A DNA stretch of 64,000 nucleotides from an uncultured virus (IMG/VR IMGVR_UViG_2881085443_000001). Lineage: Duplodnaviria; Heunggongvirae; Uroviricota; Caudoviricetes; Crassvirales. Within the stretch, counting starts at the first letter, position 1. The number at the start of each line of letters is the position of its first letter. The notes under the pieces are model-generated. The model was not told the DNA's origin. It made no database searches and saw only the letters and a list, made by a program, of their open reading frames with translations. Of this stretch, positions 1 through 64,000 are shown piece after piece. The position numbers and the translations under genes were made by a program. The stretch is taken from the IMG/VR virus record IMGVR_UViG_2881085443_000001; one strand, 5' to 3'.

Positions 1-435
1 TTAATCAGTAACTGATTTATTATTCATTAATTGTTCCAAGTCTTTAATTAAATTAAGATCCCTATCAGTTTCGCCTGTAGGGATTTCGTTTTTTACTAAT
101 TCGGTAATTTTTTCTTTAAATAGTATAGAATTGAAAAGAAGTTCAATTAACGATCTGGTATAATCGTTCTCGTGTTGTATATTTTGCAAGACGGAGCGTT
201 CAATGTTTACTTCTGCAGGCTCTCTCAGCATTTCTCCTTCACCTCTTAGCAACCATATTGGTGAAATATCTTTATAGGTATCAAGAATACTGTTTATAGT
301 ACTGTCTTTTAAATTAGATTGTCTTTTAATCGCAGTCTGAATACTGTTGTTAGACATGCCGGTTTCTTGTTCAAATGCGCTTATTGAAATCCCTTTAAAT
401 TTTATTAGTTTTTCTACCCTGTCTATTGGTTTCAT
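1..435 (-). CDS. XRE/CI-like phage repressor (N-terminal HTH)
   Basis: N-terminal HTH-like region (ISAFEQETGMSNNSI) followed by WLLRGEGEM, typical of Bacteroidetes phage repressors; divergent from the early operon; ATG at 435 preferred over TTG at 441. Confidence 0.75.
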   Translation of the reverse strand: MKPIDRVEKLIKFKGISISAFEQETGMSNNSIQTAIKRQSNLKDSTINSILDTYKDISPIWLLRGEGEMLREPAEVNIERSVLQNIQHENDYTRSLIELLFNSILFKEKITELVKNEIPTGETDRDLNLIKDLEQLMNNKSVTD

Positions 436-489
436 TATCAATTAGTTAGAATATTCTTTCAATTTATTTTAAAATAAATTAGAATATTG

Positions 490-520
490 TTTGCGTATTA
501 GAATAGTGTTTATATATTTG
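490..520 (+). promoter_or_regulatory. Bacteroidetes primary-sigma promoter for the early operon
   Basis: TTTG (490-493), 19-nt spacer, TATATTTG (513-520): matches the -33/-7 consensus TTTG-N19-21-TAnnTTTG. Confidence 0.75.
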
Positions 521-627
521 CTTCAACGAAAAAGCATATAAACTAAGATACAAATTTAATTATTTCTTTCAATTTATTTAAAGAAATATCTGTTTAAATA
601 CGTTTATAAACGATAAAGAACGAAAAT

Positions 628-804
628 ATGACTACATCTGAAATTTTCAACAACTACAATTTAGAGTTGACTAATAAAAGAATTCCAATAGGAACAGAGC
701 TGATTGAAGCTGGTTCAACAACGGATCCTGCAGACGTAGTTTTTCAAACTTCTTTCTCAGAATTATGCAAATCAAGTATTTCAAAAACCTTTTTTTTGGA
801 ATAA
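628..804 (+). CDS. small hypothetical protein (58 aa)
   Basis: ATG 628 after AACGAAAAT, open to TAA 802-804; below the ORF-track cutoff. Confidence 0.4.
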   Translation: MTTSEIFNNYNLELTNKRIPIGTELIEAGSTTDPADVVFQTSFSELCKSSISKTFFLE

Positions 805-856
805 ATAATATAAATTATTGTTACTATTAATATCAATTTAAATCTTAATTATTTTT

Positions 857-2212
857 ATGTCAAACGAAAACGAAAAAAAAGAATTACCTATTACCGAGAA
901 AGGATTAATTAGTATCCAGGATCTGACTCCTGCTAATTTCTTAAACGTGGACCTTTTCAAAAGCAACCAACAACAATTGATCGATAACAACCCGGTTATT
1001 GAAATTGTAGATGAAGCCACTTTTAAAATTTCTGACACCAGCAGGAAAGCATTAAAAAAAGGGAGAACAACTACAAACGCTTCCAAAAAAATTGATATTG
1101 ATGCTTTAAAAAACAATATACTTGAACCTTTGATAGCTACCTACGACGAGATTGCTACAATGACACAACCACTGGAAGAGCTACACGATGCCAATTGTGA
1201 AGCCTGGAAAGCGAAAATTGCTGCAATCGAAAAAGCCAAAGCCGAAGCGGAAGAGTTGAGAAAATCAACAATCAAAAATACGATTGCTGAATTTCAGGAC
1301 ACTTGGAATGATAAACTTACGAAACTGGATTATAACGGTATTGAAGCACTTGACGCTGAATTTACCAAATTTACTGAAGATTTAGTTTTAGAAGACTTTC
1401 AAGAGTTTCAAATTGAGTTTTCAGTAAAGCATCAAGCTGTTTTAGATCGTTTAAAATCGTCCGTGACACTTCTTACTCAAAACGAAGAAACAAGGCTAGA
1501 AAACGAACGATTACTTGCCTATAATGTTAGACTAGAAGCATTACTTTTTATAGGCGCCACTATTTCTGAACTTGGAATTACACTAGTTAATACCGCTACA
1601 GAAGATCCTTCTGAATTTGTTTCTAAAGAAAATCTAAAGTCAATGACTGTAGAAGATTGGAATATCTGCTGTAATTCATTTATTAAAGTAAATAAAGCCA
1701 ACGAAGCTAAAATTTTAGAAGACCGTTCCAAAGCCAGGGTAAAACAAATCAAGGATTTATCTTTTGTATTAAATAAAGAGAATAAAAGTTATGATTTTGA
1801 GCTAAAAGACAAATCAAAAATTGAATGCTTTTTTAGTCATATCAAATCAGGTACAGATGTTCATTGGAATGATCTTATAAAAGACTGGAATTTATTAATA
1901 GAAGAGGACAAAAAACCAATTCCGGAACCTGTAGAAGAAATTGCTGCTGTAATTCCTAAAGTAAGTATCCCGGCAGAAAACATAGTAGTAATTGAAGCTA
2001 AAGTAGTTGTTCCAGCAACACCGATAATCGAACAGCCAAAACCTATAAAAGTAACCGCAGCAGCAACAACAATTGAAGAGCCGGAAGAAGTTATACTAGA
2101 AGGCTGGCCCGCTATCGTATTGGAGTACTTCAATAGTGCGATGGAAGAGCCTACTCTTCTAAGCTTCTTAAGCTTCTTAGAAGAAAATTATAATCCACCA
2201 ACCCCAAAATAA
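857..2212 (+). CDS. hypothetical coiled-coil protein of the recombination module
   Basis: 451-aa ORF, helical charged N-half, Pro/Val/Glu-rich C-terminal linker. Confidence 0.6.
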   Translation: MSNENEKKELPITEKGLISIQDLTPANFLNVDLFKSNQQQLIDNNPVIEIVDEATFKISDTSRKALKKGRTTTNASKKIDIDALKNNILEPLIATYDEIATMTQPLEELHDANCEAWKAKIAAIEKAKAEAEELRKSTIKNTIAEFQDTWNDKLTKLDYNGIEALDAEFTKFTEDLVLEDFQEFQIEFSVKHQAVLDRLKSSVTLLTQNEETRLENERLLAYNVRLEALLFIGATISELGITLVNTATEDPSEFVSKENLKSMTVEDWNICCNSFIKVNKANEAKILEDRSKARVKQIKDLSFVLNKENKSYDFELKDKSKIECFFSHIKSGTDVHWNDLIKDWNLLIEEDKKPIPEPVEEIAAVIPKVSIPAENIVVIEAKVVVPATPIIEQPKPIKVTAAATTIEEPEEVILEGWPAIVLEYFNSAMEEPTLLSFLSFLEENYNPPTPK

Positions 2213-2214
2213 TT

Positions 2215-2481
2215 ATGGAAGTCACAATGAAACTTTCTGACGAAAATATTAACGCTATAGCGGTAAGAGTAGTCGAAATTCAAAATCAAAATAATCCTAA
2301 GCCAGAAACCGAATCAAAATCCAATTTGTTTACCGTAAAGCAAGTAGCGGCATGGACTAAAAAAACAGAAAACACTATCGCCAGACACATTAGAGATAAA
2401 ATTCTAAAAGCGGATAAAGTGGGTAAAAGCTGGCTAATAACTGAAGAAAACTTTAACAAATACATAAACAATGAACAATAG
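2215..2481 (+). CDS. excisionase-like HTH_17 DNA-binding protein
   Basis: LFTVKQVAAW...TIARHIRDKILKADKVGKSWLI fits the Xis/HTH_17 pattern. Confidence 0.75.
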   Translation: MEVTMKLSDENINAIAVRVVEIQNQNNPKPETESKSNLFTVKQVAAWTKKTENTIARHIRDKILKADKVGKSWLITEENFNKYINNEQ

Positions 2482-2725
2482 ATTTTACGTTGCCTCAGAA
2501 AAATTACAAGACATAGCAAACCTACTAATTGAAAAAGGTTATACAGAATTGGACGAAGTTGTTTCTCCAGATGAATTAGCTGATAAGCTTTTTATCGATA
2601 CCAAAAGAGAAACATTCTATTTTACAGACGAACAATGTGTAAAAGAAACAAATGAAATTTTAATCGAGAAATACAAAGTTTCTTATCAGTCAACCACCTT
2701 AAAAAAATTGAAATTATGGAAGTAG
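2471..2725 (+). CDS. hypothetical protein
   Basis: 84-aa ORF overlapping both neighbours in the operon. Confidence 0.6.
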   Translation: MNNRFYVASEKLQDIANLLIEKGYTELDEVVSPDELADKLFIDTKRETFYFTDEQCVKETNEILIEKYKVSYQSTTLKKLKLWK

Positions 2726-3651
2726 AAAAAATAGATCACTTAGAACTTTGGCATAAAGTTGAAAAAACAAATCCAAAGTACACTAAGAGCGCAAACGTAA
2801 AAGGCAATCAAATTACTAGCATAGGTCCACAATTTCAGATAATGAATGTAACGGAACAGTTTGGATCTTATGGAGCTACCTGGGGATTTAAAAATATAGA
2901 GTTGGATTATTCATTAGTTGCTACAGCGTTTAAAAGAGAAAAATCAGAAGGAGTTTATCCAAATAAAAAAATAGTTGGAACCGAAGATGCTTATATGGGT
3001 TTAGTAGTATTCAAAGCTGATTTCTTTTATCCTGGAGGGGAATTCCCAATAATTAACTCCATTAGTTTATTCACTAACAATGACATGACGAAACTGGACG
3101 ATAATTTTGCTAAAAAACTGGAAACAGATACGCTGACTAAAGCAATATCTAAACTTGGTTTTAATGCTGATATTTTTCTAGGGAAATTTGATGATACCCG
3201 ATATGTAGAAGAAATGAAAAACGAATTCAATCCTCCTGCAGCTCCGGTGCCACCAGCTCCAAAACCGCCAAAGCCACCTAAAGTAATTGATGCCACATCA
3301 TTAAAAGCAATATTGCTAAGTGATTTAAAAGGATTGAATGCCACCATTGACGGGATCACTAATAAAAAAGTGATTGCAACAGCTGAACAAATCCTGCAGA
3401 TACAAAACAAGATTGTAGAGCTAACACCAGCGCCGGAAACGCCAGCAGAACCAGAACCGGAAAAAGTAATGACTTCAGAAGGACCAGAATCGCCATGGAT
3501 TACACCGGATCAGGTAAATACAGCTTTAGAAAGTACAGTGAAGCAATTGAAGTCAACTATTAATGTGATCAAAAAAGGAAAGCTTAAAGCCAGAGCTGGT
3601 GATTTAAAATTACTGGAAGATAAGCTAGCTAAATTAGAAAAAGTAGTTTAA
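2716..3651 (+). CDS. Rad52/Sak-like single-strand annealing protein
   Basis: LWHKVEKTNPKYTK...TEQFGSYGATWG...KKLETDTLTKAISKLGFNADIF pattern; adjacent to a nuclease and SSB. Confidence 0.6.
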   Translation: MEVEKIDHLELWHKVEKTNPKYTKSANVKGNQITSIGPQFQIMNVTEQFGSYGATWGFKNIELDYSLVATAFKREKSEGVYPNKKIVGTEDAYMGLVVFKADFFYPGGEFPIINSISLFTNNDMTKLDDNFAKKLETDTLTKAISKLGFNADIFLGKFDDTRYVEEMKNEFNPPAAPVPPAPKPPKPPKVIDATSLKAILLSDLKGLNATIDGITNKKVIATAEQILQIQNKIVELTPAPETPAEPEPEKVMTSEGPESPWITPDQVNTALESTVKQLKSTINVIKKGKLKARAGDLKLLEDKLAKLEKVV

Positions 3652-3653
3652 TA

Positions 3654-4622
3654 ATGGGATTGTCTAAACAAACATTCGAAGATATGAACCAGCAGCAAGA
3701 ACAGATTATTCCAGTACCGGAGCAAGAACCAACTCCAAGAGAAATTTTAATAGAGAAAATTAGAAAGAAACAATTGCGATTGTCATTCTCTTCTTTAAAA
3801 TCGTTTACTTCTCCAAAAGAATTTTTAGAATACAAACTAAAAAAATTCAAAGCAAGTCCAGATATGATTTTTGGATCCTTATGCCACGTGCTTATTTTGC
3901 AGCCGCATTTATTTGACGAAAAATTTGTAGTAGTTTCCAAAGGACCTTCAACAGATAATCAGATTGCTTTTGCTGCAGATTATTTATCCGGATTACCAAT
4001 TGAAGAGGCTTATAGCAACAATTATAAAACAGGGAGTCATACCAAGATTTACGAGGAACTGAAAGATTATTTTGCAGCAGTACAATCTGGTAAAGAGATC
4101 ATCACGAATGAAGTGTACGACAAAGCAAAAAAACTAACTGATTATCTCATTAGTACTCCTTTATTTTTAAAATACCTGGAAGTATTATCAGATGTAGAAG
4201 TCGAGGTAAAATGGGTAGCAAACGGCTGGTATTTCTTAGGATATATTGACGGCCAAATTACCGGTTTAAAGTTTGACCTAAAATACACCAAGAATGCCAA
4301 TCCGGATGCTTTTGAACGTGATATTGTCAAAATGAAATATTACATGCAGGCCGGAATGTATGATGATGCTACACCAGGAACACTGGATAAATATGTAATC
4401 ATTGCTTTTGATGCCAAAGGGAATTTTTGTGATATTGTTATTGATCGTTCATTTATCGAATACGGCAAACGAGAATACAAATACCTTTTATCCATGCTCG
4501 AAAAATGCGCTGCAGAGGACCGATGGGAAGAAAGTTATAATTTCTTTGATCATTCACAACGTACACTTTTTAAACCTAAATATCTAAAAGGATTCGCGAC
4601 TGATCCTGACGGTATTGAATAA
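3654..4622 (+). CDS. PD-(D/E)XK exonuclease (RecE/ExoVIII-like)
   Basis: LSFSSLKSF, FGSLCH, GYIDG...DLKYT and YYMQAGMY motifs. Confidence 0.75.
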   Translation: MGLSKQTFEDMNQQQEQIIPVPEQEPTPREILIEKIRKKQLRLSFSSLKSFTSPKEFLEYKLKKFKASPDMIFGSLCHVLILQPHLFDEKFVVVSKGPSTDNQIAFAADYLSGLPIEEAYSNNYKTGSHTKIYEELKDYFAAVQSGKEIITNEVYDKAKKLTDYLISTPLFLKYLEVLSDVEVEVKWVANGWYFLGYIDGQITGLKFDLKYTKNANPDAFERDIVKMKYYMQAGMYDDATPGTLDKYVIIAFDAKGNFCDIVIDRSFIEYGKREYKYLLSMLEKCAAEDRWEESYNFFDHSQRTLFKPKYLKGFATDPDGIE

Positions 4623-4633
4623 TCTCAAACGAA

Positions 4634-5134
4634 ATGTCAACAACAATAAAAAACGAAAAATTATTTTGCACTAATTGTGGCGGTGAATTTACTTTAAAAT
4701 TTCCTTTACAGATTCCTGAAATGAATAGCAAAATCAAATTATTTGCCGATTTACACAAAGATTGCGAACAAACGTATGTAGAGCCAGTAGCGGATCAATC
4801 AAAAGATATTGAAACAAAGGCTTTATGGTGGATCGCAAACGGACACGTAGGTTTAAGTTCGAAAACAATGTGGCTGTTTTTTCTACACCAAGATAACCCT
4901 CTAATTAACCATCCGCATGATCCAGATGATTTTAGCAGATGTTACAAATTATTAGAAGCGGTCCCGGAATGGAAAGGAAGAATATTAGAACTTTCGAAAC
5001 TATCTCTTCCTTGGAAAAATTTAGCCGAAAACTGGGAGAAGCTTACAGCAATGTACGAGCAAAACAAAAAAGAGGATTGGAAAAATTCAGAAAAAATTGG
5101 CATGTACGAATTCATGCAAACATTAACTAGATAA
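4634..5134 (+). CDS. hypothetical phage protein with N-terminal CxxC
   Basis: 166-aa ORF with CTNC and HPHDPDDFSRC. Confidence 0.65.
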   Translation: MSTTIKNEKLFCTNCGGEFTLKFPLQIPEMNSKIKLFADLHKDCEQTYVEPVADQSKDIETKALWWIANGHVGLSSKTMWLFFLHQDNPLINHPHDPDDFSRCYKLLEAVPEWKGRILELSKLSLPWKNLAENWEKLTAMYEQNKKEDWKNSEKIGMYEFMQTLTR

Positions 5135-5161
5135 TAAAAACAACTTTTAAAAATAAAAAAA

Positions 5162-5548
5162 ATGCAAGTAGAAGGAAAAATTAAAATGATTGGAGAAGTA
5201 AAAAAGGTAGGTGCCGGTGATTTTGTCAAAATAGAATTGGTAGTGACCACCGAAGAGCAATACCCACAACATATTCTAATTGAATTTGTTCAGGATAAAG
5301 TTGATTTAGTAGATCCGTACAAAGTAGGCGAAGCGGTAAAAGTCTCTATAAATTTGAGAGGCCGTGAATGGGTAGATCCACAAGGAGTAACTAAATATTT
5401 CAACCAGATCCAAGGCTGGAGAATTGAGCGCCAGGATACGTCAAAGCACCCACAACCAGCTGCTGACAACGCAGCACAATACAAAGCTCCGGCTCCGGCT
5501 GCTGCTCTACCTTCAGAAGAGGAAGAAGACGACGACTTGCCTTTTTAA
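5162..5548 (+). CDS. single-stranded DNA-binding protein (DUF3127 family)
   Basis: OB-fold-like INLRGREW...YFNQIQGWRI and acidic tail ending DDDLPF. Confidence 0.85.
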   Translation: MQVEGKIKMIGEVKKVGAGDFVKIELVVTTEEQYPQHILIEFVQDKVDLVDPYKVGEAVKVSINLRGREWVDPQGVTKYFNQIQGWRIERQDTSKHPQPAADNAAQYKAPAPAAALPSEEEEDDDLPF

Positions 5549-5553
5549 TATAA

Positions 5554-5727
5554 ATGGAAACCGATTTTTTTATCGTTCCGGCACTCTATGATCAAAGCAC
5601 GTATTTTCTGTTCAGAGATTATGCAATTGAAATAAAATTCACAGTCATAGCAGGAACAATAAGAATAATTGGCAAAGGCTACCTATTACCAGGAGAAGTC
5701 ACATTCATAAAAGAGAATTTTGCATGA
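5554..5727 (+). CDS. small hypothetical protein (57 aa)
   Basis: ATG 5554 to TGA 5725-5727 fills the gap after the SSB gene. Confidence 0.45.
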   Translation: METDFFIVPALYDQSTYFLFRDYAIEIKFTVIAGTIRIIGKGYLLPGEVTFIKENFA

Positions 5728-5769
5728 TATTTTTAGTACAAATAATTTGTATTATCAGTATAACTTTCC

Positions 5770-5882
5770 TAAGTTTGCTCCGTAGATCATCCACCTACAT
5801 TAAGAGCTACTGGTTTTTAAACCAAAACAACCTTTAAATGAAACGGAGTGGATGCCGGTTGATTTTAAAGGTTTTGTTTTTT
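5770..5882 (+). promoter_or_regulatory. promoter plus structured leader/attenuator of the replication operon
   Basis: TAAGTTTG at 5770-5777, then two hairpins with complementary loops and a long stem followed by a T-run. Confidence 0.55.
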
Positions 5883-5888
5883 AATGAT

Positions 5889-6161
5889 ATGAGTCTATTA
5901 CCTCAACCAAAAAGCAACCGGCAAGAAGTGTTACTAACGCTAATAAAAAACGGCAAAGTATCAATTGAAGATTATCCATACTTATCCGGTTTCAGGACCA
6001 GAGTTTCTGAATTGACATTAGAACATGGATTAATACTGAAATCAAAACCGGTGAATGCTAAAAATAAGTTTGGCCGCACAATTACCTATGTTGAACATCA
6101 TTTAGAAGAAAATGAAATTGAAAACGCAATTGCAATCTATAACTCGATAAATAATTTATGA
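5889..6161 (+). CDS. small winged-HTH protein
   Basis: YLSGFRTRVSELTLEHGLIL pattern; ATG 5889 preferred over 5838, which lies inside the leader hairpin. Confidence 0.55.
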   Translation: MSLLPQPKSNRQEVLLTLIKNGKVSIEDYPYLSGFRTRVSELTLEHGLILKSKPVNAKNKFGRTITYVEHHLEENEIENAIAIYNSINNL

Positions 6162-6514
6162 CTTATTTAGAAAAACTTAAAAGTCCTAAATGGCAAAAAA
6201 AAAGGCTTGAAATATTAGAAAGAGATAATTTTTCTTGTAAATGTTGTGGCGATTTTGAAACAAGTCTTCATGTTCATCATACAAAATACTTAGCTAATAC
6301 TGATCCTTGGGAATATGAAAATGATTCTTTAATAACACTTTGCGAAACGTGTCATGCAGAAGTTACTTGGAAGAAAAAAGAGGTGAAAAGAATAATTGAT
6401 GAAGAGTTTATTTATCCAGACTTATTATCTGAATTACATCTTTTATTATTAGAGGTAAGTAAAATGAACCCATATACAATTTTAGAATTAACAAAATCAA
6501 TTACTCATGAGTAA
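6158..6514 (+). CDS. HNH endonuclease
   Basis: RDNFSCKCCG...LHVHH...LITLCETCH. Confidence 0.9.
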   Translation: MTYLEKLKSPKWQKKRLEILERDNFSCKCCGDFETSLHVHHTKYLANTDPWEYENDSLITLCETCHAEVTWKKKEVKRIIDEEFIYPDLLSELHLLLLEVSKMNPYTILELTKSITHE

Positions 6515-7268
6515 AGATCCAGCATTTTTGTTTTATCACCAAGACTTCTTCACCGGAGTTTCAGACATGACAAATGAAGAAACCGGAGCTTACATAAAAT
6601 GCATGTGTATTCAGGCTTCAAAAAACGGTATTTCTGAAAAACATATGTCAATCATATGTCAATCAAGTGATATACATAATTTAATCAAAAGCAAGTTTGT
6701 TTTGAATATAGAAACAAATTTATTCGAAAATTTAAGATTAAAAACGGAGATAGAAAAAAGAAAAAGATACTCCGAAAGTCGCTCTACCAATAGAAAAAAA
6801 GGTTTAAAAGATATTAATAAAGACGGTTTCATATCTAAATCATATGATAAACATATGGAAAATGAAATTGAAATTGAAGATGAAATTGAAAATACAAATG
6901 AAAAAGGAGAAAAAGCAAAAATTGATTTCAAAAAAATAGTTGACGCTTTTAATATGGTTTGTAATAACTCTCCACAAGTGGAAAAAATAACGGAGTCAAG
7001 GAAAACAGCTCTCAGAAAAATAATTAAGGAAAATGGACTAGAAAAATTAGGAGAGGCATTCCAAAAAGTTTCTGAAAGTGATTTTTTAAACGGAGCTGGA
7101 CCTACAGGATGGAAAGCAGATTTTGACTGGATATTAAAAACCAACAATTTCGTAAAAATACTTGAAGGTAATTACCAAAACAAAAAAAGTTCCGCGGAAA
7201 AAGAAAAGCCACTAGCCGGACGAATGACCGAGACAGCAATCAAAAACAGTATCAACGCATTTATATAA
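6507..7268 (+). CDS. phage replication initiator (DUF1376/O-like)
   Basis: N-terminal KDPAFLFYHQDF...MTNEETGAYI and C-terminal WKADFDWIL...KILEGNY. Confidence 0.75.
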   Translation: MSKDPAFLFYHQDFFTGVSDMTNEETGAYIKCMCIQASKNGISEKHMSIICQSSDIHNLIKSKFVLNIETNLFENLRLKTEIEKRKRYSESRSTNRKKGLKDINKDGFISKSYDKHMENEIEIEDEIENTNEKGEKAKIDFKKIVDAFNMVCNNSPQVEKITESRKTALRKIIKENGLEKLGEAFQKVSESDFLNGAGPTGWKADFDWILKTNNFVKILEGNYQNKKSSAEKEKPLAGRMTETAIKNSINAFI

Positions 7269-7272
7269 GCAA

Positions 7273-8130
7273 ATGGAAAACAATCATTACAGAATAGATA
7301 CCGCAGCGCTACAGGTGCAGCAAGAAATAAGAGTAAGTGATTCCATTGCTATAATCGAACAAAAATGCATGCTCGCTCCGGTCCAGTTCTTAAAATCGAA
7401 CTTAGATAACAAAAAGTTAAGAGAAAGAACAACGGAGCCGGATATTAAGATCACTATTGGGACCATGCTTATCAAAATTGGAACGCTGGCCGGCATAAAA
7501 AATGAAATAGATTCTTTGGTAGGTCAAGACATTATGAGGATGATTTTAACCACGTATGCTGATCTAACCTTGGAAGAAATATACAAAGCGTTTGAATTAG
7601 AAAGATACGGAAGCTTCGAGGACAAAACAGAACATTTTCAGCTTTTTAATGCGGATTACATCGCTAAGATTCTGAAAAAATACAAAAATTGGAAACTGAA
7701 TATGAAAATGAATCACGATATATCGAAAAACAGCACTTTGCAACTTGCTGCAGTTACCGAAGGACAAAAGGAACAAATCCTGATTGATGGCGTAAACAGA
7801 GTTTTTCAGGAATATCAGGAAACTAACACAATATCGGATCCAAGTGAATATATTTTTGACTTCCTGGTTGAAAAAGGAAAAATAAAAAATAGCAATAATC
7901 CGAAATTGCTGGAGTATTACCAATTGAAACTGCAGCAAGCCAAAACAGAACTATCAAAAGAGCAATCTAAAAAAACATCTACAGATAAACTAGAGCGCCA
8001 GCGCATCAAAGTAGATATGGAACAAATTGTAGCAGGTTATTCGCCAAAAATCATTATCCGGGCCAAAAGAAATATCCTAAAGGAATACTTCGACAAGCAA
8101 ATTTCATTAAAAGCAGAAAAAATAATTTAA
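7273..8130 (+). CDS. hypothetical replication-associated protein
   Basis: 285-aa ORF directly after the initiator; function inferred from position only. Confidence 0.55.
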   Translation: MENNHYRIDTAALQVQQEIRVSDSIAIIEQKCMLAPVQFLKSNLDNKKLRERTTEPDIKITIGTMLIKIGTLAGIKNEIDSLVGQDIMRMILTTYADLTLEEIYKAFELERYGSFEDKTEHFQLFNADYIAKILKKYKNWKLNMKMNHDISKNSTLQLAAVTEGQKEQILIDGVNRVFQEYQETNTISDPSEYIFDFLVEKGKIKNSNNPKLLEYYQLKLQQAKTELSKEQSKKTSTDKLERQRIKVDMEQIVAGYSPKIIIRAKRNILKEYFDKQISLKAEKII

Positions 8131-8131
8131 C

Positions 8132-8686
8132 ATGACTGTAACCAACAACTTTTTACCAAAACAAGCATTCAAGGACCTGCAGGAATACTGTGCAGCAAAT
8201 GAATTCCAGATTGTAAAAGCAGCAGACAGAGAATTTTCAGTACTGGATACTCCAAAATATTTACTGGAATTTTTTAAAATTCCGGGATACGAATTGGTAC
8301 TGACATTTATCCGAAGTGCTTACGCTGGTTTCGATATGGATCTAAACATTCACGCTGATAATCTGGTAAACGGCCACAAGACAGCAATTGCTTCAGTTTT
8401 GTATATCAACGAGCAACTGGGAACTACTCCAAACGGCACTTGTTTTTATAATCATAAAACTCATGGTCCTGAACTTACTGCAGCAGTTACAAACGAAGAG
8501 TTTGATCGGTTAATCATTGAAGACGCAAACGACGAAACCAAATGGGAAAAAACAGATGTAGTCACCAGTTACCCAAACCGATTACTAAAATACAATGCAC
8601 AAAGCTTCCATAGTAAATATCCTAAAGAAATAACCCAAGGAAAGAGAATCGTGCTGGTATGTTTCTACAAAAAAAATAAAAATTAA
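8132..8686 (+). CDS. 2OG-Fe(II) oxygenase family protein
   Basis: IHAD (HxD), GTCFY, NRLLKY...FHS...R motifs. Confidence 0.75.
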   Translation: MTVTNNFLPKQAFKDLQEYCAANEFQIVKAADREFSVLDTPKYLLEFFKIPGYELVLTFIRSAYAGFDMDLNIHADNLVNGHKTAIASVLYINEQLGTTPNGTCFYNHKTHGPELTAAVTNEEFDRLIIEDANDETKWEKTDVVTSYPNRLLKYNAQSFHSKYPKEITQGKRIVLVCFYKKNKN

Positions 8687-8720
8687 AAACCCGATTGCAA
8701 GGGAAAGTGCTACAACGCTT

Positions 8721-8942
8721 ATGGCAAAGGTAAAAAAAGGTCGTCTTATCAACGTTGATAATTCGAAAAGAGAGTTTGGTGCAGCTTTATCGTATAAAGC
8801 TATTTGGGTAGAGGATTCTAACGGTATAAATGAGCGTTGCTTGTTGTTTACCGATGCCGAGATTAAGAAAGCGGAACAGCGTGCTAAGAAGAATCAGGAG
8901 GATTTAACAAAAAAGGGTTTCTGGAGTAACATATTAGATTAA
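8721..8942 (+). CDS. hypothetical protein
   Basis: 73-aa ORF in operon. Confidence 0.55.
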   Translation: MAKVKKGRLINVDNSKREFGAALSYKAIWVEDSNGINERCLLFTDAEIKKAEQRAKKNQEDLTKKGFWSNILD

Positions 8943-8944
8943 CC

Positions 8945-9172
8945 ATGCTAATTAAATCCCTGCATCACGATCATTTTCATACGCAAGATTGCGTGGTTTT
9001 TGAAACCGTTCAAACAAATGAAGGTTTTCTTGATGTAGTGGTTTTAATATTAGATTGCTATTACCCAAACCACAAAATACTCACGGAAGCAATGATAGAT
9101 TACCTCAACAGGTATATAGAAATGTTTCCACCAAAACAACCAGAAGCTAACGAACAATTAGCCTTATTTTAA
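8945..9172 (+). CDS. hypothetical protein
   Basis: 75-aa ORF ending QLALF, a clamp-binding-like pentapeptide. Confidence 0.5.
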   Translation: MLIKSLHHDHFHTQDCVVFETVQTNEGFLDVVVLILDCYYPNHKILTEAMIDYLNRYIEMFPPKQPEANEQLALF

Positions 9173-9204
9173 ACCGATTGGGAAATCAAATAAAAACGAA
9201 AATT

Positions 9205-9807
9205 ATGCAAGTAAAATTTATCAATTCGACGGAGGTTAAATACACTCATTTAAAAAACATCGCAAGTAACGATGATCTACGTCCGGTAATGTGCGGAGTT
9301 TACATTGACTTCAAAGAAAAAAAATTAGTAGCTACAGATGCTCATGTGCTAATAGCCTATCCAATTGAAATTACAGATAACGATTCTGAATTAGAAGGCG
9401 TTATTGTTCCTGTAGAATATTTTAATAGGCTGCGATACATGGTTGCTTTGCCTACTAAAAGCAAAATGACATTAGATATTGAATATATTCTTACTGATAC
9501 CTATGCGGAGATTCACTGGTTCGGAGAAATGATTTACAGATGTAAATATATCGAAGGTAAATACCCTCAATATAACAATCCAGCTATAATTCCAAATCCA
9601 AAAGACTTTCCAGAGAAACCTGCAGAAGTTGGCATAAATGCTCATATTCTAAAAAAAATGCTTTTAGGGATTCCAAGTGCAAATCCACAAACGTTGAGAA
9701 TGGAAACCACAACTGCTAATAAAGCAATTTTATTCACGACCACTAATTTAGATTACGATAGGCAAATTATCGCAATCGTTATGCCGGCAATGTTAAACGC
9801 AATCTAA
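9205..9807 (+). CDS. DNA polymerase III beta-clamp-like protein (short, about 200 aa)
   Basis: ASNDDLRPVMCGVY...LVATDAHVL, IEGKYPQY and IVMP motifs of DnaN domains 2-3. Confidence 0.7.
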   Translation: MQVKFINSTEVKYTHLKNIASNDDLRPVMCGVYIDFKEKKLVATDAHVLIAYPIEITDNDSELEGVIVPVEYFNRLRYMVALPTKSKMTLDIEYILTDTYAEIHWFGEMIYRCKYIEGKYPQYNNPAIIPNPKDFPEKPAEVGINAHILKKMLLGIPSANPQTLRMETTTANKAILFTTTNLDYDRQIIAIVMPAMLNAI

Positions 9808-9822
9808 AACCAAACGAAAATT

Positions 9823-10506
9823 ATGAACTTAAACAATGAAATTCAAGTAGCAACAGACAAGTTCCTTGCCGAAAAACTACCACAATTAGTAGAAGAAAAA
9901 GTGTCTAAAATGGTTAATGATGTTTTAGATGATGTATTCCGAAGCTACAGTGACACAGCCAAAGCTATAAAGTCTAAAATTGAAGAAAAACTAGATGTAA
10001 ACCTTCAAGAATTTGATTTGGTAGATTACAATCATTTAGTATCCAAAGCCATAAACGACAATTTGATGCAATTGGTAAATGTACAGCCAATTATGGATTT
10101 ATGCCAAGACGCTATTGGTTTTGTTAAACAAAAGACAATTAAACTTTCCGATATAGTTGAAATGTTTAAAGATGCTGCCATGGAAGATAGCTCTGACTCT
10201 AACGGAGAAATTACAGTAATTGTGGAAGTCGATGAAAAACACGGTTGGACAGAAGTATGGTTAGACTTAGATGCAAATACAAAACAGCATAATTGCGGAA
10301 TTAAATTTATCATTTCAGATAGTAGAAAGAAAATATTTTCTTTTAAATCCTCTTCTTATTTATCAAATTTAGGAAATGTATCGCCAAGCAAAATGACTCA
10401 ATTATCAAGTATAGAACATAAAGTGTTCAGGCTATATTCTGCACAAGTTGAAGTAGTTGTTGATGAATTAAAGTATGACAATAACTGGTATAGAGACGAA
10501 TATTAA
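9823..10506 (+). CDS. hypothetical protein
   Basis: 227-aa ORF with a good start context. Confidence 0.65.
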   Translation: MNLNNEIQVATDKFLAEKLPQLVEEKVSKMVNDVLDDVFRSYSDTAKAIKSKIEEKLDVNLQEFDLVDYNHLVSKAINDNLMQLVNVQPIMDLCQDAIGFVKQKTIKLSDIVEMFKDAAMEDSSDSNGEITVIVEVDEKHGWTEVWLDLDANTKQHNCGIKFIISDSRKKIFSFKSSSYLSNLGNVSPSKMTQLSSIEHKVFRLYSAQVEVVVDELKYDNNWYRDEY

Positions 10507-10520
10507 TCCAAACGAAAACC

Positions 10521-10715
10521 ATGACATTAGAAACAATTAATCAAGTAGAACAAGAAGTCTATCGATTCATGAAACGCCTTGACGCAGCCAAAGAAAGGAT
10601 TAAATCAGACAATTATTATCCATGCAGCGGAACGAAAGAAATAGGAGCTTTAAAACGCAGCGCCTTAGACTTAAAAAACGAATTAACTAAAATAACACAG
10701 CCAAAAAATGATTAA
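10521..10715 (+). CDS. hypothetical protein
   Basis: 64-aa ORF in operon. Confidence 0.55.
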   Translation: MTLETINQVEQEVYRFMKRLDAAKERIKSDNYYPCSGTKEIGALKRSALDLKNELTKITQPKND

Positions 10716-11760
10716 CTTATATAACACACAAATCGAAAGTTTGTCACTCCACAAAGTTGGAAACAAAAGCCGCAACGAGCCAATTTTTTTATCCAATGAA
10801 CCGTACCGCCTAAACGACGAAATTACGCCGTTGATCAAAGAATTTTTCTTTAAACCGTTCCGCGAAAAAGAAGAAAACTATTTTCAATTCGCTCATGATA
10901 TTGACCTGGAGTATAATGATATGTATCTTTTTGCTACAAAAATCTTTAATAATCCAAGTGATATTCATGATGTTTCTAAAGTTATAACCAAACATTTATT
11001 CGAACAATCCAATCATCCGCACATTAAGAACGGAGAAGTTTACGTGACGTACTTGACAAATGTTTCTATTGATAACAATGTGGTTGACGCTATTGGAATT
11101 TTCAAATCAGAAATAAAAAATGACTTCATTGAACTCAATGAAAACGAAAGTCATTTGGATATGATTTTGAAACAAGGAATTTCTTTGGACAAACTAGACA
11201 AAGGCTGCATCATTTTCAATTATAAAAAAGAGGAAGGATATAAGATCCTTACTGTAGATAGCAATCGATACGACAGCCGCTACTGGTTAGAGCATTTTTT
11301 ATCTGTAGATGCTTTTCACGACGAAAATTTCTTAACAAAGAAGTATCTTAAGTTTTGTCAGGATTTTGGTAAAGAAGTGATCGCGCCAGCCGAAGACAAA
11401 AAAGAAGAGGTGATGTTTATGAATCGTTCGATGAATTATTTCGCCAAAAATGACGAATTCGAAGAGACAGCATTTTTAAATGAAGTAATTGACAATCCAG
11501 ATCTAATACCGGAATTCAAAAGTTACAAAGCAGACAAAGGAGAAAAATACAGCATCGAAGACGTCTCTTCCTTTCCAATATCAAACTCAGCAGTTACCGA
11601 TGCCAGAAAGAAGTTCAAAAACGTGATTAATCTGGATACCAATATCAGTATCAGATTGGATTTTATCAACCCGGAAAATGCCGAAAAGTTTATCGAGAAA
11701 GGTTGGGACGAAGAGCGCCAAATGTATTATTACTTGGCTTATTTCAATAAAGAAGTATAA
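10708..11760 (+). CDS. nucleoid-associated protein (NdpA/YejK-like, Bacteroidetes type)
   Basis: LSLHKVGNKSRNE, HLFEQSNHPHIKNGEVYV, AIGIFKSE and KLDKGCIIFN motifs. Confidence 0.8.
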   Translation: MINLYNTQIESLSLHKVGNKSRNEPIFLSNEPYRLNDEITPLIKEFFFKPFREKEENYFQFAHDIDLEYNDMYLFATKIFNNPSDIHDVSKVITKHLFEQSNHPHIKNGEVYVTYLTNVSIDNNVVDAIGIFKSEIKNDFIELNENESHLDMILKQGISLDKLDKGCIIFNYKKEEGYKILTVDSNRYDSRYWLEHFLSVDAFHDENFLTKKYLKFCQDFGKEVIAPAEDKKEEVMFMNRSMNYFAKNDEFEETAFLNEVIDNPDLIPEFKSYKADKGEKYSIEDVSSFPISNSAVTDARKKFKNVINLDTNISIRLDFINPENAEKFIEKGWDEERQMYYYLAYFNKEV

Positions 11761-11795
11761 TTTTTAGTATAAATTATTTATACCAATAATATAAT

Positions 11796-12035
11796 ATGAC
11801 TGAAAATTTGAATCTGGCCTTCCATGAAAAAAGATTGATTGAGAAGGCCTTATTAAAAACGAAAGGAAATGTTGCCAAAGCCTATCTGTTAAACGTTCCT
11901 AAAGAAAATTACATGACGTACAAAACGTATCTGTACAAAATAAATCATGTGTACAAAATCGATAAAAAAAATATAAATGAACGAAAACAAAGTACGACAA
12001 ACGCTGCAGGAAGCGATCCACTTGTGGGGAAATGA
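11796..12035 (+). CDS. Fis-like HTH protein
   Basis: EKRLIEKALLKTKGNVAKA resembles HTH_8. Confidence 0.55.
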   Translation: MTENLNLAFHEKRLIEKALLKTKGNVAKAYLLNVPKENYMTYKTYLYKINHVYKIDKKNINERKQSTTNAAGSDPLVGK

Positions 12036-12441
12036 TGCTCAGATAAAGCTGCTTCATGAAGAAATAGGTGAACTTATGCAGGCGATAAGCAAACAGAACA
12101 GAAAGCCAAACCCAGAAAACTTCAGTCATTTATGTGAAGAAATTGCAGACGTAAAAATAATGTTGAGTCAATTAGAATTAATAACGGATCCAGATGCAGT
12201 AGCAGATCATTATTATTTCAAAATGCAAAGGTTACAAAGAAGAATTGCAGACGAGAGAACAAGAAGACTGGAAAATATTGAAAAAGCAAAAAGTCAAATT
12301 GATCCAGAAAAATACAAATTATTTGCATTGCTATGCGAAATAGGAACCAGTCCATTAGATAGCCAAATTGACGAACTGATTGCAGAAGTTAAAGAATACT
12401 CAGAAATAAAAAAAGAACAAGAATTTAATAACCTTTTTTAA
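11977..12441 (+). CDS. MazG-like NTP pyrophosphohydrolase
   Basis: EEIGELMQAISK...EEIADV acidic pairs. Confidence 0.8.
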   Translation: MNENKVRQTLQEAIHLWGNDAQIKLLHEEIGELMQAISKQNRKPNPENFSHLCEEIADVKIMLSQLELITDPDAVADHYYFKMQRLQRRIADERTRRLENIEKAKSQIDPEKYKLFALLCEIGTSPLDSQIDELIAEVKEYSEIKKEQEFNNLF

Positions 12442-12453
12442 CCAAAAAAAACA

Positions 12454-13383
12454 ATGTCAAAAATAGATCACAAATTTCACGAATTATGCCGCTTAATCCT
12501 TACTGCTGGCGTTGAATACAACAACAAGAACAGAGGCGTAAAAAGACTCCAGATTCCAAGCTTTACGCTTCGCCATGAATTCAAAGACGGATTCCCGGCC
12601 ATTACCAACAAAAGATTGTATTGGAAAGGAACCACCGGAGAATTAATCTGGTTTTTACGTGGCGATAACAACGTAGAATACCTGAACAAAAACGGAATCG
12701 TATTCTGGAATGAAGACGCCTATAACTGGCATAAAAAATACGCGAATCACGTAGTATCGTTTGAGAATTTCCAGGAACGCGGCGTAGGTTCGGTAGGCCA
12801 AAACTACTCCGTACAATGGAGGAACTTCAACGGCAAAACAGATCAGATCCAATTGCTGATTGACGGCATGAAAAAAGATATTATGTCAAGCCGTTTAAAA
12901 GTAAATGCATGGAACCCTAGCGAATTGGACCAAACAGCATTACCGCCATGCCATTCTGAATTTCAGATTATTGGCGTGCCATTAGAAAACGGAACTTTTG
13001 GTTTTGAATTGCATTGGAACCAGCGCAGCGTAGATACTTTTCTGGGACTTCCATTAAATATTGCTTCTTATGGATTACTGGCTAAAATGTTAGAGCAAAT
13101 AACGGGATTCAAAGCATTAGCAATCGAAGGAACTTTAAAATGTGTTCACTTTTATGATAATCAATACGAAGCGGCAAAGGAATTATTAGAAAGAGATCCG
13201 GATCACCATCAAAATTGTGAACTAGAAATAAACGACGAATTCAAATTAAATTGCGAAGGTTTTGCAAGAGGAATAATCACTTTAGATACATTAATGCAGC
13301 TAACAGACATTAATATGTTTAAACTAAAAGGCTACACTTGTGATGCTGAAATCAAAGTAGCAATGTTGGCACCAAAACAGTAA
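12454..13383 (+). CDS. thyA: thymidylate synthase
   Basis: ELIWFLRG, AWNP...ALPPCH, QRSVDTFLGLPLNIASY and HFYDNQ. Confidence 0.95.
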   Translation: MSKIDHKFHELCRLILTAGVEYNNKNRGVKRLQIPSFTLRHEFKDGFPAITNKRLYWKGTTGELIWFLRGDNNVEYLNKNGIVFWNEDAYNWHKKYANHVVSFENFQERGVGSVGQNYSVQWRNFNGKTDQIQLLIDGMKKDIMSSRLKVNAWNPSELDQTALPPCHSEFQIIGVPLENGTFGFELHWNQRSVDTFLGLPLNIASYGLLAKMLEQITGFKALAIEGTLKCVHFYDNQYEAAKELLERDPDHHQNCELEINDEFKLNCEGFARGIITLDTLMQLTDINMFKLKGYTCDAEIKVAMLAPKQ

Positions 13384-13414
13384 CCATAAATAAATACCTA
13401 AAACCCAAATTAAA

Positions 13415-13660
13415 ATGAGAGCATTAGAAGAGTTTGAAATTACAAAAATTAAACAAGTTATTGCGGATAAAACAGATGTTGATTTAGAGAAAGTCACTGA
13501 AGATTCTAATCTACAAGACCACCTTGGAATAGATAGTCTGGATATAGTGGAGATCATTATAGAGTTGGAAGAAATGTTTAAATGTACCATTCCGGATGAA
13601 GACTATGAACATACAGTAAACGTTAAGGACCTGCTCAAAATCGTAGAGCAAAATTTATAA
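13415..13660 (+). CDS. acpP: acyl carrier protein
   Basis: LGIDSLDIVEIIIELEEMF with the phosphopantetheine-attachment Ser. Confidence 0.9.
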   Translation: MRALEEFEITKIKQVIADKTDVDLEKVTEDSNLQDHLGIDSLDIVEIIIELEEMFKCTIPDEDYEHTVNVKDLLKIVEQNL

Positions 13661-13738
13661 AATCTAAAGTGGTCAAATTCGACCACTTTAAAAATACATT
13701 TTAAACCTCGCTTGTATAGGTAAAAGCTAATCTATATT

Positions 13739-13990
13739 ATGAATAAAGCACAATTAGTAAAAGAAGTTGCTTCGGCAACAGGGCAAACGCTTGCGGAAGC
13801 AAACGCATCAGTAGAAGCAGTTTTAACAGCTATCAAAACTGGATTATCAAGTGAAGGTCAAACAAGAGTTTTAGGTTTTGGAGTTTTCAAAAACGTGATC
13901 CGAAAAGCCAGATCCGGACGTAATCCTTCAACGGGAGAGATTCTGTACCTTCCTGAAAAAACAGTGGTAAAATTTAAACCATTTTTCTAA
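13739..13990 (+). CDS. HU/IHF family DNA-binding protein
   Basis: MNKAQLV...GFGVF...RKARSGRNPSTGE. Confidence 0.92.
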   Translation: MNKAQLVKEVASATGQTLAEANASVEAVLTAIKTGLSSEGQTRVLGFGVFKNVIRKARSGRNPSTGEILYLPEKTVVKFKPFF

Positions 13991-13994
13991 AACC

Positions 13995-14026
13995 AAAAAA
14001 CCTTACTATAACAGTAAGGTTTTTTT
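13995..14026 (+). terminator. intrinsic terminator
   Basis: AAAAAACCTTACT-ATAAC-AGTAAGGTTTTTT hairpin with T-run. Confidence 0.75.
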
Positions 14027-14057
14027 CAACACTAACTATTAATTAAGATATAAAATT

Positions 14058-14288
14058 ATGATTAGATTTTTAAAAATTACAGGAATTTATCTTGATGATA
14101 AAAAAAGCTTTGCATTTTACAATACAGTCACTAATAAATTATTAGAATTTGATGGAAATCAAGTTTTTGATGATTTAGAAGATTTTGATTTATATTACAC
14201 TTCAAAATGCGGTTATGATTATGACAGATTAACTGGATTAATTCCTTTGGGTTATTTTTCTGAAGATTCCAACGAAGCTGACGCATAA
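14058..14288 (+). CDS. hypothetical acidic protein flanked by 19-bp direct repeats
   Basis: 76-aa ORF; ATAACAGTAAGGTTTTTTT at 14008 and 14285. Confidence 0.6.
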   Translation: MIRFLKITGIYLDDKKSFAFYNTVTNKLLEFDGNQVFDDLEDFDLYYTSKCGYDYDRLTGLIPLGYFSEDSNEADA

Positions 14289-14334
14289 CAGTAAGGTTTT
14301 TTTTATTATATTTGGTTAACGAAAATAGTAAACC

Positions 14335-14550
14335 ATGAAAAATTTATCTTTAATAGCAATAGCTATAGTATTGTTGTCTTGCTCTAAGGACGATGATTGT
14401 CAGATAGTAACAGGATTAGAAGCTGTACAAACCAGTACCGGTTGGAAATATACAATCGAACTCGATAGAAGCGATCCTATTATTACCAATAAGGCTACCA
14501 CTGATTTTTACCGGGGACGAAGCGGAATGTGCTTTGAAGGATACAAATAA
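14335..14550 (+). CDS. small lipoprotein
   Basis: Signal peptide with lipobox LLSC followed by SKDDD; TATATTTG promoter element just upstream. Confidence 0.75.
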   Translation: MKNLSLIAIAIVLLSCSKDDDCQIVTGLEAVQTSTGWKYTIELDRSDPIITNKATTDFYRGRSGMCFEGYK

Positions 14551-14552
14551 TT

Positions 14553-14579
14553 AAAACGCCCTATTCCGGGCGTTTTTTT
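14553..14579. terminator. bidirectional terminator between convergent operons
   Basis: AAAACGCCC-TATTCC-GGGCGTTTT. Confidence 0.7.
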
Positions 14580-17500
14580 GTTGCTAATTCTTTTTTTAGT
14601 TTGTTGTAGGCCTGCATCGTGGCAGGAGTCAATATCCCTTTAGCTTTTTTCATTTGTATCATTACAGCTCGGCTATCTTTGGATCCGTCAAAAATATCTC
14701 CGTAATAATGCATGATCATTAATGCCTTGGCCTCATTTCCTTGCTCGTATTTTATATCCAGAATTGTTCCGTCAACATCTTTCAATCGGATTTTGTCCTT
14801 GATTTTGTTATAAATACGTTTCTTTTCAATCGGTTCCAGCTCTCCCATTTTAGAATCTAAATCAGCTTTCGAAATTTCTTTGTTTACAAATTGTTTCGTC
14901 AGCGTATTAAATTCGGCTTTGGTGCGGTGCTTCTCTATGTTGATAGCGTCCAGTTTCTCCTGCATTTCTTTCTTACCTGCTAATTGTCGGTTAAAATCAG
15001 AAGTATAACTATGCGTTCTTTTCGTGAACGATTTTAAAGTTGTCTTCGCTAATTCACTCCCTATTTGTTTCATTCCTTTGTCAGAACCTGCAGCATCGGC
15101 ACCACCATAAAGCATGCCTACAAATGGATTGGTTCCCGGTGAAGTAATCAAACTTTCTACAAATCCTTTGGTCCTAACGGGAGATAAACCAAAATTCTCA
15201 CCAATTTTCTTGTAAAAATCCTCAGTACTCGATAACGTAATCCCTTCCACTGCTAATGGAACTTTTCCAATATCAAATGATAACGGTTCGTCCTTAAAGA
15301 AATCGTATCCGGTTGCATACGTCATAGTCGCCTTGATAGCAGGACTTCTGGTAAAAAAACCTGCAGGACTTGTCACGTCAACTGGCATAATATGATTAAA
15401 AGCAGATAAACCTTCTGCTGTTATTTTTCCGGCGCTTTTCTTTTCTTGTCCGGCCAGACTTCGGATCAGGTTATTAAAAATATTATCGGTCAATGACATA
15501 ACCGGAGCAAGCTCTTGTGCTTTAGCTATTTTTATCACCATATATTGTCCGTCTTCATTTTTAAAAGGAGTTGGAATATTCATGTATTTCTCTTTCTGAT
15601 AACTACTGATTCCTGCAACAGCATCCAGATAAATTTCATAGGTCGTTTTGTCTTCATCATCATCGCTTTTCATAGCGGATATTAAAGCTAATGAAATTCC
15701 TATTGGCACCGTACTAGCTAATGTAGCGACTTGCAAAACTTTGGCTGTAGTGCCTACAGGATCTTTTTCAAAGGCCGTTGCAGCTACTCTACCTCCCTGG
15801 AAGGCCACATTGATATAAGGAATAAAAGCTTCCATATCTTTAGTGATGGATCCACCTTGGTTGAAATCCAGAATTCCTCTGGCACTGGCAACTGCTTGAC
15901 TGTAAATATCGTCAATTTGTTGCTTGTCGGTAACTTCTGAAATATCGCTGAATCTTAGATCTTTCAACTGGTTTTGAATCGTACGCTGAAAAATACCCAA
16001 ACGAAACATCATTTCGCTGTACTGAGATATTTTATGTAAAGTAACTTTATTGAAAATTGATTTGGCAATATCCCTGGTATTGGCTGAAACTGCTTTTTCT
16101 AAGACTTGTCCCATTACCGACTCTTTTTTCAACTTTCCTTGTGAACTCAAAAAATCCATGGCACCACCGTATTCAATGTATTTTTTTAATACATCACTTT
16201 GCGGCTTGCGTATTTCTTTGATTGCTTTTGCCACATCTTTTGCTACCTGAAACATCGCTTTGGGTACAATATTGCTGTACTGATCGGAGAAAGTAAGCGT
16301 AAACAAAAAGTCACGCGGCGTATTAACAATCGGAAATGCAGGATTATTACCCGTTGCAATGGCTTTGACTAATGCAGCTCCCGAAGCATACGATATGAAT
16401 TCCTTAGCATTACTGCTTAAAAATCCGGCTACATTATTATTCCAGGATTCATGTAATTCGTCTTCTAAAAAGAATTCCTGTCGCTGGCCGTTCACGTAAT
16501 AATACGCTTTCGAAAAGTTCGCAGGAGTTTTGTCGTAAAGGTATTTGTTGGTTGTACTATTAAAAGGATTGTCAATGACTTTTGAAGACAATTCCTTGAA
16601 ATATTTATAAAAACGAACGTCGTCACCTTTCAAATTTTTAGGATTTAATTTGTCAAAACGTGCTTTTGCTTTTTGAAATTCGCCCGTCATGAATCGCTTA
16701 TTGATATTATTCATCGCCATTGCTTTGGACCTGGACGATAACGAATTAGTAAGCAGCCATTCGGAATTCAAAACCAAACTGTTAGCGTCTCCTTCTGACA
16801 TAGATTTAATCTGATCTGAACTTAAACCACCGCTATCTACATTATTGGTTCGCTTGGCGGTTTCAATATCGCCATTAAAATCAGTGACAAACTGCAAAAA
16901 TACACGCGGCTGGTAATCTACATCGCTCATAGAATCAAATGACTCTTGTGATAGCAATCCGTTATCCAGCATATCTTTTAGTATTCCTTTATACGTGTCA
17001 AAATAAGCTTCGGAACGTTCTACCAGCTCATTAAATTTTTCGGTACCCAATTCCTTTTCTAATTGAGATAAGAATTTCTCCGATTTGTTTTTATCTATAA
17101 AATTAGGGTGCGAAACCGGATCCAGTCCTCTAGCTTCACGATTCGTATCTATTGCAATAAAACGTTTGGCCTGAATGATTTCATCAAGAATAGCGCGTTC
17201 TGCTGTAGTCAGTCCTTTGTAAATTTTATTGTAAGCTTCTTCAAATTGTATTTTAGCTCTACCAGAAGCGCCTTGTGCATTGACAATTAAATTCTGGATC
17301 ACTTTCATTCCGGATTTATTCAACAAGCTTTTAGCTAAATATTGGCGGTCCGTGAACTTCTTTACAAAATTACGGTAGGCGTCTCTTATATATTCTGAAG
17401 GAAGTTTTTTGTTTTTTAATTCGGCACGTGCTTTTGCAAATGTGGCCTTCACTTCATTGTAAGCATCCTCTTCTGAAATATTCTCGGAAGCAGCACGATT

Positions 17501-20500
17501 TAATAAATTCTCAGCTTGGCGTTCGTTGGCCGGATCAATAGCGCTTATTTTATTCAAAAAATTAGTCTGAAAATCATTTTCAATATCAGCTTGCTCTGTT
17601 TGTGTTAGGTTTTTGAACCAGTCACTTTGTTTTACAGCGTCAAGTCCTGCCTGAATAATTTCTGCAGCTAATTTACCAGCTTTTACCGCTATTTTCATTG
17701 CCTGAATAGCAGCTTTAGCCACAACAATAGGAATTCCCACTGATAGGTTGTCTCTACCAAAATCATTAAGCTCCTTTTCAGCATTTTCTAACCATTCCAG
17801 GATTTGATCCGGAGTCGATTTGTCGTCTATTTCAAAATTGATTTCTTTAGTAGAAACCACTTCTCCATTTTCAATTTTTGCTTTTAAATCGGTTAATTGT
17901 TTGATCTCTGCCTGAGCATCTTTAATCGCCTGGCGCTCTTTGGCCGTTGCTTTGTTTCTGGCGTCAACATCTACTCTTTCATCAAAAAGCTTGTTTTCAT
18001 TCTGGTTTGGTCGCTCTCCAAAAATATCTTCATTGTCTTTTAGCAATTCTTTATCTAAGAGTTTTGCTTTGCGGTCCAATGCTTCCTTAGCAATTCTAAG
18101 GTTTTCATTCGCTTGCGCCAGTTTAGCATTTACTTCTTTTAATTCCGGGGATTCAGCATTTATTTCTTTGCCTTTTTCTTGTCCTCCGCGTACTTCTTCG
18201 CTATCGCTAATCGCATCGCCTTCATTCGGATCAGGTAATCCTTGTCGGTCTGATTCGTGTTGGTCGTAGAGTTCTCTTTGCTGTTCTCCTGTAAGGGATT
18301 CAATGGATTTTTCGTATTCATTTTGATAGTATTTTAGTTTTTCACTTTCGTTCAAATTGTCTTCGGCTTGTACCGCGTCAAATAAGGTTTGTTCTGCTTC
18401 AGTTATAAATTCTTTATTCGCTTCAATAGCGTCTGCTTCGTTCATGCCGTAGAACGGATCAATTGATCTTTTATACATTTCATGCACACTTTCCTTTACA
18501 TCATTGACACTGCCAAAACCAGCGATAATATCAATCAAATGATCTCTTACTGCCTTTTCATCCAATTCAACAAAATCAGCTCCGGAAACAATCCCTTCCG
18601 CTACATTTTCAATGCTAGGTAATTTCTTTGTGGAAAACGGATCGGTGGCCCACTTGCTGTCCATGTTTCCTACTTCGGTCTGAATACTTTCTTTAGAGAA
18701 CTTTACGCCTCTGGCAATTTCTAATAACGCATATTCATACTCGGTAGTAGGTATAAAGTTATCAATACTATCTTGAATTTGCTTTTTATTTTCAATATTT
18801 ATTTCATTGTCCGATAAACCGCCTTCTGCAATAGCTAATATTTTGTAATAATTGGCGTTTTTAACAGGTTTGTAGACAGGTTTATTGTCAACCAGTTTTT
18901 TTAGCTTCCGTTGCGTGTATTTTGGAACCTCGGTACCGTCTTTTTTGAAAATCTTTACTTCGCCTTTGCTGTCAGTTTCAACGGTAAATTCAGTTTCCTT
19001 ACCCCAACTTTTATATTTTACGGTTTTCTTTACAACGTCGCTTTTCGCTGCAGGTGGTCCTAACAGCTTTTCTACCGCTGTAACTAATTCTGGATTAGAT
19101 CCATCTAATTTAGCTTTGTGGTATCCTTCTGCAATAGTTTTAGAATAAGGTTGTGAAAATATTTTATCATCAGCTACAGCGTATTTAAAGTCGGTTACAC
19201 CTGACGCTAATTGAGCTTTTACTCTATTGTTACCGTCTAATATTTTACCATTTTTATCTAGTAAAATTACATTATTAGGCAACTTTCCTCCGTTTTTTAA
19301 AAACTCATATATTTTATACGCACTTCCTACTTCTTTATCTATCTTTTCAGGACTATTTACATACCGATCAAAAGGTAATGCGAAATCACTCTGTTTTATA
19401 TCTTTGTAATTTATTGTGCCTTCTAATGGTAATGCATTAATTGCAAAAGCAAAAGCTTGCTCTTTAGGGATTACGGTTTCAAGCGCCTTAGCAGTGCTTT
19501 CCACATCTTTTAACGGATCGATTCCTTTATTTTCTCCGGCGTCAGCGGCACCCGGTACACTTTCTTTTGCAGGACCTTCCGGCTTGGCATTTCCGTTTTC
19601 TCCCACATTGTCAGCTCCAATTCGAAGGTTTCCATCAGCAGGAGTATTTGTTGGCGGTGCTGCTTCATTTGTTCCTTGTTTATTTATTATTTCACTGGAC
19701 AACAATTCTTTAAAAGAATTTACTGTCGGAGCTATTTTTTCAAGCGCATTGGTCTTCTGATCAGATGTTAAACTATTAAAAGTCATACCTGGAGGTAAAA
19801 AAGCTTTTGCTAATTCCTTTGCGATTTTAGTCAATTCAACTTCCGTTAATACGTCTTGGTTGTTTCTAACGGAGTCATAGCCTGAATCCTTTGTTGAAAA
19901 TCTCTTAGTAAGGCTTTCTTTTATTGCAGTTTCTAATTGATACTGCTTTTCTTTATTTTTAAAATACTTAGGAATATTTAGTTTGTTATTTATTATATCA
20001 TTTAAAATGTCCTTAAAAACAGTGTTGTTATGGTTTTCTAATGTAGATCGGTCTTTTGCATTTTGTCGTATTTCCGAATTTGAATTTATTTTTTCAAAAA
20101 TCTCCGACTTAGGAATGCCTTGCGCTAAATACTCTTTCTCTAATCTTTCAGAAATCTCGTCATGTTTTTTGTCGTAGGAGTCATTATGAGTATTTATCTC
20201 TTCTGGAGTGTAAAAAGTTTTCTTAACCTCTTTTGTGTTTGCAACAACCGGAGCAACTTCATTTGTTGACGTCGCTGCTTCATTAATAATCTGATTTATT
20301 TTGGCATTATATTCTGCCTCTATTTTTCTATTATTAATATAAGACGGCGTTTTAACAAGTTCACTTTCTTCAAGTCCTTGTGGCTCTAATAGCAATTTAC
20401 TATTTCTTTCTTCCTCTAAGTTTTTTAACGTTTCTTTTTGGTTATCTGATAGTTCAGAAACACTAGGAACCGGACTAGCTTCCGCAGCCGGTTCTTTCGT

Positions 20501-23083
20501 GTCAGTCGTAGTTTGCTCAACTACGGGTGGGTTTTGAATTTCTGCTAGTTTTGCTTCAGCTTCTGGCGCTGGCGCTTCTGCTTGTGGTGCATTTTGCGTT
20601 GGTGGATCCACGATATTGTAATCTGCAGGAACGGTTGGTAACGGATTCTCATTTACAGCAGGATTCTCATTAGCTTTGGATTCCGCATAGATTTTATTGG
20701 CACGTTCCACAACTTGTTCGTTTGTAATGGTAATGTCTTTTGATCCGTCCGGATTCAGTTCATTAACCAAGTCTTCCATCGCTTGCATTTTAAGCGTTTC
20801 CTGCTCTTTTAATGGTAATACATCAACAACAGTAGTTTTGCCGTCTATGATACCGTTTCTTTTTTCCTGCAGCGCTTTGTAGTCGTCACTAAGTCCTTTT
20901 AGCAAGGCTTCTTTGTTGGGTAAATTCCCGTCGTTTATTGCTCTGGCTTGTGATTTTATTTCTCCGGCTTTGGAGTTTAATGAAATCGCTTCGTCGTACA
21001 ATACACCAGGCATATCCGTTATTTTACCAATCGTATTGGCCACGATTTTTGAACTTTCGGCTGTAACTTTATCAATCTGTTTTTGAATAACAGTTTTTTC
21101 AACATCAGTTAATCCGTCGGTATTTAATTGGCTGGAATACTCAATGATTTTACGTGAATTTTCATCCAGCGTTCCTAAATCAGTTTTGGATTGAAATGGT
21201 TTTGCAATAACTCCAAAAACGTGCGGAGCTACTTTCAAAATAGAAGTAAGTGTAAAAGTATCTTTGAAAACTTTACCGGTATTGTCCAATAGTCCTACAT
21301 CTTTTTTGCCTAAAATAAACTTGTCGTTAAAGTTTTGCGTGAAATTTGTAAACTGCTCTCCTGACATTTCTTTACCCATATCGATCCCGTAATCCTTAGA
21401 CCAGTCAATTGCTTTTTGCGTAGCAGTTCTGGTAATCAATTCCGCTTCATTTCTGGCGATAGATTCAATCACTCTACCTCCTTTTTTCAGGATTGATAAT
21501 GTAGGTATTTCAGATATTACTTCAGCACCACCGTACAAAAATGGAGAAACTGCCATTTGCAAAGGAGTATAACTGGCTTTCCCTTGGCGTACTTCTTCAT
21601 TCATTTCGGTGTATTTCTGTCCGGTTGAAGACATACCAACAGCTGCCAGTCCTCCGGTACCGGTAGAGGTTGCTACCAAAATCGGAATTTGATTGGCTAA
21701 TAAATCTGAAGTGTAGTTCAAAAAACCTTCCGCGCTTTCTATACTTTCAACGGGTTTACGTAAATTTTCACGTGCGCCTTTTAGATCAGCTGCAAATTGG
21801 GACGCTACTTCTTGTCCTTGCATGGCGCCTATACGGTCCATTGGATTCCCACTCATGCCGGCGAAGTAATTGATACTTCCCAAAATACCGGTTGCTATCT
21901 CGCCTGTAGTAACAGCAATATTTCCGGCAAAATTATTAAAATCGCCAGATTCTCTTTTGAATAAATCAAATTCTTGTTGTGCCGTTCCTAAATCTTTTTT
22001 GTTGTTGAGTACGTATTGCTCGTTTTTGCTTAAAGTAGCGCCTAATTGCTTGATCTCTGCTCCTAGCGAAGTGTATTTGTTATACAGTTCCTCCGGGAAT
22101 GACTGGCCGCTTTCTTTAAGTTGCTGCAATTGGGATTCTACCGCTTTGTAGTCTTCAATTTTATCTTCAGCTACGGTTTGTAATGCGGCATTGTATTTCA
22201 GCCTTTTTACATTATCTTCCTGAAGGTGAATGCTTTTATCGTATCGATCTTGTTTCAGCAAATTCTTATCCTCCGTATCCATATTGTCCAGGAAGGAATT
22301 GGCACGATCCAAAAATAAGTTTTCTTTCTCTTTTTCTTTAAACAATTCTTTGGCACGTTGATTAACCTCAGCCTCTGACAATTGCTCTTTGTTTTTTAAT
22401 GCTGCTTTTTTTACCGTCTCTTTTTCTCCGGACAATGGATCTTCATTGATTTTAAATTCAAGTAATCCAACGTTTTTAGAAGCGATAACCGCCCCGTCAA
22501 TAACTGTATTTACTGCTTTTTTAGCAATTGATTTTACGTTATTCCAAACGCCATTTGTATTTACCGCGTCATTCAATCGTTGCTCCGCTACAGCATCGTC
22601 GTCATTGTCTTGTGTAGCAGAATAAAATGATGTTTCCAGTTCTTTTACACGCTGGCTTTTAGCTTGTGCTTTGGCTTTTTCGTTAGTCTTGATAGAGGAA
22701 GACAATGCATCCGTTTCAGCCATAACCGCATCCATATTTTCAGGAGTCACTTTTACATTGGCTAATTTTTGACGTAAACGTTTTTCTTTGTTTGCAGAAC
22801 TTTCTGTTTGTGGTTGCGCTCCCATTCCCGGAGCTACACTGTTGGTATCGATCTTAGGAAATCCTTTAGAACTTGCACCAGCCGAAGAACCAGTGGTTGC
22901 CTCCGACGCCAATTTCTTTTCTGGAACAGTACCAGTAGATTTTTCTTTTTTTTTTAATGCATCATTAGAAAACATTGCCGTGTAGTCCGAAGCCATTTTA
23001 TCAACATCTTCATTACTTCCTCCATTGGCGATTAATTCTTTAATATTAGAATCTAATTGTTTTGCGTATTTTGGCTGTAACAT
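14561..23083 (-). CDS. giant internal virion/DNA-ejection protein (polyvalent; LPD38-like C-terminus, internal ParB-like domain)
   Basis: 2840 aa at the end of a podovirus structural operon; FIPYINVAFQGG C-terminal motif; ILDGNNRVKA ParB-N-like motif. Confidence 0.65.
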   Translation of the reverse strand: MLQPKYAKQLDSNIKELIANGGSNEDVDKMASDYTAMFSNDALKKKEKSTGTVPEKKLASEATTGSSAGASSKGFPKIDTNSVAPGMGAQPQTESSANKEKRLRQKLANVKVTPENMDAVMAETDALSSSIKTNEKAKAQAKSQRVKELETSFYSATQDNDDDAVAEQRLNDAVNTNGVWNNVKSIAKKAVNTVIDGAVIASKNVGLLEFKINEDPLSGEKETVKKAALKNKEQLSEAEVNQRAKELFKEKEKENLFLDRANSFLDNMDTEDKNLLKQDRYDKSIHLQEDNVKRLKYNAALQTVAEDKIEDYKAVESQLQQLKESGQSFPEELYNKYTSLGAEIKQLGATLSKNEQYVLNNKKDLGTAQQEFDLFKRESGDFNNFAGNIAVTTGEIATGILGSINYFAGMSGNPMDRIGAMQGQEVASQFAADLKGARENLRKPVESIESAEGFLNYTSDLLANQIPILVATSTGTGGLAAVGMSSTGQKYTEMNEEVRQGKASYTPLQMAVSPFLYGGAEVISEIPTLSILKKGGRVIESIARNEAELITRTATQKAIDWSKDYGIDMGKEMSGEQFTNFTQNFNDKFILGKKDVGLLDNTGKVFKDTFTLTSILKVAPHVFGVIAKPFQSKTDLGTLDENSRKIIEYSSQLNTDGLTDVEKTVIQKQIDKVTAESSKIVANTIGKITDMPGVLYDEAISLNSKAGEIKSQARAINDGNLPNKEALLKGLSDDYKALQEKRNGIIDGKTTVVDVLPLKEQETLKMQAMEDLVNELNPDGSKDITITNEQVVERANKIYAESKANENPAVNENPLPTVPADYNIVDPPTQNAPQAEAPAPEAEAKLAEIQNPPVVEQTTTDTKEPAAEASPVPSVSELSDNQKETLKNLEEERNSKLLLEPQGLEESELVKTPSYINNRKIEAEYNAKINQIINEAATSTNEVAPVVANTKEVKKTFYTPEEINTHNDSYDKKHDEISERLEKEYLAQGIPKSEIFEKINSNSEIRQNAKDRSTLENHNNTVFKDILNDIINNKLNIPKYFKNKEKQYQLETAIKESLTKRFSTKDSGYDSVRNNQDVLTEVELTKIAKELAKAFLPPGMTFNSLTSDQKTNALEKIAPTVNSFKELLSSEIINKQGTNEAAPPTNTPADGNLRIGADNVGENGNAKPEGPAKESVPGAADAGENKGIDPLKDVESTAKALETVIPKEQAFAFAINALPLEGTINYKDIKQSDFALPFDRYVNSPEKIDKEVGSAYKIYEFLKNGGKLPNNVILLDKNGKILDGNNRVKAQLASGVTDFKYAVADDKIFSQPYSKTIAEGYHKAKLDGSNPELVTAVEKLLGPPAAKSDVVKKTVKYKSWGKETEFTVETDSKGEVKIFKKDGTEVPKYTQRKLKKLVDNKPVYKPVKNANYYKILAIAEGGLSDNEINIENKKQIQDSIDNFIPTTEYEYALLEIARGVKFSKESIQTEVGNMDSKWATDPFSTKKLPSIENVAEGIVSGADFVELDEKAVRDHLIDIIAGFGSVNDVKESVHEMYKRSIDPFYGMNEADAIEANKEFITEAEQTLFDAVQAEDNLNESEKLKYYQNEYEKSIESLTGEQQRELYDQHESDRQGLPDPNEGDAISDSEEVRGGQEKGKEINAESPELKEVNAKLAQANENLRIAKEALDRKAKLLDKELLKDNEDIFGERPNQNENKLFDERVDVDARNKATAKERQAIKDAQAEIKQLTDLKAKIENGEVVSTKEINFEIDDKSTPDQILEWLENAEKELNDFGRDNLSVGIPIVVAKAAIQAMKIAVKAGKLAAEIIQAGLDAVKQSDWFKNLTQTEQADIENDFQTNFLNKISAIDPANERQAENLLNRAASENISEEDAYNEVKATFAKARAELKNKKLPSEYIRDAYRNFVKKFTDRQYLAKSLLNKSGMKVIQNLIVNAQGASGRAKIQFEEAYNKIYKGLTTAERAILDEIIQAKRFIAIDTNREARGLDPVSHPNFIDKNKSEKFLSQLEKELGTEKFNELVERSEAYFDTYKGILKDMLDNGLLSQESFDSMSDVDYQPRVFLQFVTDFNGDIETAKRTNNVDSGGLSSDQIKSMSEGDANSLVLNSEWLLTNSLSSRSKAMAMNNINKRFMTGEFQKAKARFDKLNPKNLKGDDVRFYKYFKELSSKVIDNPFNSTTNKYLYDKTPANFSKAYYYVNGQRQEFFLEDELHESWNNNVAGFLSSNAKEFISYASGAALVKAIATGNNPAFPIVNTPRDFLFTLTFSDQYSNIVPKAMFQVAKDVAKAIKEIRKPQSDVLKKYIEYGGAMDFLSSQGKLKKESVMGQVLEKAVSANTRDIAKSIFNKVTLHKISQYSEMMFRLGIFQRTIQNQLKDLRFSDISEVTDKQQIDDIYSQAVASARGILDFNQGGSITKDMEAFIPYINVAFQGGRVAATAFEKDPVGTTAKVLQVATLASTVPIGISLALISAMKSDDDEDKTTYEIYLDAVAGISSYQKEKYMNIPTPFKNEDGQYMVIKIAKAQELAPVMSLTDNIFNNLIRSLAGQEKKSAGKITAEGLSAFNHIMPVDVTSPAGFFTRSPAIKATMTYATGYDFFKDEPLSFDIGKVPLAVEGITLSSTEDFYKKIGENFGLSPVRTKGFVESLITSPGTNPFVGMLYGGADAAGSDKGMKQIGSELAKTTLKSFTKRTHSYTSDFNRQLAGKKEMQEKLDAINIEKHRTKAEFNTLTKQFVNKEISKADLDSKMGELEPIEKKRIYNKIKDKIRLKDVDGTILDIKYEQGNEAKALMIMHYYGDIFDGSKDSRAVMIQMKKAKGILTPATMQAYNKLKKELATKKRPE

Positions 23084-23089
23084 AGTTTT

Positions 23090-24274
23090 TTATTTGTAGA
23101 TTGCTTTTCCTGTTTTTGGATCGATGCCGGCGTACACTTTCTTTTTAGTAGTTGTGTTCGTGTTCGATTTAGTTTTGCCATTACCTTGACTTTTTGTAGT
23201 GGTAACGGTATTCCCTTCATTATCCATTGTAGCGGTTGCGACTGTCGTTTTACCTGCAGCCTCTTGCTCTAATCTTTCTGTTCTGGCTTCTGCTGCTGAT
23301 TTACGGTTTTTAGCTCCTTCCGATTCTGTTATCCTTAATCGCTCTCTGGCAATTCTGTTGTTTTCCGCGTCATTCAAAATCTTCTGTTCTAAGGCTTGCT
23401 GGGCCGTATCCGGTTTTACGCGTAACAAAACATCATTGGTGTAATTAGTAGCAATTACTTTTAACGCTGCAGTATTGGTATAATCAGTAATTCCTGCGTC
23501 CCTGGCATACGATTTTAAACGCGCTGTAGGTGTTACCCCGTCCAGTTCATACAATTGACTGTTGGTGTAAGCAGTTAATAAATCCTTATCGTTTGCATTG
23601 GGTTGCAGGTTTTTTGAAGTGGCGATCAAATCTGCATTTCTGTCAAAACGTTGTTGTATTTCGTACTTAGGAACTACATTCTGGATCTGGTCGTAGGTTT
23701 CTAAATCGTCTTTTCCATCGCCGTCAAGATCTTTAAAAGCAACCATTGGCATTCCGTTATCATCCAGCGCCAATAATTTGTTTTGAAATCCTTCCTGGTA
23801 ATTTTTATCATAAACCGGATCCGCAAACATAGTGCCTGCTGCAATTCCTTTTTTTATTGCTAAATCTCTTTCGGTTAGTGTTTTTGTCATAGAAGACAAA
23901 TTCTCCGGTAGATTATTAATGTTTTGCAATTTTATGGTAGCTTTTAACCGTTCGTCGTCGGACGCATTCGGATTGTTCACTACAGCCATTAATGGAACGT
24001 ATTCTTTTTGCGCTTCAAGTATCAATCTTCCTTGCGCTTCATTGAGCGACTTGGATCCAGTATCGTAATTGGATAAAGGCTTAACGTGTTTTTCCCAAAG
24101 CTCCCTTTTTTCTTTCTCAGCTTTATCAATTCTGTCTTGCTTGGTTTTTTCTTCTTGTGATTTTAGATGCTGTCTTTTAAAACTGTTGTCTTGCTGTTGC
24201 TGCATATCATCAGCAATACTGCCTTCCAGCGGTTTTAATTGACGGTAAGCGGTGTACGTTCCGGAGTTTGCCAT
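23090..24274 (-). CDS. putative internal virion/ejection protein
   Basis: 394 aa, helical, between two other ejection-type genes. Confidence 0.55.
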   Translation of the reverse strand: MANSGTYTAYRQLKPLEGSIADDMQQQQDNSFKRQHLKSQEEKTKQDRIDKAEKEKRELWEKHVKPLSNYDTGSKSLNEAQGRLILEAQKEYVPLMAVVNNPNASDDERLKATIKLQNINNLPENLSSMTKTLTERDLAIKKGIAAGTMFADPVYDKNYQEGFQNKLLALDDNGMPMVAFKDLDGDGKDDLETYDQIQNVVPKYEIQQRFDRNADLIATSKNLQPNANDKDLLTAYTNSQLYELDGVTPTARLKSYARDAGITDYTNTAALKVIATNYTNDVLLRVKPDTAQQALEQKILNDAENNRIARERLRITESEGAKNRKSAAEARTERLEQEAAGKTTVATATMDNEGNTVTTTKSQGNGKTKSNTNTTTKKKVYAGIDPKTGKAIYK

Positions 24275-24276
24275 GG

Positions 24277-24912
24277 TTAAAATTTATTAAAGTCTTTAAG
24301 CATGCTGGTATATCTAGGCATGTAGCTATTATTGAATTGATTTTGATTCATTGCACCACCTCCCATATTTGCCATGTCTTTATCTGCCTGACTTCCCGAT
24401 CCGTCTTTACTCCAATCAACATTATTGGCGGCATACATTAGCGAGCTGCCTACGCCACGAATCCCACTCCACATATTTTGCTGGCCGGATTGTATTTGTT
24501 GTCCTATTCCTGCTAAATCAGCATTTTCTCGGTCTTCTTTCATGCCACGAATAGCGGTCTGATCACCAGCAATCGCATAGCTTCTTTTGTTGATTTGATT
24601 GTCGATATAATCTCGTCCCTCTTGATTGTTTCTGTTGTCATTTGCCAATACTCCTGGCAACATCGCAACGCCTCTCGAACCCATATTGCGTAATGCATCT
24701 ACAGTATTTGCGGAACTTCTTTGCGCCTCTTCACGCATAATATCACTGCCAACAGTACTGATAGCAATATTCTCATACGCATTAGATTGATCCAGATCCT
24801 GACGGTTGTAGTCCTGACGTGCTTTTTCTCCTTTGCGTTTGTCTTCAATTCCTTGCCATGCTTGAAATCCTGACATTCCTAATCCTAAAACCGAGGTTGT
24901 AACTGCTGCCAT
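24277..24912 (-). CDS. putative internal virion (pilot-type) protein
   Basis: Hydrophobic Gly/Ala N-terminus and Gln/Asn-rich body, as in podovirus small ejection proteins. Confidence 0.55.
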   Translation of the reverse strand: MAAVTTSVLGLGMSGFQAWQGIEDKRKGEKARQDYNRQDLDQSNAYENIAISTVGSDIMREEAQRSSANTVDALRNMGSRGVAMLPGVLANDNRNNQEGRDYIDNQINKRSYAIAGDQTAIRGMKEDRENADLAGIGQQIQSGQQNMWSGIRGVGSSLMYAANNVDWSKDGSGSQADKDMANMGGGAMNQNQFNNSYMPRYTSMLKDFNKF

Positions 24913-25011
24913 AGTAAATTCATTTAAATCTCTAAAATTACACTAATAATAGAAATTATTTATATCAAATACAAATGTAATAAATATTTAGTATCGTTTT
25001 ATTGTATTTTT

Positions 25012-25034
25012 AGTATAATTATTTTATACTTTTG
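25012..25034 (+). promoter_or_regulatory. promoter (-7 TACTTTTG) overlapped by a 19-bp palindromic box, driving the RNA operon
   Basis: AGTATAATTATTTTATACT at 25012-25030 and TACTTTTG at 25027-25034; divergent CAAATGTA at 24972. Confidence 0.6.
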
Positions 25035-25116
25035 AAAAGTCGAACTAACGTACTTCACCGCCTTTCTTGTGAAGGAGATAAAGAGAAATAAAATGGTTTT
25101 TAGTTAGTTCGGTTTT

Positions 25117-25227
25117 GGGGAAGTAGCTCAGTAGGCTAGAGCGATTGCAAAACTATCGATTATCATTTTTTAAAATGTAGATAGTTAATTCGACAGTAGG
25201 TCAGCGGTTCGAGTCCGTTCTTCTCCA
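25117..25227 (+). ncRNA. tRNA-Ala-like RNA with anticodon loop replaced by a long hairpin
   Basis: Acceptor GGGGAAG/CTTCTCC-A with G3-U70, D-arm GCTC/GAGC, T-arm AGCGG-TTCGAGT-CCGTT, and an extended arm of about 55 nt. Confidence 0.7.
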
Positions 25228-25378
25228 CGAGGATCTGTTAAGAAAGTACTGACAATGTATTCACAGATGGGGGTAGTAATAGGATTCTTACCAATGCTAC
25301 ACGCGAAAATGATAGTTCAACCGGTAAATACAATCGTAAGTCATTAGGTATTGACAGCTTGGAAAGACAAGCAAAAAC

Positions 25379-25489
25379 AGGGATGTGGCGGAATGGTAGA
25401 CGCTAGATATGGATAGAGAATTGAGTCGATTTAAATTCATCGAGTTAAGAGAATCACTTAACGTTTGGGTTCGAGTCCCAGCTTCCCAA
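25379..25489 (+). ncRNA. tRNA-Leu-like RNA with an insertion between D and anticodon arms
   Basis: TGGCGGAATGGTAGACGC D-arm, GTTAAG/CTTAAC variable arm, TTGGG-TTCGAGT-CCCAG T-arm, imperfect acceptor stem. Confidence 0.6.
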
Positions 25490-25644
25490 CAAAGTCGAGG
25501 TGCTTAATGCTTGTTTGACGACTTTTACAAAAACATAGAAGCTTTGACAGCCGGAATAGACGGATCGGTAGTTTTCGGTACTCACATAATAGAACCGATG
25601 GCGAAAAAGGAAAAGAACTTTTGACAGTAGGAAAGACTACGGTT

Positions 25645-25731
25645 AAAGAAGTGCCGTATATCCGGATCGTGAAAGCGAATATGTGAAATTCATAGACTTA
25701 GGAAATGCAGATTCGAATTCTGTCTTCTTTG
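25645..25731 (+). ncRNA. degenerate tRNA-like RNA with an extra GAAA-tetraloop hairpin
   Basis: AAAGAAG/CTTCTTT acceptor and GCAGA-TTCGAAT-TCTGT T-arm. Confidence 0.5.
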
Positions 25732-25866
25732 CGAAATAATGCGGATAGCTCTACGGGAGATTAGGGAAGACTAATAACAATGCTATGCTGTGAGGTAATG
25801 TCCCTCGCTTTAATCCGTAGGAATCCTGGCACAGGAGAGTGTAGTTATAATACATTACACAATATT

Positions 25867-25938
25867 GGGACTGTAGCTTAGACGGTAAAGCATATACCCG
25901 AAAAGGTATAGACGGCGGTTCGATTCCGCCCTCGCCCG
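25867..25938 (+). ncRNA. tRNA-like RNA with mismatched acceptor stem and 6-bp/6-nt anticodon arm
   Basis: D-arm GCTT/AAGC, TATACC-CGAAAA-GGTATA, 3-nt GAC connector, GGCGG-TTCGATT-CCGCC T-arm. Confidence 0.6.
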
Positions 25939-25943
25939 CAAAA

Positions 25944-26003
25944 TTGTTCGTTGACGTATTACAAGTTTTTGTATGGACCGGAGTTCGATTCTCCGCGCCT
26001 CCA
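25944..26003 (+). ncRNA. ssrA: two-piece tmRNA, acceptor piece
   Basis: GGAC-CGGAG-TTCGATT-CTCCG-CGCCTCC-A; pairs with the downstream GGGGGCG; 5' boundary approximate. Confidence 0.85.
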
Positions 26004-26147
26004 CGAATCGCTCGCCACGATGTAAGTTTCTTTATTCTTTAAAAATAAAGTGGTGGAGTCACCGAGAAATCGTTGACCTAAGTTTATGAAATGCGAATGT
26101 GGTTTTTACTTCCTGAAAATGGTTTAAAAATAAAACCCATTAGAAAA

Positions 26148-26290
26148 GGGGGCGACTGGTTTTGACAGCAATGCACGAGTAGTAAAGAGAACTTTTTTAT
26201 TTTTTAACCGGCAAATTAATTAGCCTTAACAATGCACCGCTTAGAGCAGTAGCGTAGTTACGAAACTTGGGAGAGCGTCAATCTCCCTTT
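26148..26290 (+). ncRNA. ssrA: two-piece tmRNA, coding piece (tag ORF 26210-26257, GKLISLNNAPLRAVA)
   Basis: Begins GGGGGCGACTGGTTTTGACAGC like Bacteroidetes tmRNA 5' ends; resume codon GGC after TAACC; tag ends AVA-stop. Confidence 0.85.
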
Positions 26291-26295
26291 TTTTT
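26269..26295 (+). terminator. intrinsic terminator closing the RNA operon
   Basis: GGGAGA-GCGTCAA-TCTCCC followed by T8. Confidence 0.75.
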
Positions 26296-26698
26296 ACAAA
26301 ACTAAAACCATTTCATCTACCTTAACGCTGCCGTTAGCGTATCCCATTTCCTGGTAGATCTTTTTCAAATTTTGGTTTTTTACGACGGTATAAATGTATT
26401 TGCTTCCTTTTCTTTTGGCTAGCTCATTCAGTTCATAGATCAGGATCTTAATCGCTTCTTTGCGGTCCTTGTCTTTATAATCAAAATTGGATATGATAAA
26501 CTCACTCCAAGCAATAGCGCTATTGGTAAAATAAATAAAACCGGCCACAATATTCACGCCGTCCTTATGCACCATCATTCCTCCGGTGCCGTTCTCCGGC
26601 AAAAAATCCCTTGGCGGTGCGGTCCATCGAAAGGCTTTCCACCACTGGCACAAAACATCGTAATCAGTTTCGTTTAAAAATCGTACGGAGAATTCCAT
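26294..26698 (-). CDS. GNAT-fold virion assembly protein
   Basis: 134 aa, acetyltransferase-like pattern, in the usual podovirus position between tail and ejection genes. Confidence 0.55.
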   Translation of the reverse strand: MEFSVRFLNETDYDVLCQWWKAFRWTAPPRDFLPENGTGGMMVHKDGVNIVAGFIYFTNSAIAWSEFIISNFDYKDKDRKEAIKILIYELNELAKRKGSKYIYTVVKNQNLKKIYQEMGYANGSVKVDEMVLVL

Positions 26699-26699
26699 T

Positions 26700-27440
26700 T
26701 TATCTTTCGGTTAAAGTGATCGATGATTTTACGGCATTGGTATTTACGGCAAATAATTCTACTTTCTCGGTATCGGTATTTTCAAGATCCACTTCCAGGT
26801 AATATCCTCGTATTTCTCCACCTTCTATTCTGGCATTCTTCTTAGAGAAACTGTAATATCCGGCCACTGGTGCTGTGATAATTGCAGCAAGTGTAATTGT
26901 GTTCTCGAATACATCTGCAATCGTTCCTATAGGCTCATTTGCGCTTCCATTCAACTGGTACAATACATCGCCAATACTGACAAAGTTTGAAACAGCTTTG
27001 AAAGTAATATTGAGTCCTGCAATAGTTTGAATGACTCCAATTCCCTGTACCGTATTCCCGTGAAAATCATTTGCGTTTTCGTTTTTACGGATATACGCAA
27101 ACTGCCTGCTTTCTCGTTTATTGAATTCAGTGCTTTTGATTGTGCTTTCGGTGTAGTTTGTTTTTAGCGCGACTTCCCACGGATTGTTTCCTTCTAAAAC
27201 GATTGTTTTAAAAATCTTGTCTTCGGCGCTGGATTCATTGATTATCATTTTGATCTTGGACGAATACTGAACGCCATAAAAATTGTTCTGAACTCCCGTG
27301 TCTTCGTTATGCAGGTACAGTTGTCCGTTTTTTATCGAATAAAACCGATTGTTCAGTTTGAGCATCAGGTCCGGAATGTAACTCCAGAAAGAAGTCCAGC
27401 CATGTGATTTTTCAGAATGCGATAATGTGTGTTGGGCCAT
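26700..27440 (-). CDS. tail structural protein
   Basis: GWTSFWSYIPD...KIFKTIVLEG...GEIRGYY resembles the C-terminal part of podovirus nozzle/stabilisation proteins. Confidence 0.55.
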   Translation of the reverse strand: MAQHTLSHSEKSHGWTSFWSYIPDLMLKLNNRFYSIKNGQLYLHNEDTGVQNNFYGVQYSSKIKMIINESSAEDKIFKTIVLEGNNPWEVALKTNYTESTIKSTEFNKRESRQFAYIRKNENANDFHGNTVQGIGVIQTIAGLNITFKAVSNFVSIGDVLYQLNGSANEPIGTIADVFENTITLAAIITAPVAGYYSFSKKNARIEGGEIRGYYLEVDLENTDTEKVELFAVNTNAVKSSITLTER

Positions 27441-27450
27441 GGTGTTTTGT

Positions 27451-30400
27451 TTAAGGATTACAAATAGCCGCGCCTGCGCTACTTACTATTGACTGCGCTA
27501 TTATCTCTTCACATGGATTGTCGCCTGTCTCTGTTCTGGTTAAGATATGTATCTGTTCTGATCCGAATTCGTCAATATAAACAACATGATCATTCGCCGG
27601 ATGAATTGAAGGGTGTATTGCAATGTACCAAAAAGAAGATGTTGGCTGAGGCAATGTTCCAGCGGCATTTACGGTAATATTAATTGTTGCTGTACTAGAG
27701 GCAATTCCGTTACTTACTTGGTAAACGATGCTGTCTGTAAGCGTTGCTGTGCCGTCATGTGTATAAGTAATTGTGTTGTCCAGATTTACTACTGCTAATC
27801 CGTTTACCGGAGGTGCTGCAATGGTCACTACTGGCGTGCCTGTAATCTGATCGTTAAATAAAACATTTACAGTAGTACTGGCCGCATTATTCAATGTTAC
27901 ATTGTCGTTGACTAAAACGGGTTTTCTTTCGGTGTAATCCCAAATCAAATATAAAATTTCATCAGGTTCTGTTCTGTTGAAAAGAAAACTGGCCGTATTG
28001 GTTTCGAAAAATCCAGGTTCCATAATTTTAGTAACCGTCAAAAAAGTAGCTTGTGCCAAAATTATGTTTATATCTGCTTCGGTATAAACGGTATCGGAAA
28101 CTAAATAACCAATGCGGTTGAAATTTTCCAGCGAAAACTTACCGGAGGCCAAATTATCTTTAAAAGACTGTATCGTGAAAACAGAATTATTTAACGGGAA
28201 TTTACCAACTCCTTCAATACCTGTCTCAATTAGAAATTTACTTACCGGAGCAGTATCAAATAAATCATCTGTCGCGTACAACAATGACGCTCCCCATTTG
28301 AATCTGTTGGTAATGTTTTTACCAATATCTGCTGCATCGTTTACAATGATGCTGGCTATTTTTAGTTCAGCGCCAATAGGACAAACATTAGCTATTTCGT
28401 AACTTATTGAAGCGCTGACTGCAGTTACAGTTACGGTAACAATGTTTTTTACCAAACTACTTCTGTTAAACGTGATGTTCCCTAAGCCGGTCACATTAGA
28501 AACAACTTCTGTTGCACCGTCAAATAACGCTTCAATGGTAGCGTTCCCAGAAACAATATTATAATTCAATATAATATCTCCAGCAAGATCATTTAACTTA
28601 AATTGGTACGTGAACGTTCCGCTTTGTTTTTCTTTGATAATCTGATTACCACAACTTAGCTGCAATAACTTTACAGGTTCATCGGCTATTGAAACCACAT
28701 ATTGCTTGGTGTACGGATCAAAACCACCTAGCTTTTTAGCGTTCGGCTGCAATCTGAAAATATCACGGAACCAGTCCACCATTCCATCTACAATAGCAGT
28801 TACGCCGTCAATAGACAATCTTACAATATTTCCTTGTTTGGTATTGGCGTAGTAAATCTGGTAATCGTTTTCGGCAAAACTCTCTGGGTTTTTACCAATT
28901 CCATTATCTCCCAAGTACGTCAGCTCCGGTCCTAGTATTTGATTCGTTGCGCTTACGTTAGAACTTCCGTCGCTGTTGTAAATCAATCCTTTTTCGAACA
29001 TTACTTTAGAAGCCTTCGATTCTTTCAATACTAAAATATCATTGTCGCGACTGTGTAATTTCTGGATACTTCCGTACTGCTTGTCTAGCTCTTTTGAATT
29101 TCCTGTAGCTACATTGAACACATTCAATCCATTAATATTACTGCTTTCCACGTATGATTCGCTGTAGATCAAGTCTGCATAACGTCGTACGGCTTTATAT
29201 TTTTCAATAGAAACCACCGACGGACGTAAATCAATATTCAGGTATGGTTTATTGAACGCGTCTTTTATAACATAACTCTCGGCGCCGTTTCCTTGGCAAA
29301 AGCAATTGTAAAAATCCAAATCAATTTCAGCAGGGAGTACCGTTGTTTGGTTTTGTAAATTACCTTGATGCAATCCGTTTTTTATTTCGAATGTTTGTGC
29401 CGTTTCATAATAAATCTCAGCATCAATCGATTTTTTCTCTTCGGTTTCCAGAACTATCAATCCATTAGCAGCTGTTATTTTTATAGAGCCATTCATATAC
29501 GATTGGTGGCCTGTACTTCCAAATATACCCAAGTCTTCTCCGTTTCCGTTTAATTCATTATGGATTCTTAAATATAAAGCTCCGGTTTCACTTTCTACAA
29601 AACGGCTAAATAAACCTACCTCAGTAACTCCACGAACTACGCCGTTTGTAGGATATACAAAAGGAAAGGTATTGTCGCTTACCTCAGCATCGTACCATAA
29701 CTTAAAATTAGCATAATCCGCACTGGCGTAAAACGTTTTCGTGAATTTTTTATCTCCACCTGCGCTGCCGTATTTAACGTTAGTTAATTCAATGTCAATC
29801 CTGGATCCTTGTACAATAGGTTTATCCGTATATAATCCGGTCACTGGATCTTTGTCTGAAAACGGACCAACATACATATCAAAACTATCGCCTCTGCTTG
29901 CTGCTTGTCCAGTTTTTTCTAAAAATCCATCTGGAATATAATCCATAGAAATTCCTGCAGGGATCTTTATTTTCATATAAAGTCCCGGTAATTCTTTGAT
30001 TTCAGTGTTGTTAAAATCTACATTCCCTTCAAGGAATTCTTTTTCTTTTGTGGCGATTTCCAATACTTTTACCTTTGTCAATGTAGGAACAAAACCATTT
30101 GTATCTGATTTAAAAATAAGAATGTCGCCAACTTTTACTTTGTCTTTGTTGTCGTTCTCTAATTTGATCCAGCGAAACAATCCTTCAACGTAAAAAGTAG
30201 TGGCGTAAATAGTTTGAAACTGTAGCGTTTGCTGTTTTACCACAATCTTATATCTATCAGCGTATGCCGGTGGATTACTTAATAAACTGACTTTTATTTT
30301 GTTTTTTGATAGCGCTAAATTTTGCGGTATAAAAATAGTGTTATTCAGCTGCGTCAAAACCGTAGTTTGTCTATTGAATTCGTCCATATAAATCAATCCT

Positions 30401-31980
30401 GCTTCATAACTTCTGTTGGTTTTTAATGTAGAAACAGAACCAATTTCATAAAAAAGTACGCTAGTAGCACTGTTGAAACCCCAGTTGATTGTTTCCTGCA
30501 CATTATTTAACTCGTAAATTAATGCAACTGATTTTAGTATTATGGCATTAGCAGTATAACTCTCGATTACAAAAGTAGTATTCGATATAAATTCATAACC
30601 AGGAATATCCGCAATGGTATAATTGCTCAAAAATAAATTAGTGATGTAATTAGTAATGAAAAATATAAAATCAGGATCCTGTGCTAAAGCGGCAGCATCC
30701 TCATAATTCTTAGTAAGTAGAAACGAAAAATTATCATTGTATTTTTTTTGTTCCGTCTGGTTGTTGTCTAAACTAAAAAACAGATTGATTTTGCTTCCTG
30801 ATTTTAAGTTCATTCCTGTTAGATCGATTCTCAGCTTATTGTTAGCAATAGGTACTTGTGAAGTAATCGAAATTGGAACAGTAACACCTTCTAAACTTTC
30901 TGAAACAATTGATAAATTATAATTTGGTTTTACTTTATTGTTGTTTTTATCAATTAAATCATACCCTTGCACAAAGTTTCCCATTACAATTCTGTTACCA
31001 ATAACAGTTTGTGATTTGGCTTTTAATGGAATGCCGTCTGAGGACCGGTACAGTTCTTTTTCTGGAAGTATCGTGTATATTTTATTGTTCGAAAAAACAA
31101 AGCTTCTGGTTTCGTTGTTTCCCCAGCCTTCATTTTCTTTATTGAAAGTTTCAATAATATATAAATTTTCTGAAGTGCTTCCTTTTACGATGCATTGTAT
31201 GTCGGTAACGCGTTTGTCTCCTGTATTGATTGATAATCGTACGGCATTATAGGCGTTGATCATTCCTATATTATCCAAAACCTCATAATCCAATTGGAAT
31301 GGATTTGGGTGAAAATTATAATTCGAATAGGAAGACAAAGCGGAATATTCTCCATCTAAATATTTGTATCGGTAACTGAAAGACAAGAACTTTTCTTCGA
31401 TGTTGTTGCTGGCTCCATCAGCAAAAACCAAAGTAGTAGTTGGTGCAAATCTAGGTGGTTTTTTGATCAGAAGAATATCCTCTTTATCAAAACCGTTTGC
31501 TCCATATTTTTTGGCACGTTCGATATTAAAACACAACGGTTGCAAGTTATCGTCATTCAGCAATATCAAATCCTTTTCAGGATCTTCGCTTATGATTTTA
31601 TTGATTGCTGTTATTAAATGCGTTTCTTTTAAATCCAAAACTCTATTGGTTCCTACACGCGTATCTTCCAGTACTTTTGAAACCACTTCGTTTTTTACAT
31701 CATATTCTAAAACGTAGCATCCTGCATCTGATTTTATAATCCAATATAGTTTCTGGGTAGCTTCATCTGAAAAACCGCCTAAGCAAGCCGGATTCGTGCC
31801 AAAATCGATACTGGTCAGCTTCCTGTTGGACAATGAATTCTGAATAGCGCCTACATCAGATCCTTCAGAATCTAAAACTAATATATTTTCGGCATGACGG
31901 TAATCGCCATCTTTTAAAACTCGCTCGTCCAAATCTTTATTCATGCGTCCGGAAAGGAATGTTCTTCTGATATTTGCCAT
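27451..31980 (-). CDS. tail nozzle/stabilisation protein with C-terminal Ig-like domain
   Basis: GRMNKDLDER N-terminus, FSYRYKYLDGEYSALS, and a Big_9-like VLFND...TITYTH...DSIVYQVSNG segment. Confidence 0.65.
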   Translation of the reverse strand: MANIRRTFLSGRMNKDLDERVLKDGDYRHAENILVLDSEGSDVGAIQNSLSNRKLTSIDFGTNPACLGGFSDEATQKLYWIIKSDAGCYVLEYDVKNEVVSKVLEDTRVGTNRVLDLKETHLITAINKIISEDPEKDLILLNDDNLQPLCFNIERAKKYGANGFDKEDILLIKKPPRFAPTTTLVFADGASNNIEEKFLSFSYRYKYLDGEYSALSSYSNYNFHPNPFQLDYEVLDNIGMINAYNAVRLSINTGDKRVTDIQCIVKGSTSENLYIIETFNKENEGWGNNETRSFVFSNNKIYTILPEKELYRSSDGIPLKAKSQTVIGNRIVMGNFVQGYDLIDKNNNKVKPNYNLSIVSESLEGVTVPISITSQVPIANNKLRIDLTGMNLKSGSKINLFFSLDNNQTEQKKYNDNFSFLLTKNYEDAAALAQDPDFIFFITNYITNLFLSNYTIADIPGYEFISNTTFVIESYTANAIILKSVALIYELNNVQETINWGFNSATSVLFYEIGSVSTLKTNRSYEAGLIYMDEFNRQTTVLTQLNNTIFIPQNLALSKNKIKVSLLSNPPAYADRYKIVVKQQTLQFQTIYATTFYVEGLFRWIKLENDNKDKVKVGDILIFKSDTNGFVPTLTKVKVLEIATKEKEFLEGNVDFNNTEIKELPGLYMKIKIPAGISMDYIPDGFLEKTGQAASRGDSFDMYVGPFSDKDPVTGLYTDKPIVQGSRIDIELTNVKYGSAGGDKKFTKTFYASADYANFKLWYDAEVSDNTFPFVYPTNGVVRGVTEVGLFSRFVESETGALYLRIHNELNGNGEDLGIFGSTGHQSYMNGSIKITAANGLIVLETEEKKSIDAEIYYETAQTFEIKNGLHQGNLQNQTTVLPAEIDLDFYNCFCQGNGAESYVIKDAFNKPYLNIDLRPSVVSIEKYKAVRRYADLIYSESYVESSNINGLNVFNVATGNSKELDKQYGSIQKLHSRDNDILVLKESKASKVMFEKGLIYNSDGSSNVSATNQILGPELTYLGDNGIGKNPESFAENDYQIYYANTKQGNIVRLSIDGVTAIVDGMVDWFRDIFRLQPNAKKLGGFDPYTKQYVVSIADEPVKLLQLSCGNQIIKEKQSGTFTYQFKLNDLAGDIILNYNIVSGNATIEALFDGATEVVSNVTGLGNITFNRSSLVKNIVTVTVTAVSASISYEIANVCPIGAELKIASIIVNDAADIGKNITNRFKWGASLLYATDDLFDTAPVSKFLIETGIEGVGKFPLNNSVFTIQSFKDNLASGKFSLENFNRIGYLVSDTVYTEADINIILAQATFLTVTKIMEPGFFETNTASFLFNRTEPDEILYLIWDYTERKPVLVNDNVTLNNAASTTVNVLFNDQITGTPVVTIAAPPVNGLAVVNLDNTITYTHDGTATLTDSIVYQVSNGIASSTATINITVNAAGTLPQPTSSFWYIAIHPSIHPANDHVVYIDEFGSEQIHILTRTETGDNPCEEIIAQSIVSSAGAAICNP

Positions 31981-32825
31981 TATAAAAATTTAGATTTAGA
32001 TCGCATTTCTCGTGCAATTTGTTTTAGGTTTAGTCCGGATCTGTCTTTCTTAGCTTTAAAACTGGTTGTTTTGTACCTGTCCAACGCTCTTCTTTTTTCC
32101 CGGTCCGGCACCGTCATTCTTTGCTCAATACAATAATAGTAGATCCAGTCCTTCAACGCTTGCTCCAGGTACTTATGTACTTTTATTTCGCCTTCATTAA
32201 ATGATTCCCATTGCAGTCCATCGGATTTATATTGCAATACAATTTCTTTGTCAATCAACCGCGCGTCCAGTACTAACTTTCCGTTTTCTTCATCTACCTT
32301 GTACTCCCCGTTTACGCTGAAATTAGATCCGTCTGTAAAAGAGTTGCCTCCATTATACCCACTGATAAACTCATAAGACTTAAACGGCATGTTATACGCA
32401 TTGGAAGCATCTGCAGTTAGTATAAAACCATTGTCGTCAAATAAGATTTTAGCATTATCGTCTTGCAAAATACCGGTGACCGTATTGATATTTTGGTTTC
32501 GGTCTAAAGGGCATAATTTTCTGGTCCCCTCACTGTCAACCACAGCGGATACGCTTACGCAACTAACAAAATCCTGCGGCAAAACAATACAAGAGTCCTC
32601 GCCAACGGTCATTTCAATAGCCAAAGTAGCTCCGGAAATAGATTTAGTCAGTTCTTTAATTCCCATTTTACCATGGTAAATTAAAATGCTGCGGTTCGTA
32701 TTCTTTATATAGTTGTCCGATTCTAATCTGCCCATTAGCATTCCGTCAATGATTTCTTTTAAGGTAGAAAATTGATAGCTGCCGTGTGAGTCTTTGTTGC
32801 CGTGATATTGTTCAGGAGTCTCCAT
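31980..32825 (-). CDS. tail ring/adaptor protein
   Basis: 281 aa in the structural operon; call from position and LPQDFV...YKSDGL pattern. Confidence 0.5.
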   Translation of the reverse strand: METPEQYHGNKDSHGSYQFSTLKEIIDGMLMGRLESDNYIKNTNRSILIYHGKMGIKELTKSISGATLAIEMTVGEDSCIVLPQDFVSCVSVSAVVDSEGTRKLCPLDRNQNINTVTGILQDDNAKILFDDNGFILTADASNAYNMPFKSYEFISGYNGGNSFTDGSNFSVNGEYKVDEENGKLVLDARLIDKEIVLQYKSDGLQWESFNEGEIKVHKYLEQALKDWIYYYCIEQRMTVPDREKRRALDRYKTTSFKAKKDRSGLNLKQIAREMRSKSKFL

Positions 32826-33523
32826 TAATTAGCGGTTTTTTTGTTGTCTTCTTGCATTTCGTCGTTGTTCCCGGCCATTTGTAAATCTTGCTCTTTAAGA
32901 TTGATTCCAAACTTGACACATAACCTGGACACAATATCGTCTTCTTCAGAAGCATGCATGTCAATGTCTTGAAAATCCAACGCATCAGGATTAAAAACTT
33001 CAACATCACTAATCACCACAAAGGTCCATTTAGGCACCAATGGCTTGCGAAGGTAATAAGCGGTTACTTTGTCAGTGATTGCAGCAGGAAGTACCTCGAT
33101 TACATTATTGATTTTTAAACCTATAGGATAATCAATACTGGGTTGCGTATGTTTAAATCGTCGTAGTTGGTTGAATTCTGACATGTTTTTACAAATACTG
33201 ATTTCGCTTAATCCGTTATATAGAATCGATTCCATATACCCCACGTTTGCCGGAATAGTGAATTTACCTTCAGTATAAGTCAGGAGGCCGGACGTTAAGA
33301 AGTGTTCCATCTTAGCTCGGATAATATCAGGAAGGTTTTCTACACCGTTCCCTACTAATCCTCTGTTTTGTCTGTTCAGATATTTGGTAAGATCAAAAGG
33401 ATACTCTTCAAATTTCTCCGTCATTACATTATAAAGCGCTTTGTCAAAATCAGATGGTTTCATGTTTCCACGAACATCACTATTGGCAAGCATCTTAACA
33501 GTTTGATATACTCTATCGATCAT
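32825..33523 (-). CDS. tail ring/adaptor protein
   Basis: 232 aa with YLRKPLVPKW; own promoter element CAAATGTA at 33571. Confidence 0.5.
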   Translation of the reverse strand: MIDRVYQTVKMLANSDVRGNMKPSDFDKALYNVMTEKFEEYPFDLTKYLNRQNRGLVGNGVENLPDIIRAKMEHFLTSGLLTYTEGKFTIPANVGYMESILYNGLSEISICKNMSEFNQLRRFKHTQPSIDYPIGLKINNVIEVLPAAITDKVTAYYLRKPLVPKWTFVVISDVEVFNPDALDFQDIDMHASEEDDIVSRLCVKFGINLKEQDLQMAGNNDEMQEDNKKTAN

Positions 33524-33751
33524 AATAAAACAGATTTTACACTAATAATAACAAAAACTTATACTTAATACAAATGTAATAAATTTTAAGTATCATTAAC
33601 AGACAGTTTTAATACAAATTATTTATATTTTTGGTAAAAATAAATATGTTATGAATTACGACGACGAGCGAGCTAATATGATGCTACAACTTTTTATAAG
33701 GTTTTGCCTGGTAATTGGATTGATAATACTAATCGGAATTCCTTTTTTGAC

Positions 33752-33958
33752 ATGGATCATACCAAGACTGTAAAAGAAGCTATTGACATAAAACACAAAA
33801 GTTCTAATGGAAGTTGCGGCACTTTAATTCCGGATCTGGCAATCAGTACAGGAATACCGTACGAAGAATTGTATCCGGTACTTCGGGTGCTATATGATCA
33901 GAAGTATTTTGTTATGAAACAGGGCATTAATGGTAAAATGATATTTAAGAGGAAATGA
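33752..33958 (+). CDS. small winged-HTH-like protein, first gene of the accessory island
   Basis: ATG 33752; helix-turn-helix-wing pattern ending KQGINGKMIF; start uncertain. Confidence 0.45.
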   Translation: MDHTKTVKEAIDIKHKSSNGSCGTLIPDLAISTGIPYEELYPVLRVLYDQKYFVMKQGINGKMIFKRK

Positions 33959-34194
33959 AAAAAATTATAGCTGTTATAGGTCACGTAGATCACGGAAGAA
34001 CTTGTTTGCAAAGTGCAATTGATAGAGTTCTGGAAAAAGAAAGAGGAATTACTATTGTAAATCCAGAAGAGGCAAACGAAATAAAAGAAAATTATTATTT
34101 CAAAAATGAAGCATTGAAATTAAAATGCTTTAATGAACCCGAACCAATTCAGGAGCAAATATTCGACAAACCAAAATCTAAATTTCATAAATAA
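33955..34194 (+). CDS. 79-aa protein carrying EF-Tu-like G1 and G2 motifs
   Basis: IAVIGHVDHGRT and EKERGITI. Confidence 0.7.
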   Translation: MKKIIAVIGHVDHGRTCLQSAIDRVLEKERGITIVNPEEANEIKENYYFKNEALKLKCFNEPEPIQEQIFDKPKSKFHK

Positions 34195-34210
34195 CGGAAT
34201 CGTAGTATTC

Positions 34211-34303
34211 CTGATAACGGCCGATGATTGTGGCTGTTTGCCACTACAGAAGTTGAATAGGAATAAAATGATTGTGCAAATAGCCACAATCATTTGTTAT
34301 CAG
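34211..34303. repeat. attC-like site 1
   Basis: CTGATAAC...ATGATTGTGGCTGTTTGC / GCAAATAGCCACAATCAT...GTTATCAG. Confidence 0.8.
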
Positions 34304-34338
34304 CATACCACTTAACACTAATTTTAAAAATATAAATT

Positions 34339-34740
34339 ATGGCTTACGATATTTACGGAAATGATTTAAGAAGAGGATATTGCGAAGTTCATCCTCACGT
34401 GCATCAAGAATATCCTTGTGATATTTGTTGCAGAGAAATAGAACAAAGTAATCGTCAAAACGAATATAATAAGCAAATGCAAAAGGATTATTATAAAAGT
34501 ATTGACCCGTCTTTTGATATGGAAACGACACGAATTGTAATTGATTTACTTGTAGTCAGGATTCCAAAAACTGATTTAAATTCAGGTTTATTAGATATTG
34601 ATTTTAACGGACAATATTTGATACAGATAAAAAAAGAAGATGATTCTGATTTGTGGAAAGTAACTAATGCGATGAATGGTTACGGGCATAATTGCTTTGA
34701 GGAATTTAAAAAATCAGAAGTTTCGTTTTTGAGTAACTAA
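34339..34740 (+). CDS. cassette 1 hypothetical protein (Cys/His-rich N-terminus)
   Basis: 133-aa ORF with CEVHPHVHQEYPCDIC. Confidence 0.7.
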   Translation: MAYDIYGNDLRRGYCEVHPHVHQEYPCDICCREIEQSNRQNEYNKQMQKDYYKSIDPSFDMETTRIVIDLLVVRIPKTDLNSGLLDIDFNGQYLIQIKKEDDSDLWKVTNAMNGYGHNCFEEFKKSEVSFLSN

Positions 34741-34766
34741 TTATCGACAACGTGTAGCTTCGGTTG

Positions 34767-34899
34767 CTGATAACGTTCATTATTGTACTTGTAGCGAACT
34801 GACACAAGACAATTTATCGGATTAAAGACTAATAAAAACAAGAATTACAAATCATCAAATTAAGCCGAGTAAAGCTATAAGTACAATATATTGTTATAT
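34767..34899. repeat. attC-like site 2
   Basis: CTGATAAC...TATTGTACTTGTAGC / GCTATAAGTACAATA...GTTATAT. Confidence 0.8.
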
Positions 34900-34943
34900 T
34901 CTCGGCTTTTTTTACTAAATATTAATCAATAAATAAAAATAAA

Positions 34944-35171
34944 ATGACAAAAGAACAAGTAGAAATATACGAATATTGCAAAAAGCACTTAGAAGAATTA
35001 GAGATAGAAAGTAAAAACTCTACTTTTAAAAGGCAAAAATATGGTTGCGGAACAGGAAGCCCAACAATAACATTTAATTTAGAAAGAATTAATCAAGATA
35101 TGTACAGTGAGATTTTTGAAGCTGTAAATAAAGCAAAAAATAGTATACAAAAAATTATCGATGAACTATAA
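34944..35171 (+). CDS. cassette 2 hypothetical protein
   Basis: 75-aa ORF between sites 2 and 3. Confidence 0.7.
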   Translation: MTKEQVEIYEYCKKHLEELEIESKNSTFKRQKYGCGTGSPTITFNLERINQDMYSEIFEAVNKAKNSIQKIIDEL

Positions 35172-35220
35172 CAAAATGACAGCCAGAGTTACTTTCGCCA
35201 GAAAGTTGCTCGAAGCTGGA

Positions 35221-35356
35221 ATATAACGCTTGCCGCTTGTTTTTCGGCTTGAAAAGACATAAAACCATATTTACCTAATCACAAATATTAAAAAGTACAA
35301 GACAATGAAAACAGAAATCACAGATAAAAAAGCTGAAAATCAAGCGGCTGTTAGTG
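35221..35356. repeat. attC-like site 3
   Basis: ATATAAC...GCCGCTTGTTTTTCGGCTT / AAGCTGAAAATCAAGCGGC-T-GTTAGTG. Confidence 0.8.
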
Positions 35357-35613
35357 GCAGTAGATTGATTGGAAAAACAAACGTGATGATTTTAGGGATG
35401 ATTACCGAGCTACAAAAAGGAGGTAAAGTTGGGGTTGTAGGTTGTAAAGACCCGAAAGATATTACTGAACGACTAAAAGCAAAAGGTATCGAAGTAAAAA
35501 GCGAACCAATTATTAGAAAAGGACAAGCACAACCAATATATGACGATGAAGGAATTATTGGTTTTGAAAATAGTGATGATGTACAGACAGGGTTTCTGTT
35601 CTATTGCCACTAA
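35305..35613 (+). CDS. cassette 3 hypothetical protein (starts inside site 3)
   Basis: 102-aa ORF; stop codon is the TAA of the next TAAC core. Confidence 0.65.
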   Translation: MKTEITDKKAENQAAVSGSRLIGKTNVMILGMITELQKGGKVGVVGCKDPKDITERLKAKGIEVKSEPIIRKGQAQPIYDDEGIIGFENSDDVQTGFLFYCH

Positions 35614-35742
35614 CGTCCATCGCTACACTTTCGGCTTGGCGTAAACAAGCGAGGTGTTTCGGATGAAAAACAATAATTACAAATAAAAAACAATATTAAC
35701 CCAATGCCAAATGCAAAAGCTGAAATGTAGCGATTGTTAGTG
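35608..35742. repeat. attC-like site 4
   Basis: CACTAAC...ATCGCTACACTTTCGGCTT / AAGCTGAAATGTAGCGAT-T-GTTAGTG. Confidence 0.8.
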
Positions 35743-35767
35743 GCATACCACGTAAAACTTATAAATT

Positions 35768-35950
35768 ATGGAATATCCAGAACCTATATGCCAAGATTGT
35801 GGAAAACATTGTAATATGTCAGAAGAAATTGATACAGGCGGAGGAAATGAAAAAGGATTTAGCTACATCGAATTGTGGTGTTACTGTGAAAAGTGTGACA
35901 GAGAAACAAATCACCCAATACCTTCTGACAACAATAATTACCCAGAATAG
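35768..35950 (+). CDS. cassette 4 zinc-ribbon protein
   Basis: CQDC...CEKC, 60 aa. Confidence 0.65.
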   Translation: MEYPEPICQDCGKHCNMSEEIDTGGGNEKGFSYIELWCYCEKCDRETNHPIPSDNNNYPE

Positions 35951-35958
35951 GCGGTTGC

Positions 35959-36091
35959 CACTAACGTCCCGCTACTATTAGATGTTGACGAAAAGGACAA
36001 AACCAGTTGTCAAGGATTACTTGACAACTGAAAACACAAAACAATAACAACCAAAGCCTGATACGGCAATAGCTTATAGTAGCTGTTATAT
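35959..36091. repeat. attC-like site 5 with an internal hairpin
   Basis: CACTAAC...GCTACTAT / ATAGTAGC-T-GTTATAT; inner CAGTTGTCAAG/CTTGACAACTG. Confidence 0.75.
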
Positions 36092-36130
36092 TCTCGGCTT
36101 TTTTACATTAACAAATTAAATATAAACAAA

Positions 36131-36349
36131 ATGAAAACACTAAAAGAACAAATTGAAGAAGTAGATTTAATCCAAACAGGTTACGAAGATTTTTATATGG
36201 ATTCTGATAAAATAGTTAAAGTAACAGAAAACTATGTAAATGAAAAAATAGATAAACTAATACAAAAAATAGAAGGTGAAACTTTAGCTCATTATGCTTA
36301 TGAAGCAATTATAGGTATGCTTGAAGATTTAAAATTTCAGCGAGAGTAG
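36131..36349 (+). CDS. cassette 5 acidic hypothetical protein
   Basis: 72-aa ORF. Confidence 0.7.
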   Translation: MKTLKEQIEEVDLIQTGYEDFYMDSDKIVKVTENYVNEKIDKLIQKIEGETLAHYAYEAIIGMLEDLKFQRE

Positions 36350-36377
36350 CTTTGGTTACAAAGTTGCTCAAGCTGGA

Positions 36378-36509
36378 ATATAACGGCGGATGCTACACGA
36401 TGGCTGGGAAAAGCACACACCCAGACTTCGGATAATGACAGATTAAAAAGGTGCAAAACAGACTTTAAATTTAACCCGAAACCCAGCTATTGTGTAGCAT
36501 ATGTTACTG
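36378..36509. repeat. attC-like site 6
   Basis: ATATAAC...ATGCTACACGATGGCTGGG / CCCAGCTATTGTGTAGCAT-AT-GTTACTG. Confidence 0.8.
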
Positions 36510-36533
36510 GCTGTGTTTTTAAAATCAAACGTG

Positions 36534-36938
36534 ATGAACGGACAACAAATTGAAAAATTAGTAAAAGAGCTTATTAAAAAAGAAGTTGATTATAGAAGCT
36601 ATGACGGTAAAATGTCTAAAACATCTTTAATCGAAAGAGGAAGCGAAACCATTTTAGAGCAAATAATTAGACAACATTTATTGGATAATCGTGATGAAAA
36701 ATTAGGTTCATTAGAAGCGAAAGTTTTTGTTTATGAAGAAATGATTGCCAAAAGCACATTTGCTCCAATGCTTGTTGAAAAAGAAGTAGAAACCATAAAA
36801 GAACCTGAACCTTACCGAAGAGAAATGATTTTTACTCAAACGCAAATTGAACACTTACAACACAAAATATTTGAAATTACTGGCGAGGGCGAAGTAATGA
36901 AATTGTTCAATGAAATGTTGGGCGTATCTGTTGGGTAA
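36534..36938 (+). CDS. cassette 6 hypothetical protein
   Basis: ORF open from 36501; internal ATG at 36534 is the likely start. Confidence 0.65.
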   Translation: MNGQQIEKLVKELIKKEVDYRSYDGKMSKTSLIERGSETILEQIIRQHLLDNRDEKLGSLEAKVFVYEEMIAKSTFAPMLVEKEVETIKEPEPYRREMIFTQTQIEHLQHKIFEITGEGEVMKLFNEMLGVSVG

Positions 36939-36944
36939 CATAGC

Positions 36945-37073
36945 CAGTAACGTTCATTATTGTACTTGTATCGAACAAGTAAGCAAAACATCGAGATTCA
37001 AGACAAATCTCGCAGAATTTACAAATAATTAAATCAAGCCTGATATAGCTATAAGTACAATATATTGTTACAG
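36945..37073. repeat. attC-like site 7 (same arms as site 2)
   Basis: CAGTAAC-GTTCATTATTGTACTTGTA...GCTATAAGTACAATATATT-GTTACAG. Confidence 0.8.
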
Positions 37074-37104
37074 GACGGCACTAATTTTTAAAGCAAATAA
37101 AATT

Positions 37105-37398
37105 ATGAAATTAACAGGGAAATGCAAAGAAGATTTTGATAAATGGTTTTATGATAATTATCCATATAAGGAATTTTTATTTTATAGTGATAATTTTAAA
37201 TGCACGTATATTATTGAGTTCTTTGATTCGTATGGGGTTTATTTATGCATAACCCCTGTATTCCCAATAAATAAATACGGATTCTCTTATTCTGTAGATT
37301 TAAAATATTATTATGATATTTTTAACACACGAACCGAAGCAGCAAAGGCAGCTATAATAAAAGCAAATGAAATTTATAATGACAAACATAAATTATGA
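37105..37398 (+). CDS. cassette 7 gene A, hypothetical phage protein
   Basis: 97 aa, MKLTGKCKEDFDKW...TRTEAAKAAIIKANEIYN. Confidence 0.7.
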   Translation: MKLTGKCKEDFDKWFYDNYPYKEFLFYSDNFKCTYIIEFFDSYGVYLCITPVFPINKYGFSYSVDLKYYYDIFNTRTEAAKAAIIKANEIYNDKHKL

Positions 37399-37835
37399 GT
37401 AGAGAAATTAAGTTTAGGGGAATGACAAAAGCTAACAATGTAATGGTTTTTGGAGATTTAATTGTTTGTCCTAATGGAGAGCATAGAATGTTATGGTTTG
37501 AACTAAAAGGAGAATTACCATTAGACTTAGATTACAATTCATTTAATGAAGTTGTACAATCTAGTACTATTAGTCAATTCACAGGGCTACAAGATAAAAA
37601 CGGTTTAGATATTTATGAGGGTGATATTTTACATAAAAAAATAGAACTTGAAGGAGGCATAAAAGGAAATTGGATTGTTGTTTATGGTGAAGGTGGTTTT
37701 GATATTAAAAACATTGATACATCTGCGGAGGTTAAAACAATGTATCTAAAAAAATACTGGAAACATTCTTATGAGGTCATTGGAAATATTTACGAAAATC
37801 CAGAACTATTAGCCGTTCCTACCGCTGTCCTGTAA
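37395..37835 (+). CDS. cassette 7 gene B, YopX family protein
   Basis: REIKFRG, QFTGLQDKNGLDIYEGDI and EVIGNIYENPELL. Confidence 0.9.
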   Translation: MSREIKFRGMTKANNVMVFGDLIVCPNGEHRMLWFELKGELPLDLDYNSFNEVVQSSTISQFTGLQDKNGLDIYEGDILHKKIELEGGIKGNWIVVYGEGGFDIKNIDTSAEVKTMYLKKYWKHSYEVIGNIYENPELLAVPTAVL

Positions 37836-37963
37836 CGGATTGTGGCTTTGTCTTGTTGCCAAAAAACACAAGACCAACTTTAAATTAAAGACAAATTATG
37901 GAATCACAAAACAATAATTCAGTTCAAGACCAATCTGGCAATAAGTCAAAACCGTTGTTAGCA
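37830..37963. repeat. attC-like site 8
   Basis: CTGTAAC...GGCTTTGTCTTGTTGCCA / TGGCAATAAGTCAAAACC...GTTAGCA. Confidence 0.75.
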
Positions 37964-38422
37964 AATCGGCTTTTTAGAGGTTATTCTAAAAAGCATAATA
38001 ATTGGATTTATGGCGACTTAATTCACACTCCCGAAAAACAAACAAGAATTATAAATTATACAGATATTAGCAGCGATGGAGTTGATGATTTTGTAACTAT
38101 AAATGAATTAGTTGAAATAAATTCTATTGGTCAATTTACAAGCTCAATTGATAAAAATGCAGAAACAATTTGTGAAGGCGATATATTATCAAAAGTAGAA
38201 ATTGAAAAATTAGGTGAAAATATACAGTATTTTTATGTTGTAAAGTGGTCAAGTTCTAACGATGGCTACAGATGTATTCAATATAAATTAGATGAAGATG
38301 AAAACGGTGTTTATTGGAGAAAAATAGACAGTTCAAGCGCAATATCAATGGTAATTTGTTATAATCACATTATAGGAACTGTTTTTGAAAATCAGCATCT
38401 TTTTAACCGTAATTTTGAGTAA
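37898..38422 (+). CDS. cassette 8 YopX family protein (start codon inside site 8)
   Basis: RLFRG...WIYGDL...GQFTSSIDKNAETICEGDI...IIGTVFEN. Confidence 0.8.
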   Translation: MESQNNNSVQDQSGNKSKPLLANRLFRGYSKKHNNWIYGDLIHTPEKQTRIINYTDISSDGVDDFVTINELVEINSIGQFTSSIDKNAETICEGDILSKVEIEKLGENIQYFYVVKWSSSNDGYRCIQYKLDEDENGVYWRKIDSSSAISMVICYNHIIGTVFENQHLFNRNFE

Positions 38423-38428
38423 GCTGTT

Positions 38429-38558
38429 TGCTAACGGAAAAGCTAACCGATGTTCAGGAAAAGTAAGGACTGAACTTCGGATTATTACAAATCTTACAGA
38501 CACAAAACAATAATTAAATTTAACCTAAAGCCTGAATAGCGGTTAGCGTATGTTATCA
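38429..38558. repeat. attC-like site 9
   Basis: TGCTAAC...GCTAACCGATGTTCAGG / CCTGAATAGCGGTTAGC...GTTATCA. Confidence 0.8.
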
Positions 38559-38582
38559 CTTCGGCTTTTTATTCCACTAAAT

Positions 38583-38831
38583 ATGAACTCAAAAGAATTG
38601 AAAAAAGAGCAATTTATCGCAAAAGCTATGGAAAACAAAAAGAAATTTGAAATACATAAAAGACTTATTGAGGAAAATTTATGTATTGGTGGCGAAATGT
38701 ATATTAAAGATTTAAAAGTATTTGCTAACTATCAGATAGTAGATAATCAATTGCTTTTAAATTTAATGGAATATGCTGAAAGTTTTGCTAAAGAATATGC
38801 AGAATTACAAGCTTCCAACCAAGCTGAGTGA
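38583..38831 (+). CDS. cassette 9 hypothetical protein
   Basis: ORF open from 38550; ATG at 38583 is the likely start. Confidence 0.65.
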   Translation: MNSKELKKEQFIAKAMENKKKFEIHKRLIEENLCIGGEMYIKDLKVFANYQIVDNQLLLNLMEYAESFAKEYAELQASNQAE

Positions 38832-38848
38832 TAACTTGTTTATAGGCG
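38829..38848 (-). other. attI-like site
   Basis: Minus strand reads CGCCTATAAACAAG|TTATCA; core present but no hairpin partner. Confidence 0.5.
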
Positions 38849-38951
38849 TGATTCATAATATTGCACCACCCAGCAATCATTGAGGTTAGCAGACAAATAA
38901 AAATATAAATTCATAAATTTATACTACATATCAACTTCAAAAAATTGCACC

Positions 38952-39176
38952 ATGAAATTATCAGAAAAGATAAAAGAGCATTTAAGTGAAAGAATTGAAA
39001 ATGGAGAATTGAACAATGACGACATGGTACAAATAATAGAACACCTCGGCTCCTATCTGAATTTAAAAACAATTCCGGATTACGCCAAAGAAAACAAACG
39101 CTCCTACAACGGAGTAAAAAACCACAGAACTATACGGATTATTTTTAATGTTAAATTCGTGATAGACAATGACTAA
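38952..39176 (+). CDS. small putative DNA-binding protein
   Basis: 74 aa; LKTIPDYAKENKRSYNGVK is HTH-like. Confidence 0.55.
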   Translation: MKLSEKIKEHLSERIENGELNNDDMVQIIEHLGSYLNLKTIPDYAKENKRSYNGVKNHRTIRIIFNVKFVIDND

Positions 39177-39185
39177 ACCAAAACC

Positions 39186-39713
39186 ATGAGTAAAACTATT
39201 GAACTAGCTAAAAAATTAAAAGCGCTTGCTGACAAAGGAATTGGCGGCGAGAAAATCAATGCTGAAAAAATGCTTACTGATTTACTGAAAAAACATAATT
39301 TGACTATTGAAGAAATAGAAGGAGAAAAAGAACAAGACTATTTTTTTATTGTTTCAAAAGAGGATTTTAAATTATGGTACCAGATCGTGAAAAAAGTAAA
39401 CAATGATATAAAAGTCTTTGGTCCGTTCCCTATTAAGATGCAAAAAGAAATGTATCTAAAAGGAAACTATATGGTTTCTTGCTCGGTTTCAAACTACATT
39501 GAAATTGAAGCTAAAAATGATTTTTATCAACGTTTGTTCAAGGATGAATTGGACTTGTTTAGCTCGGCATTTATTCACGCCAATGATCTAGAAGTGGACC
39601 TGTCCGGTAAAGAAGCTCCGGAACTTTCCAGGGAAGAGTACAATCAATTAATCAGGGTGCGCGACATGGCTGACAAAATTAAGAAAGGTACGTTTTTAAA
39701 ACAGTTACAATAA
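39186..39713 (+). CDS. DUF2786-like protein
   Basis: KKLKALADKGIGGEKINAEKMLTDLLKKHNL N-terminus. Confidence 0.65.
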   Translation: MSKTIELAKKLKALADKGIGGEKINAEKMLTDLLKKHNLTIEEIEGEKEQDYFFIVSKEDFKLWYQIVKKVNNDIKVFGPFPIKMQKEMYLKGNYMVSCSVSNYIEIEAKNDFYQRLFKDELDLFSSAFIHANDLEVDLSGKEAPELSREEYNQLIRVRDMADKIKKGTFLKQLQ

Positions 39714-39896
39714 ATGCAGCAATTCACGATACAATACTGGTTTTATTACCAAGGCGCAAACGAAAAAGACTTCGACGAAACGACCATACCTGCAGCGACC
39801 TACGAAGCAGCAGTAGCTATATTAAAATCAATACGCAAAAATATTTTTAATCTAACTGATAAAACCAATTATAAATTATGTCAAATTTCACAATAG
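39714..39896 (+). CDS. hypothetical protein
   Basis: 60-aa ORF coupled to the upstream stop codon. Confidence 0.5.
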   Translation: MQQFTIQYWFYYQGANEKDFDETTIPAATYEAAVAILKSIRKNIFNLTDKTNYKLCQISQ

Positions 39897-40249
39897 ATTT
39901 CTTTGAATTATTATTTCTAGCAGAAGTTTGTGTACCACCACGGCCCATTGCTAGGGCGATGTTTTGGGAAAGCATGAGTGATGTTCATTATCACAAAATG
40001 TCAGACGATGAACGCTTGAAAATGTTCGAGTTTCTAAAACCAAAATTAGATTTAGAAAATGAAGATTGCAGGTATTTCTTCGCCAGATACAATCCATTAA
40101 ATCAATACATGGTAAGCTGTTTTCATAACGGCAAAGCAGAAGAGATTCATTGCTTCCGTTTCAACGAACAATTTCATACTTCAAAAAACAGACACATAAA
40201 TCCGGACTATATTAAAAGTTCTGTGAAAGTCACGGTTACTGTACAATAG
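39878..40249 (+). CDS. hypothetical protein
   Basis: 123-aa ORF ending at a terminator. Confidence 0.65.
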   Translation: MSNFTIDFFELLFLAEVCVPPRPIARAMFWESMSDVHYHKMSDDERLKMFEFLKPKLDLENEDCRYFFARYNPLNQYMVSCFHNGKAEEIHCFRFNEQFHTSKNRHINPDYIKSSVKVTVTVQ

Positions 40250-40250
40250 A

Positions 40251-40277
40251 AAAAGCCTGCTCAATAGCAGGCTTCTT
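40251..40277. terminator. terminator between convergent units
   Basis: AAGCCTGCT-CAAT-AGCAGGCTT. Confidence 0.7.
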
Positions 40278-40315
40278 CATGACTGGGAAAAGTCAAACCA
40301 AACGAAAATGGTATT

Positions 40316-41332
40316 TTATAGAGCTTTATGCTCTGCTATTTTTTTTGTGATCCAATCCGCATCATTCATGAATCTTGGAGACAAGTCCTTTCCAAGTACT
40401 GCAACATATTCTTCTCTTAGTTTTTCTAAGTCAGATGTTTCGGCAGCTGCTTCTTTTTTAGCTTCTACAGCAGGAACTTCTTGTTTTACTACATCAGTGG
40501 CCGCTTCGTTTTTTGGTGCGTATTCCAGCTCCATTTCAGCTCTGATCTCTGCGCGAAGTTCTGCTTCTGATTTAGTAGCAACAACTTCAACGTCATTAAC
40601 AACTACATTCGCAACTTCGGTTTTCTCTCCTATTCTTTGCAATACGCCAGTTGAAGTCTCATTTTCTTTTGATAAAAATTCTCCTAATTTATCAATTCCA
40701 GTTTCTCCTTCAGCAACTCTTACAATAATTCCTTCTTTACCGTCGTTCCATACAACAGCCGTTCTGTGCGCGTTGTATTTTACGATTTTTTTAGTGAATG
40801 CTAATGCTGCAATAAGACGACTTTCGTAATCTGGTTTCGCCATTTCAGCTAGCAATACTTTGCTGTGATTCTTGGCGTATTTCAACAACTCTGTTTTGCA
40901 TTTGAATGCACCCCAGTCAGCCGCTTCTAATGAAACTACGATCATAGCCATTGCCTGCAATTTGAATTCGTCTTTCTCCGTGATGATAGAGTTTGATGCT
41001 CTGGTAAGAATTTCAAATTCATTTACCTCAGCTTCTGCAGTTGCTTCTTCGTTTACCAAAACATAATGTTTGCCAAACCAAGAGTGTTTTTTTAATAATT
41101 CGTTTAGCACCCAGTTTTCATCAGCAACTCTGATCTCTCCGTCTTCAAACCATACGGCTTTTGAAGCTTCATCCCCTTTGTAGTCCTCGACAAAAATACT
41201 GTCCGAACCTGGAATATAATGGATCTTTTTTAATCTTTTCTCTCCATCAACCATCTTTGCAACCATTTCTGTTCTGATTGGCAGTTGATATGATCCAGAA
41301 GTTTTCCCGTTTTTTAATTTGTAAACATTCAT
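40316..41332 (-). CDS. hypothetical protein following the capsid gene
   Basis: 338 aa with strongly biased codon usage. Confidence 0.6.
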   Translation of the reverse strand: MNVYKLKNGKTSGSYQLPIRTEMVAKMVDGEKRLKKIHYIPGSDSIFVEDYKGDEASKAVWFEDGEIRVADENWVLNELLKKHSWFGKHYVLVNEEATAEAEVNEFEILTRASNSIITEKDEFKLQAMAMIVVSLEAADWGAFKCKTELLKYAKNHSKVLLAEMAKPDYESRLIAALAFTKKIVKYNAHRTAVVWNDGKEGIIVRVAEGETGIDKLGEFLSKENETSTGVLQRIGEKTEVANVVVNDVEVVATKSEAELRAEIRAEMELEYAPKNEAATDVVKQEVPAVEAKKEAAAETSDLEKLREEYVAVLGKDLSPRFMNDADWITKKIAEHKAL

Positions 41333-41350
41333 AATTTTTGAAATTAAGTT

Positions 41351-41390
41351 AAAAAAAATACAGCAGTGTCATTACAACACTGCTGTTATT
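41351..41390 (-). terminator. terminator after the major capsid gene
   Basis: ACAGCAGTGT/ACACTGCTGT stem followed on the minus strand by a T-run. Confidence 0.7.
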
Positions 41391-41395
41391 TATTA

Positions 41396-42745
41396 CTATG
41401 TATAGGCGATGTTACGTCTTCCTACAATGTATTCATTTGCTCCAATTACTTGGTTCAATTGCTCTTGTGTAAAGTGAGCTTCCATAGTATCTTTCTTGTG
41501 TTCTGTAAATCCAGGACCAAAAAGTTTTACTTGTTTCTTTCTGTCAGTAAACTGAGATTTTCTGTAACGAATAGAAAGGTAAGCCTTGTCTATTGTTGCT
41601 CCGTCTTCAGTGACTGATTTAAATCCTGCTGGTACCATGATAAACGCTGGAGCAGTAGTTTTGAAATGTTCAGCTCCTAAGAACTGTGGATCGTCCAATA
41701 CTCTCAAACCAGTAATAAAGAAAGTAATTCCTAAGATAGAAACACTTTGGAAGTCTAACGCAAGCGCCATTTCTTTACTGTTATTGAAAATACCGTAGTT
41801 AGCACCGTTTACAAATCCTGCATTCACGCCAGCCAACATAGTGTTGAACTTGAACATTTGTGTGTGATCTGCGTAGATTGTGTAACTAGTACAACCACCT
41901 TGCTGCTTGATTCTATAAGCAATGTCAGCCAAGTCTTCGATGTTCTCGATGTACTCATTAGCTACATTTCCTCTTTCCTCAATTTGCTGGATAATACCTT
42001 TCATACCACGCGTTTTACCTGCAGTAGTAGAGGCAGCATTGTCAGCAGCTCTATTGTGGAACAAGTGTGTCAACTCAGCCAAGTTGTCAAAATAACGAGA
42101 GTTATTCGAAAGCTCGTAGTTAAACCACATTGGACCGTCCGGAGTTTCTAACCACGTATCATGCGCTCTATCAGAGTCATTAATGTCGTAGAATCCTTTT
42201 AGGATATGACTGTAGTTTTTGTAGATACTTGGATCCCAGTGGAAACCTTGTGAGAAGTTCTCAGTACCTTTAGCAAAACGGTTAGAAGAGCTAAACAAAG
42301 TTACATTTCCTGCAAAAGCAAAAGCAGCAACAGTATCACTCAACGCCGTGAATACTTTAGAAGAGGCAACAGCAGTAACGATTGCTTGATCTTCATTGGT
42401 ACCATCAGAAATACGGATTACATCATCTACACGCAATTGGTGATCAGTTGGTGATGTGAAAACATTACCGGCTACGGCAACATTTTTAGAAATTGTATGC
42501 AATCTGTTTTGTTCTCCGTGTTGGATTTGATCAGATGCATAAGTACCCTCAGAGCCAGTCATACGAGTGAAACCAAGTATAGAACCTTTTCCGTGTCTCA
42601 TGTGAAACTTGGAAACTAATTCTGGTTGGTACACCATTGCGTAATCGTAAGGATCAATGAAAGTAGCAGCGGATTTAATTGCGTTAGCAGGTCTGTCAAT
42701 AACAGCTGCGCCCAATAAATTGTTGTCGGTTAATTCGAAGGCCAT
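41396..42745 (-). CDS. major capsid protein
   Basis: 449 aa, highly biased codons, RGMKGIIQQIEERGN motif; follows the scaffold gene and precedes a terminator. Confidence 0.75.
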   Translation of the reverse strand: MAFELTDNNLLGAAVIDRPANAIKSAATFIDPYDYAMVYQPELVSKFHMRHGKGSILGFTRMTGSEGTYASDQIQHGEQNRLHTISKNVAVAGNVFTSPTDHQLRVDDVIRISDGTNEDQAIVTAVASSKVFTALSDTVAAFAFAGNVTLFSSSNRFAKGTENFSQGFHWDPSIYKNYSHILKGFYDINDSDRAHDTWLETPDGPMWFNYELSNNSRYFDNLAELTHLFHNRAADNAASTTAGKTRGMKGIIQQIEERGNVANEYIENIEDLADIAYRIKQQGGCTSYTIYADHTQMFKFNTMLAGVNAGFVNGANYGIFNNSKEMALALDFQSVSILGITFFITGLRVLDDPQFLGAEHFKTTAPAFIMVPAGFKSVTEDGATIDKAYLSIRYRKSQFTDRKKQVKLFGPGFTEHKKDTMEAHFTQEQLNQVIGANEYIVGRRNIAYT

Positions 42746-42767
42746 TATTTTTTAATTTAGAGTGTGA

Positions 42768-43910
42768 TTAAATACCAAATTGTACTCCAAATCCCCTTGG
42801 TTTTTCAAAAATATCTTTACTTCCGGAAGCATTCCCATTACTGGCAATACGATTCCTGCTGTAGTTGATATTGTTTTCATTTTGAAGCAAGCGCTCTGTG
42901 TTTTCGGCAACAGCCTTATTCACAATTGCGGAAACTTCCTTTTCCCAGTTTTTAGGATCCAAACGCCAAATACCTTTTGCTAGGCCCTGGTGGTCAAATC
43001 CTTTTTCGGTGCGAAATAATTTAGCTACGGTCTGATCTACGTCTTCTGTTAAAGCAAACATGTTTTTCTTGTCTTCTTTATCATGCTCGTATTCATAGGT
43101 AGAAACTTCTTTCTTACCGTTATTATCAAACTCCATACTTAAAGAGGTTTTGGCGACACTGTCCACCGCTACTTTCATTTCTTCAATATAAGCTTGTCTT
43201 GTTCTTTGATGTTCGTCAAAGATTGTTTTTTCAACTTGTTGTCCATCGGCCAGCGTTACCATTTCCTTTCCGGAAACATTCTCTGTAGCTAATGGCGTTT
43301 TGTATTTTTCTTGCGAAATTTTAAGTTCCGCTTTGTATTCTTTTACAAACTTGTTCAGTTTTATTTTATCCACTGAACTCAAATCCTTTAGATCAGATAA
43401 ATCAATTCCCAAAACGTCTTCGATGTAGGCTTGTGCATCCTCAGCAGATAAATCCATTCCGGTTTCTTCTTTGGCCTTGGCTACTGCTAAATCCAGAACT
43501 GGAATTTCATCTATGTTTTGCTGTAATTTTTGGTAATCGGATAAGCCTCTTCCGGTTTCTTTATTGTAATCCAAAATAGCTTTAAGCTCCGGGTTAATCC
43601 CTTCGTACGGATTGACTTCTTTTACTTTTTCCTGGAATAAATCATCAAGATTCTCTACTTCTCTTCCTTTGGATTTAAAATAAGAACGAACTTGATCGTC
43701 ATTTAATGCTACTTCATCTGTGCTTGTAGGGTGATTGGCTATAATATCATTTGATGCTTCAGCAGCATTCGTAGCCTCGGCAGTGGTTTCCACGGATTCC
43801 TCAGTAGTTGTAGCCGTTGGTTCAGCAGCAGCTGTTTGAGTTGCTGTAGCTTCTGCAGTAGCAGTGTTTTCTAACGCTGATTCCATTTCTTTGTTAATAC
43901 CAAATGCCAT
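42768..43910 (-). CDS. capsid scaffolding protein
   Basis: Acidic Ala/Thr/Glu-rich N-terminus, helical, immediately upstream of the capsid gene. Confidence 0.6.
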   Translation of the reverse strand: MAFGINKEMESALENTATAEATATQTAAAEPTATTTEESVETTAEATNAAEASNDIIANHPTSTDEVALNDDQVRSYFKSKGREVENLDDLFQEKVKEVNPYEGINPELKAILDYNKETGRGLSDYQKLQQNIDEIPVLDLAVAKAKEETGMDLSAEDAQAYIEDVLGIDLSDLKDLSSVDKIKLNKFVKEYKAELKISQEKYKTPLATENVSGKEMVTLADGQQVEKTIFDEHQRTRQAYIEEMKVAVDSVAKTSLSMEFDNNGKKEVSTYEYEHDKEDKKNMFALTEDVDQTVAKLFRTEKGFDHQGLAKGIWRLDPKNWEKEVSAIVNKAVAENTERLLQNENNINYSRNRIASNGNASGSKDIFEKPRGFGVQFGI

Positions 43911-44075
43911 AATAATAGTTTTTCGTTATGATTGTAGCAAATGTAATAAATAATATTTATCAAATACAAATTATTTATACTAAAAATAGTTTTTGACTAT
44001 TGAAATTACTATACCAATCGATAAAAAGTGTTTTGAAGTTGTATTATTAGTGTAAATAATTTATACTTTTGAAAA

Positions 44076-44819
44076 ATGATAATTTTCAAGAACGAACATA
44101 ATAGTATTGTTTTCAATAAGCCTTGGCAGGAAACAACAAAACATATTCCTGACGGATATTTTGATTACGTAGTTGATGATGTTCCTTATGGAATTAACGT
44201 TGGCAAAATGGCGTTTTTAAATGAAACTAAGAATACAACAAAACAGAAAAACGGGAGTCGATTAAGTGCTAATAAAAATAAAAAAGTTTATACTTTAAAA
44301 GATTGGGATAATTCAGCTCCTGGTCAAGAATATTTTGATGAAATGAGAAGGATCTCTAAACATCAAATAATCTTTGGAGTTGAATATGTAAGTTGGAATG
44401 GTTTAGGAAGTGGCAGGATAAAATGGAATAAAGGAGTTCCAGAAGGAATGAGTTTTAAAGATAATGAAATGGCTTATTGTTCTAGCATTAATCATACTCA
44501 TGAAATAGATTTGTTATGGGCAGGAATGCAGCAAGCGGAGAATTTAAAAAATCCAATGCGCCAGCAAGGAAATAAAAAATTAAATGAAAAAAGAATACAC
44601 CCTTGTCATAAACCTATTCTTTTATATAAAAAAATAGCTATTGATTTTGAATTAGAAGGAAAGAAAGTATATTGTGGTCACAATGGTTCAGGAAGTGATA
44701 GGATTGCTCTTTACAACTACGCTAGTGAATTTGTTGCAAATGAAATAGATAAAGAATATTTCGATTTACAAGAATCACGTTTTAAAATTCATATTAATCA
44801 ACAATCATTATTCTTATAA
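44076..44819 (+). CDS. DNA N6/N4 methyltransferase (beta class), stand-alone
   Basis: DVPYG catalytic-type motif, IHPCHKP and GHNGSGS...NEIDKEYF; own promoter (TACTTTTG 44064) and terminator (44827-44857). Confidence 0.8.
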   Translation: MIIFKNEHNSIVFNKPWQETTKHIPDGYFDYVVDDVPYGINVGKMAFLNETKNTTKQKNGSRLSANKNKKVYTLKDWDNSAPGQEYFDEMRRISKHQIIFGVEYVSWNGLGSGRIKWNKGVPEGMSFKDNEMAYCSSINHTHEIDLLWAGMQQAENLKNPMRQQGNKKLNEKRIHPCHKPILLYKKIAIDFELEGKKVYCGHNGSGSDRIALYNYASEFVANEIDKEYFDLQESRFKIHINQQSLFL

Positions 44820-44881
44820 ACAAAAAAAAAGAGCCGGATTTTAAGTCCAGCTCTTTTGTATATTGTGTTTCTTGGTATGTT

Positions 44882-45199
44882 TTATTTATAAATATCGATA
44901 AGCCAAACCACATCTTTCTGATTTCGGCACCAGGGATAACTATAATTATAAGTAAATCGCTTGGTAACTTTGAGATCAGGAACTACAGTTGCGATTGCTA
45001 CTTCCTTCTTTCGATGTTCCTGAAAAGCAACAACACTATGAGGTACAAACGATACTTTTTTTACCTCTACAGGAGCCGTAGCTTCAAAGGCAATCTTTTC
45101 TGTTTTATGCTTTTCTGGATACACCTTGGGGACCGCTAAGGTCGCAAAAGAAGAAAAAACAAAACAGACTAAAAACGTCATTAAAAATAATTTTTTCAT
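44882..45199 (-). CDS. secreted hypothetical protein
   Basis: Signal peptide MKKLFLMTFLVCFVFSSFA; CAAACATA promoter element at 45234. Confidence 0.6.
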   Translation of the reverse strand: MKKLFLMTFLVCFVFSSFATLAVPKVYPEKHKTEKIAFEATAPVEVKKVSFVPHSVVAFQEHRKKEVAIATVVPDLKVTKRFTYNYSYPWCRNQKDVVWLIDIYK

Positions 45200-45275
45200 T
45201 GTTTTAATATTTGGTTAAACATTTAGTGAATACAAACATAATAAAAATTTACATTGATAGTATAATAAATTTGTA

Positions 45276-47684
45276 CTAATTAGAAAATAATTTAGAAATA
45301 TCAAACTCTTCCTTGAAGTCTATTGGCGCGGATCCGTCTTTTCTTTGCGTAATCATTTCAGAGTTTTGCGAAGCGGCCACATCTTGCCTTTTGTCTTTGG
45401 CATCTTCCTTGTATTTGTTCAGGTTCATCGTAGTAGAAACTTTCATTTGCTCCAGATATACTTCTTGCTCAAACTTAATTTGTTCTCCGGGAGCGTCAAT
45501 TTCTTTTTTCTTTTGGTATTCCATTAAACGAATACTGGAAAGTTTAGCTTCGGTATCAATGTCGATTTGTTTCTGCATACCATAAGACTGCGTTTTTGCC
45601 TGCACTGCTGCTTGCGCGGAAGCCATATCGTTTTGGCTTTTTTCTTGTGCCATAATAGACTGCTCTTCCATGCGTTGCTTGATGCGTTTTCTTCTGCGGT
45701 ATTTCAGGTATTCATGCGCCAATTTAATATTGGTTCTGGCGATCCGTTGCGCTTCAATTTTGTCTTCCACGTCAATGGTCCCTTCTTTCATCGCAATGCC
45801 TAAATCTTCTGCGAATTCCTGCATTTCTTTTTGCGCCGGTACCATTTCTACAGAAAAACCAAATTCATGCAAGCTGCGATCTGACAATGCTTCTAATGCT
45901 TCGAGATTGTGTTTTCCTACGGCATTTTCGTAGATTCTTTTTAAATACCCTGATTTATCATGTTTGAAAATAGAATGTATTCTGGAAGAGATCAGTTCAG
46001 CGACTCTTTTATTAAAATCAGTGGCGGCATCTACAATATGCTGCGTAGCGGTATTACTGGCTAATTGTGCCATTTCGTTTACGCCTAACAATGCATCTGC
46101 AGGAAGTGATCCGTCACGGGCCGGATTTACACCGGTAACATCACGAATTAAATTGTAATAATGCGCCCAAGTATTCAACAACGGAGCTAATGCGCTTCCT
46201 TGCTGACTTGAAATAGGTCTTGCTCCTGCGCCTTCTTTCATTCCTAGTTCGCCCATATCCGTTCGCTGGGTAATCACAACACCTTTGGTATTCAAAAGGT
46301 TTAACGCCATTTGCCAATTCTCTTTTTTGTCGCCTCCTTCTTCTCCTTCACCACTTAAATCAGCAAGGCTATCCAAGTCAATTTGCGTTAAATCCGGTTT
46401 CAACTCGGCAACTAATTGTTGAATTTTTAAATGTTCGCGCTGCAATTGTTTACACATCGGTTGAATATCGCCTAAGAACGAATGCAGCCTGTTTTTATAA
46501 ATGTTGGTAGCAATAACCACAAACGGAGATTTGGCTTTATTCATGTCGTCACGAACTAAATTCTCACATTCTTGGTACCCGTAAATCTCATTGGATCCTA
46601 CCACATAATTTCCTTCGTACCAAGTGTCCAAAACTTTTGATGATTTTAATTCCGTCATTGGTGGATCAAAACTATCGTCTCTTTGGCTTACTTTGGTAAC
46701 TTGCCCTTTTTTATTAATGGTCTTTTTAAACGTAATTCTTTTGGCTGATTTGAATGTAAAGCGCATCACGTGAATTCTCATGTCCAGTAAGCTTTCCATG
46801 TTACACTCTTCAAAATTTTCATTGAAAAGCATGTTGTTTGCTGCAGCTTGTTTCTTAGCGATACGTCTCAATACAATATCATCAAAACCGCTTTCTCTTT
46901 TAATATCATTAATGCTGATAGTATCCACATAGAAATGATAAAAAGCATCGTCGAAATTATTTTTATTTACATAACTGTGTCCGTAAGTTTCCGCATCTAT
47001 AATCTGAACTTTTACGCCGTCATTTTTATCGGTATAAACACGCGCTACGGCGATTCCTATTTCAACTAAATCTTTATTCTTTTCTCTTTCGATTGTATTC
47101 CATTCATTTGTTTTTTTGACGTAATCAATCATGATTTCTTCAGCAATCTCAATTCGTGGACGGTCTTTGATTTCCATGTACAAATTCAATTCGTCTTCGT
47201 CTTCCGGTACAAAACCTTTTGGAACCAAATCAATACCCAAAACCTTTTTGGCTTTTTCAAGCATCGGTTTAGCATACATAGCCGTCTTGAACAAATTAAT
47301 GCGGTCCTGTTTTAATTTTACAGAAATAGCGTCAAAAGCTCTAATATCCAGATTGTAATATTTGTCCTGAATTCCATTGGAAACGATCCTGCAGAATTTT
47401 TGTGAAATATTCAATTGCGACCAGTCCAGATTGATATAATCTAAATCACCGGTATTTCTGGATAACAAATTCTTGTCGTCACCGGAGTCGGATTCCGCAC
47501 GAACAAATAATCGTTTTTCTTCGATCCATTTACCACGCGTCATGAATTGGCTGCCTTTGGATTCAATGCCGCCATTGAACCATTCACTTTCAATAAAGTG
47601 GGCCATCTGTAAACCGTAAGTAGGATCTGCTTTTACAGTGTCAGGAGCTAAAGGATCTGGGATTTTGTGTGTGTTTTTTGACAT
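45276..47684 (-). CDS. portal protein
   Basis: 802 aa directly after the terminase; YINLDW and IRDVTGVNPARDG motifs; C-terminal coiled coil. Confidence 0.8.
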   Translation of the reverse strand: MSKNTHKIPDPLAPDTVKADPTYGLQMAHFIESEWFNGGIESKGSQFMTRGKWIEEKRLFVRAESDSGDDKNLLSRNTGDLDYINLDWSQLNISQKFCRIVSNGIQDKYYNLDIRAFDAISVKLKQDRINLFKTAMYAKPMLEKAKKVLGIDLVPKGFVPEDEDELNLYMEIKDRPRIEIAEEIMIDYVKKTNEWNTIEREKNKDLVEIGIAVARVYTDKNDGVKVQIIDAETYGHSYVNKNNFDDAFYHFYVDTISINDIKRESGFDDIVLRRIAKKQAAANNMLFNENFEECNMESLLDMRIHVMRFTFKSAKRITFKKTINKKGQVTKVSQRDDSFDPPMTELKSSKVLDTWYEGNYVVGSNEIYGYQECENLVRDDMNKAKSPFVVIATNIYKNRLHSFLGDIQPMCKQLQREHLKIQQLVAELKPDLTQIDLDSLADLSGEGEEGGDKKENWQMALNLLNTKGVVITQRTDMGELGMKEGAGARPISSQQGSALAPLLNTWAHYYNLIRDVTGVNPARDGSLPADALLGVNEMAQLASNTATQHIVDAATDFNKRVAELISSRIHSIFKHDKSGYLKRIYENAVGKHNLEALEALSDRSLHEFGFSVEMVPAQKEMQEFAEDLGIAMKEGTIDVEDKIEAQRIARTNIKLAHEYLKYRRRKRIKQRMEEQSIMAQEKSQNDMASAQAAVQAKTQSYGMQKQIDIDTEAKLSSIRLMEYQKKKEIDAPGEQIKFEQEVYLEQMKVSTTMNLNKYKEDAKDKRQDVAASQNSEMITQRKDGSAPIDFKEEFDISKLFSN

Positions 47685-47690
47685 GGTTTA

Positions 47691-49895
47691 CTATTTTGCT
47701 GTTGATAAATTTCCGACGTTGTTGTATTTCTGAAAAGGATTCCCTCTTCGTCTGGTTTTGGGTGCTTCGACTTCTATTTTTTGGTTTCCTAAAAGCGATA
47801 AGGAAGAGCTGATATAGGCATCAAACTTTGTTCTTTGGTTAGGATCTACCTCTTTCCACTGCATTAAAGTCCTGGTAAAAGGCATAAATGCTATCGTTTC
47901 TTTTGCTCTGTTTATTTCTTCTCTGGCAACGCCCACATGATCTTCGATATAACTTTGAATGGCGTAAAACTGAGCGTCGCCAATTTTTACATTTTGCGCC
48001 GGACAACCTCCAAACTCCTTTTCGTTTGGACCTAAATCAACAAAGTTTTTAAACGGATTGTTCATGCTGAAATGACGGTACCTGCGATCTCTGATCATCG
48101 TCAGAAACTGGTAGTTCGATAATTCGCAAAGCATTGGCATAGAAAAATATACCATGGCCATTAAAACATCTTCAAAGAACATTTCTATTTTTGGCGCTCG
48201 GTCCAGGTATTCTAATATAAAAGCGTTGTTGGGAAGGTTGCTGGTATTGAGTTTTGTACTCAAATGCACCGCGCCGCGCGAACCTCTGCCGTCTGCTGAT
48301 TTTGTGGTATTGTACGGATCGACTCCAAAACAACCAATATTTAATGCTGTTGGCGCCCACGCGGAAACGCCGTTGATAAACTTCATTTCTTTTTTGTTGC
48401 GAAATTCCGGAGCTGGATGGCAACCTCTGGCGATCCAAAACCTACCGTTAGGATCTGGATTCCATTGTACCGCTGTATCCGGTATGCCGTTTTCCCAAGA
48501 GAAATTCCCTCTTTCTATTTCGTCCGGAAGCATATCGAATTCGTTGTGATCTATTTGCTCCGTGATTTTTATCAGGTTAAACGAACAGTCCGTCGCTTCA
48601 TCACGGAACGCGTCGCGAACGGTATCCGGGAACTGGCGTTTTTGTTCATTGAGTTCTTCAGGATCGTTTTTCAACGCTTCCTCTACATTTTTCAAATGCG
48701 TTACAGATCCAACTTTTGTTTTTACTCCAATATCAGTCATGACTTCAAACTCCTGGTCTTCGACTATGGTGAAACCGTATTCATCAAACTTTCCTTCTAA
48801 GCAATATTTAGCAGCAATAAAAATGCGATACAATCCTGATTTAGTTTGTCCATTGGCATTTCGTTCGTTTACATCGCTGTCTTTCCAGATTTTCTCATAC
48901 TCCGCACCACCTTTGCTTTTCGCATTTACCGTAGAAACCACCATGGATTTTCCTGTAATATTCACTCCTTTGGTATGAGACGTTTTTACGATATACCAGT
49001 ACTTATCGAATGGAACATCTTTAGGGTATTTACCGGATTCATCCAGCAGCGAACGAAAGATAGCGTCCCCATCCATCGCATTTATTTCGGTGTTGTGCCA
49101 AGAGATTACAGATCCAAGACCGTCTTCATTAACGACCTCGTTTTTGGCTCTTCTTTTGGTAGGAACATCAAGGACCAATTCCTTTTTAGGCGTATTGGTA
49201 CCGTCCCATAACGGTTGAAAGAAACAAGGCAAACGTTTAAATCCTTTGATTAATCGATTGAAAATTTTCTTGGAATCGTCTCCTTTTTTAGAAACAATGC
49301 CTAACAATTTATCTTCGTTAATGGTTCCTGATTCCAGTAATTCCACCACGGCCAGGTACGAAGCTCCAATACGTCTGTTTTTCACGTACTGCATTCCATA
49401 GCATCTGTTGTCTGCTTTACAGGCTTCCCAGAAAATCATCAATTCGTTTTGAATTACCCTGAAGTCCGGAAACTCTTTTTCCTCCCGGATCCATTGTATG
49501 CCGTAATAATAAGTCCCGGTAATATAGATAGGAATTCCTTTTACATAGGCCCAAACTCCTTTTTCCCTGCGCTCGTATTCACGATCTATATAATCAGAAT
49601 ATTTAGGATTGTGCATCGTAGCTTCCGTCAATCCAACTGGAATTTCCTCACGTTTGAATTTTTGATTGGCTGCGGTTTTATCGTGATTTAAGATGTTCTG
49701 CTTATTGGGAACTTCCGGAAAACCAATATTGATTCCACTTACGCTGTAAATTTCCCCAAGAGTTCCGACCTTAGATATTATAACGGTATCAATAGAAGCG
49801 TCATAGCCGTATTCCCAAGACTTGGCCTTGTTTTTAGCTAGACGAACTTTATGGTCCGTTACGTTATCGACTTTATCTCCTAAGTAAAATATCAT
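47691..49895 (-). CDS. terminase large subunit
   Basis: Walker A-like KNRRIGASY, Walker B LLDESGK, VSTVN, nuclease FGVDPY and RTKFDAYISS. Confidence 0.9.
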   Translation of the reverse strand: MIFYLGDKVDNVTDHKVRLAKNKAKSWEYGYDASIDTVIISKVGTLGEIYSVSGINIGFPEVPNKQNILNHDKTAANQKFKREEIPVGLTEATMHNPKYSDYIDREYERREKGVWAYVKGIPIYITGTYYYGIQWIREEKEFPDFRVIQNELMIFWEACKADNRCYGMQYVKNRRIGASYLAVVELLESGTINEDKLLGIVSKKGDDSKKIFNRLIKGFKRLPCFFQPLWDGTNTPKKELVLDVPTKRRAKNEVVNEDGLGSVISWHNTEINAMDGDAIFRSLLDESGKYPKDVPFDKYWYIVKTSHTKGVNITGKSMVVSTVNAKSKGGAEYEKIWKDSDVNERNANGQTKSGLYRIFIAAKYCLEGKFDEYGFTIVEDQEFEVMTDIGVKTKVGSVTHLKNVEEALKNDPEELNEQKRQFPDTVRDAFRDEATDCSFNLIKITEQIDHNEFDMLPDEIERGNFSWENGIPDTAVQWNPDPNGRFWIARGCHPAPEFRNKKEMKFINGVSAWAPTALNIGCFGVDPYNTTKSADGRGSRGAVHLSTKLNTSNLPNNAFILEYLDRAPKIEMFFEDVLMAMVYFSMPMLCELSNYQFLTMIRDRRYRHFSMNNPFKNFVDLGPNEKEFGGCPAQNVKIGDAQFYAIQSYIEDHVGVAREEINRAKETIAFMPFTRTLMQWKEVDPNQRTKFDAYISSSLSLLGNQKIEVEAPKTRRRGNPFQKYNNVGNLSTAK

Positions 49896-50191
49896 TTGTT
49901 AGCTTGTTGCGCGTATCTTTTGGCTGGATTAGCTGAAAGTGATTTGGTTTCTTGCTCTTCTTCCACGCCGTTAAATTCATTTTCTAAATCATCGATTCTT
50001 TTTAAGGTCCAGATCACATCTTCTGAGGCTTGTCTTTTAGCTTTCAAAACATTAAAAAGTTTATCATCAGTAATATCGTCTTCAATATCACTGTCGATTA
50101 TCGTTTCTATTTTACTGATCGAATTTTTTAACCTTTCAATAAGATTCGGAAGGTTCTGTTTATAGTAACTTTCTTTTTTTACTTCACTCAT
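49892..50191 (-). CDS. putative terminase small subunit
   Basis: 99-aa helical protein overlapping the terL start; positional inference. Confidence 0.45.
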   Translation of the reverse strand: MSEVKKESYYKQNLPNLIERLKNSISKIETIIDSDIEDDITDDKLFNVLKAKRQASEDVIWTLKRIDDLENEFNGVEEEQETKSLSANPAKRYAQQANK

Positions 50192-50772
50192 ACCGCTAAT
50201 ACATCTTTAGATCGTATCCAATACATTGTTTCGTTTTTAAAGAAAAAAGGTATTCCGCACGATGGGTTTATAAATATTTCTTGTCCGTTAACGACTCCCT
50301 GTTCTGCTAGAAAATCATTGTTGTATTTTACAATTGCTTTGCCTTTTACGTTTTTTTCTGTGGCCGGACCGGTAATGATCCCAGAAACAACTTGCGCTTC
50401 CTCTTTGATAAAAGAAACCATCAAATTATTGTTGTAACCTTTCCATTCTGAATTTTCGTTTTCACGGTACAGAATAATCATATCCGATTCTGTTTTATAC
50501 CAGGACTTTGCTGCGTTTACCAAATGGATACTTTCCTGTACGCCTTCCTTATAGATTTGTTGGTACAAAATGGTTGCGTCAAAAATGATTTCGTATCCTT
50601 CTTTAAGGATTGTTTCATCACCAAATGCCGGTAAACTAACTATCGTCCCAAAACGATTGGAAGCGCGGTCCCTTGATATTTTTTTATCTACAAATAGTTC
50701 AACTGCTCCAACTGAAATAGTATCCTTAAAAGGATTTTTTACTTCAATAATAAAATGACTTATTCCCTTCAT
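50188..50772 (-). CDS. GroES-like protein (two tandem domains)
   Basis: VSGIITGP...KGKAIVKY...YWIRSKDVLAV resembles cpn10. Confidence 0.5.
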   Translation of the reverse strand: MKGISHFIIEVKNPFKDTISVGAVELFVDKKISRDRASNRFGTIVSLPAFGDETILKEGYEIIFDATILYQQIYKEGVQESIHLVNAAKSWYKTESDMIILYRENENSEWKGYNNNLMVSFIKEEAQVVSGIITGPATEKNVKGKAIVKYNNDFLAEQGVVNGQEIFINPSCGIPFFFKNETMYWIRSKDVLAV

Positions 50773-50829
50773 TTTTTTGTATTATTAGTATACTTTATTT
50801 GTACTAAAATAGACAAAATAAACCTATGT

Positions 50830-51438
50830 TTAATCTTCTACTCTTGTTATATTTATTGTTTCACTGACTCCGCATGTACTCGATAAATACGCCTTGCCTT
50901 CCAGTTTGCCAAATAATCTGGTTTGAAACCAAAGGAACTTCCATTTTTTTCTTTCGAGATAAGCGATTGCTGTCGTGGTATCTTTGAATTCTTTTTTGGT
51001 AATGTCAAAAGACAATTGCTTATTGATATACTTTATTGTTCCCTCTACCGGATTACATGCTGACGAATCCCTGAACGGCATTGTAATATCATTGTTGGCA
51101 TTGATAGCGGCAAGCACCGGTTGTAAATCAGCTCGGAACGGAATAGTATCAGTGTACGTCAATCGCTGTTGCTGTATGTTCTGAATACGGTCCACTTTGA
51201 TTTTATTGTTTCTAATAATTTCGGCCAAGTCTTCGCTCTCAGCTATGTACTGTTTCATTTGGTCAAAAGTGAATTTAAAAAATTTCGCTTCTTCAATGGA
51301 TTGTTTTTGGTTCGCTATCTGGTCCTGATTCATTTTGTCAAGACGTTTGTTGACATTATTCGAAACATACCATCCTCCGGCACATATCACGATCAGGGCA
51401 AAAATTACAATTGCGGCAATAGATTTTAGATTTGTCAT
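50830..51438 (-). CDS. putative spanin-like membrane protein
   Basis: N-terminal TM helix, coiled coil and ERKKWKFLWF; downstream of the lysin. Confidence 0.5.
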   Translation of the reverse strand: MTNLKSIAAIVIFALIVICAGGWYVSNNVNKRLDKMNQDQIANQKQSIEEAKFFKFTFDQMKQYIAESEDLAEIIRNNKIKVDRIQNIQQQRLTYTDTIPFRADLQPVLAAINANNDITMPFRDSSACNPVEGTIKYINKQLSFDITKKEFKDTTTAIAYLERKKWKFLWFQTRLFGKLEGKAYLSSTCGVSETINITRVED

Positions 51439-51472
51439 TATTTTTCGTTTTTAGAAATGAATTACTTTTTAA

Positions 51473-51973
51473 TTAAACTCGATGCATCCAGCCGTTAAAG
51501 AAGATTTCCTGAGTCTTATCTTTTTCGCAAATAGATACGTAACGTGAAAACTGAAGACCGTTCAGTACCTTAAACAAAATATCTTTGTTTACTTTGTTGT
51601 ACGCACCAATTGTGTCTTTTCCTGCTAAACCATCAACCTTTAAATCCGGAAAATCTTTTTGGTTGCGATTCATTAAATTCAACCCGTTTTGAAACATTCT
51701 GGACGCTGTACCAACTCCCATATTCACGGCTATATCAAATAATTCAATAGCGTTTTTTTCGTCAATTAAATCCAAATTCATTTGGGCTGTTTTCCAATAA
51801 TTGGAATAGTATATTTTTTTGGCAGCGTCAATTGTCAAGTTTCTAATGTCGAGATCAGGAAATGATTTTTGAGAAATGCCATAGTTGGTTAAGCCGCCGC
51901 GATCATTTTTGTGGTCCGCTAAACCGCCTTCAATTCCTATTATTATTTCAAATGCTTTATTAAATTTTTCCAT
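51473..51973 (-). CDS. endolysin, glycoside hydrolase family 108
   Basis: IEGG...DRGGLTNYGIS, FDIAVNMG, VDGLAGKDT and FFNGWMHRV. Confidence 0.9.
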   Translation of the reverse strand: MEKFNKAFEIIIGIEGGLADHKNDRGGLTNYGISQKSFPDLDIRNLTIDAAKKIYYSNYWKTAQMNLDLIDEKNAIELFDIAVNMGVGTASRMFQNGLNLMNRNQKDFPDLKVDGLAGKDTIGAYNKVNKDILFKVLNGLQFSRYVSICEKDKTQEIFFNGWMHRV

Positions 51974-51983
51974 TTTGTTTTTT

Positions 51984-52220
51984 TTATTCTTTACTTTTTT
52001 GCGTGGCTAATCTTTTTTTGATCTCTTCTATTTCAATTGAATTTTCTTCAGCGTTTGCCTTGACAATCTCAAAAATGCTGTCGCGAACATGCTCTCGTTT
52101 TATGATGTGAAGATTCATGATTTTTGGTTCAGTGTACGGTTGTGCTTCAGGTGTTTTCCTAAAGTAATCACCGACTGTAATAATCATGGTGCATATCAGA
52201 AGTACTCCAAAATTTTTCAT
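51984..52220 (-). CDS. small membrane-anchored protein of the lysis cluster
   Basis: N-terminal hydrophobic helix. Confidence 0.55.
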   Translation of the reverse strand: MKNFGVLLICTMIITVGDYFRKTPEAQPYTEPKIMNLHIIKREHVRDSIFEIVKANAEENSIEIEEIKKRLATQKSKE

Positions 52221-52585
52221 TCGTTTATCTCTTTAATTTGTTCCTTATTTTTATCCGTAACCTGTTCCACTGCCTGAAGGTCCTTGATTTGTTTTTCGAC
52301 CATGAGAAGGTACCTGAACTGCCAAAAGTTGACTTTTTTTTCAGCCATAATAACATTCCGATCACTTCTAAGAATATAAGCAGTTTCATCATTTTCGTAT
52401 TCCATTATTTTCAGACTGAAAACTCCTATCACTACAAGTAGTATTAAAGTCCATCTGCCGTTTTGTTTAGTACTTTCGCTTTTGGAGATCCACCATTTCT
52501 CGCATTTTAGAAATATTACACCAAGTTCTTTGATAAAAGAAATAAATGGCTTGGCGAGCTTTGTTAAAAAAAGAGAAATGTCCAT
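52217..52585 (-). CDS. membrane protein of the lysis cluster
   Basis: One TM helix and a C-terminal coiled coil. Confidence 0.55.
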   Translation of the reverse strand: MDISLFLTKLAKPFISFIKELGVIFLKCEKWWISKSESTKQNGRWTLILLVVIGVFSLKIMEYENDETAYILRSDRNVIMAEKKVNFWQFRYLLMVEKQIKDLQAVEQVTDKNKEQIKEINE

Positions 52586-52629
52586 TAATTTTTGTTTTAA
52601 AAGGTAAAGTATTCCGTAGGCGCTGATTT

Positions 52630-52869
52630 CTATTCCAAACTTTCAGGCTCTTTACTCTCAAAACCTTCAATTTCTTTAGTCTGTTCACCTCCTGTCATTC
52701 TAAGGATTAGATTCAGGATTCCGGTAACAAAACCGATTACATACAGATAAGCCTGAGTGTTCACAACGCCTACTGCAGTTAGTAATGTTTCATCTACCAA
52801 TGGCAATATTCCTAAGATGATTGCGATAAGGTTTACCCAAATTGTTTTACTCTGATACCATTTTTTCAT
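52630..52869 (-). CDS. holin
   Basis: MKKWYQSKTIWVN, two TM helices, NLILR. Confidence 0.75.
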   Translation of the reverse strand: MKKWYQSKTIWVNLIAIILGILPLVDETLLTAVGVVNTQAYLYVIGFVTGILNLILRMTGGEQTKEIEGFESKEPESLE

Positions 52870-52908
52870 TTTAATTTAATTTAATTGTTAATAATTATTG
52901 ATTTATTT

Positions 52909-53271
52909 TTATTCTGTAAATTCCCAAATATTAGGATTTGTTCTGTAAAGAGTTAAACCATCAGGGAACAAGACATACTGCGTGTCAAACATCAATGCTT
53001 CTTTGAGTTTCTTCCAATCAATTTCTGATTTGGTCATTCCTGAGAAGTCATGATCAGAAAACAAATAAGCATCCAGTGTGTCCATTTCTAATGTAGAGTA
53101 GAAATCTTCAGTAGCTTTGTGAATAGTTTTTACTCCATCAACAAAAACGTAGTCATGAATCAGTAAATTGATTCCCTCGTGAGTTACTGAATACGAAAAA
53201 ATTTCTGTTTCTATAATTGATTTTTTAGGGCCTCTGTCCTCGTAATAAACTTCTTCAGTAGTGCGTATCAT
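52909..53271 (-). CDS. hypothetical protein (possible tail fibre chaperone)
   Basis: 120 aa directly after the fibre gene. Confidence 0.5.
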   Translation of the reverse strand: MIRTTEEVYYEDRGPKKSIIETEIFSYSVTHEGINLLIHDYVFVDGVKTIHKATEDFYSTLEMDTLDAYLFSDHDFSGMTKSEIDWKKLKEALMFDTQYVLFPDGLTLYRTNPNIWEFTE

Positions 53272-53282
53272 ATTTTTGAGTT

Positions 53283-56200
53283 TTAAGGTTTGTGGAAAAT
53301 TGTTCTATTTCCTGTTAGTTTATATGCTGCTCCTGATGGTAAATCAATGTCTGCATCTGCTGCAGCATCATTAGCATAAGAAGGTATTGAGATATATACA
53401 TGATAACCATTTTCATCAATATATTCTCTTAAAGTTTCAATCTGCATATCTGTTCCTGATGTAGTTTTTTGTCCTGTCCAAACTTGCCAACGAGATTTTC
53501 CTGTTCCTTTTCCCGTTCCAGCTTTATGTACTATAGTACCTCCATCTAAATTATATGTACCTAAAGCATCATTTGATTGTTTGTAAATACCACCTGCTTT
53601 TAAAGCAGCATAAACATCTGTTCCTAAAGAGGTCATTGCATACCAAGTTCTAGCTACTTGACCTAAAGCTAAAAAGTTACCTAAGCCTCCTATCTGAATA
53701 TAAATATCTCCTGCGTTACTTTGAGATCCTGCGCAAGCATATACGTTACCATTCGCAGTAGTCATAGCACCCCATCCTCTAAGTGTTTGTCCTAGTGCTA
53801 CAAAATTCCCTACACCTCCTGTTTGTTTGTATATATCACCTGTAAGTGTTCCAAAATTTTGATTACCTACAGCCGCATAAACATCTGAACCTAAAGAGGT
53901 CATAGCATTCCATCCTAATACAGATTGCCCAAGTCCTACAAAGTTTCCTACACCCCCTGTTTGCATATATATATCACCTAATACTGCTGAAACATATATG
54001 TTTCCATTTGCGCTAGTCATACCTCTATAATTTCTTTGAGTTTGACCTAAAGCTACAAAGTTACCCACACCTCCTGTTTGTTTGTAAATGTCTCCAACAG
54101 TACCAAACTGGCTTCCAACACAAGCATAAACATCAGAACCTAAAGAACACATACCATTCCACGGTCTTTGTGCTTGCCCAAGTGCAACAAAAGTTCCGAT
54201 ACCACCAGTTTGCATATAAATATCTCCAGAATTAACACAAGCATACACATTACCATTTGCAGAAGCCATTCCATGCCATACTCTAGCTGTTTCATCTAAA
54301 ACGTTAAAATTAGTATTAGGTTGAAAATTAATTGTTCTTCCTGCTGATATAACTAAATCCCTACCCTTGTTGATATTAGGACTTTGTTCAACACCTATTT
54401 CTCTATTAGCTTGGTTTCCTAAAGTAAAATCCTTAGTAGGTGCATAAAATGTACCAATTCCAAAAAATACCCCATCATCAAAAAGCCTACTTATTATTAA
54501 ATTAGTTGCATTTAATGACTTTGTAATGTAGTTAGTTGTTCCTGTAAATACAGACTGTTTAGTTGCCAATGCAGTATTGATTGTGCTTAAATCCGTATTA
54601 TCTAAGAGTGTTCCATCCCTATTTTGTAAAGTATAATACCTTGCAGCAGTATTTGCATTTCTAAAAAATGATGTGAATGTATTTGCAGCATTTCTTAATC
54701 CTAATTTATCATGTAGAAATATTTTTAGTCCTGAAACTGTTTGAACATCAGCAAGAACCATATCGCCACCACCGGTAGCTGTAGAACTAATTACAGGAGC
54801 GAGTGGATTTGTATTGTCAATAGTGATCCCTGCCCCTTGTGTGAACTTAGGTTGAAATCTACCTACACACCAATCATAAATTGCTTTGACACTTCCGTAT
54901 TTAGTTATCGATGCTTTGTCAGTTTCAATATCTTGTGATTTATTAGAGGTATCTTCTTTTCCTGATATATCAACAGTGTCTCCAAGTTTATCCCAAACTG
55001 TTCCAGTCCATCCATAATTAGCTCCTGTGTCATTCAAATTATACACATGGCCTATTTCAAGTCCTACTGTTTCTGCTGGCGGTAAAGCACCAAAATTAGC
55101 TACGCTTCCTTTCCATACATAGACACTTGAAATTTTAGAATCTATTTCAGATTTAGTGTAGTAGTTTGCTAAGTCTTGTACTGCTTGGGTGAACGTTATC
55201 ATTTTACCAACAGCACTAACAATCAATCCACCTAAACCTCTAAACTGAAACGTATCGTCTTTGACTGTAGCATTAACATTTCCGTTATCAGTGATAATGG
55301 TTTTTAAAGCTATTTGTTCGGGCGAACTTATTCCTGCTCCTACAGATAAAACAATGTTATCCATTTTAAATCCAGAAGCATTTGCTCCGGCAAGAACAAT
55401 ATCGATTCTATTGAATGCTGAACCGCTAAACGTAAAGTCGCTTAATGGAATAACAATAGTTTGATATGCATTAATGGTAGTTCTAACAAAATTATATTTA
55501 CCCGAATCCACATTGACTGCAGAACTGATCAGCGTATTGTTATTGTAAAAGCGAATAGAGAATTTTGCTGTACTTGCAAAAGCAGCTTTTAGATTTACAT
55601 AAAATTTTATTAGCGCGAAGTCAGCAACTTGTCTGGTTGTTATATCAGTAAACTTTAAGTATTGTCCATTGCTAAAAGCACCGCAATCAATATGTTTTGC
55701 TCCTTGAAACGAACCTGCTCCGGCATTAAAGTTAACGGTTCCGTTATTGGAGACTCCTGTAAATTCTACGTTCTCTTTATAGACAGCAAGCTCACTTACA
55801 TTAGTTGGCGTTACAGCACCCGTATTTAGATAAACTGTAGTGATTAATATTTGAGTATCGGTATTTACAGTAGCCGCAACCGGATCTGCGGTAGCATCAC
55901 CCGTAATTTTTATGGCTCCCGTAGCATCAACCGCAATAGCATCTATTCTTGGATTAACTAAATCAGAATCATCAAGTGTTATTTGTTCTTGATTGCCCGG
56001 ATATAAAATATAATCAATATAATAATCTGGGTAAAAAACATCATACACTAAACCTACACCACTCCATATTGCATACGCTTTGCCTGTAAAATTTGTTCGT
56101 AGGTTTTGCAGGCCTTGAAGTACTTCAATGTCAGTTTGTATTTCAGTGATCAAAGCTAAATCAACAGATTCTCCATCTGCTCCAGGCACCCCTTGAATTC

Positions 56201-57140
56201 CTTGTATCCCTTGCTCTCCTTGTAACCCTTGCCCACCATCAGTTCCATTAAAACCTTGAATACCTTGCGCTCCGGTTTCTCCCTGATTACCGGTTTCCCC
56301 TTGAAGTCCTGTTTCTCCCTGGATTCCTTGCTCGCCTTGGATTCCTTGAATACCTTGAAGTCCGGTATCTCCTTTTGATCCTTTGGCGCCCTGATCTCCC
56401 TGGATTCCCTGAATACCTTGCAATCCCTGAATACCTCTCGGACCAGATATACCTTGTAATCCTTGATCTCCTTTTACTCCCGGTATGCCCTGAATTCCCT
56501 GTAAACCTTGAATTCCAGTATCGCCTTTTATTCCTTTCAGTCCCTGATCTCCTTTTATTCCCTGAATACCTTGCGGTCCGGTTTCTCCTTGGATTCCTTG
56601 CGCTCCGTCCTCGCCTACAACTCCGTCTTTTTTAATGTCAAAACGAAAACTGTAAATGGTATTGTCCACTAATTCCCCAGAGAAAAAGTCTTGAAAAACT
56701 TCTATGTTAAAAACATAAAAATCGGTTTCGTTGGTAATGGATACTATTCTGAAGCTAAAAAAGTTATTTGCGTTGGCCGGATTTTCAATTTTGATCACTA
56801 TATGATCGATTTCCGCTAGTCTATTGAACAGCATATTCAAATCCTTTGGCAGCAACGACTGTTTGTTTAATATCAGTTTCGTAAAATTTGCAGGATTTGT
56901 TTCGTTGGTATCAGTAAAGAAATAGCCTCTACTGTAATAATCAATTTGCGGATTAGAGCCGTCTGAAAATATAAATTGTAAATTATTGATTCCGTTGACT
57001 TCATTTATAAGTCCAATAATGGAATTCAATCGATAACTTTTATTTTTTTTTTGGTTATCAAATTCAGTCCCGAACAAGTAATCCTTTAAGCTAGGATACT
57101 CGTCGTAATTGTAAATGTCAGTGTCATTTGCTTTTGGCAT
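53283..57140 (-). CDS. tail fibre with collagen-like repeat and C-terminal beta-propeller repeats
   Basis: About 50 Gly-X-Y triplets (56180-56620) and ~40-aa repeats containing GDIYxQTGGxGNFVALGQ (53580-54300). Confidence 0.8.
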   Translation of the reverse strand: MPKANDTDIYNYDEYPSLKDYLFGTEFDNQKKNKSYRLNSIIGLINEVNGINNLQFIFSDGSNPQIDYYSRGYFFTDTNETNPANFTKLILNKQSLLPKDLNMLFNRLAEIDHIVIKIENPANANNFFSFRIVSITNETDFYVFNIEVFQDFFSGELVDNTIYSFRFDIKKDGVVGEDGAQGIQGETGPQGIQGIKGDQGLKGIKGDTGIQGLQGIQGIPGVKGDQGLQGISGPRGIQGLQGIQGIQGDQGAKGSKGDTGLQGIQGIQGEQGIQGETGLQGETGNQGETGAQGIQGFNGTDGGQGLQGEQGIQGIQGVPGADGESVDLALITEIQTDIEVLQGLQNLRTNFTGKAYAIWSGVGLVYDVFYPDYYIDYILYPGNQEQITLDDSDLVNPRIDAIAVDATGAIKITGDATADPVAATVNTDTQILITTVYLNTGAVTPTNVSELAVYKENVEFTGVSNNGTVNFNAGAGSFQGAKHIDCGAFSNGQYLKFTDITTRQVADFALIKFYVNLKAAFASTAKFSIRFYNNNTLISSAVNVDSGKYNFVRTTINAYQTIVIPLSDFTFSGSAFNRIDIVLAGANASGFKMDNIVLSVGAGISSPEQIALKTIITDNGNVNATVKDDTFQFRGLGGLIVSAVGKMITFTQAVQDLANYYTKSEIDSKISSVYVWKGSVANFGALPPAETVGLEIGHVYNLNDTGANYGWTGTVWDKLGDTVDISGKEDTSNKSQDIETDKASITKYGSVKAIYDWCVGRFQPKFTQGAGITIDNTNPLAPVISSTATGGGDMVLADVQTVSGLKIFLHDKLGLRNAANTFTSFFRNANTAARYYTLQNRDGTLLDNTDLSTINTALATKQSVFTGTTNYITKSLNATNLIISRLFDDGVFFGIGTFYAPTKDFTLGNQANREIGVEQSPNINKGRDLVISAGRTINFQPNTNFNVLDETARVWHGMASANGNVYACVNSGDIYMQTGGIGTFVALGQAQRPWNGMCSLGSDVYACVGSQFGTVGDIYKQTGGVGNFVALGQTQRNYRGMTSANGNIYVSAVLGDIYMQTGGVGNFVGLGQSVLGWNAMTSLGSDVYAAVGNQNFGTLTGDIYKQTGGVGNFVALGQTLRGWGAMTTANGNVYACAGSQSNAGDIYIQIGGLGNFLALGQVARTWYAMTSLGTDVYAALKAGGIYKQSNDALGTYNLDGGTIVHKAGTGKGTGKSRWQVWTGQKTTSGTDMQIETLREYIDENGYHVYISIPSYANDAAADADIDLPSGAAYKLTGNRTIFHKP

Positions 57141-57251
57141 TACTGTTGAAATTTGATAATTAAAAACTATTAAAAAAACAAAGATAATAGTTTTTATTTA
57201 TTATAGTGCAATCTAATTATATTTGTAGTGTAATTTATTTATACTTAAAAG

Positions 57252-57827
57252 ATGAAGAAGAAACCGGTAAAAGAAATGGTATCTGAACAAGTGTACAAAA
57301 CACTAAAAGAAGGTAATGTAAAGCTAGTATATGACTATAATGCCGAAGCAAAAAAGAACAAATATTCAAAGCGGCTGCACTTAAAATTATTTGAAGGATA
57401 TGACTTGCTCGAAAATTTTATTGTCGCGCGGCCTTATATCCAGAAGAAATACAAAATAGATTTGGGATTGTTCGAGATTTTGTTGTTCCTGCATGGGAAG
57501 AAATTCTTTAACCAAAAAGATTATGCCGAAATGCCAAAACAATTCAAGTACCGTTCGATAAAAAACCTGCTCAATACGGGATATGTGGGGATTGTGCAAA
57601 ACGGCGAAAATCTGGCAAAACATGTGTACCGACTCAATACTCCAGGCACCATAATTATAAAAGAATTTTACGAAGTGTTGTCTGGCGAAAAGAAATTTCT
57701 GGAAGACTACAACAATCCATTGGCGCGTAAGAAAACCAGAACGGCATTTGACAAAAAGAAAATGGATCTGATTTTGAAAATCAATCAGGCTCCGGCACCT
57801 GAAAAGAAGAAGGCTTTATACCGGTAA
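57252..57827 (+). CDS. putative winged-helix regulator
   Basis: 191 aa, basic; FEILLFL...IKNLLNTGYV...YRLNTPG is MarR-like. Confidence 0.5.
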   Translation: MKKKPVKEMVSEQVYKTLKEGNVKLVYDYNAEAKKNKYSKRLHLKLFEGYDLLENFIVARPYIQKKYKIDLGLFEILLFLHGKKFFNQKDYAEMPKQFKYRSIKNLLNTGYVGIVQNGENLAKHVYRLNTPGTIIIKEFYEVLSGEKKFLEDYNNPLARKKTRTAFDKKKMDLILKINQAPAPEKKKALYR

Positions 57828-58301
57828 GTAGTTTTCGTCGTAGTTTATTAATGGGTTCTTTGTTGATTGCTTCGAGAATGTTACGCAATACTTTGGCGCG
57901 CTGCTCTTCGGAACCGCGAAAAAAGAAAACCGGACTGACCTGGTATAATCCTCTTCCTTTGGTTTTCGAAATTAAATGCGACTTCGCCAGATTAGCAAAA
58001 CAGCGGTGTATCGTAGTATCTGAATAAATATCCTGTCCTATTTTTGTAAGTAACGAATTGAATTTGTCACGCACCTGAGCGCTATTGGCGATAAAATTAT
58101 TGTCGTCCATTTCCTCCGTGATAAAATCCAGGAAGATCCGTTCTGATTTGGACAACTTCATTAATAGCAATAATGAATTGAAATAGCGTTTTGTAAAAGC
58201 AGATTCTACCGCCACGGACGCAAAACGAAGCAACTCCAATTGTTCATTGTAGCTTCGGGAAACGTCTTTGGCAAGATAAGATATTACTTTTTTTTTTTCA
58301 T
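57781..58301 (-). CDS. RepL-like winged-helix protein, start interrupted by an A11 tract
   Basis: TIHRCFANLAKSHLISK..GRGLYQVSPVFFFRG; nearest ATG (58301) is out of frame, alternative in-frame start at 58371. Confidence 0.6.
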
Positions 58302-58303
58302 TG

Positions 58304-58579
58304 TTATTTAAAATTCCATTTATCTGTTGGTTTATTAAAATGATGATATTTAAGTACTCTGATAATATCATTTAACCATTCACTATATTCTTCGTCTTCT
58401 TTTAAAAAAGTTGGAATTAAAGTTACTGAGTTTTTACTTGGAGTTTCTTTATTAAAAAAACTTAAACGCATTGATGAATTATGTTTTACTAATTCAAAAA
58501 CAATGTCTTCAGGTAGTTCTTTACCTAATTTGTTTTCTAAATCTTTTTTTACTTCACATAGAAAAATTTCTTTATTCAT
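58304..58579 (-). CDS. hypothetical protein
   Basis: 91-aa ORF. Confidence 0.55.
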   Translation of the reverse strand: MNKEIFLCEVKKDLENKLGKELPEDIVFELVKHNSSMRLSFFNKETPSKNSVTLIPTFLKEDEEYSEWLNDIIRVLKYHHFNKPTDKWNFK

Positions 58580-58589
58580 AATTACATAA

Positions 58590-58841
58590 TTAATTCCATT
58601 TGAAATTCATTTGATTTCTTATTTTTTGCTTTACCGATTCGTAGGATTCTTTTACTGTATAAGTTTCTCCATTAGAAAATACGTCACAATATCCTTTTTC
58701 GTCATGAGGTCGTATAGCGGCTATTAAATAAAATGTATGTATCCTAGTGGTACAATCTTTAATTGGCACTTCCATTCCTGCTTCCTGCTGCGGTATTAAT
58801 TCCTCTGGAAGCCAAAGAACTTCTAAATCTAATTCTATCAT
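58590..58841 (-). CDS. hypothetical protein
   Basis: 83-aa ORF. Confidence 0.6.
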   Translation of the reverse strand: MIELDLEVLWLPEELIPQQEAGMEVPIKDCTTRIHTFYLIAAIRPHDEKGYCDVFSNGETYTVKESYESVKQKIRNQMNFKWN

Positions 58842-59101
58842 AATATCAGTTCTAGTTCAGTTTTTTCTTTAAGAAAAATGCAGTTTTTACCTTCGTATTC
58901 TATTGTAATTCCGCAATGATCATAGTAGCGAACGGTATCGCCAACTTGTACAGATTGCACATCTGGACCTACCATGATTACTTTCCCTTCCAGCGGTTTC
59001 TTGATCGCTTCGCCCGGCAAAAATATTCCGGAAGCAGTTTGTGTGACAGCTTCCGAAATTTCTACCAAAACTTTGCTGCGGATTAATTGTTTTATTTTCA
59101 T
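58838..59101 (-). CDS. groES: co-chaperonin GroES (cpn10)
   Basis: TQTASGIFLP...EGKVIMVGPDVQSVQVGDTV. Confidence 0.9.
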   Translation of the reverse strand: MKIKQLIRSKVLVEISEAVTQTASGIFLPGEAIKKPLEGKVIMVGPDVQSVQVGDTVRYYDHCGITIEYEGKNCIFLKEKTELELIL

Positions 59102-59104
59102 TGC

Positions 59105-59824
59105 TTACATTATTACTTCCCTAGTTTGATTTTTATGATTATACACTTTCTCAATGTTATACATATACAATTTGACGCTAGCTTGACGATCCATCAACAT
59201 GGGTGCCTGGGAAATTTTACTTTTTAATTTTTCAAAACTGCAAAGTCCTTTCTTTTGCAGTTCCTGGACCGCGCCAATAAGGTTTCTATCTTTAGAAAAA
59301 CGATACTGTCCAAATAATTCATCTGATAATGTTAGTAAAGCGTCCGTCTCTTCAAAATACTTACATTCGAATCCACCACTTTGAAACGTTTCAGTTGATT
59401 TTACCTTTGGATTATTATACATTAATAAATCAATTGATAATTTAATTGCGATTTTATGCTTATTCATTATCTCAATGATTTTCTCGTAATCCGTAATGCC
59501 TAATTTTATATAGCAATTTAAGAAGTCATTCGGTTTCCATTTTTCGCCACGGCTATTCAATTGAGCGATTTGTTTTAGCGTTAACGTATTGCAAACAACA
59601 AAATATACTGGGTTTCCTGTTTGTTTACTTATTTCATATCGGTGCTGGCCGTCTATGATACAATACAATCCGTCCTTTTCTGAAACAATTATTGGACAAA
59701 AAGGAAGCATATTAAATCCTTGGGTAACATCGTTTATGATTTTTTCAATCTTAGATTTACTCAACAATCTATTCCCTGTTATATTTTCAAATAATTCGTA
59801 ATTTGTTGTTTGCTGGATTTCCAT
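59105..59824 (-). CDS. ParB N-terminal domain protein
   Basis: GNR...PIIV...IIDGQHR. Confidence 0.8.
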   Translation of the reverse strand: MEIQQTTNYELFENITGNRLLSKSKIEKIINDVTQGFNMLPFCPIIVSEKDGLYCIIDGQHRYEISKQTGNPVYFVVCNTLTLKQIAQLNSRGEKWKPNDFLNCYIKLGITDYEKIIEIMNKHKIAIKLSIDLLMYNNPKVKSTETFQSGGFECKYFEETDALLTLSDELFGQYRFSKDRNLIGAVQELQKKGLCSFEKLKSKISQAPMLMDRQASVKLYMYNIEKVYNHKNQTREVIM

Positions 59825-59827
59825 TTT

Positions 59828-60043
59828 TTAACTTTTATTATTAACTGAATTTACAATTGTGGCAAACACTCCTTTTTTCCAGAACGTAATAGCACCGCCT
59901 ACAGAAGTCCAGATCCTAGCTTCTTTATCATATTCAAAAGAAGTGATTCCGGTAACGTCGATATTCATTTTGTTTGTGATACATTCTACGGTTTTAGCTG
60001 TAGCAAAATGTTGTCTTACTGCTTTTCGCGTTGGTCTTTTCAT
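59828..60043 (-). CDS. hypothetical protein
   Basis: 71-aa ORF. Confidence 0.55.
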   Translation of the reverse strand: MKRPTRKAVRQHFATAKTVECITNKMNIDVTGITSFEYDKEARIWTSVGGAITFWKKGVFATIVNSVNNKS

Positions 60044-60177
60044 AGGATTATATAGTTTCTGTTTTTAATACCGTACCAAATCACATAAGATCCATCGGCT
60101 TTATCAATCCTTGGCTTCAACCACGTTTCTACTAAAAAAGCTATTACGATAATAGCGACTAACAATATTTTCATAGT

Positions 60178-60630
60178 TTATAGAATTAACAGAAAAGCGT
60201 CGCGCTGTTCCTGATTGGATTTTTTAGGGAAACCGGGAGCGATCATTTCAATTTCCTTGTGGGTAATTTTGCCGTTTGCTCCTTTCCAGTGTTTTTTTAG
60301 TGGCTTAACCTGAACAAAAGGAATGTCTTTATGAATACACATTTCTACAATCTTTCGGCCTACTTCGTGATTGGCTCCGGTTTTAGAGCCAATTCTGGAA
60401 GCAACACCAGTTCCCATATTATTGCTATGCCAATTGGTTTTTTTGATCAACCAGGAAGCCTCTATTCGAACTTCCTTTATGAATTCCTTATGGAGTTCTA
60501 AGTAGTCGAATAGTTCAAAAAAAGTTAATGTTTTCAATTCGAAAGTTTTCGTTTTCTTATCGATGCAGGCGACTCCTGATTTACTAACATCAGGATCAAT
60601 TCCTATCACTAAATTTTGTAGGCTGTTCAT
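60178..60630 (-). CDS. RuvC-like Holliday junction resolvase
   Basis: VIGIDPD...VRIE...NQEQRDA. Confidence 0.75.
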   Translation of the reverse strand: MNSLQNLVIGIDPDVSKSGVACIDKKTKTFELKTLTFFELFDYLELHKEFIKEVRIEASWLIKKTNWHSNNMGTGVASRIGSKTGANHEVGRKIVEMCIHKDIPFVQVKPLKKHWKGANGKITHKEIEMIAPGFPKKSNQEQRDAFLLIL

Positions 60631-60795
60631 GGGTTATTTTACTGTTGTGGTTTCTTTATAAATTGAAATCCCTAGAAATCGTATTGTAATTTCTTTTTTT
60701 GAGAAGTTCGTACAGCCTGTACCATCGTTATAATCTGGTGTTAAAACTACTGTCTTAGTAATCATTGCTAATTTTTTCATAATGAGTTATTTTTT

Positions 60796-61464
60796 TTAGT
60801 TTCCTTCTTCGTTTCTGATATTCACATCATCGAGCATAATTTGTCTGCCAATGTATTTTGTAGGATCCGCATTATACTCGTCATAAATGGAGTTGAGGTA
60901 GAAAAATTCGTGCGGTAATGATTTAGCCATTCTGGAAACAAAACCGTCAATTGCATTGAATATATTAGTCAACATTTGTGGATCAGCACCATAAACCTGA
61001 CTCAAATGTTTATTGGCTTTACGCTCTAAACCTTTGTTCGCTTTTTTAAGCAGGTTGTTTAAGTACGGATCATGCTCTACCGTTTCAATAAGATTGTCAT
61101 TAGCTTCTACAGCAAGTTGGTTGTAGATAAGTGATTTTAAGACGTTGTTTTTATACGCCATCACTTCTTCTGTATATACTTTTTCTTTCCAGGAATCGTC
61201 GCCAGCAGCATAGAATTTCCAGGTCCCGTTAGCTACTTCAAAAGAAAGCATAGCAGCCGGACAAGTGGTTAATTGGTTTCCTTCAATCAATGAAAGATAC
61301 ACGGAGGTTAAATCTTTTTTGGCTATTTTGTAATAGTTGCCGTTTGGGTGGCCTACTACTCCCTGGTACATTTCTTCAATAGTGTACACTGGTTTTTCTG
61401 GAACAAAAGAAAGTACGTCTTTAGTACTTAAATCTTTTGTGCTTGCGCTTGTGTTGTTCTTCAT
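60796..61464 (-). CDS. hypothetical protein
   Basis: 222-aa ORF. Confidence 0.65.
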   Translation of the reverse strand: MKNNTSASTKDLSTKDVLSFVPEKPVYTIEEMYQGVVGHPNGNYYKIAKKDLTSVYLSLIEGNQLTTCPAAMLSFEVANGTWKFYAAGDDSWKEKVYTEEVMAYKNNVLKSLIYNQLAVEANDNLIETVEHDPYLNNLLKKANKGLERKANKHLSQVYGADPQMLTNIFNAIDGFVSRMAKSLPHEFFYLNSIYDEYNADPTKYIGRQIMLDDVNIRNEEGN

Positions 61465-61669
61465 TTACTCGTTTTTTTGGTTTAACTGTTTTACTTTCCC
61501 TTGTATTCCTTTTACTTTTACCGATGTGAAACCGGCCACATATTTTACATTTGTAAATTTCAGAAGCTCCATCTGAATGCTCATTCTGTAAAAAATAGTT
61601 TGCTGATAACTTTGTTTTGTGCTGCGTCTTTCCGGCGCAACCTTTCATAAAGCTATTAGTACATGCCAT
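61421..61669 (-). CDS. small basic zinc-finger protein
   Basis: CAGK...YKCKICGRFHIG. Confidence 0.6.
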   Translation of the reverse strand: MACTNSFMKGCAGKTQHKTKLSANYFLQNEHSDGASEIYKCKICGRFHIGKSKRNTRESKTVKPKKRVNEEQHKRKHKRFKY

Positions 61670-61674
61670 TGTTC

Positions 61675-61977
61675 TTAATTTTGATTCTTATTTAAATCGT
61701 GCCATAAAGCCTCTACAGTGATTATTAATTCCTCTCCGATCTTACCAAAGTTCATTTCAAAACAATAGTGTTCTATCATACAGAAACCGTCTTGTTTAGG
61801 AAAATGAGTTTGTAGAAAACTAATAATAGCTTTTATCAGAATGCTATTATCATAAGGGTTCATTCCATCGGAATTAAATATTTCAGCTAAAGTGACAGCG
61901 TTATTCCTGTCTTTAAGTATTTGTAACCTAATAGCCTCTATTAATAGAATAAAACTATCTATTGTAATTCCTACCAT
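61675..61977 (-). CDS. hypothetical protein, first gene of the leftward operon
   Basis: 100 aa; CAAATATA promoter element at 62003. Confidence 0.65.
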   Translation of the reverse strand: MVGITIDSFILLIEAIRLQILKDRNNAVTLAEIFNSDGMNPYDNSILIKAIISFLQTHFPKQDGFCMIEHYCFEMNFGKIGEELIITVEALWHDLNKNQN

Positions 61978-62047
61978 TTGTTTTTTTCGTTTTAAGCTTT
62001 TACAAATATAATTATTTTATACTAATAGTGTAATAATTTGTTACCAA

Positions 62048-62088
62048 ATTACCAACCAGTGGTAATATAGTTACCACCCAGTGGTAAT
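62048..62088. repeat. tandem 19-bp palindromic boxes
   Basis: ATTACCAACCAGTGGTAAT (62048) and GTTACCACCCAGTGGTAAT (62070). Confidence 0.8.
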
Positions 62089-63239
62089 ATCAAATGACAA
62101 ATTAAATTATAACTTATTGAATAATAATAATATACATGTCAAAACAACCAAATAAACTCCATAGTAATTACTTTGAGTAACTTAGTATTATTGTAATAAA
62201 CAAATAAATAATCAATTTTAACATTTATTAATTAATAGTTTATTGTTAATGTGTTGATTGTTAGTATATTATAAATATTAATATTTTAGTATTATTCTTA
62301 TATTTTATATATGATTGATTTGTAGGGAGGGTATAGGGGTACGGAGGCGTTGCGAAAAAAAAGGAAACCGGATTTATTTCGGGTATGGGGTGCGTTTTTT
62401 CCCCGGATCGCTACAATTTTTCGACTTTTTTATTCCTGCTGTTACGACTGGTTTTTTGCGTACTACTACATACTTAATCCTAGTTAGGTCACATTAATAC
62501 TTCGTTAACACCTATCAATTAAGGAACTAGCAATATTATACTGTAATTATCCCGACAATCGACACGACAACTACAAAAATCTATGTAATTAATCAATAAA
62601 TTATAATCTCAACCCTCTGAGCTTTCGATATTTCAAAATTAATTGGCATTGGTACGGTATAATTAAACCATAACATCAGTAAAAGCGCTGATTCTACTGA
62701 CTTACAAGCGAATCCAGTACCATTACAATATCACCCTATAAAACAAAATAGCATCTAAATAATAAATTCAACAATTAAATCAATTAAGCAATCAAAAAAG
62801 CAATCAAATAAACAGTATTAAAACAATCTAATTAAATATGATATAAGTATAAATTAATAGATCACATTAATATCTAATGAAGGAATAAATATAAAACTTA
62901 ACACCTGGTAAAACATTATATAAGTATAACATATTGATATTAATATAAAGGAATAAGCGACGATAAAATAATCTAGTAATATAATACGATAGCAGCAAAA
63001 ACAAGGCTTTAAAACCAACTATAAATAAAAGCAATAGTTTTTCTTATTAGTATAAATATTTCGTATCAAATTAATAGTATCAATTTGTTATACTAATGAT
63101 ATAAAGTCCTATATTTGTAGGGTACTAAAGAAGTACAAAAAAGCTCATTGAAATATCGAATAAAAAATAACGGTTTACAATATGATTGTACTAGGTCGAG
63201 CGAAACGGCAGCCGCTAACTAATTATAAAAACTAATCCA

Positions 63240-63458
63240 ATGAAAAAGTTAACAACACATTACATAATATTAATACTTATAGCTTCTTACTTCATGTTTA
63301 ACGGTTGTATTAATAGAACGCCAGCGAACGACTGGAAAGCATACGCCAACGATTTACAAAGCGAAGGTTGGAGTATTGAAGCAGCGGAACACATTGCAAA
63401 GGTAGAGTTTAAGATCCTGCCAATTGACGAAGAATACACCGCATATATTGAAGACTAA
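63240..63458 (+). CDS. small membrane or lipoprotein
   Basis: Hydrophobic N-terminus ending FNGC; promoter element TATATTTG at 63110. Confidence 0.55.
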   Translation: MKKLTTHYIILILIASYFMFNGCINRTPANDWKAYANDLQSEGWSIEAAEHIAKVEFKILPIDEEYTAYIED

Positions 63459-63505
63459 AAACAATAACAAAACAAATATTTAAAAATCATAAAAAAAACA
63501 AAGCC

Positions 63506-63634
63506 ATGAACACAAGCAACACTCCGCCAGTAGAAGACAAAACAAAAGAAATTTTAGGAAAAGTAATTTTTTGGACAGTAGTAACAATTATAATAGTATT
63601 TATTTATTCAAGTACTCCGCTACGTTACAGATAA
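63506..63634 (+). CDS. small single-TM protein (42 aa)
   Basis: ATG 63506 to TAA 63632-63634; VIFWTVVTIIIVFIY. Confidence 0.45.
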   Translation: MNTSNTPPVEDKTKEILGKVIFWTVVTIIIVFIYSSTPLRYR

Positions 63635-63685
63635 AATCATAAAACCAACAAATAAAACATTTAAAAACTTATAAAAATTTATATC

Positions 63686-64000
63686 ATGGAAAACACTGCA
63701 AAATTATTCGTAACAGATTACGCTAGTTATAACGAAGGAAAACAATTTGAGTTTGGTTATTGGGTTGAGTTAAACGATTTTAACGATGCTGAAGAATTCA
63801 ATACATACATAACAACACATTTTAATAATGTTGTAGGATTACAAGACTTTGAGCCAATGTACACCGATTTCGAGGGGTTTCCTGATTCATTATATAGTGA
63901 GTCTATGAGTGAATCAGAACTTGAAAAAATATTTAAATATATAGAACTGGATTACGAAAATAAAGACGACAGCGAAAAAGTTTCTTTATGGAATGAGTAT
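63686..64000 (+). CDS. ardA: ArdA-like antirestriction protein (5' part, runs off the window)
   Basis: Translated by hand: MENTAKLFVTDYASYNEGKQFEFGYWVELNDFNDAEEF...EPMYTDFEGFPDSLYSES; very acidic. Confidence 0.75.
   Translation, partial: MENTAKLFVTDYASYNEGKQFEFGYWVELNDFNDAEEFNTYITTHFNNVVGLQDFEPMYTDFEGFPDSLYSESMSESELEKIFKYIELDYENKDDSEKVSLWNEY

Follow-up and report, generated by a model that had tools for sequence, protein, structure and literature searches.

The 64,000-nt stretch of uncultured viral DNA analyzed here (hereafter the window) probably carries, at positions 34215–38846, an array of nine mobile gene cassettes belonging to a site-specific recombination system of integron-like type; we place the probability of this reading at ca. 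0.78. The carrier of the array is a crAss-like prophage, and its host is a Flavobacterium-type bacterium; the original prediction was right that the array is phage-borne, and is refined in that the phage is integrated. Nine imperfect hairpins of 85–130 nt, all opening with TAACG and closing with TGTTA, are interleaved with small same-strand genes over positions 34215–38555 (Table 1), and cassette 9 ends at a tenth TAAC, at position 38832, that lacks a hairpin. All nine hairpins, and their alternation with short same-strand genes, had been predicted; their TAAC motifs start 3–4 nt later than was proposed, and the lengths given above replace a range of 90–135 nt.

Table 1. Features of the cassette array, in window positions. 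Sites run from the opening TAAC to the end of the closing GTTA; bit scores are those of the covariance model; L022 is a crAss-like relative.
Feature	Position	Strand	Description
Site 1	34215..34299	+	TAACG...TGTTA hairpin, 85 nt, 18-bp inner stem; missed by covariance model at E ≤ 0.001
Cassette 1 ORF	34339..34740	+	133 aa, no family; phage homolog searched for, none found
Site 2	34771..34896	+	126 nt; 69.6 bits
Cassette 2 ORF	34944..35171	+	75 aa; ends match those of cassette 5, proteins unrelated
Site 3	35224..35353	+	130 nt; 58.6 bits; longest downstream ORF begins within, at 35305
Cassette 3 ORF	35305..35613	+	102 aa, no family
Site 4	35611..35739	+	129 nt; 79.7 bits
Cassette 4 ORF	35768..35950	+	60 aa; same cassette ends enclose a different, 125-aa gene in L022
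Site 5	35962..36088	+	127 nt; 79 bits
Cassette 5 ORF	36131..36349	+	72 aa
Site 6	36381..36506	+	126 nt; 92 bits
Cassette 6 ORF	36501..36938	+	145 aa
Site 7	36948..37070	+	123 nt; 58.2 bits; stem nearly copies that of site 2
Cassette 7 ORF a	37105..37398	+	97 aa
Cassette 7 ORF b	37395..37835	+	146 aa, YopX; whole cassette 7, 37105..37835
Site 8	37833..37960	+	128 nt; 93.8 bits
Cassette 8 ORF	37898..38422	+	174 aa, YopX domain
Site 9	38432..38555	+	124 nt; 85 bits
Cassette 9 ORF	38550..38831	+	93 aa; stop codon inside 3' pairing flank
Terminal junction, TAAC followed by TTGTTTATAGG	38832..38846	+	No hairpin behind; attI-like remnant
74-aa ORF	38952..39176	+	Stands where L022 has the gene for a 277-aa Xer-like recombinase

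DNA folding gave the long-range stem as the minimum-energy fold in eight of the nine sites (−10.9 to −18.8 kcal/mol); at site 7 the minimum-energy fold was without this stem, although the arms are complementary all the same. Pairing was scored between the flank after each GTTA and the flank before the next TAAC, i.e. across the intervening gene. Scores of 7.5–11.5 were obtained in all nine intervals (mean 9.1), whereas the average was 1.9 over every non-adjacent combination, and 1.9 again when an element's own two flanks were compared; the seven such complementarities listed in the original prediction are real, and the remaining two intervals show the same. The observed sum was attained in 0 of 100,000 random re-pairings (p ≤ 1e-5), and high non-adjacent scores came only from two cassettes with identical ends. 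Permuted complementarity was present in 52 of 62 inter-site intervals (those of the own-genome arrays and of the arrays of four relatives, five bacterial genomes in all, and of four phage or viral records), versus 4% of random partner pairs. If the crossover falls inside the core, as it does in integrons, the two ends of a cassette can pair only once it is circular. Integron-type cassettes with sites fully paired only after excision had been predicted, and the permuted complementarity, the recombinase-linked arrays and a core-exact indel (both described below) support this.

Structure, not sequence, is conserved across the site family. Over 78 sites, in an alignment that was fitted to the model and whose sequences are kin, 92.4% of cells were paired (69.5% in shuffles and 31–41% in slid controls), and double-change cells numbered 280, versus 91 ± 10 in shuffles. 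Outer-stem positions 1–5 were Watson-Crick in 49–50 of 51 distinct cassettes though their letters vary, and position 7 was never Watson-Crick in these 51 (G.T in 41, G.T after a 1-nt bulge in seven, other in three). The covarying stems suggest that recombination proceeds through single-strand hairpins, and the folded form would be single-stranded DNA. A covariance model of 36 family members, a check suggested in the original prediction, recovered eight of the nine window sites at E ≤ 0.001 and missed the short site 1. Behind four of the window sites is a GGCTTTTT run; it can base-pair with the AAGCC that is conserved in the loop and, by eye, appears terminator-like.

The site family was present in 23 of 24 same-genus genomes versus 0 of 16 genomes from other families of the order. 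Site arrays were also found in isolated Flavobacterium and Polaribacter phages, with 4–10 sites in phages 11b, FPSV-D15 and snusmum6-1, and dispersed single copies occur in the host chromosome. Between unrelated phages, site identity was 75–83%; site 6 and a site in Flavobacterium phage FPSV-D15 were 83% identical, with homology beginning exactly at TAAC, and both phage 11b and the array on the host chromosome contain sites that resemble site 9 and share its downstream flank. Site 8 contains the start codon and a ca. 21-aa leader of the cassette 8 ORF, and similar leaders were found in the same site type of L022 and phage 11b.

No tyrosine recombinase (PF00589) was found in the window, as had been anticipated, or on its 862-kb contig, which weighs against activity in the window's prophage. 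In the host chromosome, ca. 100 nt separate the end of the array (C24) from the 3' end of the gene for a 347-aa recombinase, orthologs of which adjoin arrays in three relatives (G011, G006 and G020), with many more at contig ends. L022 has four sites with different cassettes and, right after its terminal junction, the gene for a 277-aa recombinase homolog. The terminal junction is conserved in five bacterial genomes (G000, G011, G006, G009 and G020), the window and L022; at 38832 in the window, it resembles the recombinase-adjoining junction of the five bacterial arrays. Array-linked recombinases of phages and chromosomes were 26.9–41.6% identical among themselves (100–250 bits), versus 26–28% (88–115 bits) for comparisons with the genome's XerC/D-like proteins; the weakest phage pair, Freya versus L022 (26.9%, 99.8 bits), lies within the XerC/D-like range. 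This Xer-like family is probably the catalyst. A search of the host for a recombinase with the IntI-specific insertion, as originally suggested, yielded the tyrosine recombinase beside the array, but not the insertion; the array-linked family lacks it, and the system is therefore not a canonical integron. When the integron-integrase profile was run against all own-genome proteins, none attained the cut-off; the best match was the array-adjacent enzyme, in two pieces, with profile positions 180–238 unmatched. Because this insertion is called essential for integron function in passages of Smyshlyaev 2021 and is tied to single-strand recombination in passages of Escudero 2020, the chemistry may differ from that of integrons.

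Identical gene order in related phages, or breakpoints away from the cores, had been named as evidence against cassettes; the related phages do not share gene order, and an indel between near-identical phages lies exactly at a core. The Polaribacter phages Freya_1 and Freya_10, the flanks of which are 100% and 99.7% identical, differ by ca. 4.9 kb with 12 annotated small genes, the insertion falling between the YAA and the C of the core, immediately upstream of an “integrase” homologous to the array-linked recombinases. A contig from a wastewater run holds cassette 6 with 0 mismatches and without its window neighbors, diverging just past the next TAACG, and contigs from a sediment run hold site 7 and cassette 7 (3, 1 and 4 mismatches) but lack cassettes 6 and 8, with bounds at 36948 and 37835. 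Metagenome contigs with single window cassettes diverge at or beside TAAC cores (between TAA and C), although such contigs are short and repeat-derived, and joints of <95% likeness or with a short side are often from other organisms. The crossover probably falls between TAA and C, although homology also breaks immediately behind GTTA, with loose ends at 36089, 37960 and 38555, and sites 2 and 7 are similar, yet differ in both flanks. Queries with 13 window proteins against the host's arrays and four phage loci returned no homolog, so exchange between the window prophage and its host finds no support here.

The suggestion that the cargo comprises anti-defence genes found no support: PADLOC matched 0 of the 10 window cassette ORFs, two of which are YopX and seven of which have no Pfam or PHROG match. 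Cargo of the host's chromosomal array is toxin- or defence-like (RES, PIN_8, and DUF4145 matching PD-T7-4).

We propose that the mobile unit is one folded site plus the gene or genes behind it, most likely starting with the C of a TAAC and finishing with the TAA of the following one. Excision as a circle would join the two ends of the unit, and the pre-TAAC flank would then pair with the post-GTTA flank in a long, imperfect hairpin comprising the 4-bp core, the outer stem, an unpaired spacer and the inner stem. The outer stem would consist of six covarying Watson-Crick pairs, an invariant non-Watson-Crick position (nearly always G.T) and a few more pairs; the inner stem would be ca. 15–20 bp, with a 60–80-nt loop. 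A Xer-like tyrosine recombinase would cut the core and insert circles at the terminal junction (YAAC followed by T..T.TATA) beside its own gene, and the window's + strand would correspond to the integron “bottom” strand. The window prophage may have lost the recombinase gene or never had it, retaining the array and the terminal junction; present-day shuffling there would need a recombinase in trans, e.g. from a co-infecting phage or from the array on the host chromosome.

It is unlikely that the sites are instead canonical attC sites in a CALIN that a genuine IntI, present somewhere in the host population, assembled and continues to serve, with the Xer-like neighbors unrelated (e.g. phage lysogeny integrases). 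They do have attC-like features (AAC...GTT cores, an unpaired spacer, an inner stem, lengths in the attC range and permuted ends), and parts of Qi et al. 2023 (PMC9892861) report recombination with IntI1 for one site of Polaribacter phage P12002L and, for the primer of its other site, a sequence that begins TAACGG and finishes TTGTTA. Such an origin is countered by the integron-integrase profile result, by a Xer-like gene located where the array stops in the own genome, three relatives and L022, by the recombinase-side junction conserved in the five bacterial genomes, the window and L022, and by the Freya indel at a core directly beside a Xer-like gene. The IntegronFinder 2.0 report gives a single complete integron in Bacteroidetes. 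Outer stems longer than an R box had been predicted, and the 13–16-bp stem with its fixed G.T is indeed no part of a 7-bp R box.

A similarly low probability attaches to regulatory intergenic repeats (a terminator plus a promoter or translation start) that undergo homologous recombination between copies, like the PeSL of T4-type phages. The sites are intergenic and 75–83% conserved between unrelated phages, one subtype has start codons and a conserved leader, and the run after four window sites looks, by eye, like a terminator. Homologous exchange, however, does not predict cross-gene flank pairing, covarying inner and outer stems, a constant mismatch at a set distance, a breakpoint exactly at a 4-bp core or a dedicated recombinase at the array end, and the chromosome has these sites behind genes of opposite orientation.

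Less probable still are single-strand transposon- or MITE-like elements (IS200/IS605 or REP/RAYT style), in which an HUH enzyme would recognize the hairpins and a tetranucleotide. Imperfect hairpins, a conserved boundary tetranucleotide, strand asymmetry and dispersed single chromosomal copies would fit such elements, but the mobile unit here has a gene between paired ends, in ordered one-orientation arrays, and the associated enzyme is a Xer-type tyrosine recombinase.

A point against the cassette reading is that the TAACG strand gave the more stable fold in only 26 of 36 sites, and a C.A mismatch that favors the opposite strand is frequent in the inner stem (21 of 36 sites). Least probable of all is an RNA-level structure, with long-range stems bracketing each mRNA, local hairpins as processing or stability elements and the permutation serving the transcript: the G.T (G.U) positions are on the coding strand of the phage genes and the TAACG strand folds better in the majority just given, but most chromosomal-array genes are on the opposite strand and the G.T orientation relative to the site is unchanged, which speaks for a DNA-level structure, an Rfam search gave 0 matches, and core-exact indels and recombinase linkage would go unexplained.

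The DNA-level cassette system favored here can be set beside several known arrangements. In the PeSL of T4-type phages, small orphan genes lie between conserved intergenic motifs and undergo modular gain and loss between close relatives; the small orphan phage genes described here are likewise bracketed by conserved intergenic motifs. PeSL exchange is homology-driven and is not known to involve a dedicated recombinase, a 4-bp core breakpoint or cassette-end pairing. In the pdif modules of Acinetobacter plasmids, inverted recombination sites bound gene modules and Xer-type recombinases are credited; pdif sites are short, sequence-conserved and double-strand, whereas the paired ends here vary in sequence between cassettes and the pairing alone is conserved.

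No published description of this recombinase-and-site variant was found in the literature; phage CALINs have already been published (Qi et al. 2023). Those, as described in parts of that paper, are also attC-type site clusters that lie in phage genomes and lack an integron integrase; they include a flavobacterial (Polaribacter) phage and methyltransferase cassettes. Its text and one supplement file name no Flavobacterium phage; 17 CALINs from 10,705 genomes are given, some with just two sites, in contrast to the arrays of 11b, FPSV-D15 and snusmum6-1 and the nine sites in the window, and in those parts the arrays are not linked to a Xer-like recombinase.

As in integrons, especially sedentary chromosomal ones with long, uniform attC sites and those of the “inverted integrase” type, there are arrays of mostly single-gene cassettes, imperfect hairpins between them with AAC...GTT cores, an unpaired spacer and an inner stem, an insertion junction adjoining a tyrosine recombinase related to Xer and IntI, and a host chromosomal array with toxin- and defence-like cargo. 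Unlike in integrons, the recombinase is without the IntI-specific insertion, and the outer stem has 13–16 bp, with its fixed G.T at the seventh pair beyond the core, rather than a 7-bp R box. In the phages, every cassette gene is encoded on the noncanonical strand; its site therefore comes first and can provide the start codon. Integrons are almost absent in Bacteroidota according to the IntegronFinder 2.0 report, whereas the present family was found in one genus of that phylum and its phages. The system seems to rely on a simpler, Xer-like recombinase that these bacteria and their phages have in common.

The conclusion that the window holds a real integron-like cassette array within a crAss-like prophage is well supported. 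Nine elements were located, each starting with TAACG and ending with TGTTA, and ten small ORFs on the same strand are interleaved with them. The layout of nine hairpins in the original prediction was accurate; its coordinates were 3-4 nt early, and the real lengths are 85-130 nt. In each site, the opening 4-nt core is separated by 4-6 unpaired nt from an imperfect stem of ca. 15-20 bp. The loop spans 60-80 nt, or 20-odd nt in element 1, which is short; behind it come the return arm, a further 1-4 unpaired nt, and the core that closes the site. When folded as DNA, eight of the nine elements had the hairpin as their minimum-energy structure. The geometry is that of attC sites, i.e. inverse AAC...GTT cores, a spacer, an imperfect inner repeat, and a variable loop in about 57-141 bp. 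Complementarity across the genes had been claimed for seven intervals and was found in all nine. For scoring, 16-nt flanks were used, one following each GTTA and one preceding each TAAC, and their pairing was measured. Neighboring flanks that pair across a gene, nine combinations in the window, scored 7.5-11.5 (mean 9.1). The mean was 1.9 for all other combinations and also 1.9 for the two flanks of one element, and 100,000 random re-pairings never attained the observed sum. The 3' part of the loop contains a conserved AAGCC able to pair with a GGCTT in the downstream flank, which is followed by a T run. By its sequence, this pair can form a terminator-like alternative fold that would compete with the cross-gene pairing.

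A custom covariance model of the site family (R1), of the kind suggested with the original prediction, was built from 36 aligned copies and refound eight of the nine window sites. These eight are among 45 copies in the host genome at E≤0.01, which include one-orientation arrays on four contigs (C24, nine copies; C6, ten; C25, 11; C11, two) and scattered singles. A distant blastn search of the region against 50,697 phage records matched mostly the elements themselves, plus conserved segments of the YopX genes. The matches to elements fall between genes, in unrelated phages of Flavobacterium (FPSV-D15/D17/D35, 11b, and the snusmum and filifjonk phages), and R1 found six copies in FPSV-D15, four in 11b, and ten in snusmum6-1. 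Of 24 further genomes of this genus, 23 also had copies, with up to 73 per genome; none was found in 16 genomes from other families of the order. Both counts come from a sample in which kin are not independent. Rfam, which does not include the attC model, was searched at permissive thresholds and gave no matches in window 33500-39500.

The stems of the sites covary. Over 15 modeled pairs in 78 matched sites, 92.4% of pairs were standard (69.5% in shuffles, 31-41% with slid partners) and 280 double-sided changes were counted (91±10 in shuffles), figures that rest on an alignment fitted to R1, which favors the model. AAC and GTT are invariant in all 36 aligned sites. When the sites are compared with the 7-bp R box (RYYYAAC/GTTRRRY), the conserved letters are just (T/C)AAC and GTT(A/G); most window sites depart from RRRY in the next four letters, and the pairing runs to 13-16 bp. 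The cross-gene pairing was also followed in consecutive sites 60-3500 nt apart, taken from the window, the arrays of the host genome and of four relatives, and four phage or viral loci. Complementary cassette ends, as expected in integrons from a boundary inside the core, were found in 52 of these 62 intervals, versus 4% of random partner pairs; most of the non-complementary intervals are long or involve weak matches.

In 51 distinct paired cassettes, outer-stem positions 1-5 past the core are Watson-Crick in 49-50, with freely variable letters, and position 7 is never Watson-Crick (G.T in 41, G.T after a one-base bulge in seven, and a bulge type in three). The hairpin of the circular form is therefore imperfect at one fixed point, 11 nt from where the core starts. 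The orientation of the G.T mark relative to the site is kept in the chromosomal array, in which most cassette genes lie on the other strand; this constancy speaks for a structure at the DNA level rather than the mRNA level. Of the two strands, that with TAACG gives the more stable fold in 26 of the 36 sites, a modest bias. At the fifth inner-stem position, C stands opposite A in 21 of 36 sites (columns 15/130 of the site alignment). This C.A adds a second conserved imperfection; in contrast to the outer G.T, it favors the other strand, being a wobble pair on the complement.

Comparison of related phages, one of the checks that had been proposed for the cassette claim, bore it out. The related crAss-like contig L022 (IMG/VR) is 84-88% identical to the window in DNA across the structural genes on one side of the array. 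At the array position, it has four R1 sites, and its cassettes differ from those of the window; one of them has ends as in window cassette 4 and a 125-aa gene in place of the 60-aa one. The Polaribacter phages Freya_1 and Freya_10 were isolated on one host and have flanks that are 100% and 99.7% identical, with an extra ca. 4.9 kb (12 annotated small genes) in Freya_10. In Freya_1, ...CAAC|ACCCC... leads into the region upstream of the integrase. In Freya_10, the same left flank (...CAAC|GG...) passes into a site and the array, the end of which (...TAAC|ACCCC...) regains the right flank. With these CAAC| and TAAC| junctions, both edges of the indel coincide with the core, and the recombinase gene is its neighbor, as integron-type insertion predicts.

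None of the public sequencing runs contained the array or half of the stretch, and many contained about a tenth of its words; no RNA run was listed as containing it. Contigs from four runs, belonging to four studies, were compared with the window. A wastewater contig matches 36497-36952 (cassette 6) with 0 mismatches and, beyond the next TAACG, runs on for 24 letters unlike the window. Three sediment contigs match 36948-37835 (site 7 and the two-gene cassette 7) with 3, 1, and 4 mismatches and part from the window left of 36948 and right of 37835, i.e. at TAA|C; cassettes 6 and 8 are without coverage in the sediment run. At many contig joints, 20-50 nt of both cassette ends are kept and the interior is replaced, and loose contig ends also occur directly after GTTA (36089, 37960, and 38555). 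Two bins (34364-34554 and 37993-38183) were uncovered in the four runs, which says nothing on absence or expression. In the contigs of these runs, no joint could be read as an excised circle of the window prophage. The contigs, short and repeat-derived, lend support to cassette mobility and are not decisive.

That no integrase lies in the window was correct, and no PF00589 match was found on the whole 862-kb contig. On another host contig, the C24 array reaches the junction TAAC|TTGTATATACT, and the 3' end of a gene for a 347-aa tyrosine recombinase lies ca. 100 nt behind it. The best families for this protein were "XerA/integron integrase" (218 bits, cut-off 220) and TIGR02249 (204 bits, cut-off 265). 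In a genome-wide search, its TIGR02249 match was in two pieces, with profile positions 180-238 unmatched. Residues 186-246 of VchIntIA (2a3v), a Vibrio integron integrase, are opposite only 16 residues of the 347-aa protein, and archaeal XerA aligns with it end to end. No protein in the host genome exceeded the cut-off of TIGR02249, the integron-integrase family. Given the end-to-end fit to XerA, the gap in the IntI segment and profile, and the lack of any protein above the cut-off, the IntI-specific insertion is absent, and the search for a host recombinase bearing it, proposed with the original prediction, came out negative. The insertion is also absent from a 277-aa tyrosine recombinase that directly follows the terminal junction of L022 and is 35% identical to the chromosomal enzyme; at its position, the window has a 74-aa ORF.

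Orthologs of the 347-aa recombinase (38-80% identity) were found in 13 of 24 genomes of the same genus. They adjoin arrays directly, in the same relative arrangement, in three relatives (G011, G006, and G020), and seven more lie at contig ends, as expected from adjacency to repeats. The junction YAAC|T..T.TATA is conserved beside the gene in the host, these three relatives, and G009. The terminal junction of the window, TAAC|TTGTTTATAGG, fits this pattern, and no recombinase gene is there. The relatives thus have an attI-like feature: a recombinase-side junction is conserved in the five bacterial arrays and L022, and the Freya_10 insertion lies exactly there. The array-associated recombinases of chromosomes and phages are 26.9-41.6% identical to one another (100-250 bits), versus 26-28% (88-115 bits) to the XerC/D-like proteins of the genome; the lowest score among phage pairs, that of Freya with L022 (26.9%, 99.8 bits), is within the XerC/D-like range. 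Homologs are annotated as "integrase" in 42 phage records, including Polaribacter phages Leef_1 and Freya_1-10 and Cellulophaga phage Ingeline.

The crossover point is probably TAA|C. When the opposite strand is read outward from the recombinase, the arrays follow the order of a canonical integron (junction, G|TT, cassette, site); on the + strand of the window, the cut then falls between the A and the C of TAAC. Similar sites have the same downstream flank and different upstream flanks (site 9 and its near-copies in 11b and the host array), and the homology between site 6 and its copy in FPSV-D15 begins exactly at TAAC. Array order, this sharing of flanks, and the ORFs and leader that start inside sites together argue for a crossover at TAA|C. 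Counter to a single crossover, sites 2 and 7 are alike and differ in both flanks, and breaks also occur after GTTA. If the crossover is at TAA|C, the phage cassette genes are all opposite to the canonical strand, with the site ahead of the gene, and the chromosomal genes are mostly canonical. Passages in Smyshlyaev (2021) describe the IntI-specific segment as essential for integron function, and passages in Escudero (2020) describe it as underlying single-strand recombination; in a recombinase without this segment, the chemistry could therefore differ from that of integrons. From the covariation of both stems and the modest stability bias of one strand, both indirect evidence, we infer that the window sites may recombine as folded single strands.

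The ten cassette ORFs of the window include two YopX proteins and one match to an uncharacterized PHROG; the other seven had no Pfam or PHROG match, and PADLOC returned no matches for the ten. When 13 window proteins were compared by tblastn with the host genome (array masked) and four phage loci, only a 79-aa ORF matched, weakly, and the 133-aa and 145-aa cassette proteins had no match in the 50,697 phage records. Near-identical 5' and 3' ends (20-50 nt) were observed around unrelated genes. The 75-aa and 72-aa cassettes were rejected as simple duplicates, having identical ends and proteins without similarity. The longest ORF of two window units has its start within the site ahead of it. Sites of the site-8 subtype contain a start codon and a conserved leader of ca. 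21 aa (M-x-Q-x-x-N-N...DQ-x-GN-x-x-KP-L/M-L). This leader is joined to three unrelated proteins (in the window, L022, and phage 11b) and reads through the closing core, so that the recombination core is inside coding sequence. A DNA methyltransferase gene and a 123-aa gene, both missing from L022, were rejected as cassettes because no TAAC/GTTA cores flank them; the lack of cores indicates that a different indel mechanism is at work.

The phage genes of the window encode portal, large terminase, virion, and tail-fiber proteins, as well as a domain of the crAss muzzle protein; a replication module is also present. The window is part of a contig of a 3.84-Mb bacterial genome. Because ordinary chromosomal genes lie to its left and a large serine recombinase and a 446-aa protein with an integrase SAM-like domain to its right, the phage is an integrated prophage, which for a crAss-like phage is uncommon in itself. 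The serine recombinase and the 446-aa protein are candidates for its integration. A tRNA scan of the window found none. The 79-aa ORF has weak similarity to EF-Tu-type GTPases in their N-terminal, GTP-binding part (Pfam E 0.0013) and, also weak, to a chromosomal gene on contig C1 (38% over 63 aa), and may represent a gene fragment captured at the distal edge of the array. The host array beside the Xer-like recombinase has at least ten sites and ends at the contig end with a transposase fragment. Its cargo includes a RES-domain protein (385 aa), a DUF4145 protein matching the defense model PD-T7-4 with a PIN_8 neighbor, and a DUF4279 protein. The host cassettes are mostly on the strand opposite to that of the phage cassettes, and more arrays are on C6, C25, and C11.

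Locations of features in the window, in related contig L022, in locus L002, and in host loci L012 (contig C24) and L021 (contig C12)
Feature	Location	Strand	Remark
79-aa ORF	window 33955-34194		just upstream of site 1
Nine hairpin elements	window 34215-38555	+	
AAGCC/GGCTT instances	window 34866-34912; 36056-36104; 38528-38571		
Near-identical ends, first pair	window 34893-35227 versus 36085-36384		
Near-identical ends, second pair	window 35736-35965 versus L022		
Leader-bearing sites	window 37898-37960; L022 13717-13843; L002 2106-2232		
Tenth TAAC	window 38832	+	closes last cassette; no hairpin behind
Terminal junction	window 38832-38846		
123-aa gene	window 39878-40249		
Methyltransferase gene	window 44076-44819		
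ParB-like gene	window 59105-59824		phage right end
ArdA-like antirestriction ORF	window 63686-64000		phage right end
499-aa large serine recombinase and 446-aa integrase SAM-like-domain protein	L021 3667-6622		ca. 3.7-6.6 kb right of window
Host array	L012 ca. 12100-19710		

Taken whole, the evidence leans toward a second, IntI-independent integron-type lineage that pools genes between the chromosomes and phages of Flavobacteriia, a reading to which a probability of about 0.55 was assigned. In such a lineage, an Xer-like recombinase without the I2 insertion would act on folded sites of ca. 125 nt, and their long covarying outer stem would bear the invariant G.T mark. Chromosomal cassettes, defense- or toxin-like, would be held in one orientation, and phages, crAss-like ones included, would share the pool; the accessory genes of the phages would be reversed, so that the site supplies the 5' end of the gene. 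If this is true, the "integrases" of many flavobacterial phages, taken as signs of lysogeny, are cassette recombinases, and an "integrase" in such a phage need not imply a temperate lifestyle. In passages of the Freya isolation paper, the integrase is read as a hint that the phages may be temperate, and its term counts and passages mention neither integron nor cassette. The system combines integron logic with a plainer recombinase and is abundant in one flavobacterial genus and its phages. It would give a natural comparison for the evolution of hairpin recombination and account for the turnover of orphan accessory genes in flavobacterial phages, including crAss-like ones. Test material is available in culture: the Freya phage series, Flavobacterium phages 11b and FPSV, and Flavobacterium strains.

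Integrons are held to rest on one innovation, an IntI-specific helix that lets an Xer-like enzyme recombine folded single strands. According to passages in Cury (2016), the IntI-specific additional domain comprises ca. 35 residues near patch III; neither the 347-aa recombinase nor the phage homolog has the domain by which integron integrases are defined. Passages on IntegronFinder 2.0 report one complete integron in Bacteroidetes and describe integrons as nearly absent from Bacteroidota. Exchange of the PeSL type, which proceeds by homologous recombination within a repeat, does not describe what was found: the breakpoint between Freya_1 and Freya_10 falls on the 4-bp core and has differing sequence on one side, and the cassette ends pair mutually. 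A CALIN has at least two attC sites and no integrase nearby, and the nine window sites form one, provided that they count as attC. Passages of Qi et al. (2023) report 17 phage CALINs in 10,705 phage genomes, Polaribacter phage P12002L included, and a primer for its first site that opens with TAACGG and closes with TTGTTA; the text passages and one supplement file of that survey, which used the published attC detection tools, name no Flavobacterium phage and no Xer-like recombinase. The recombinase-and-site family was not found described in a literature search whose coverage stopped short of most subscription journals and some supplements. Integron-like logic is already known; the array is new in the distinctive long outer stem of its site family and in the recombinase associated with that family, which fails the defining IntI test.
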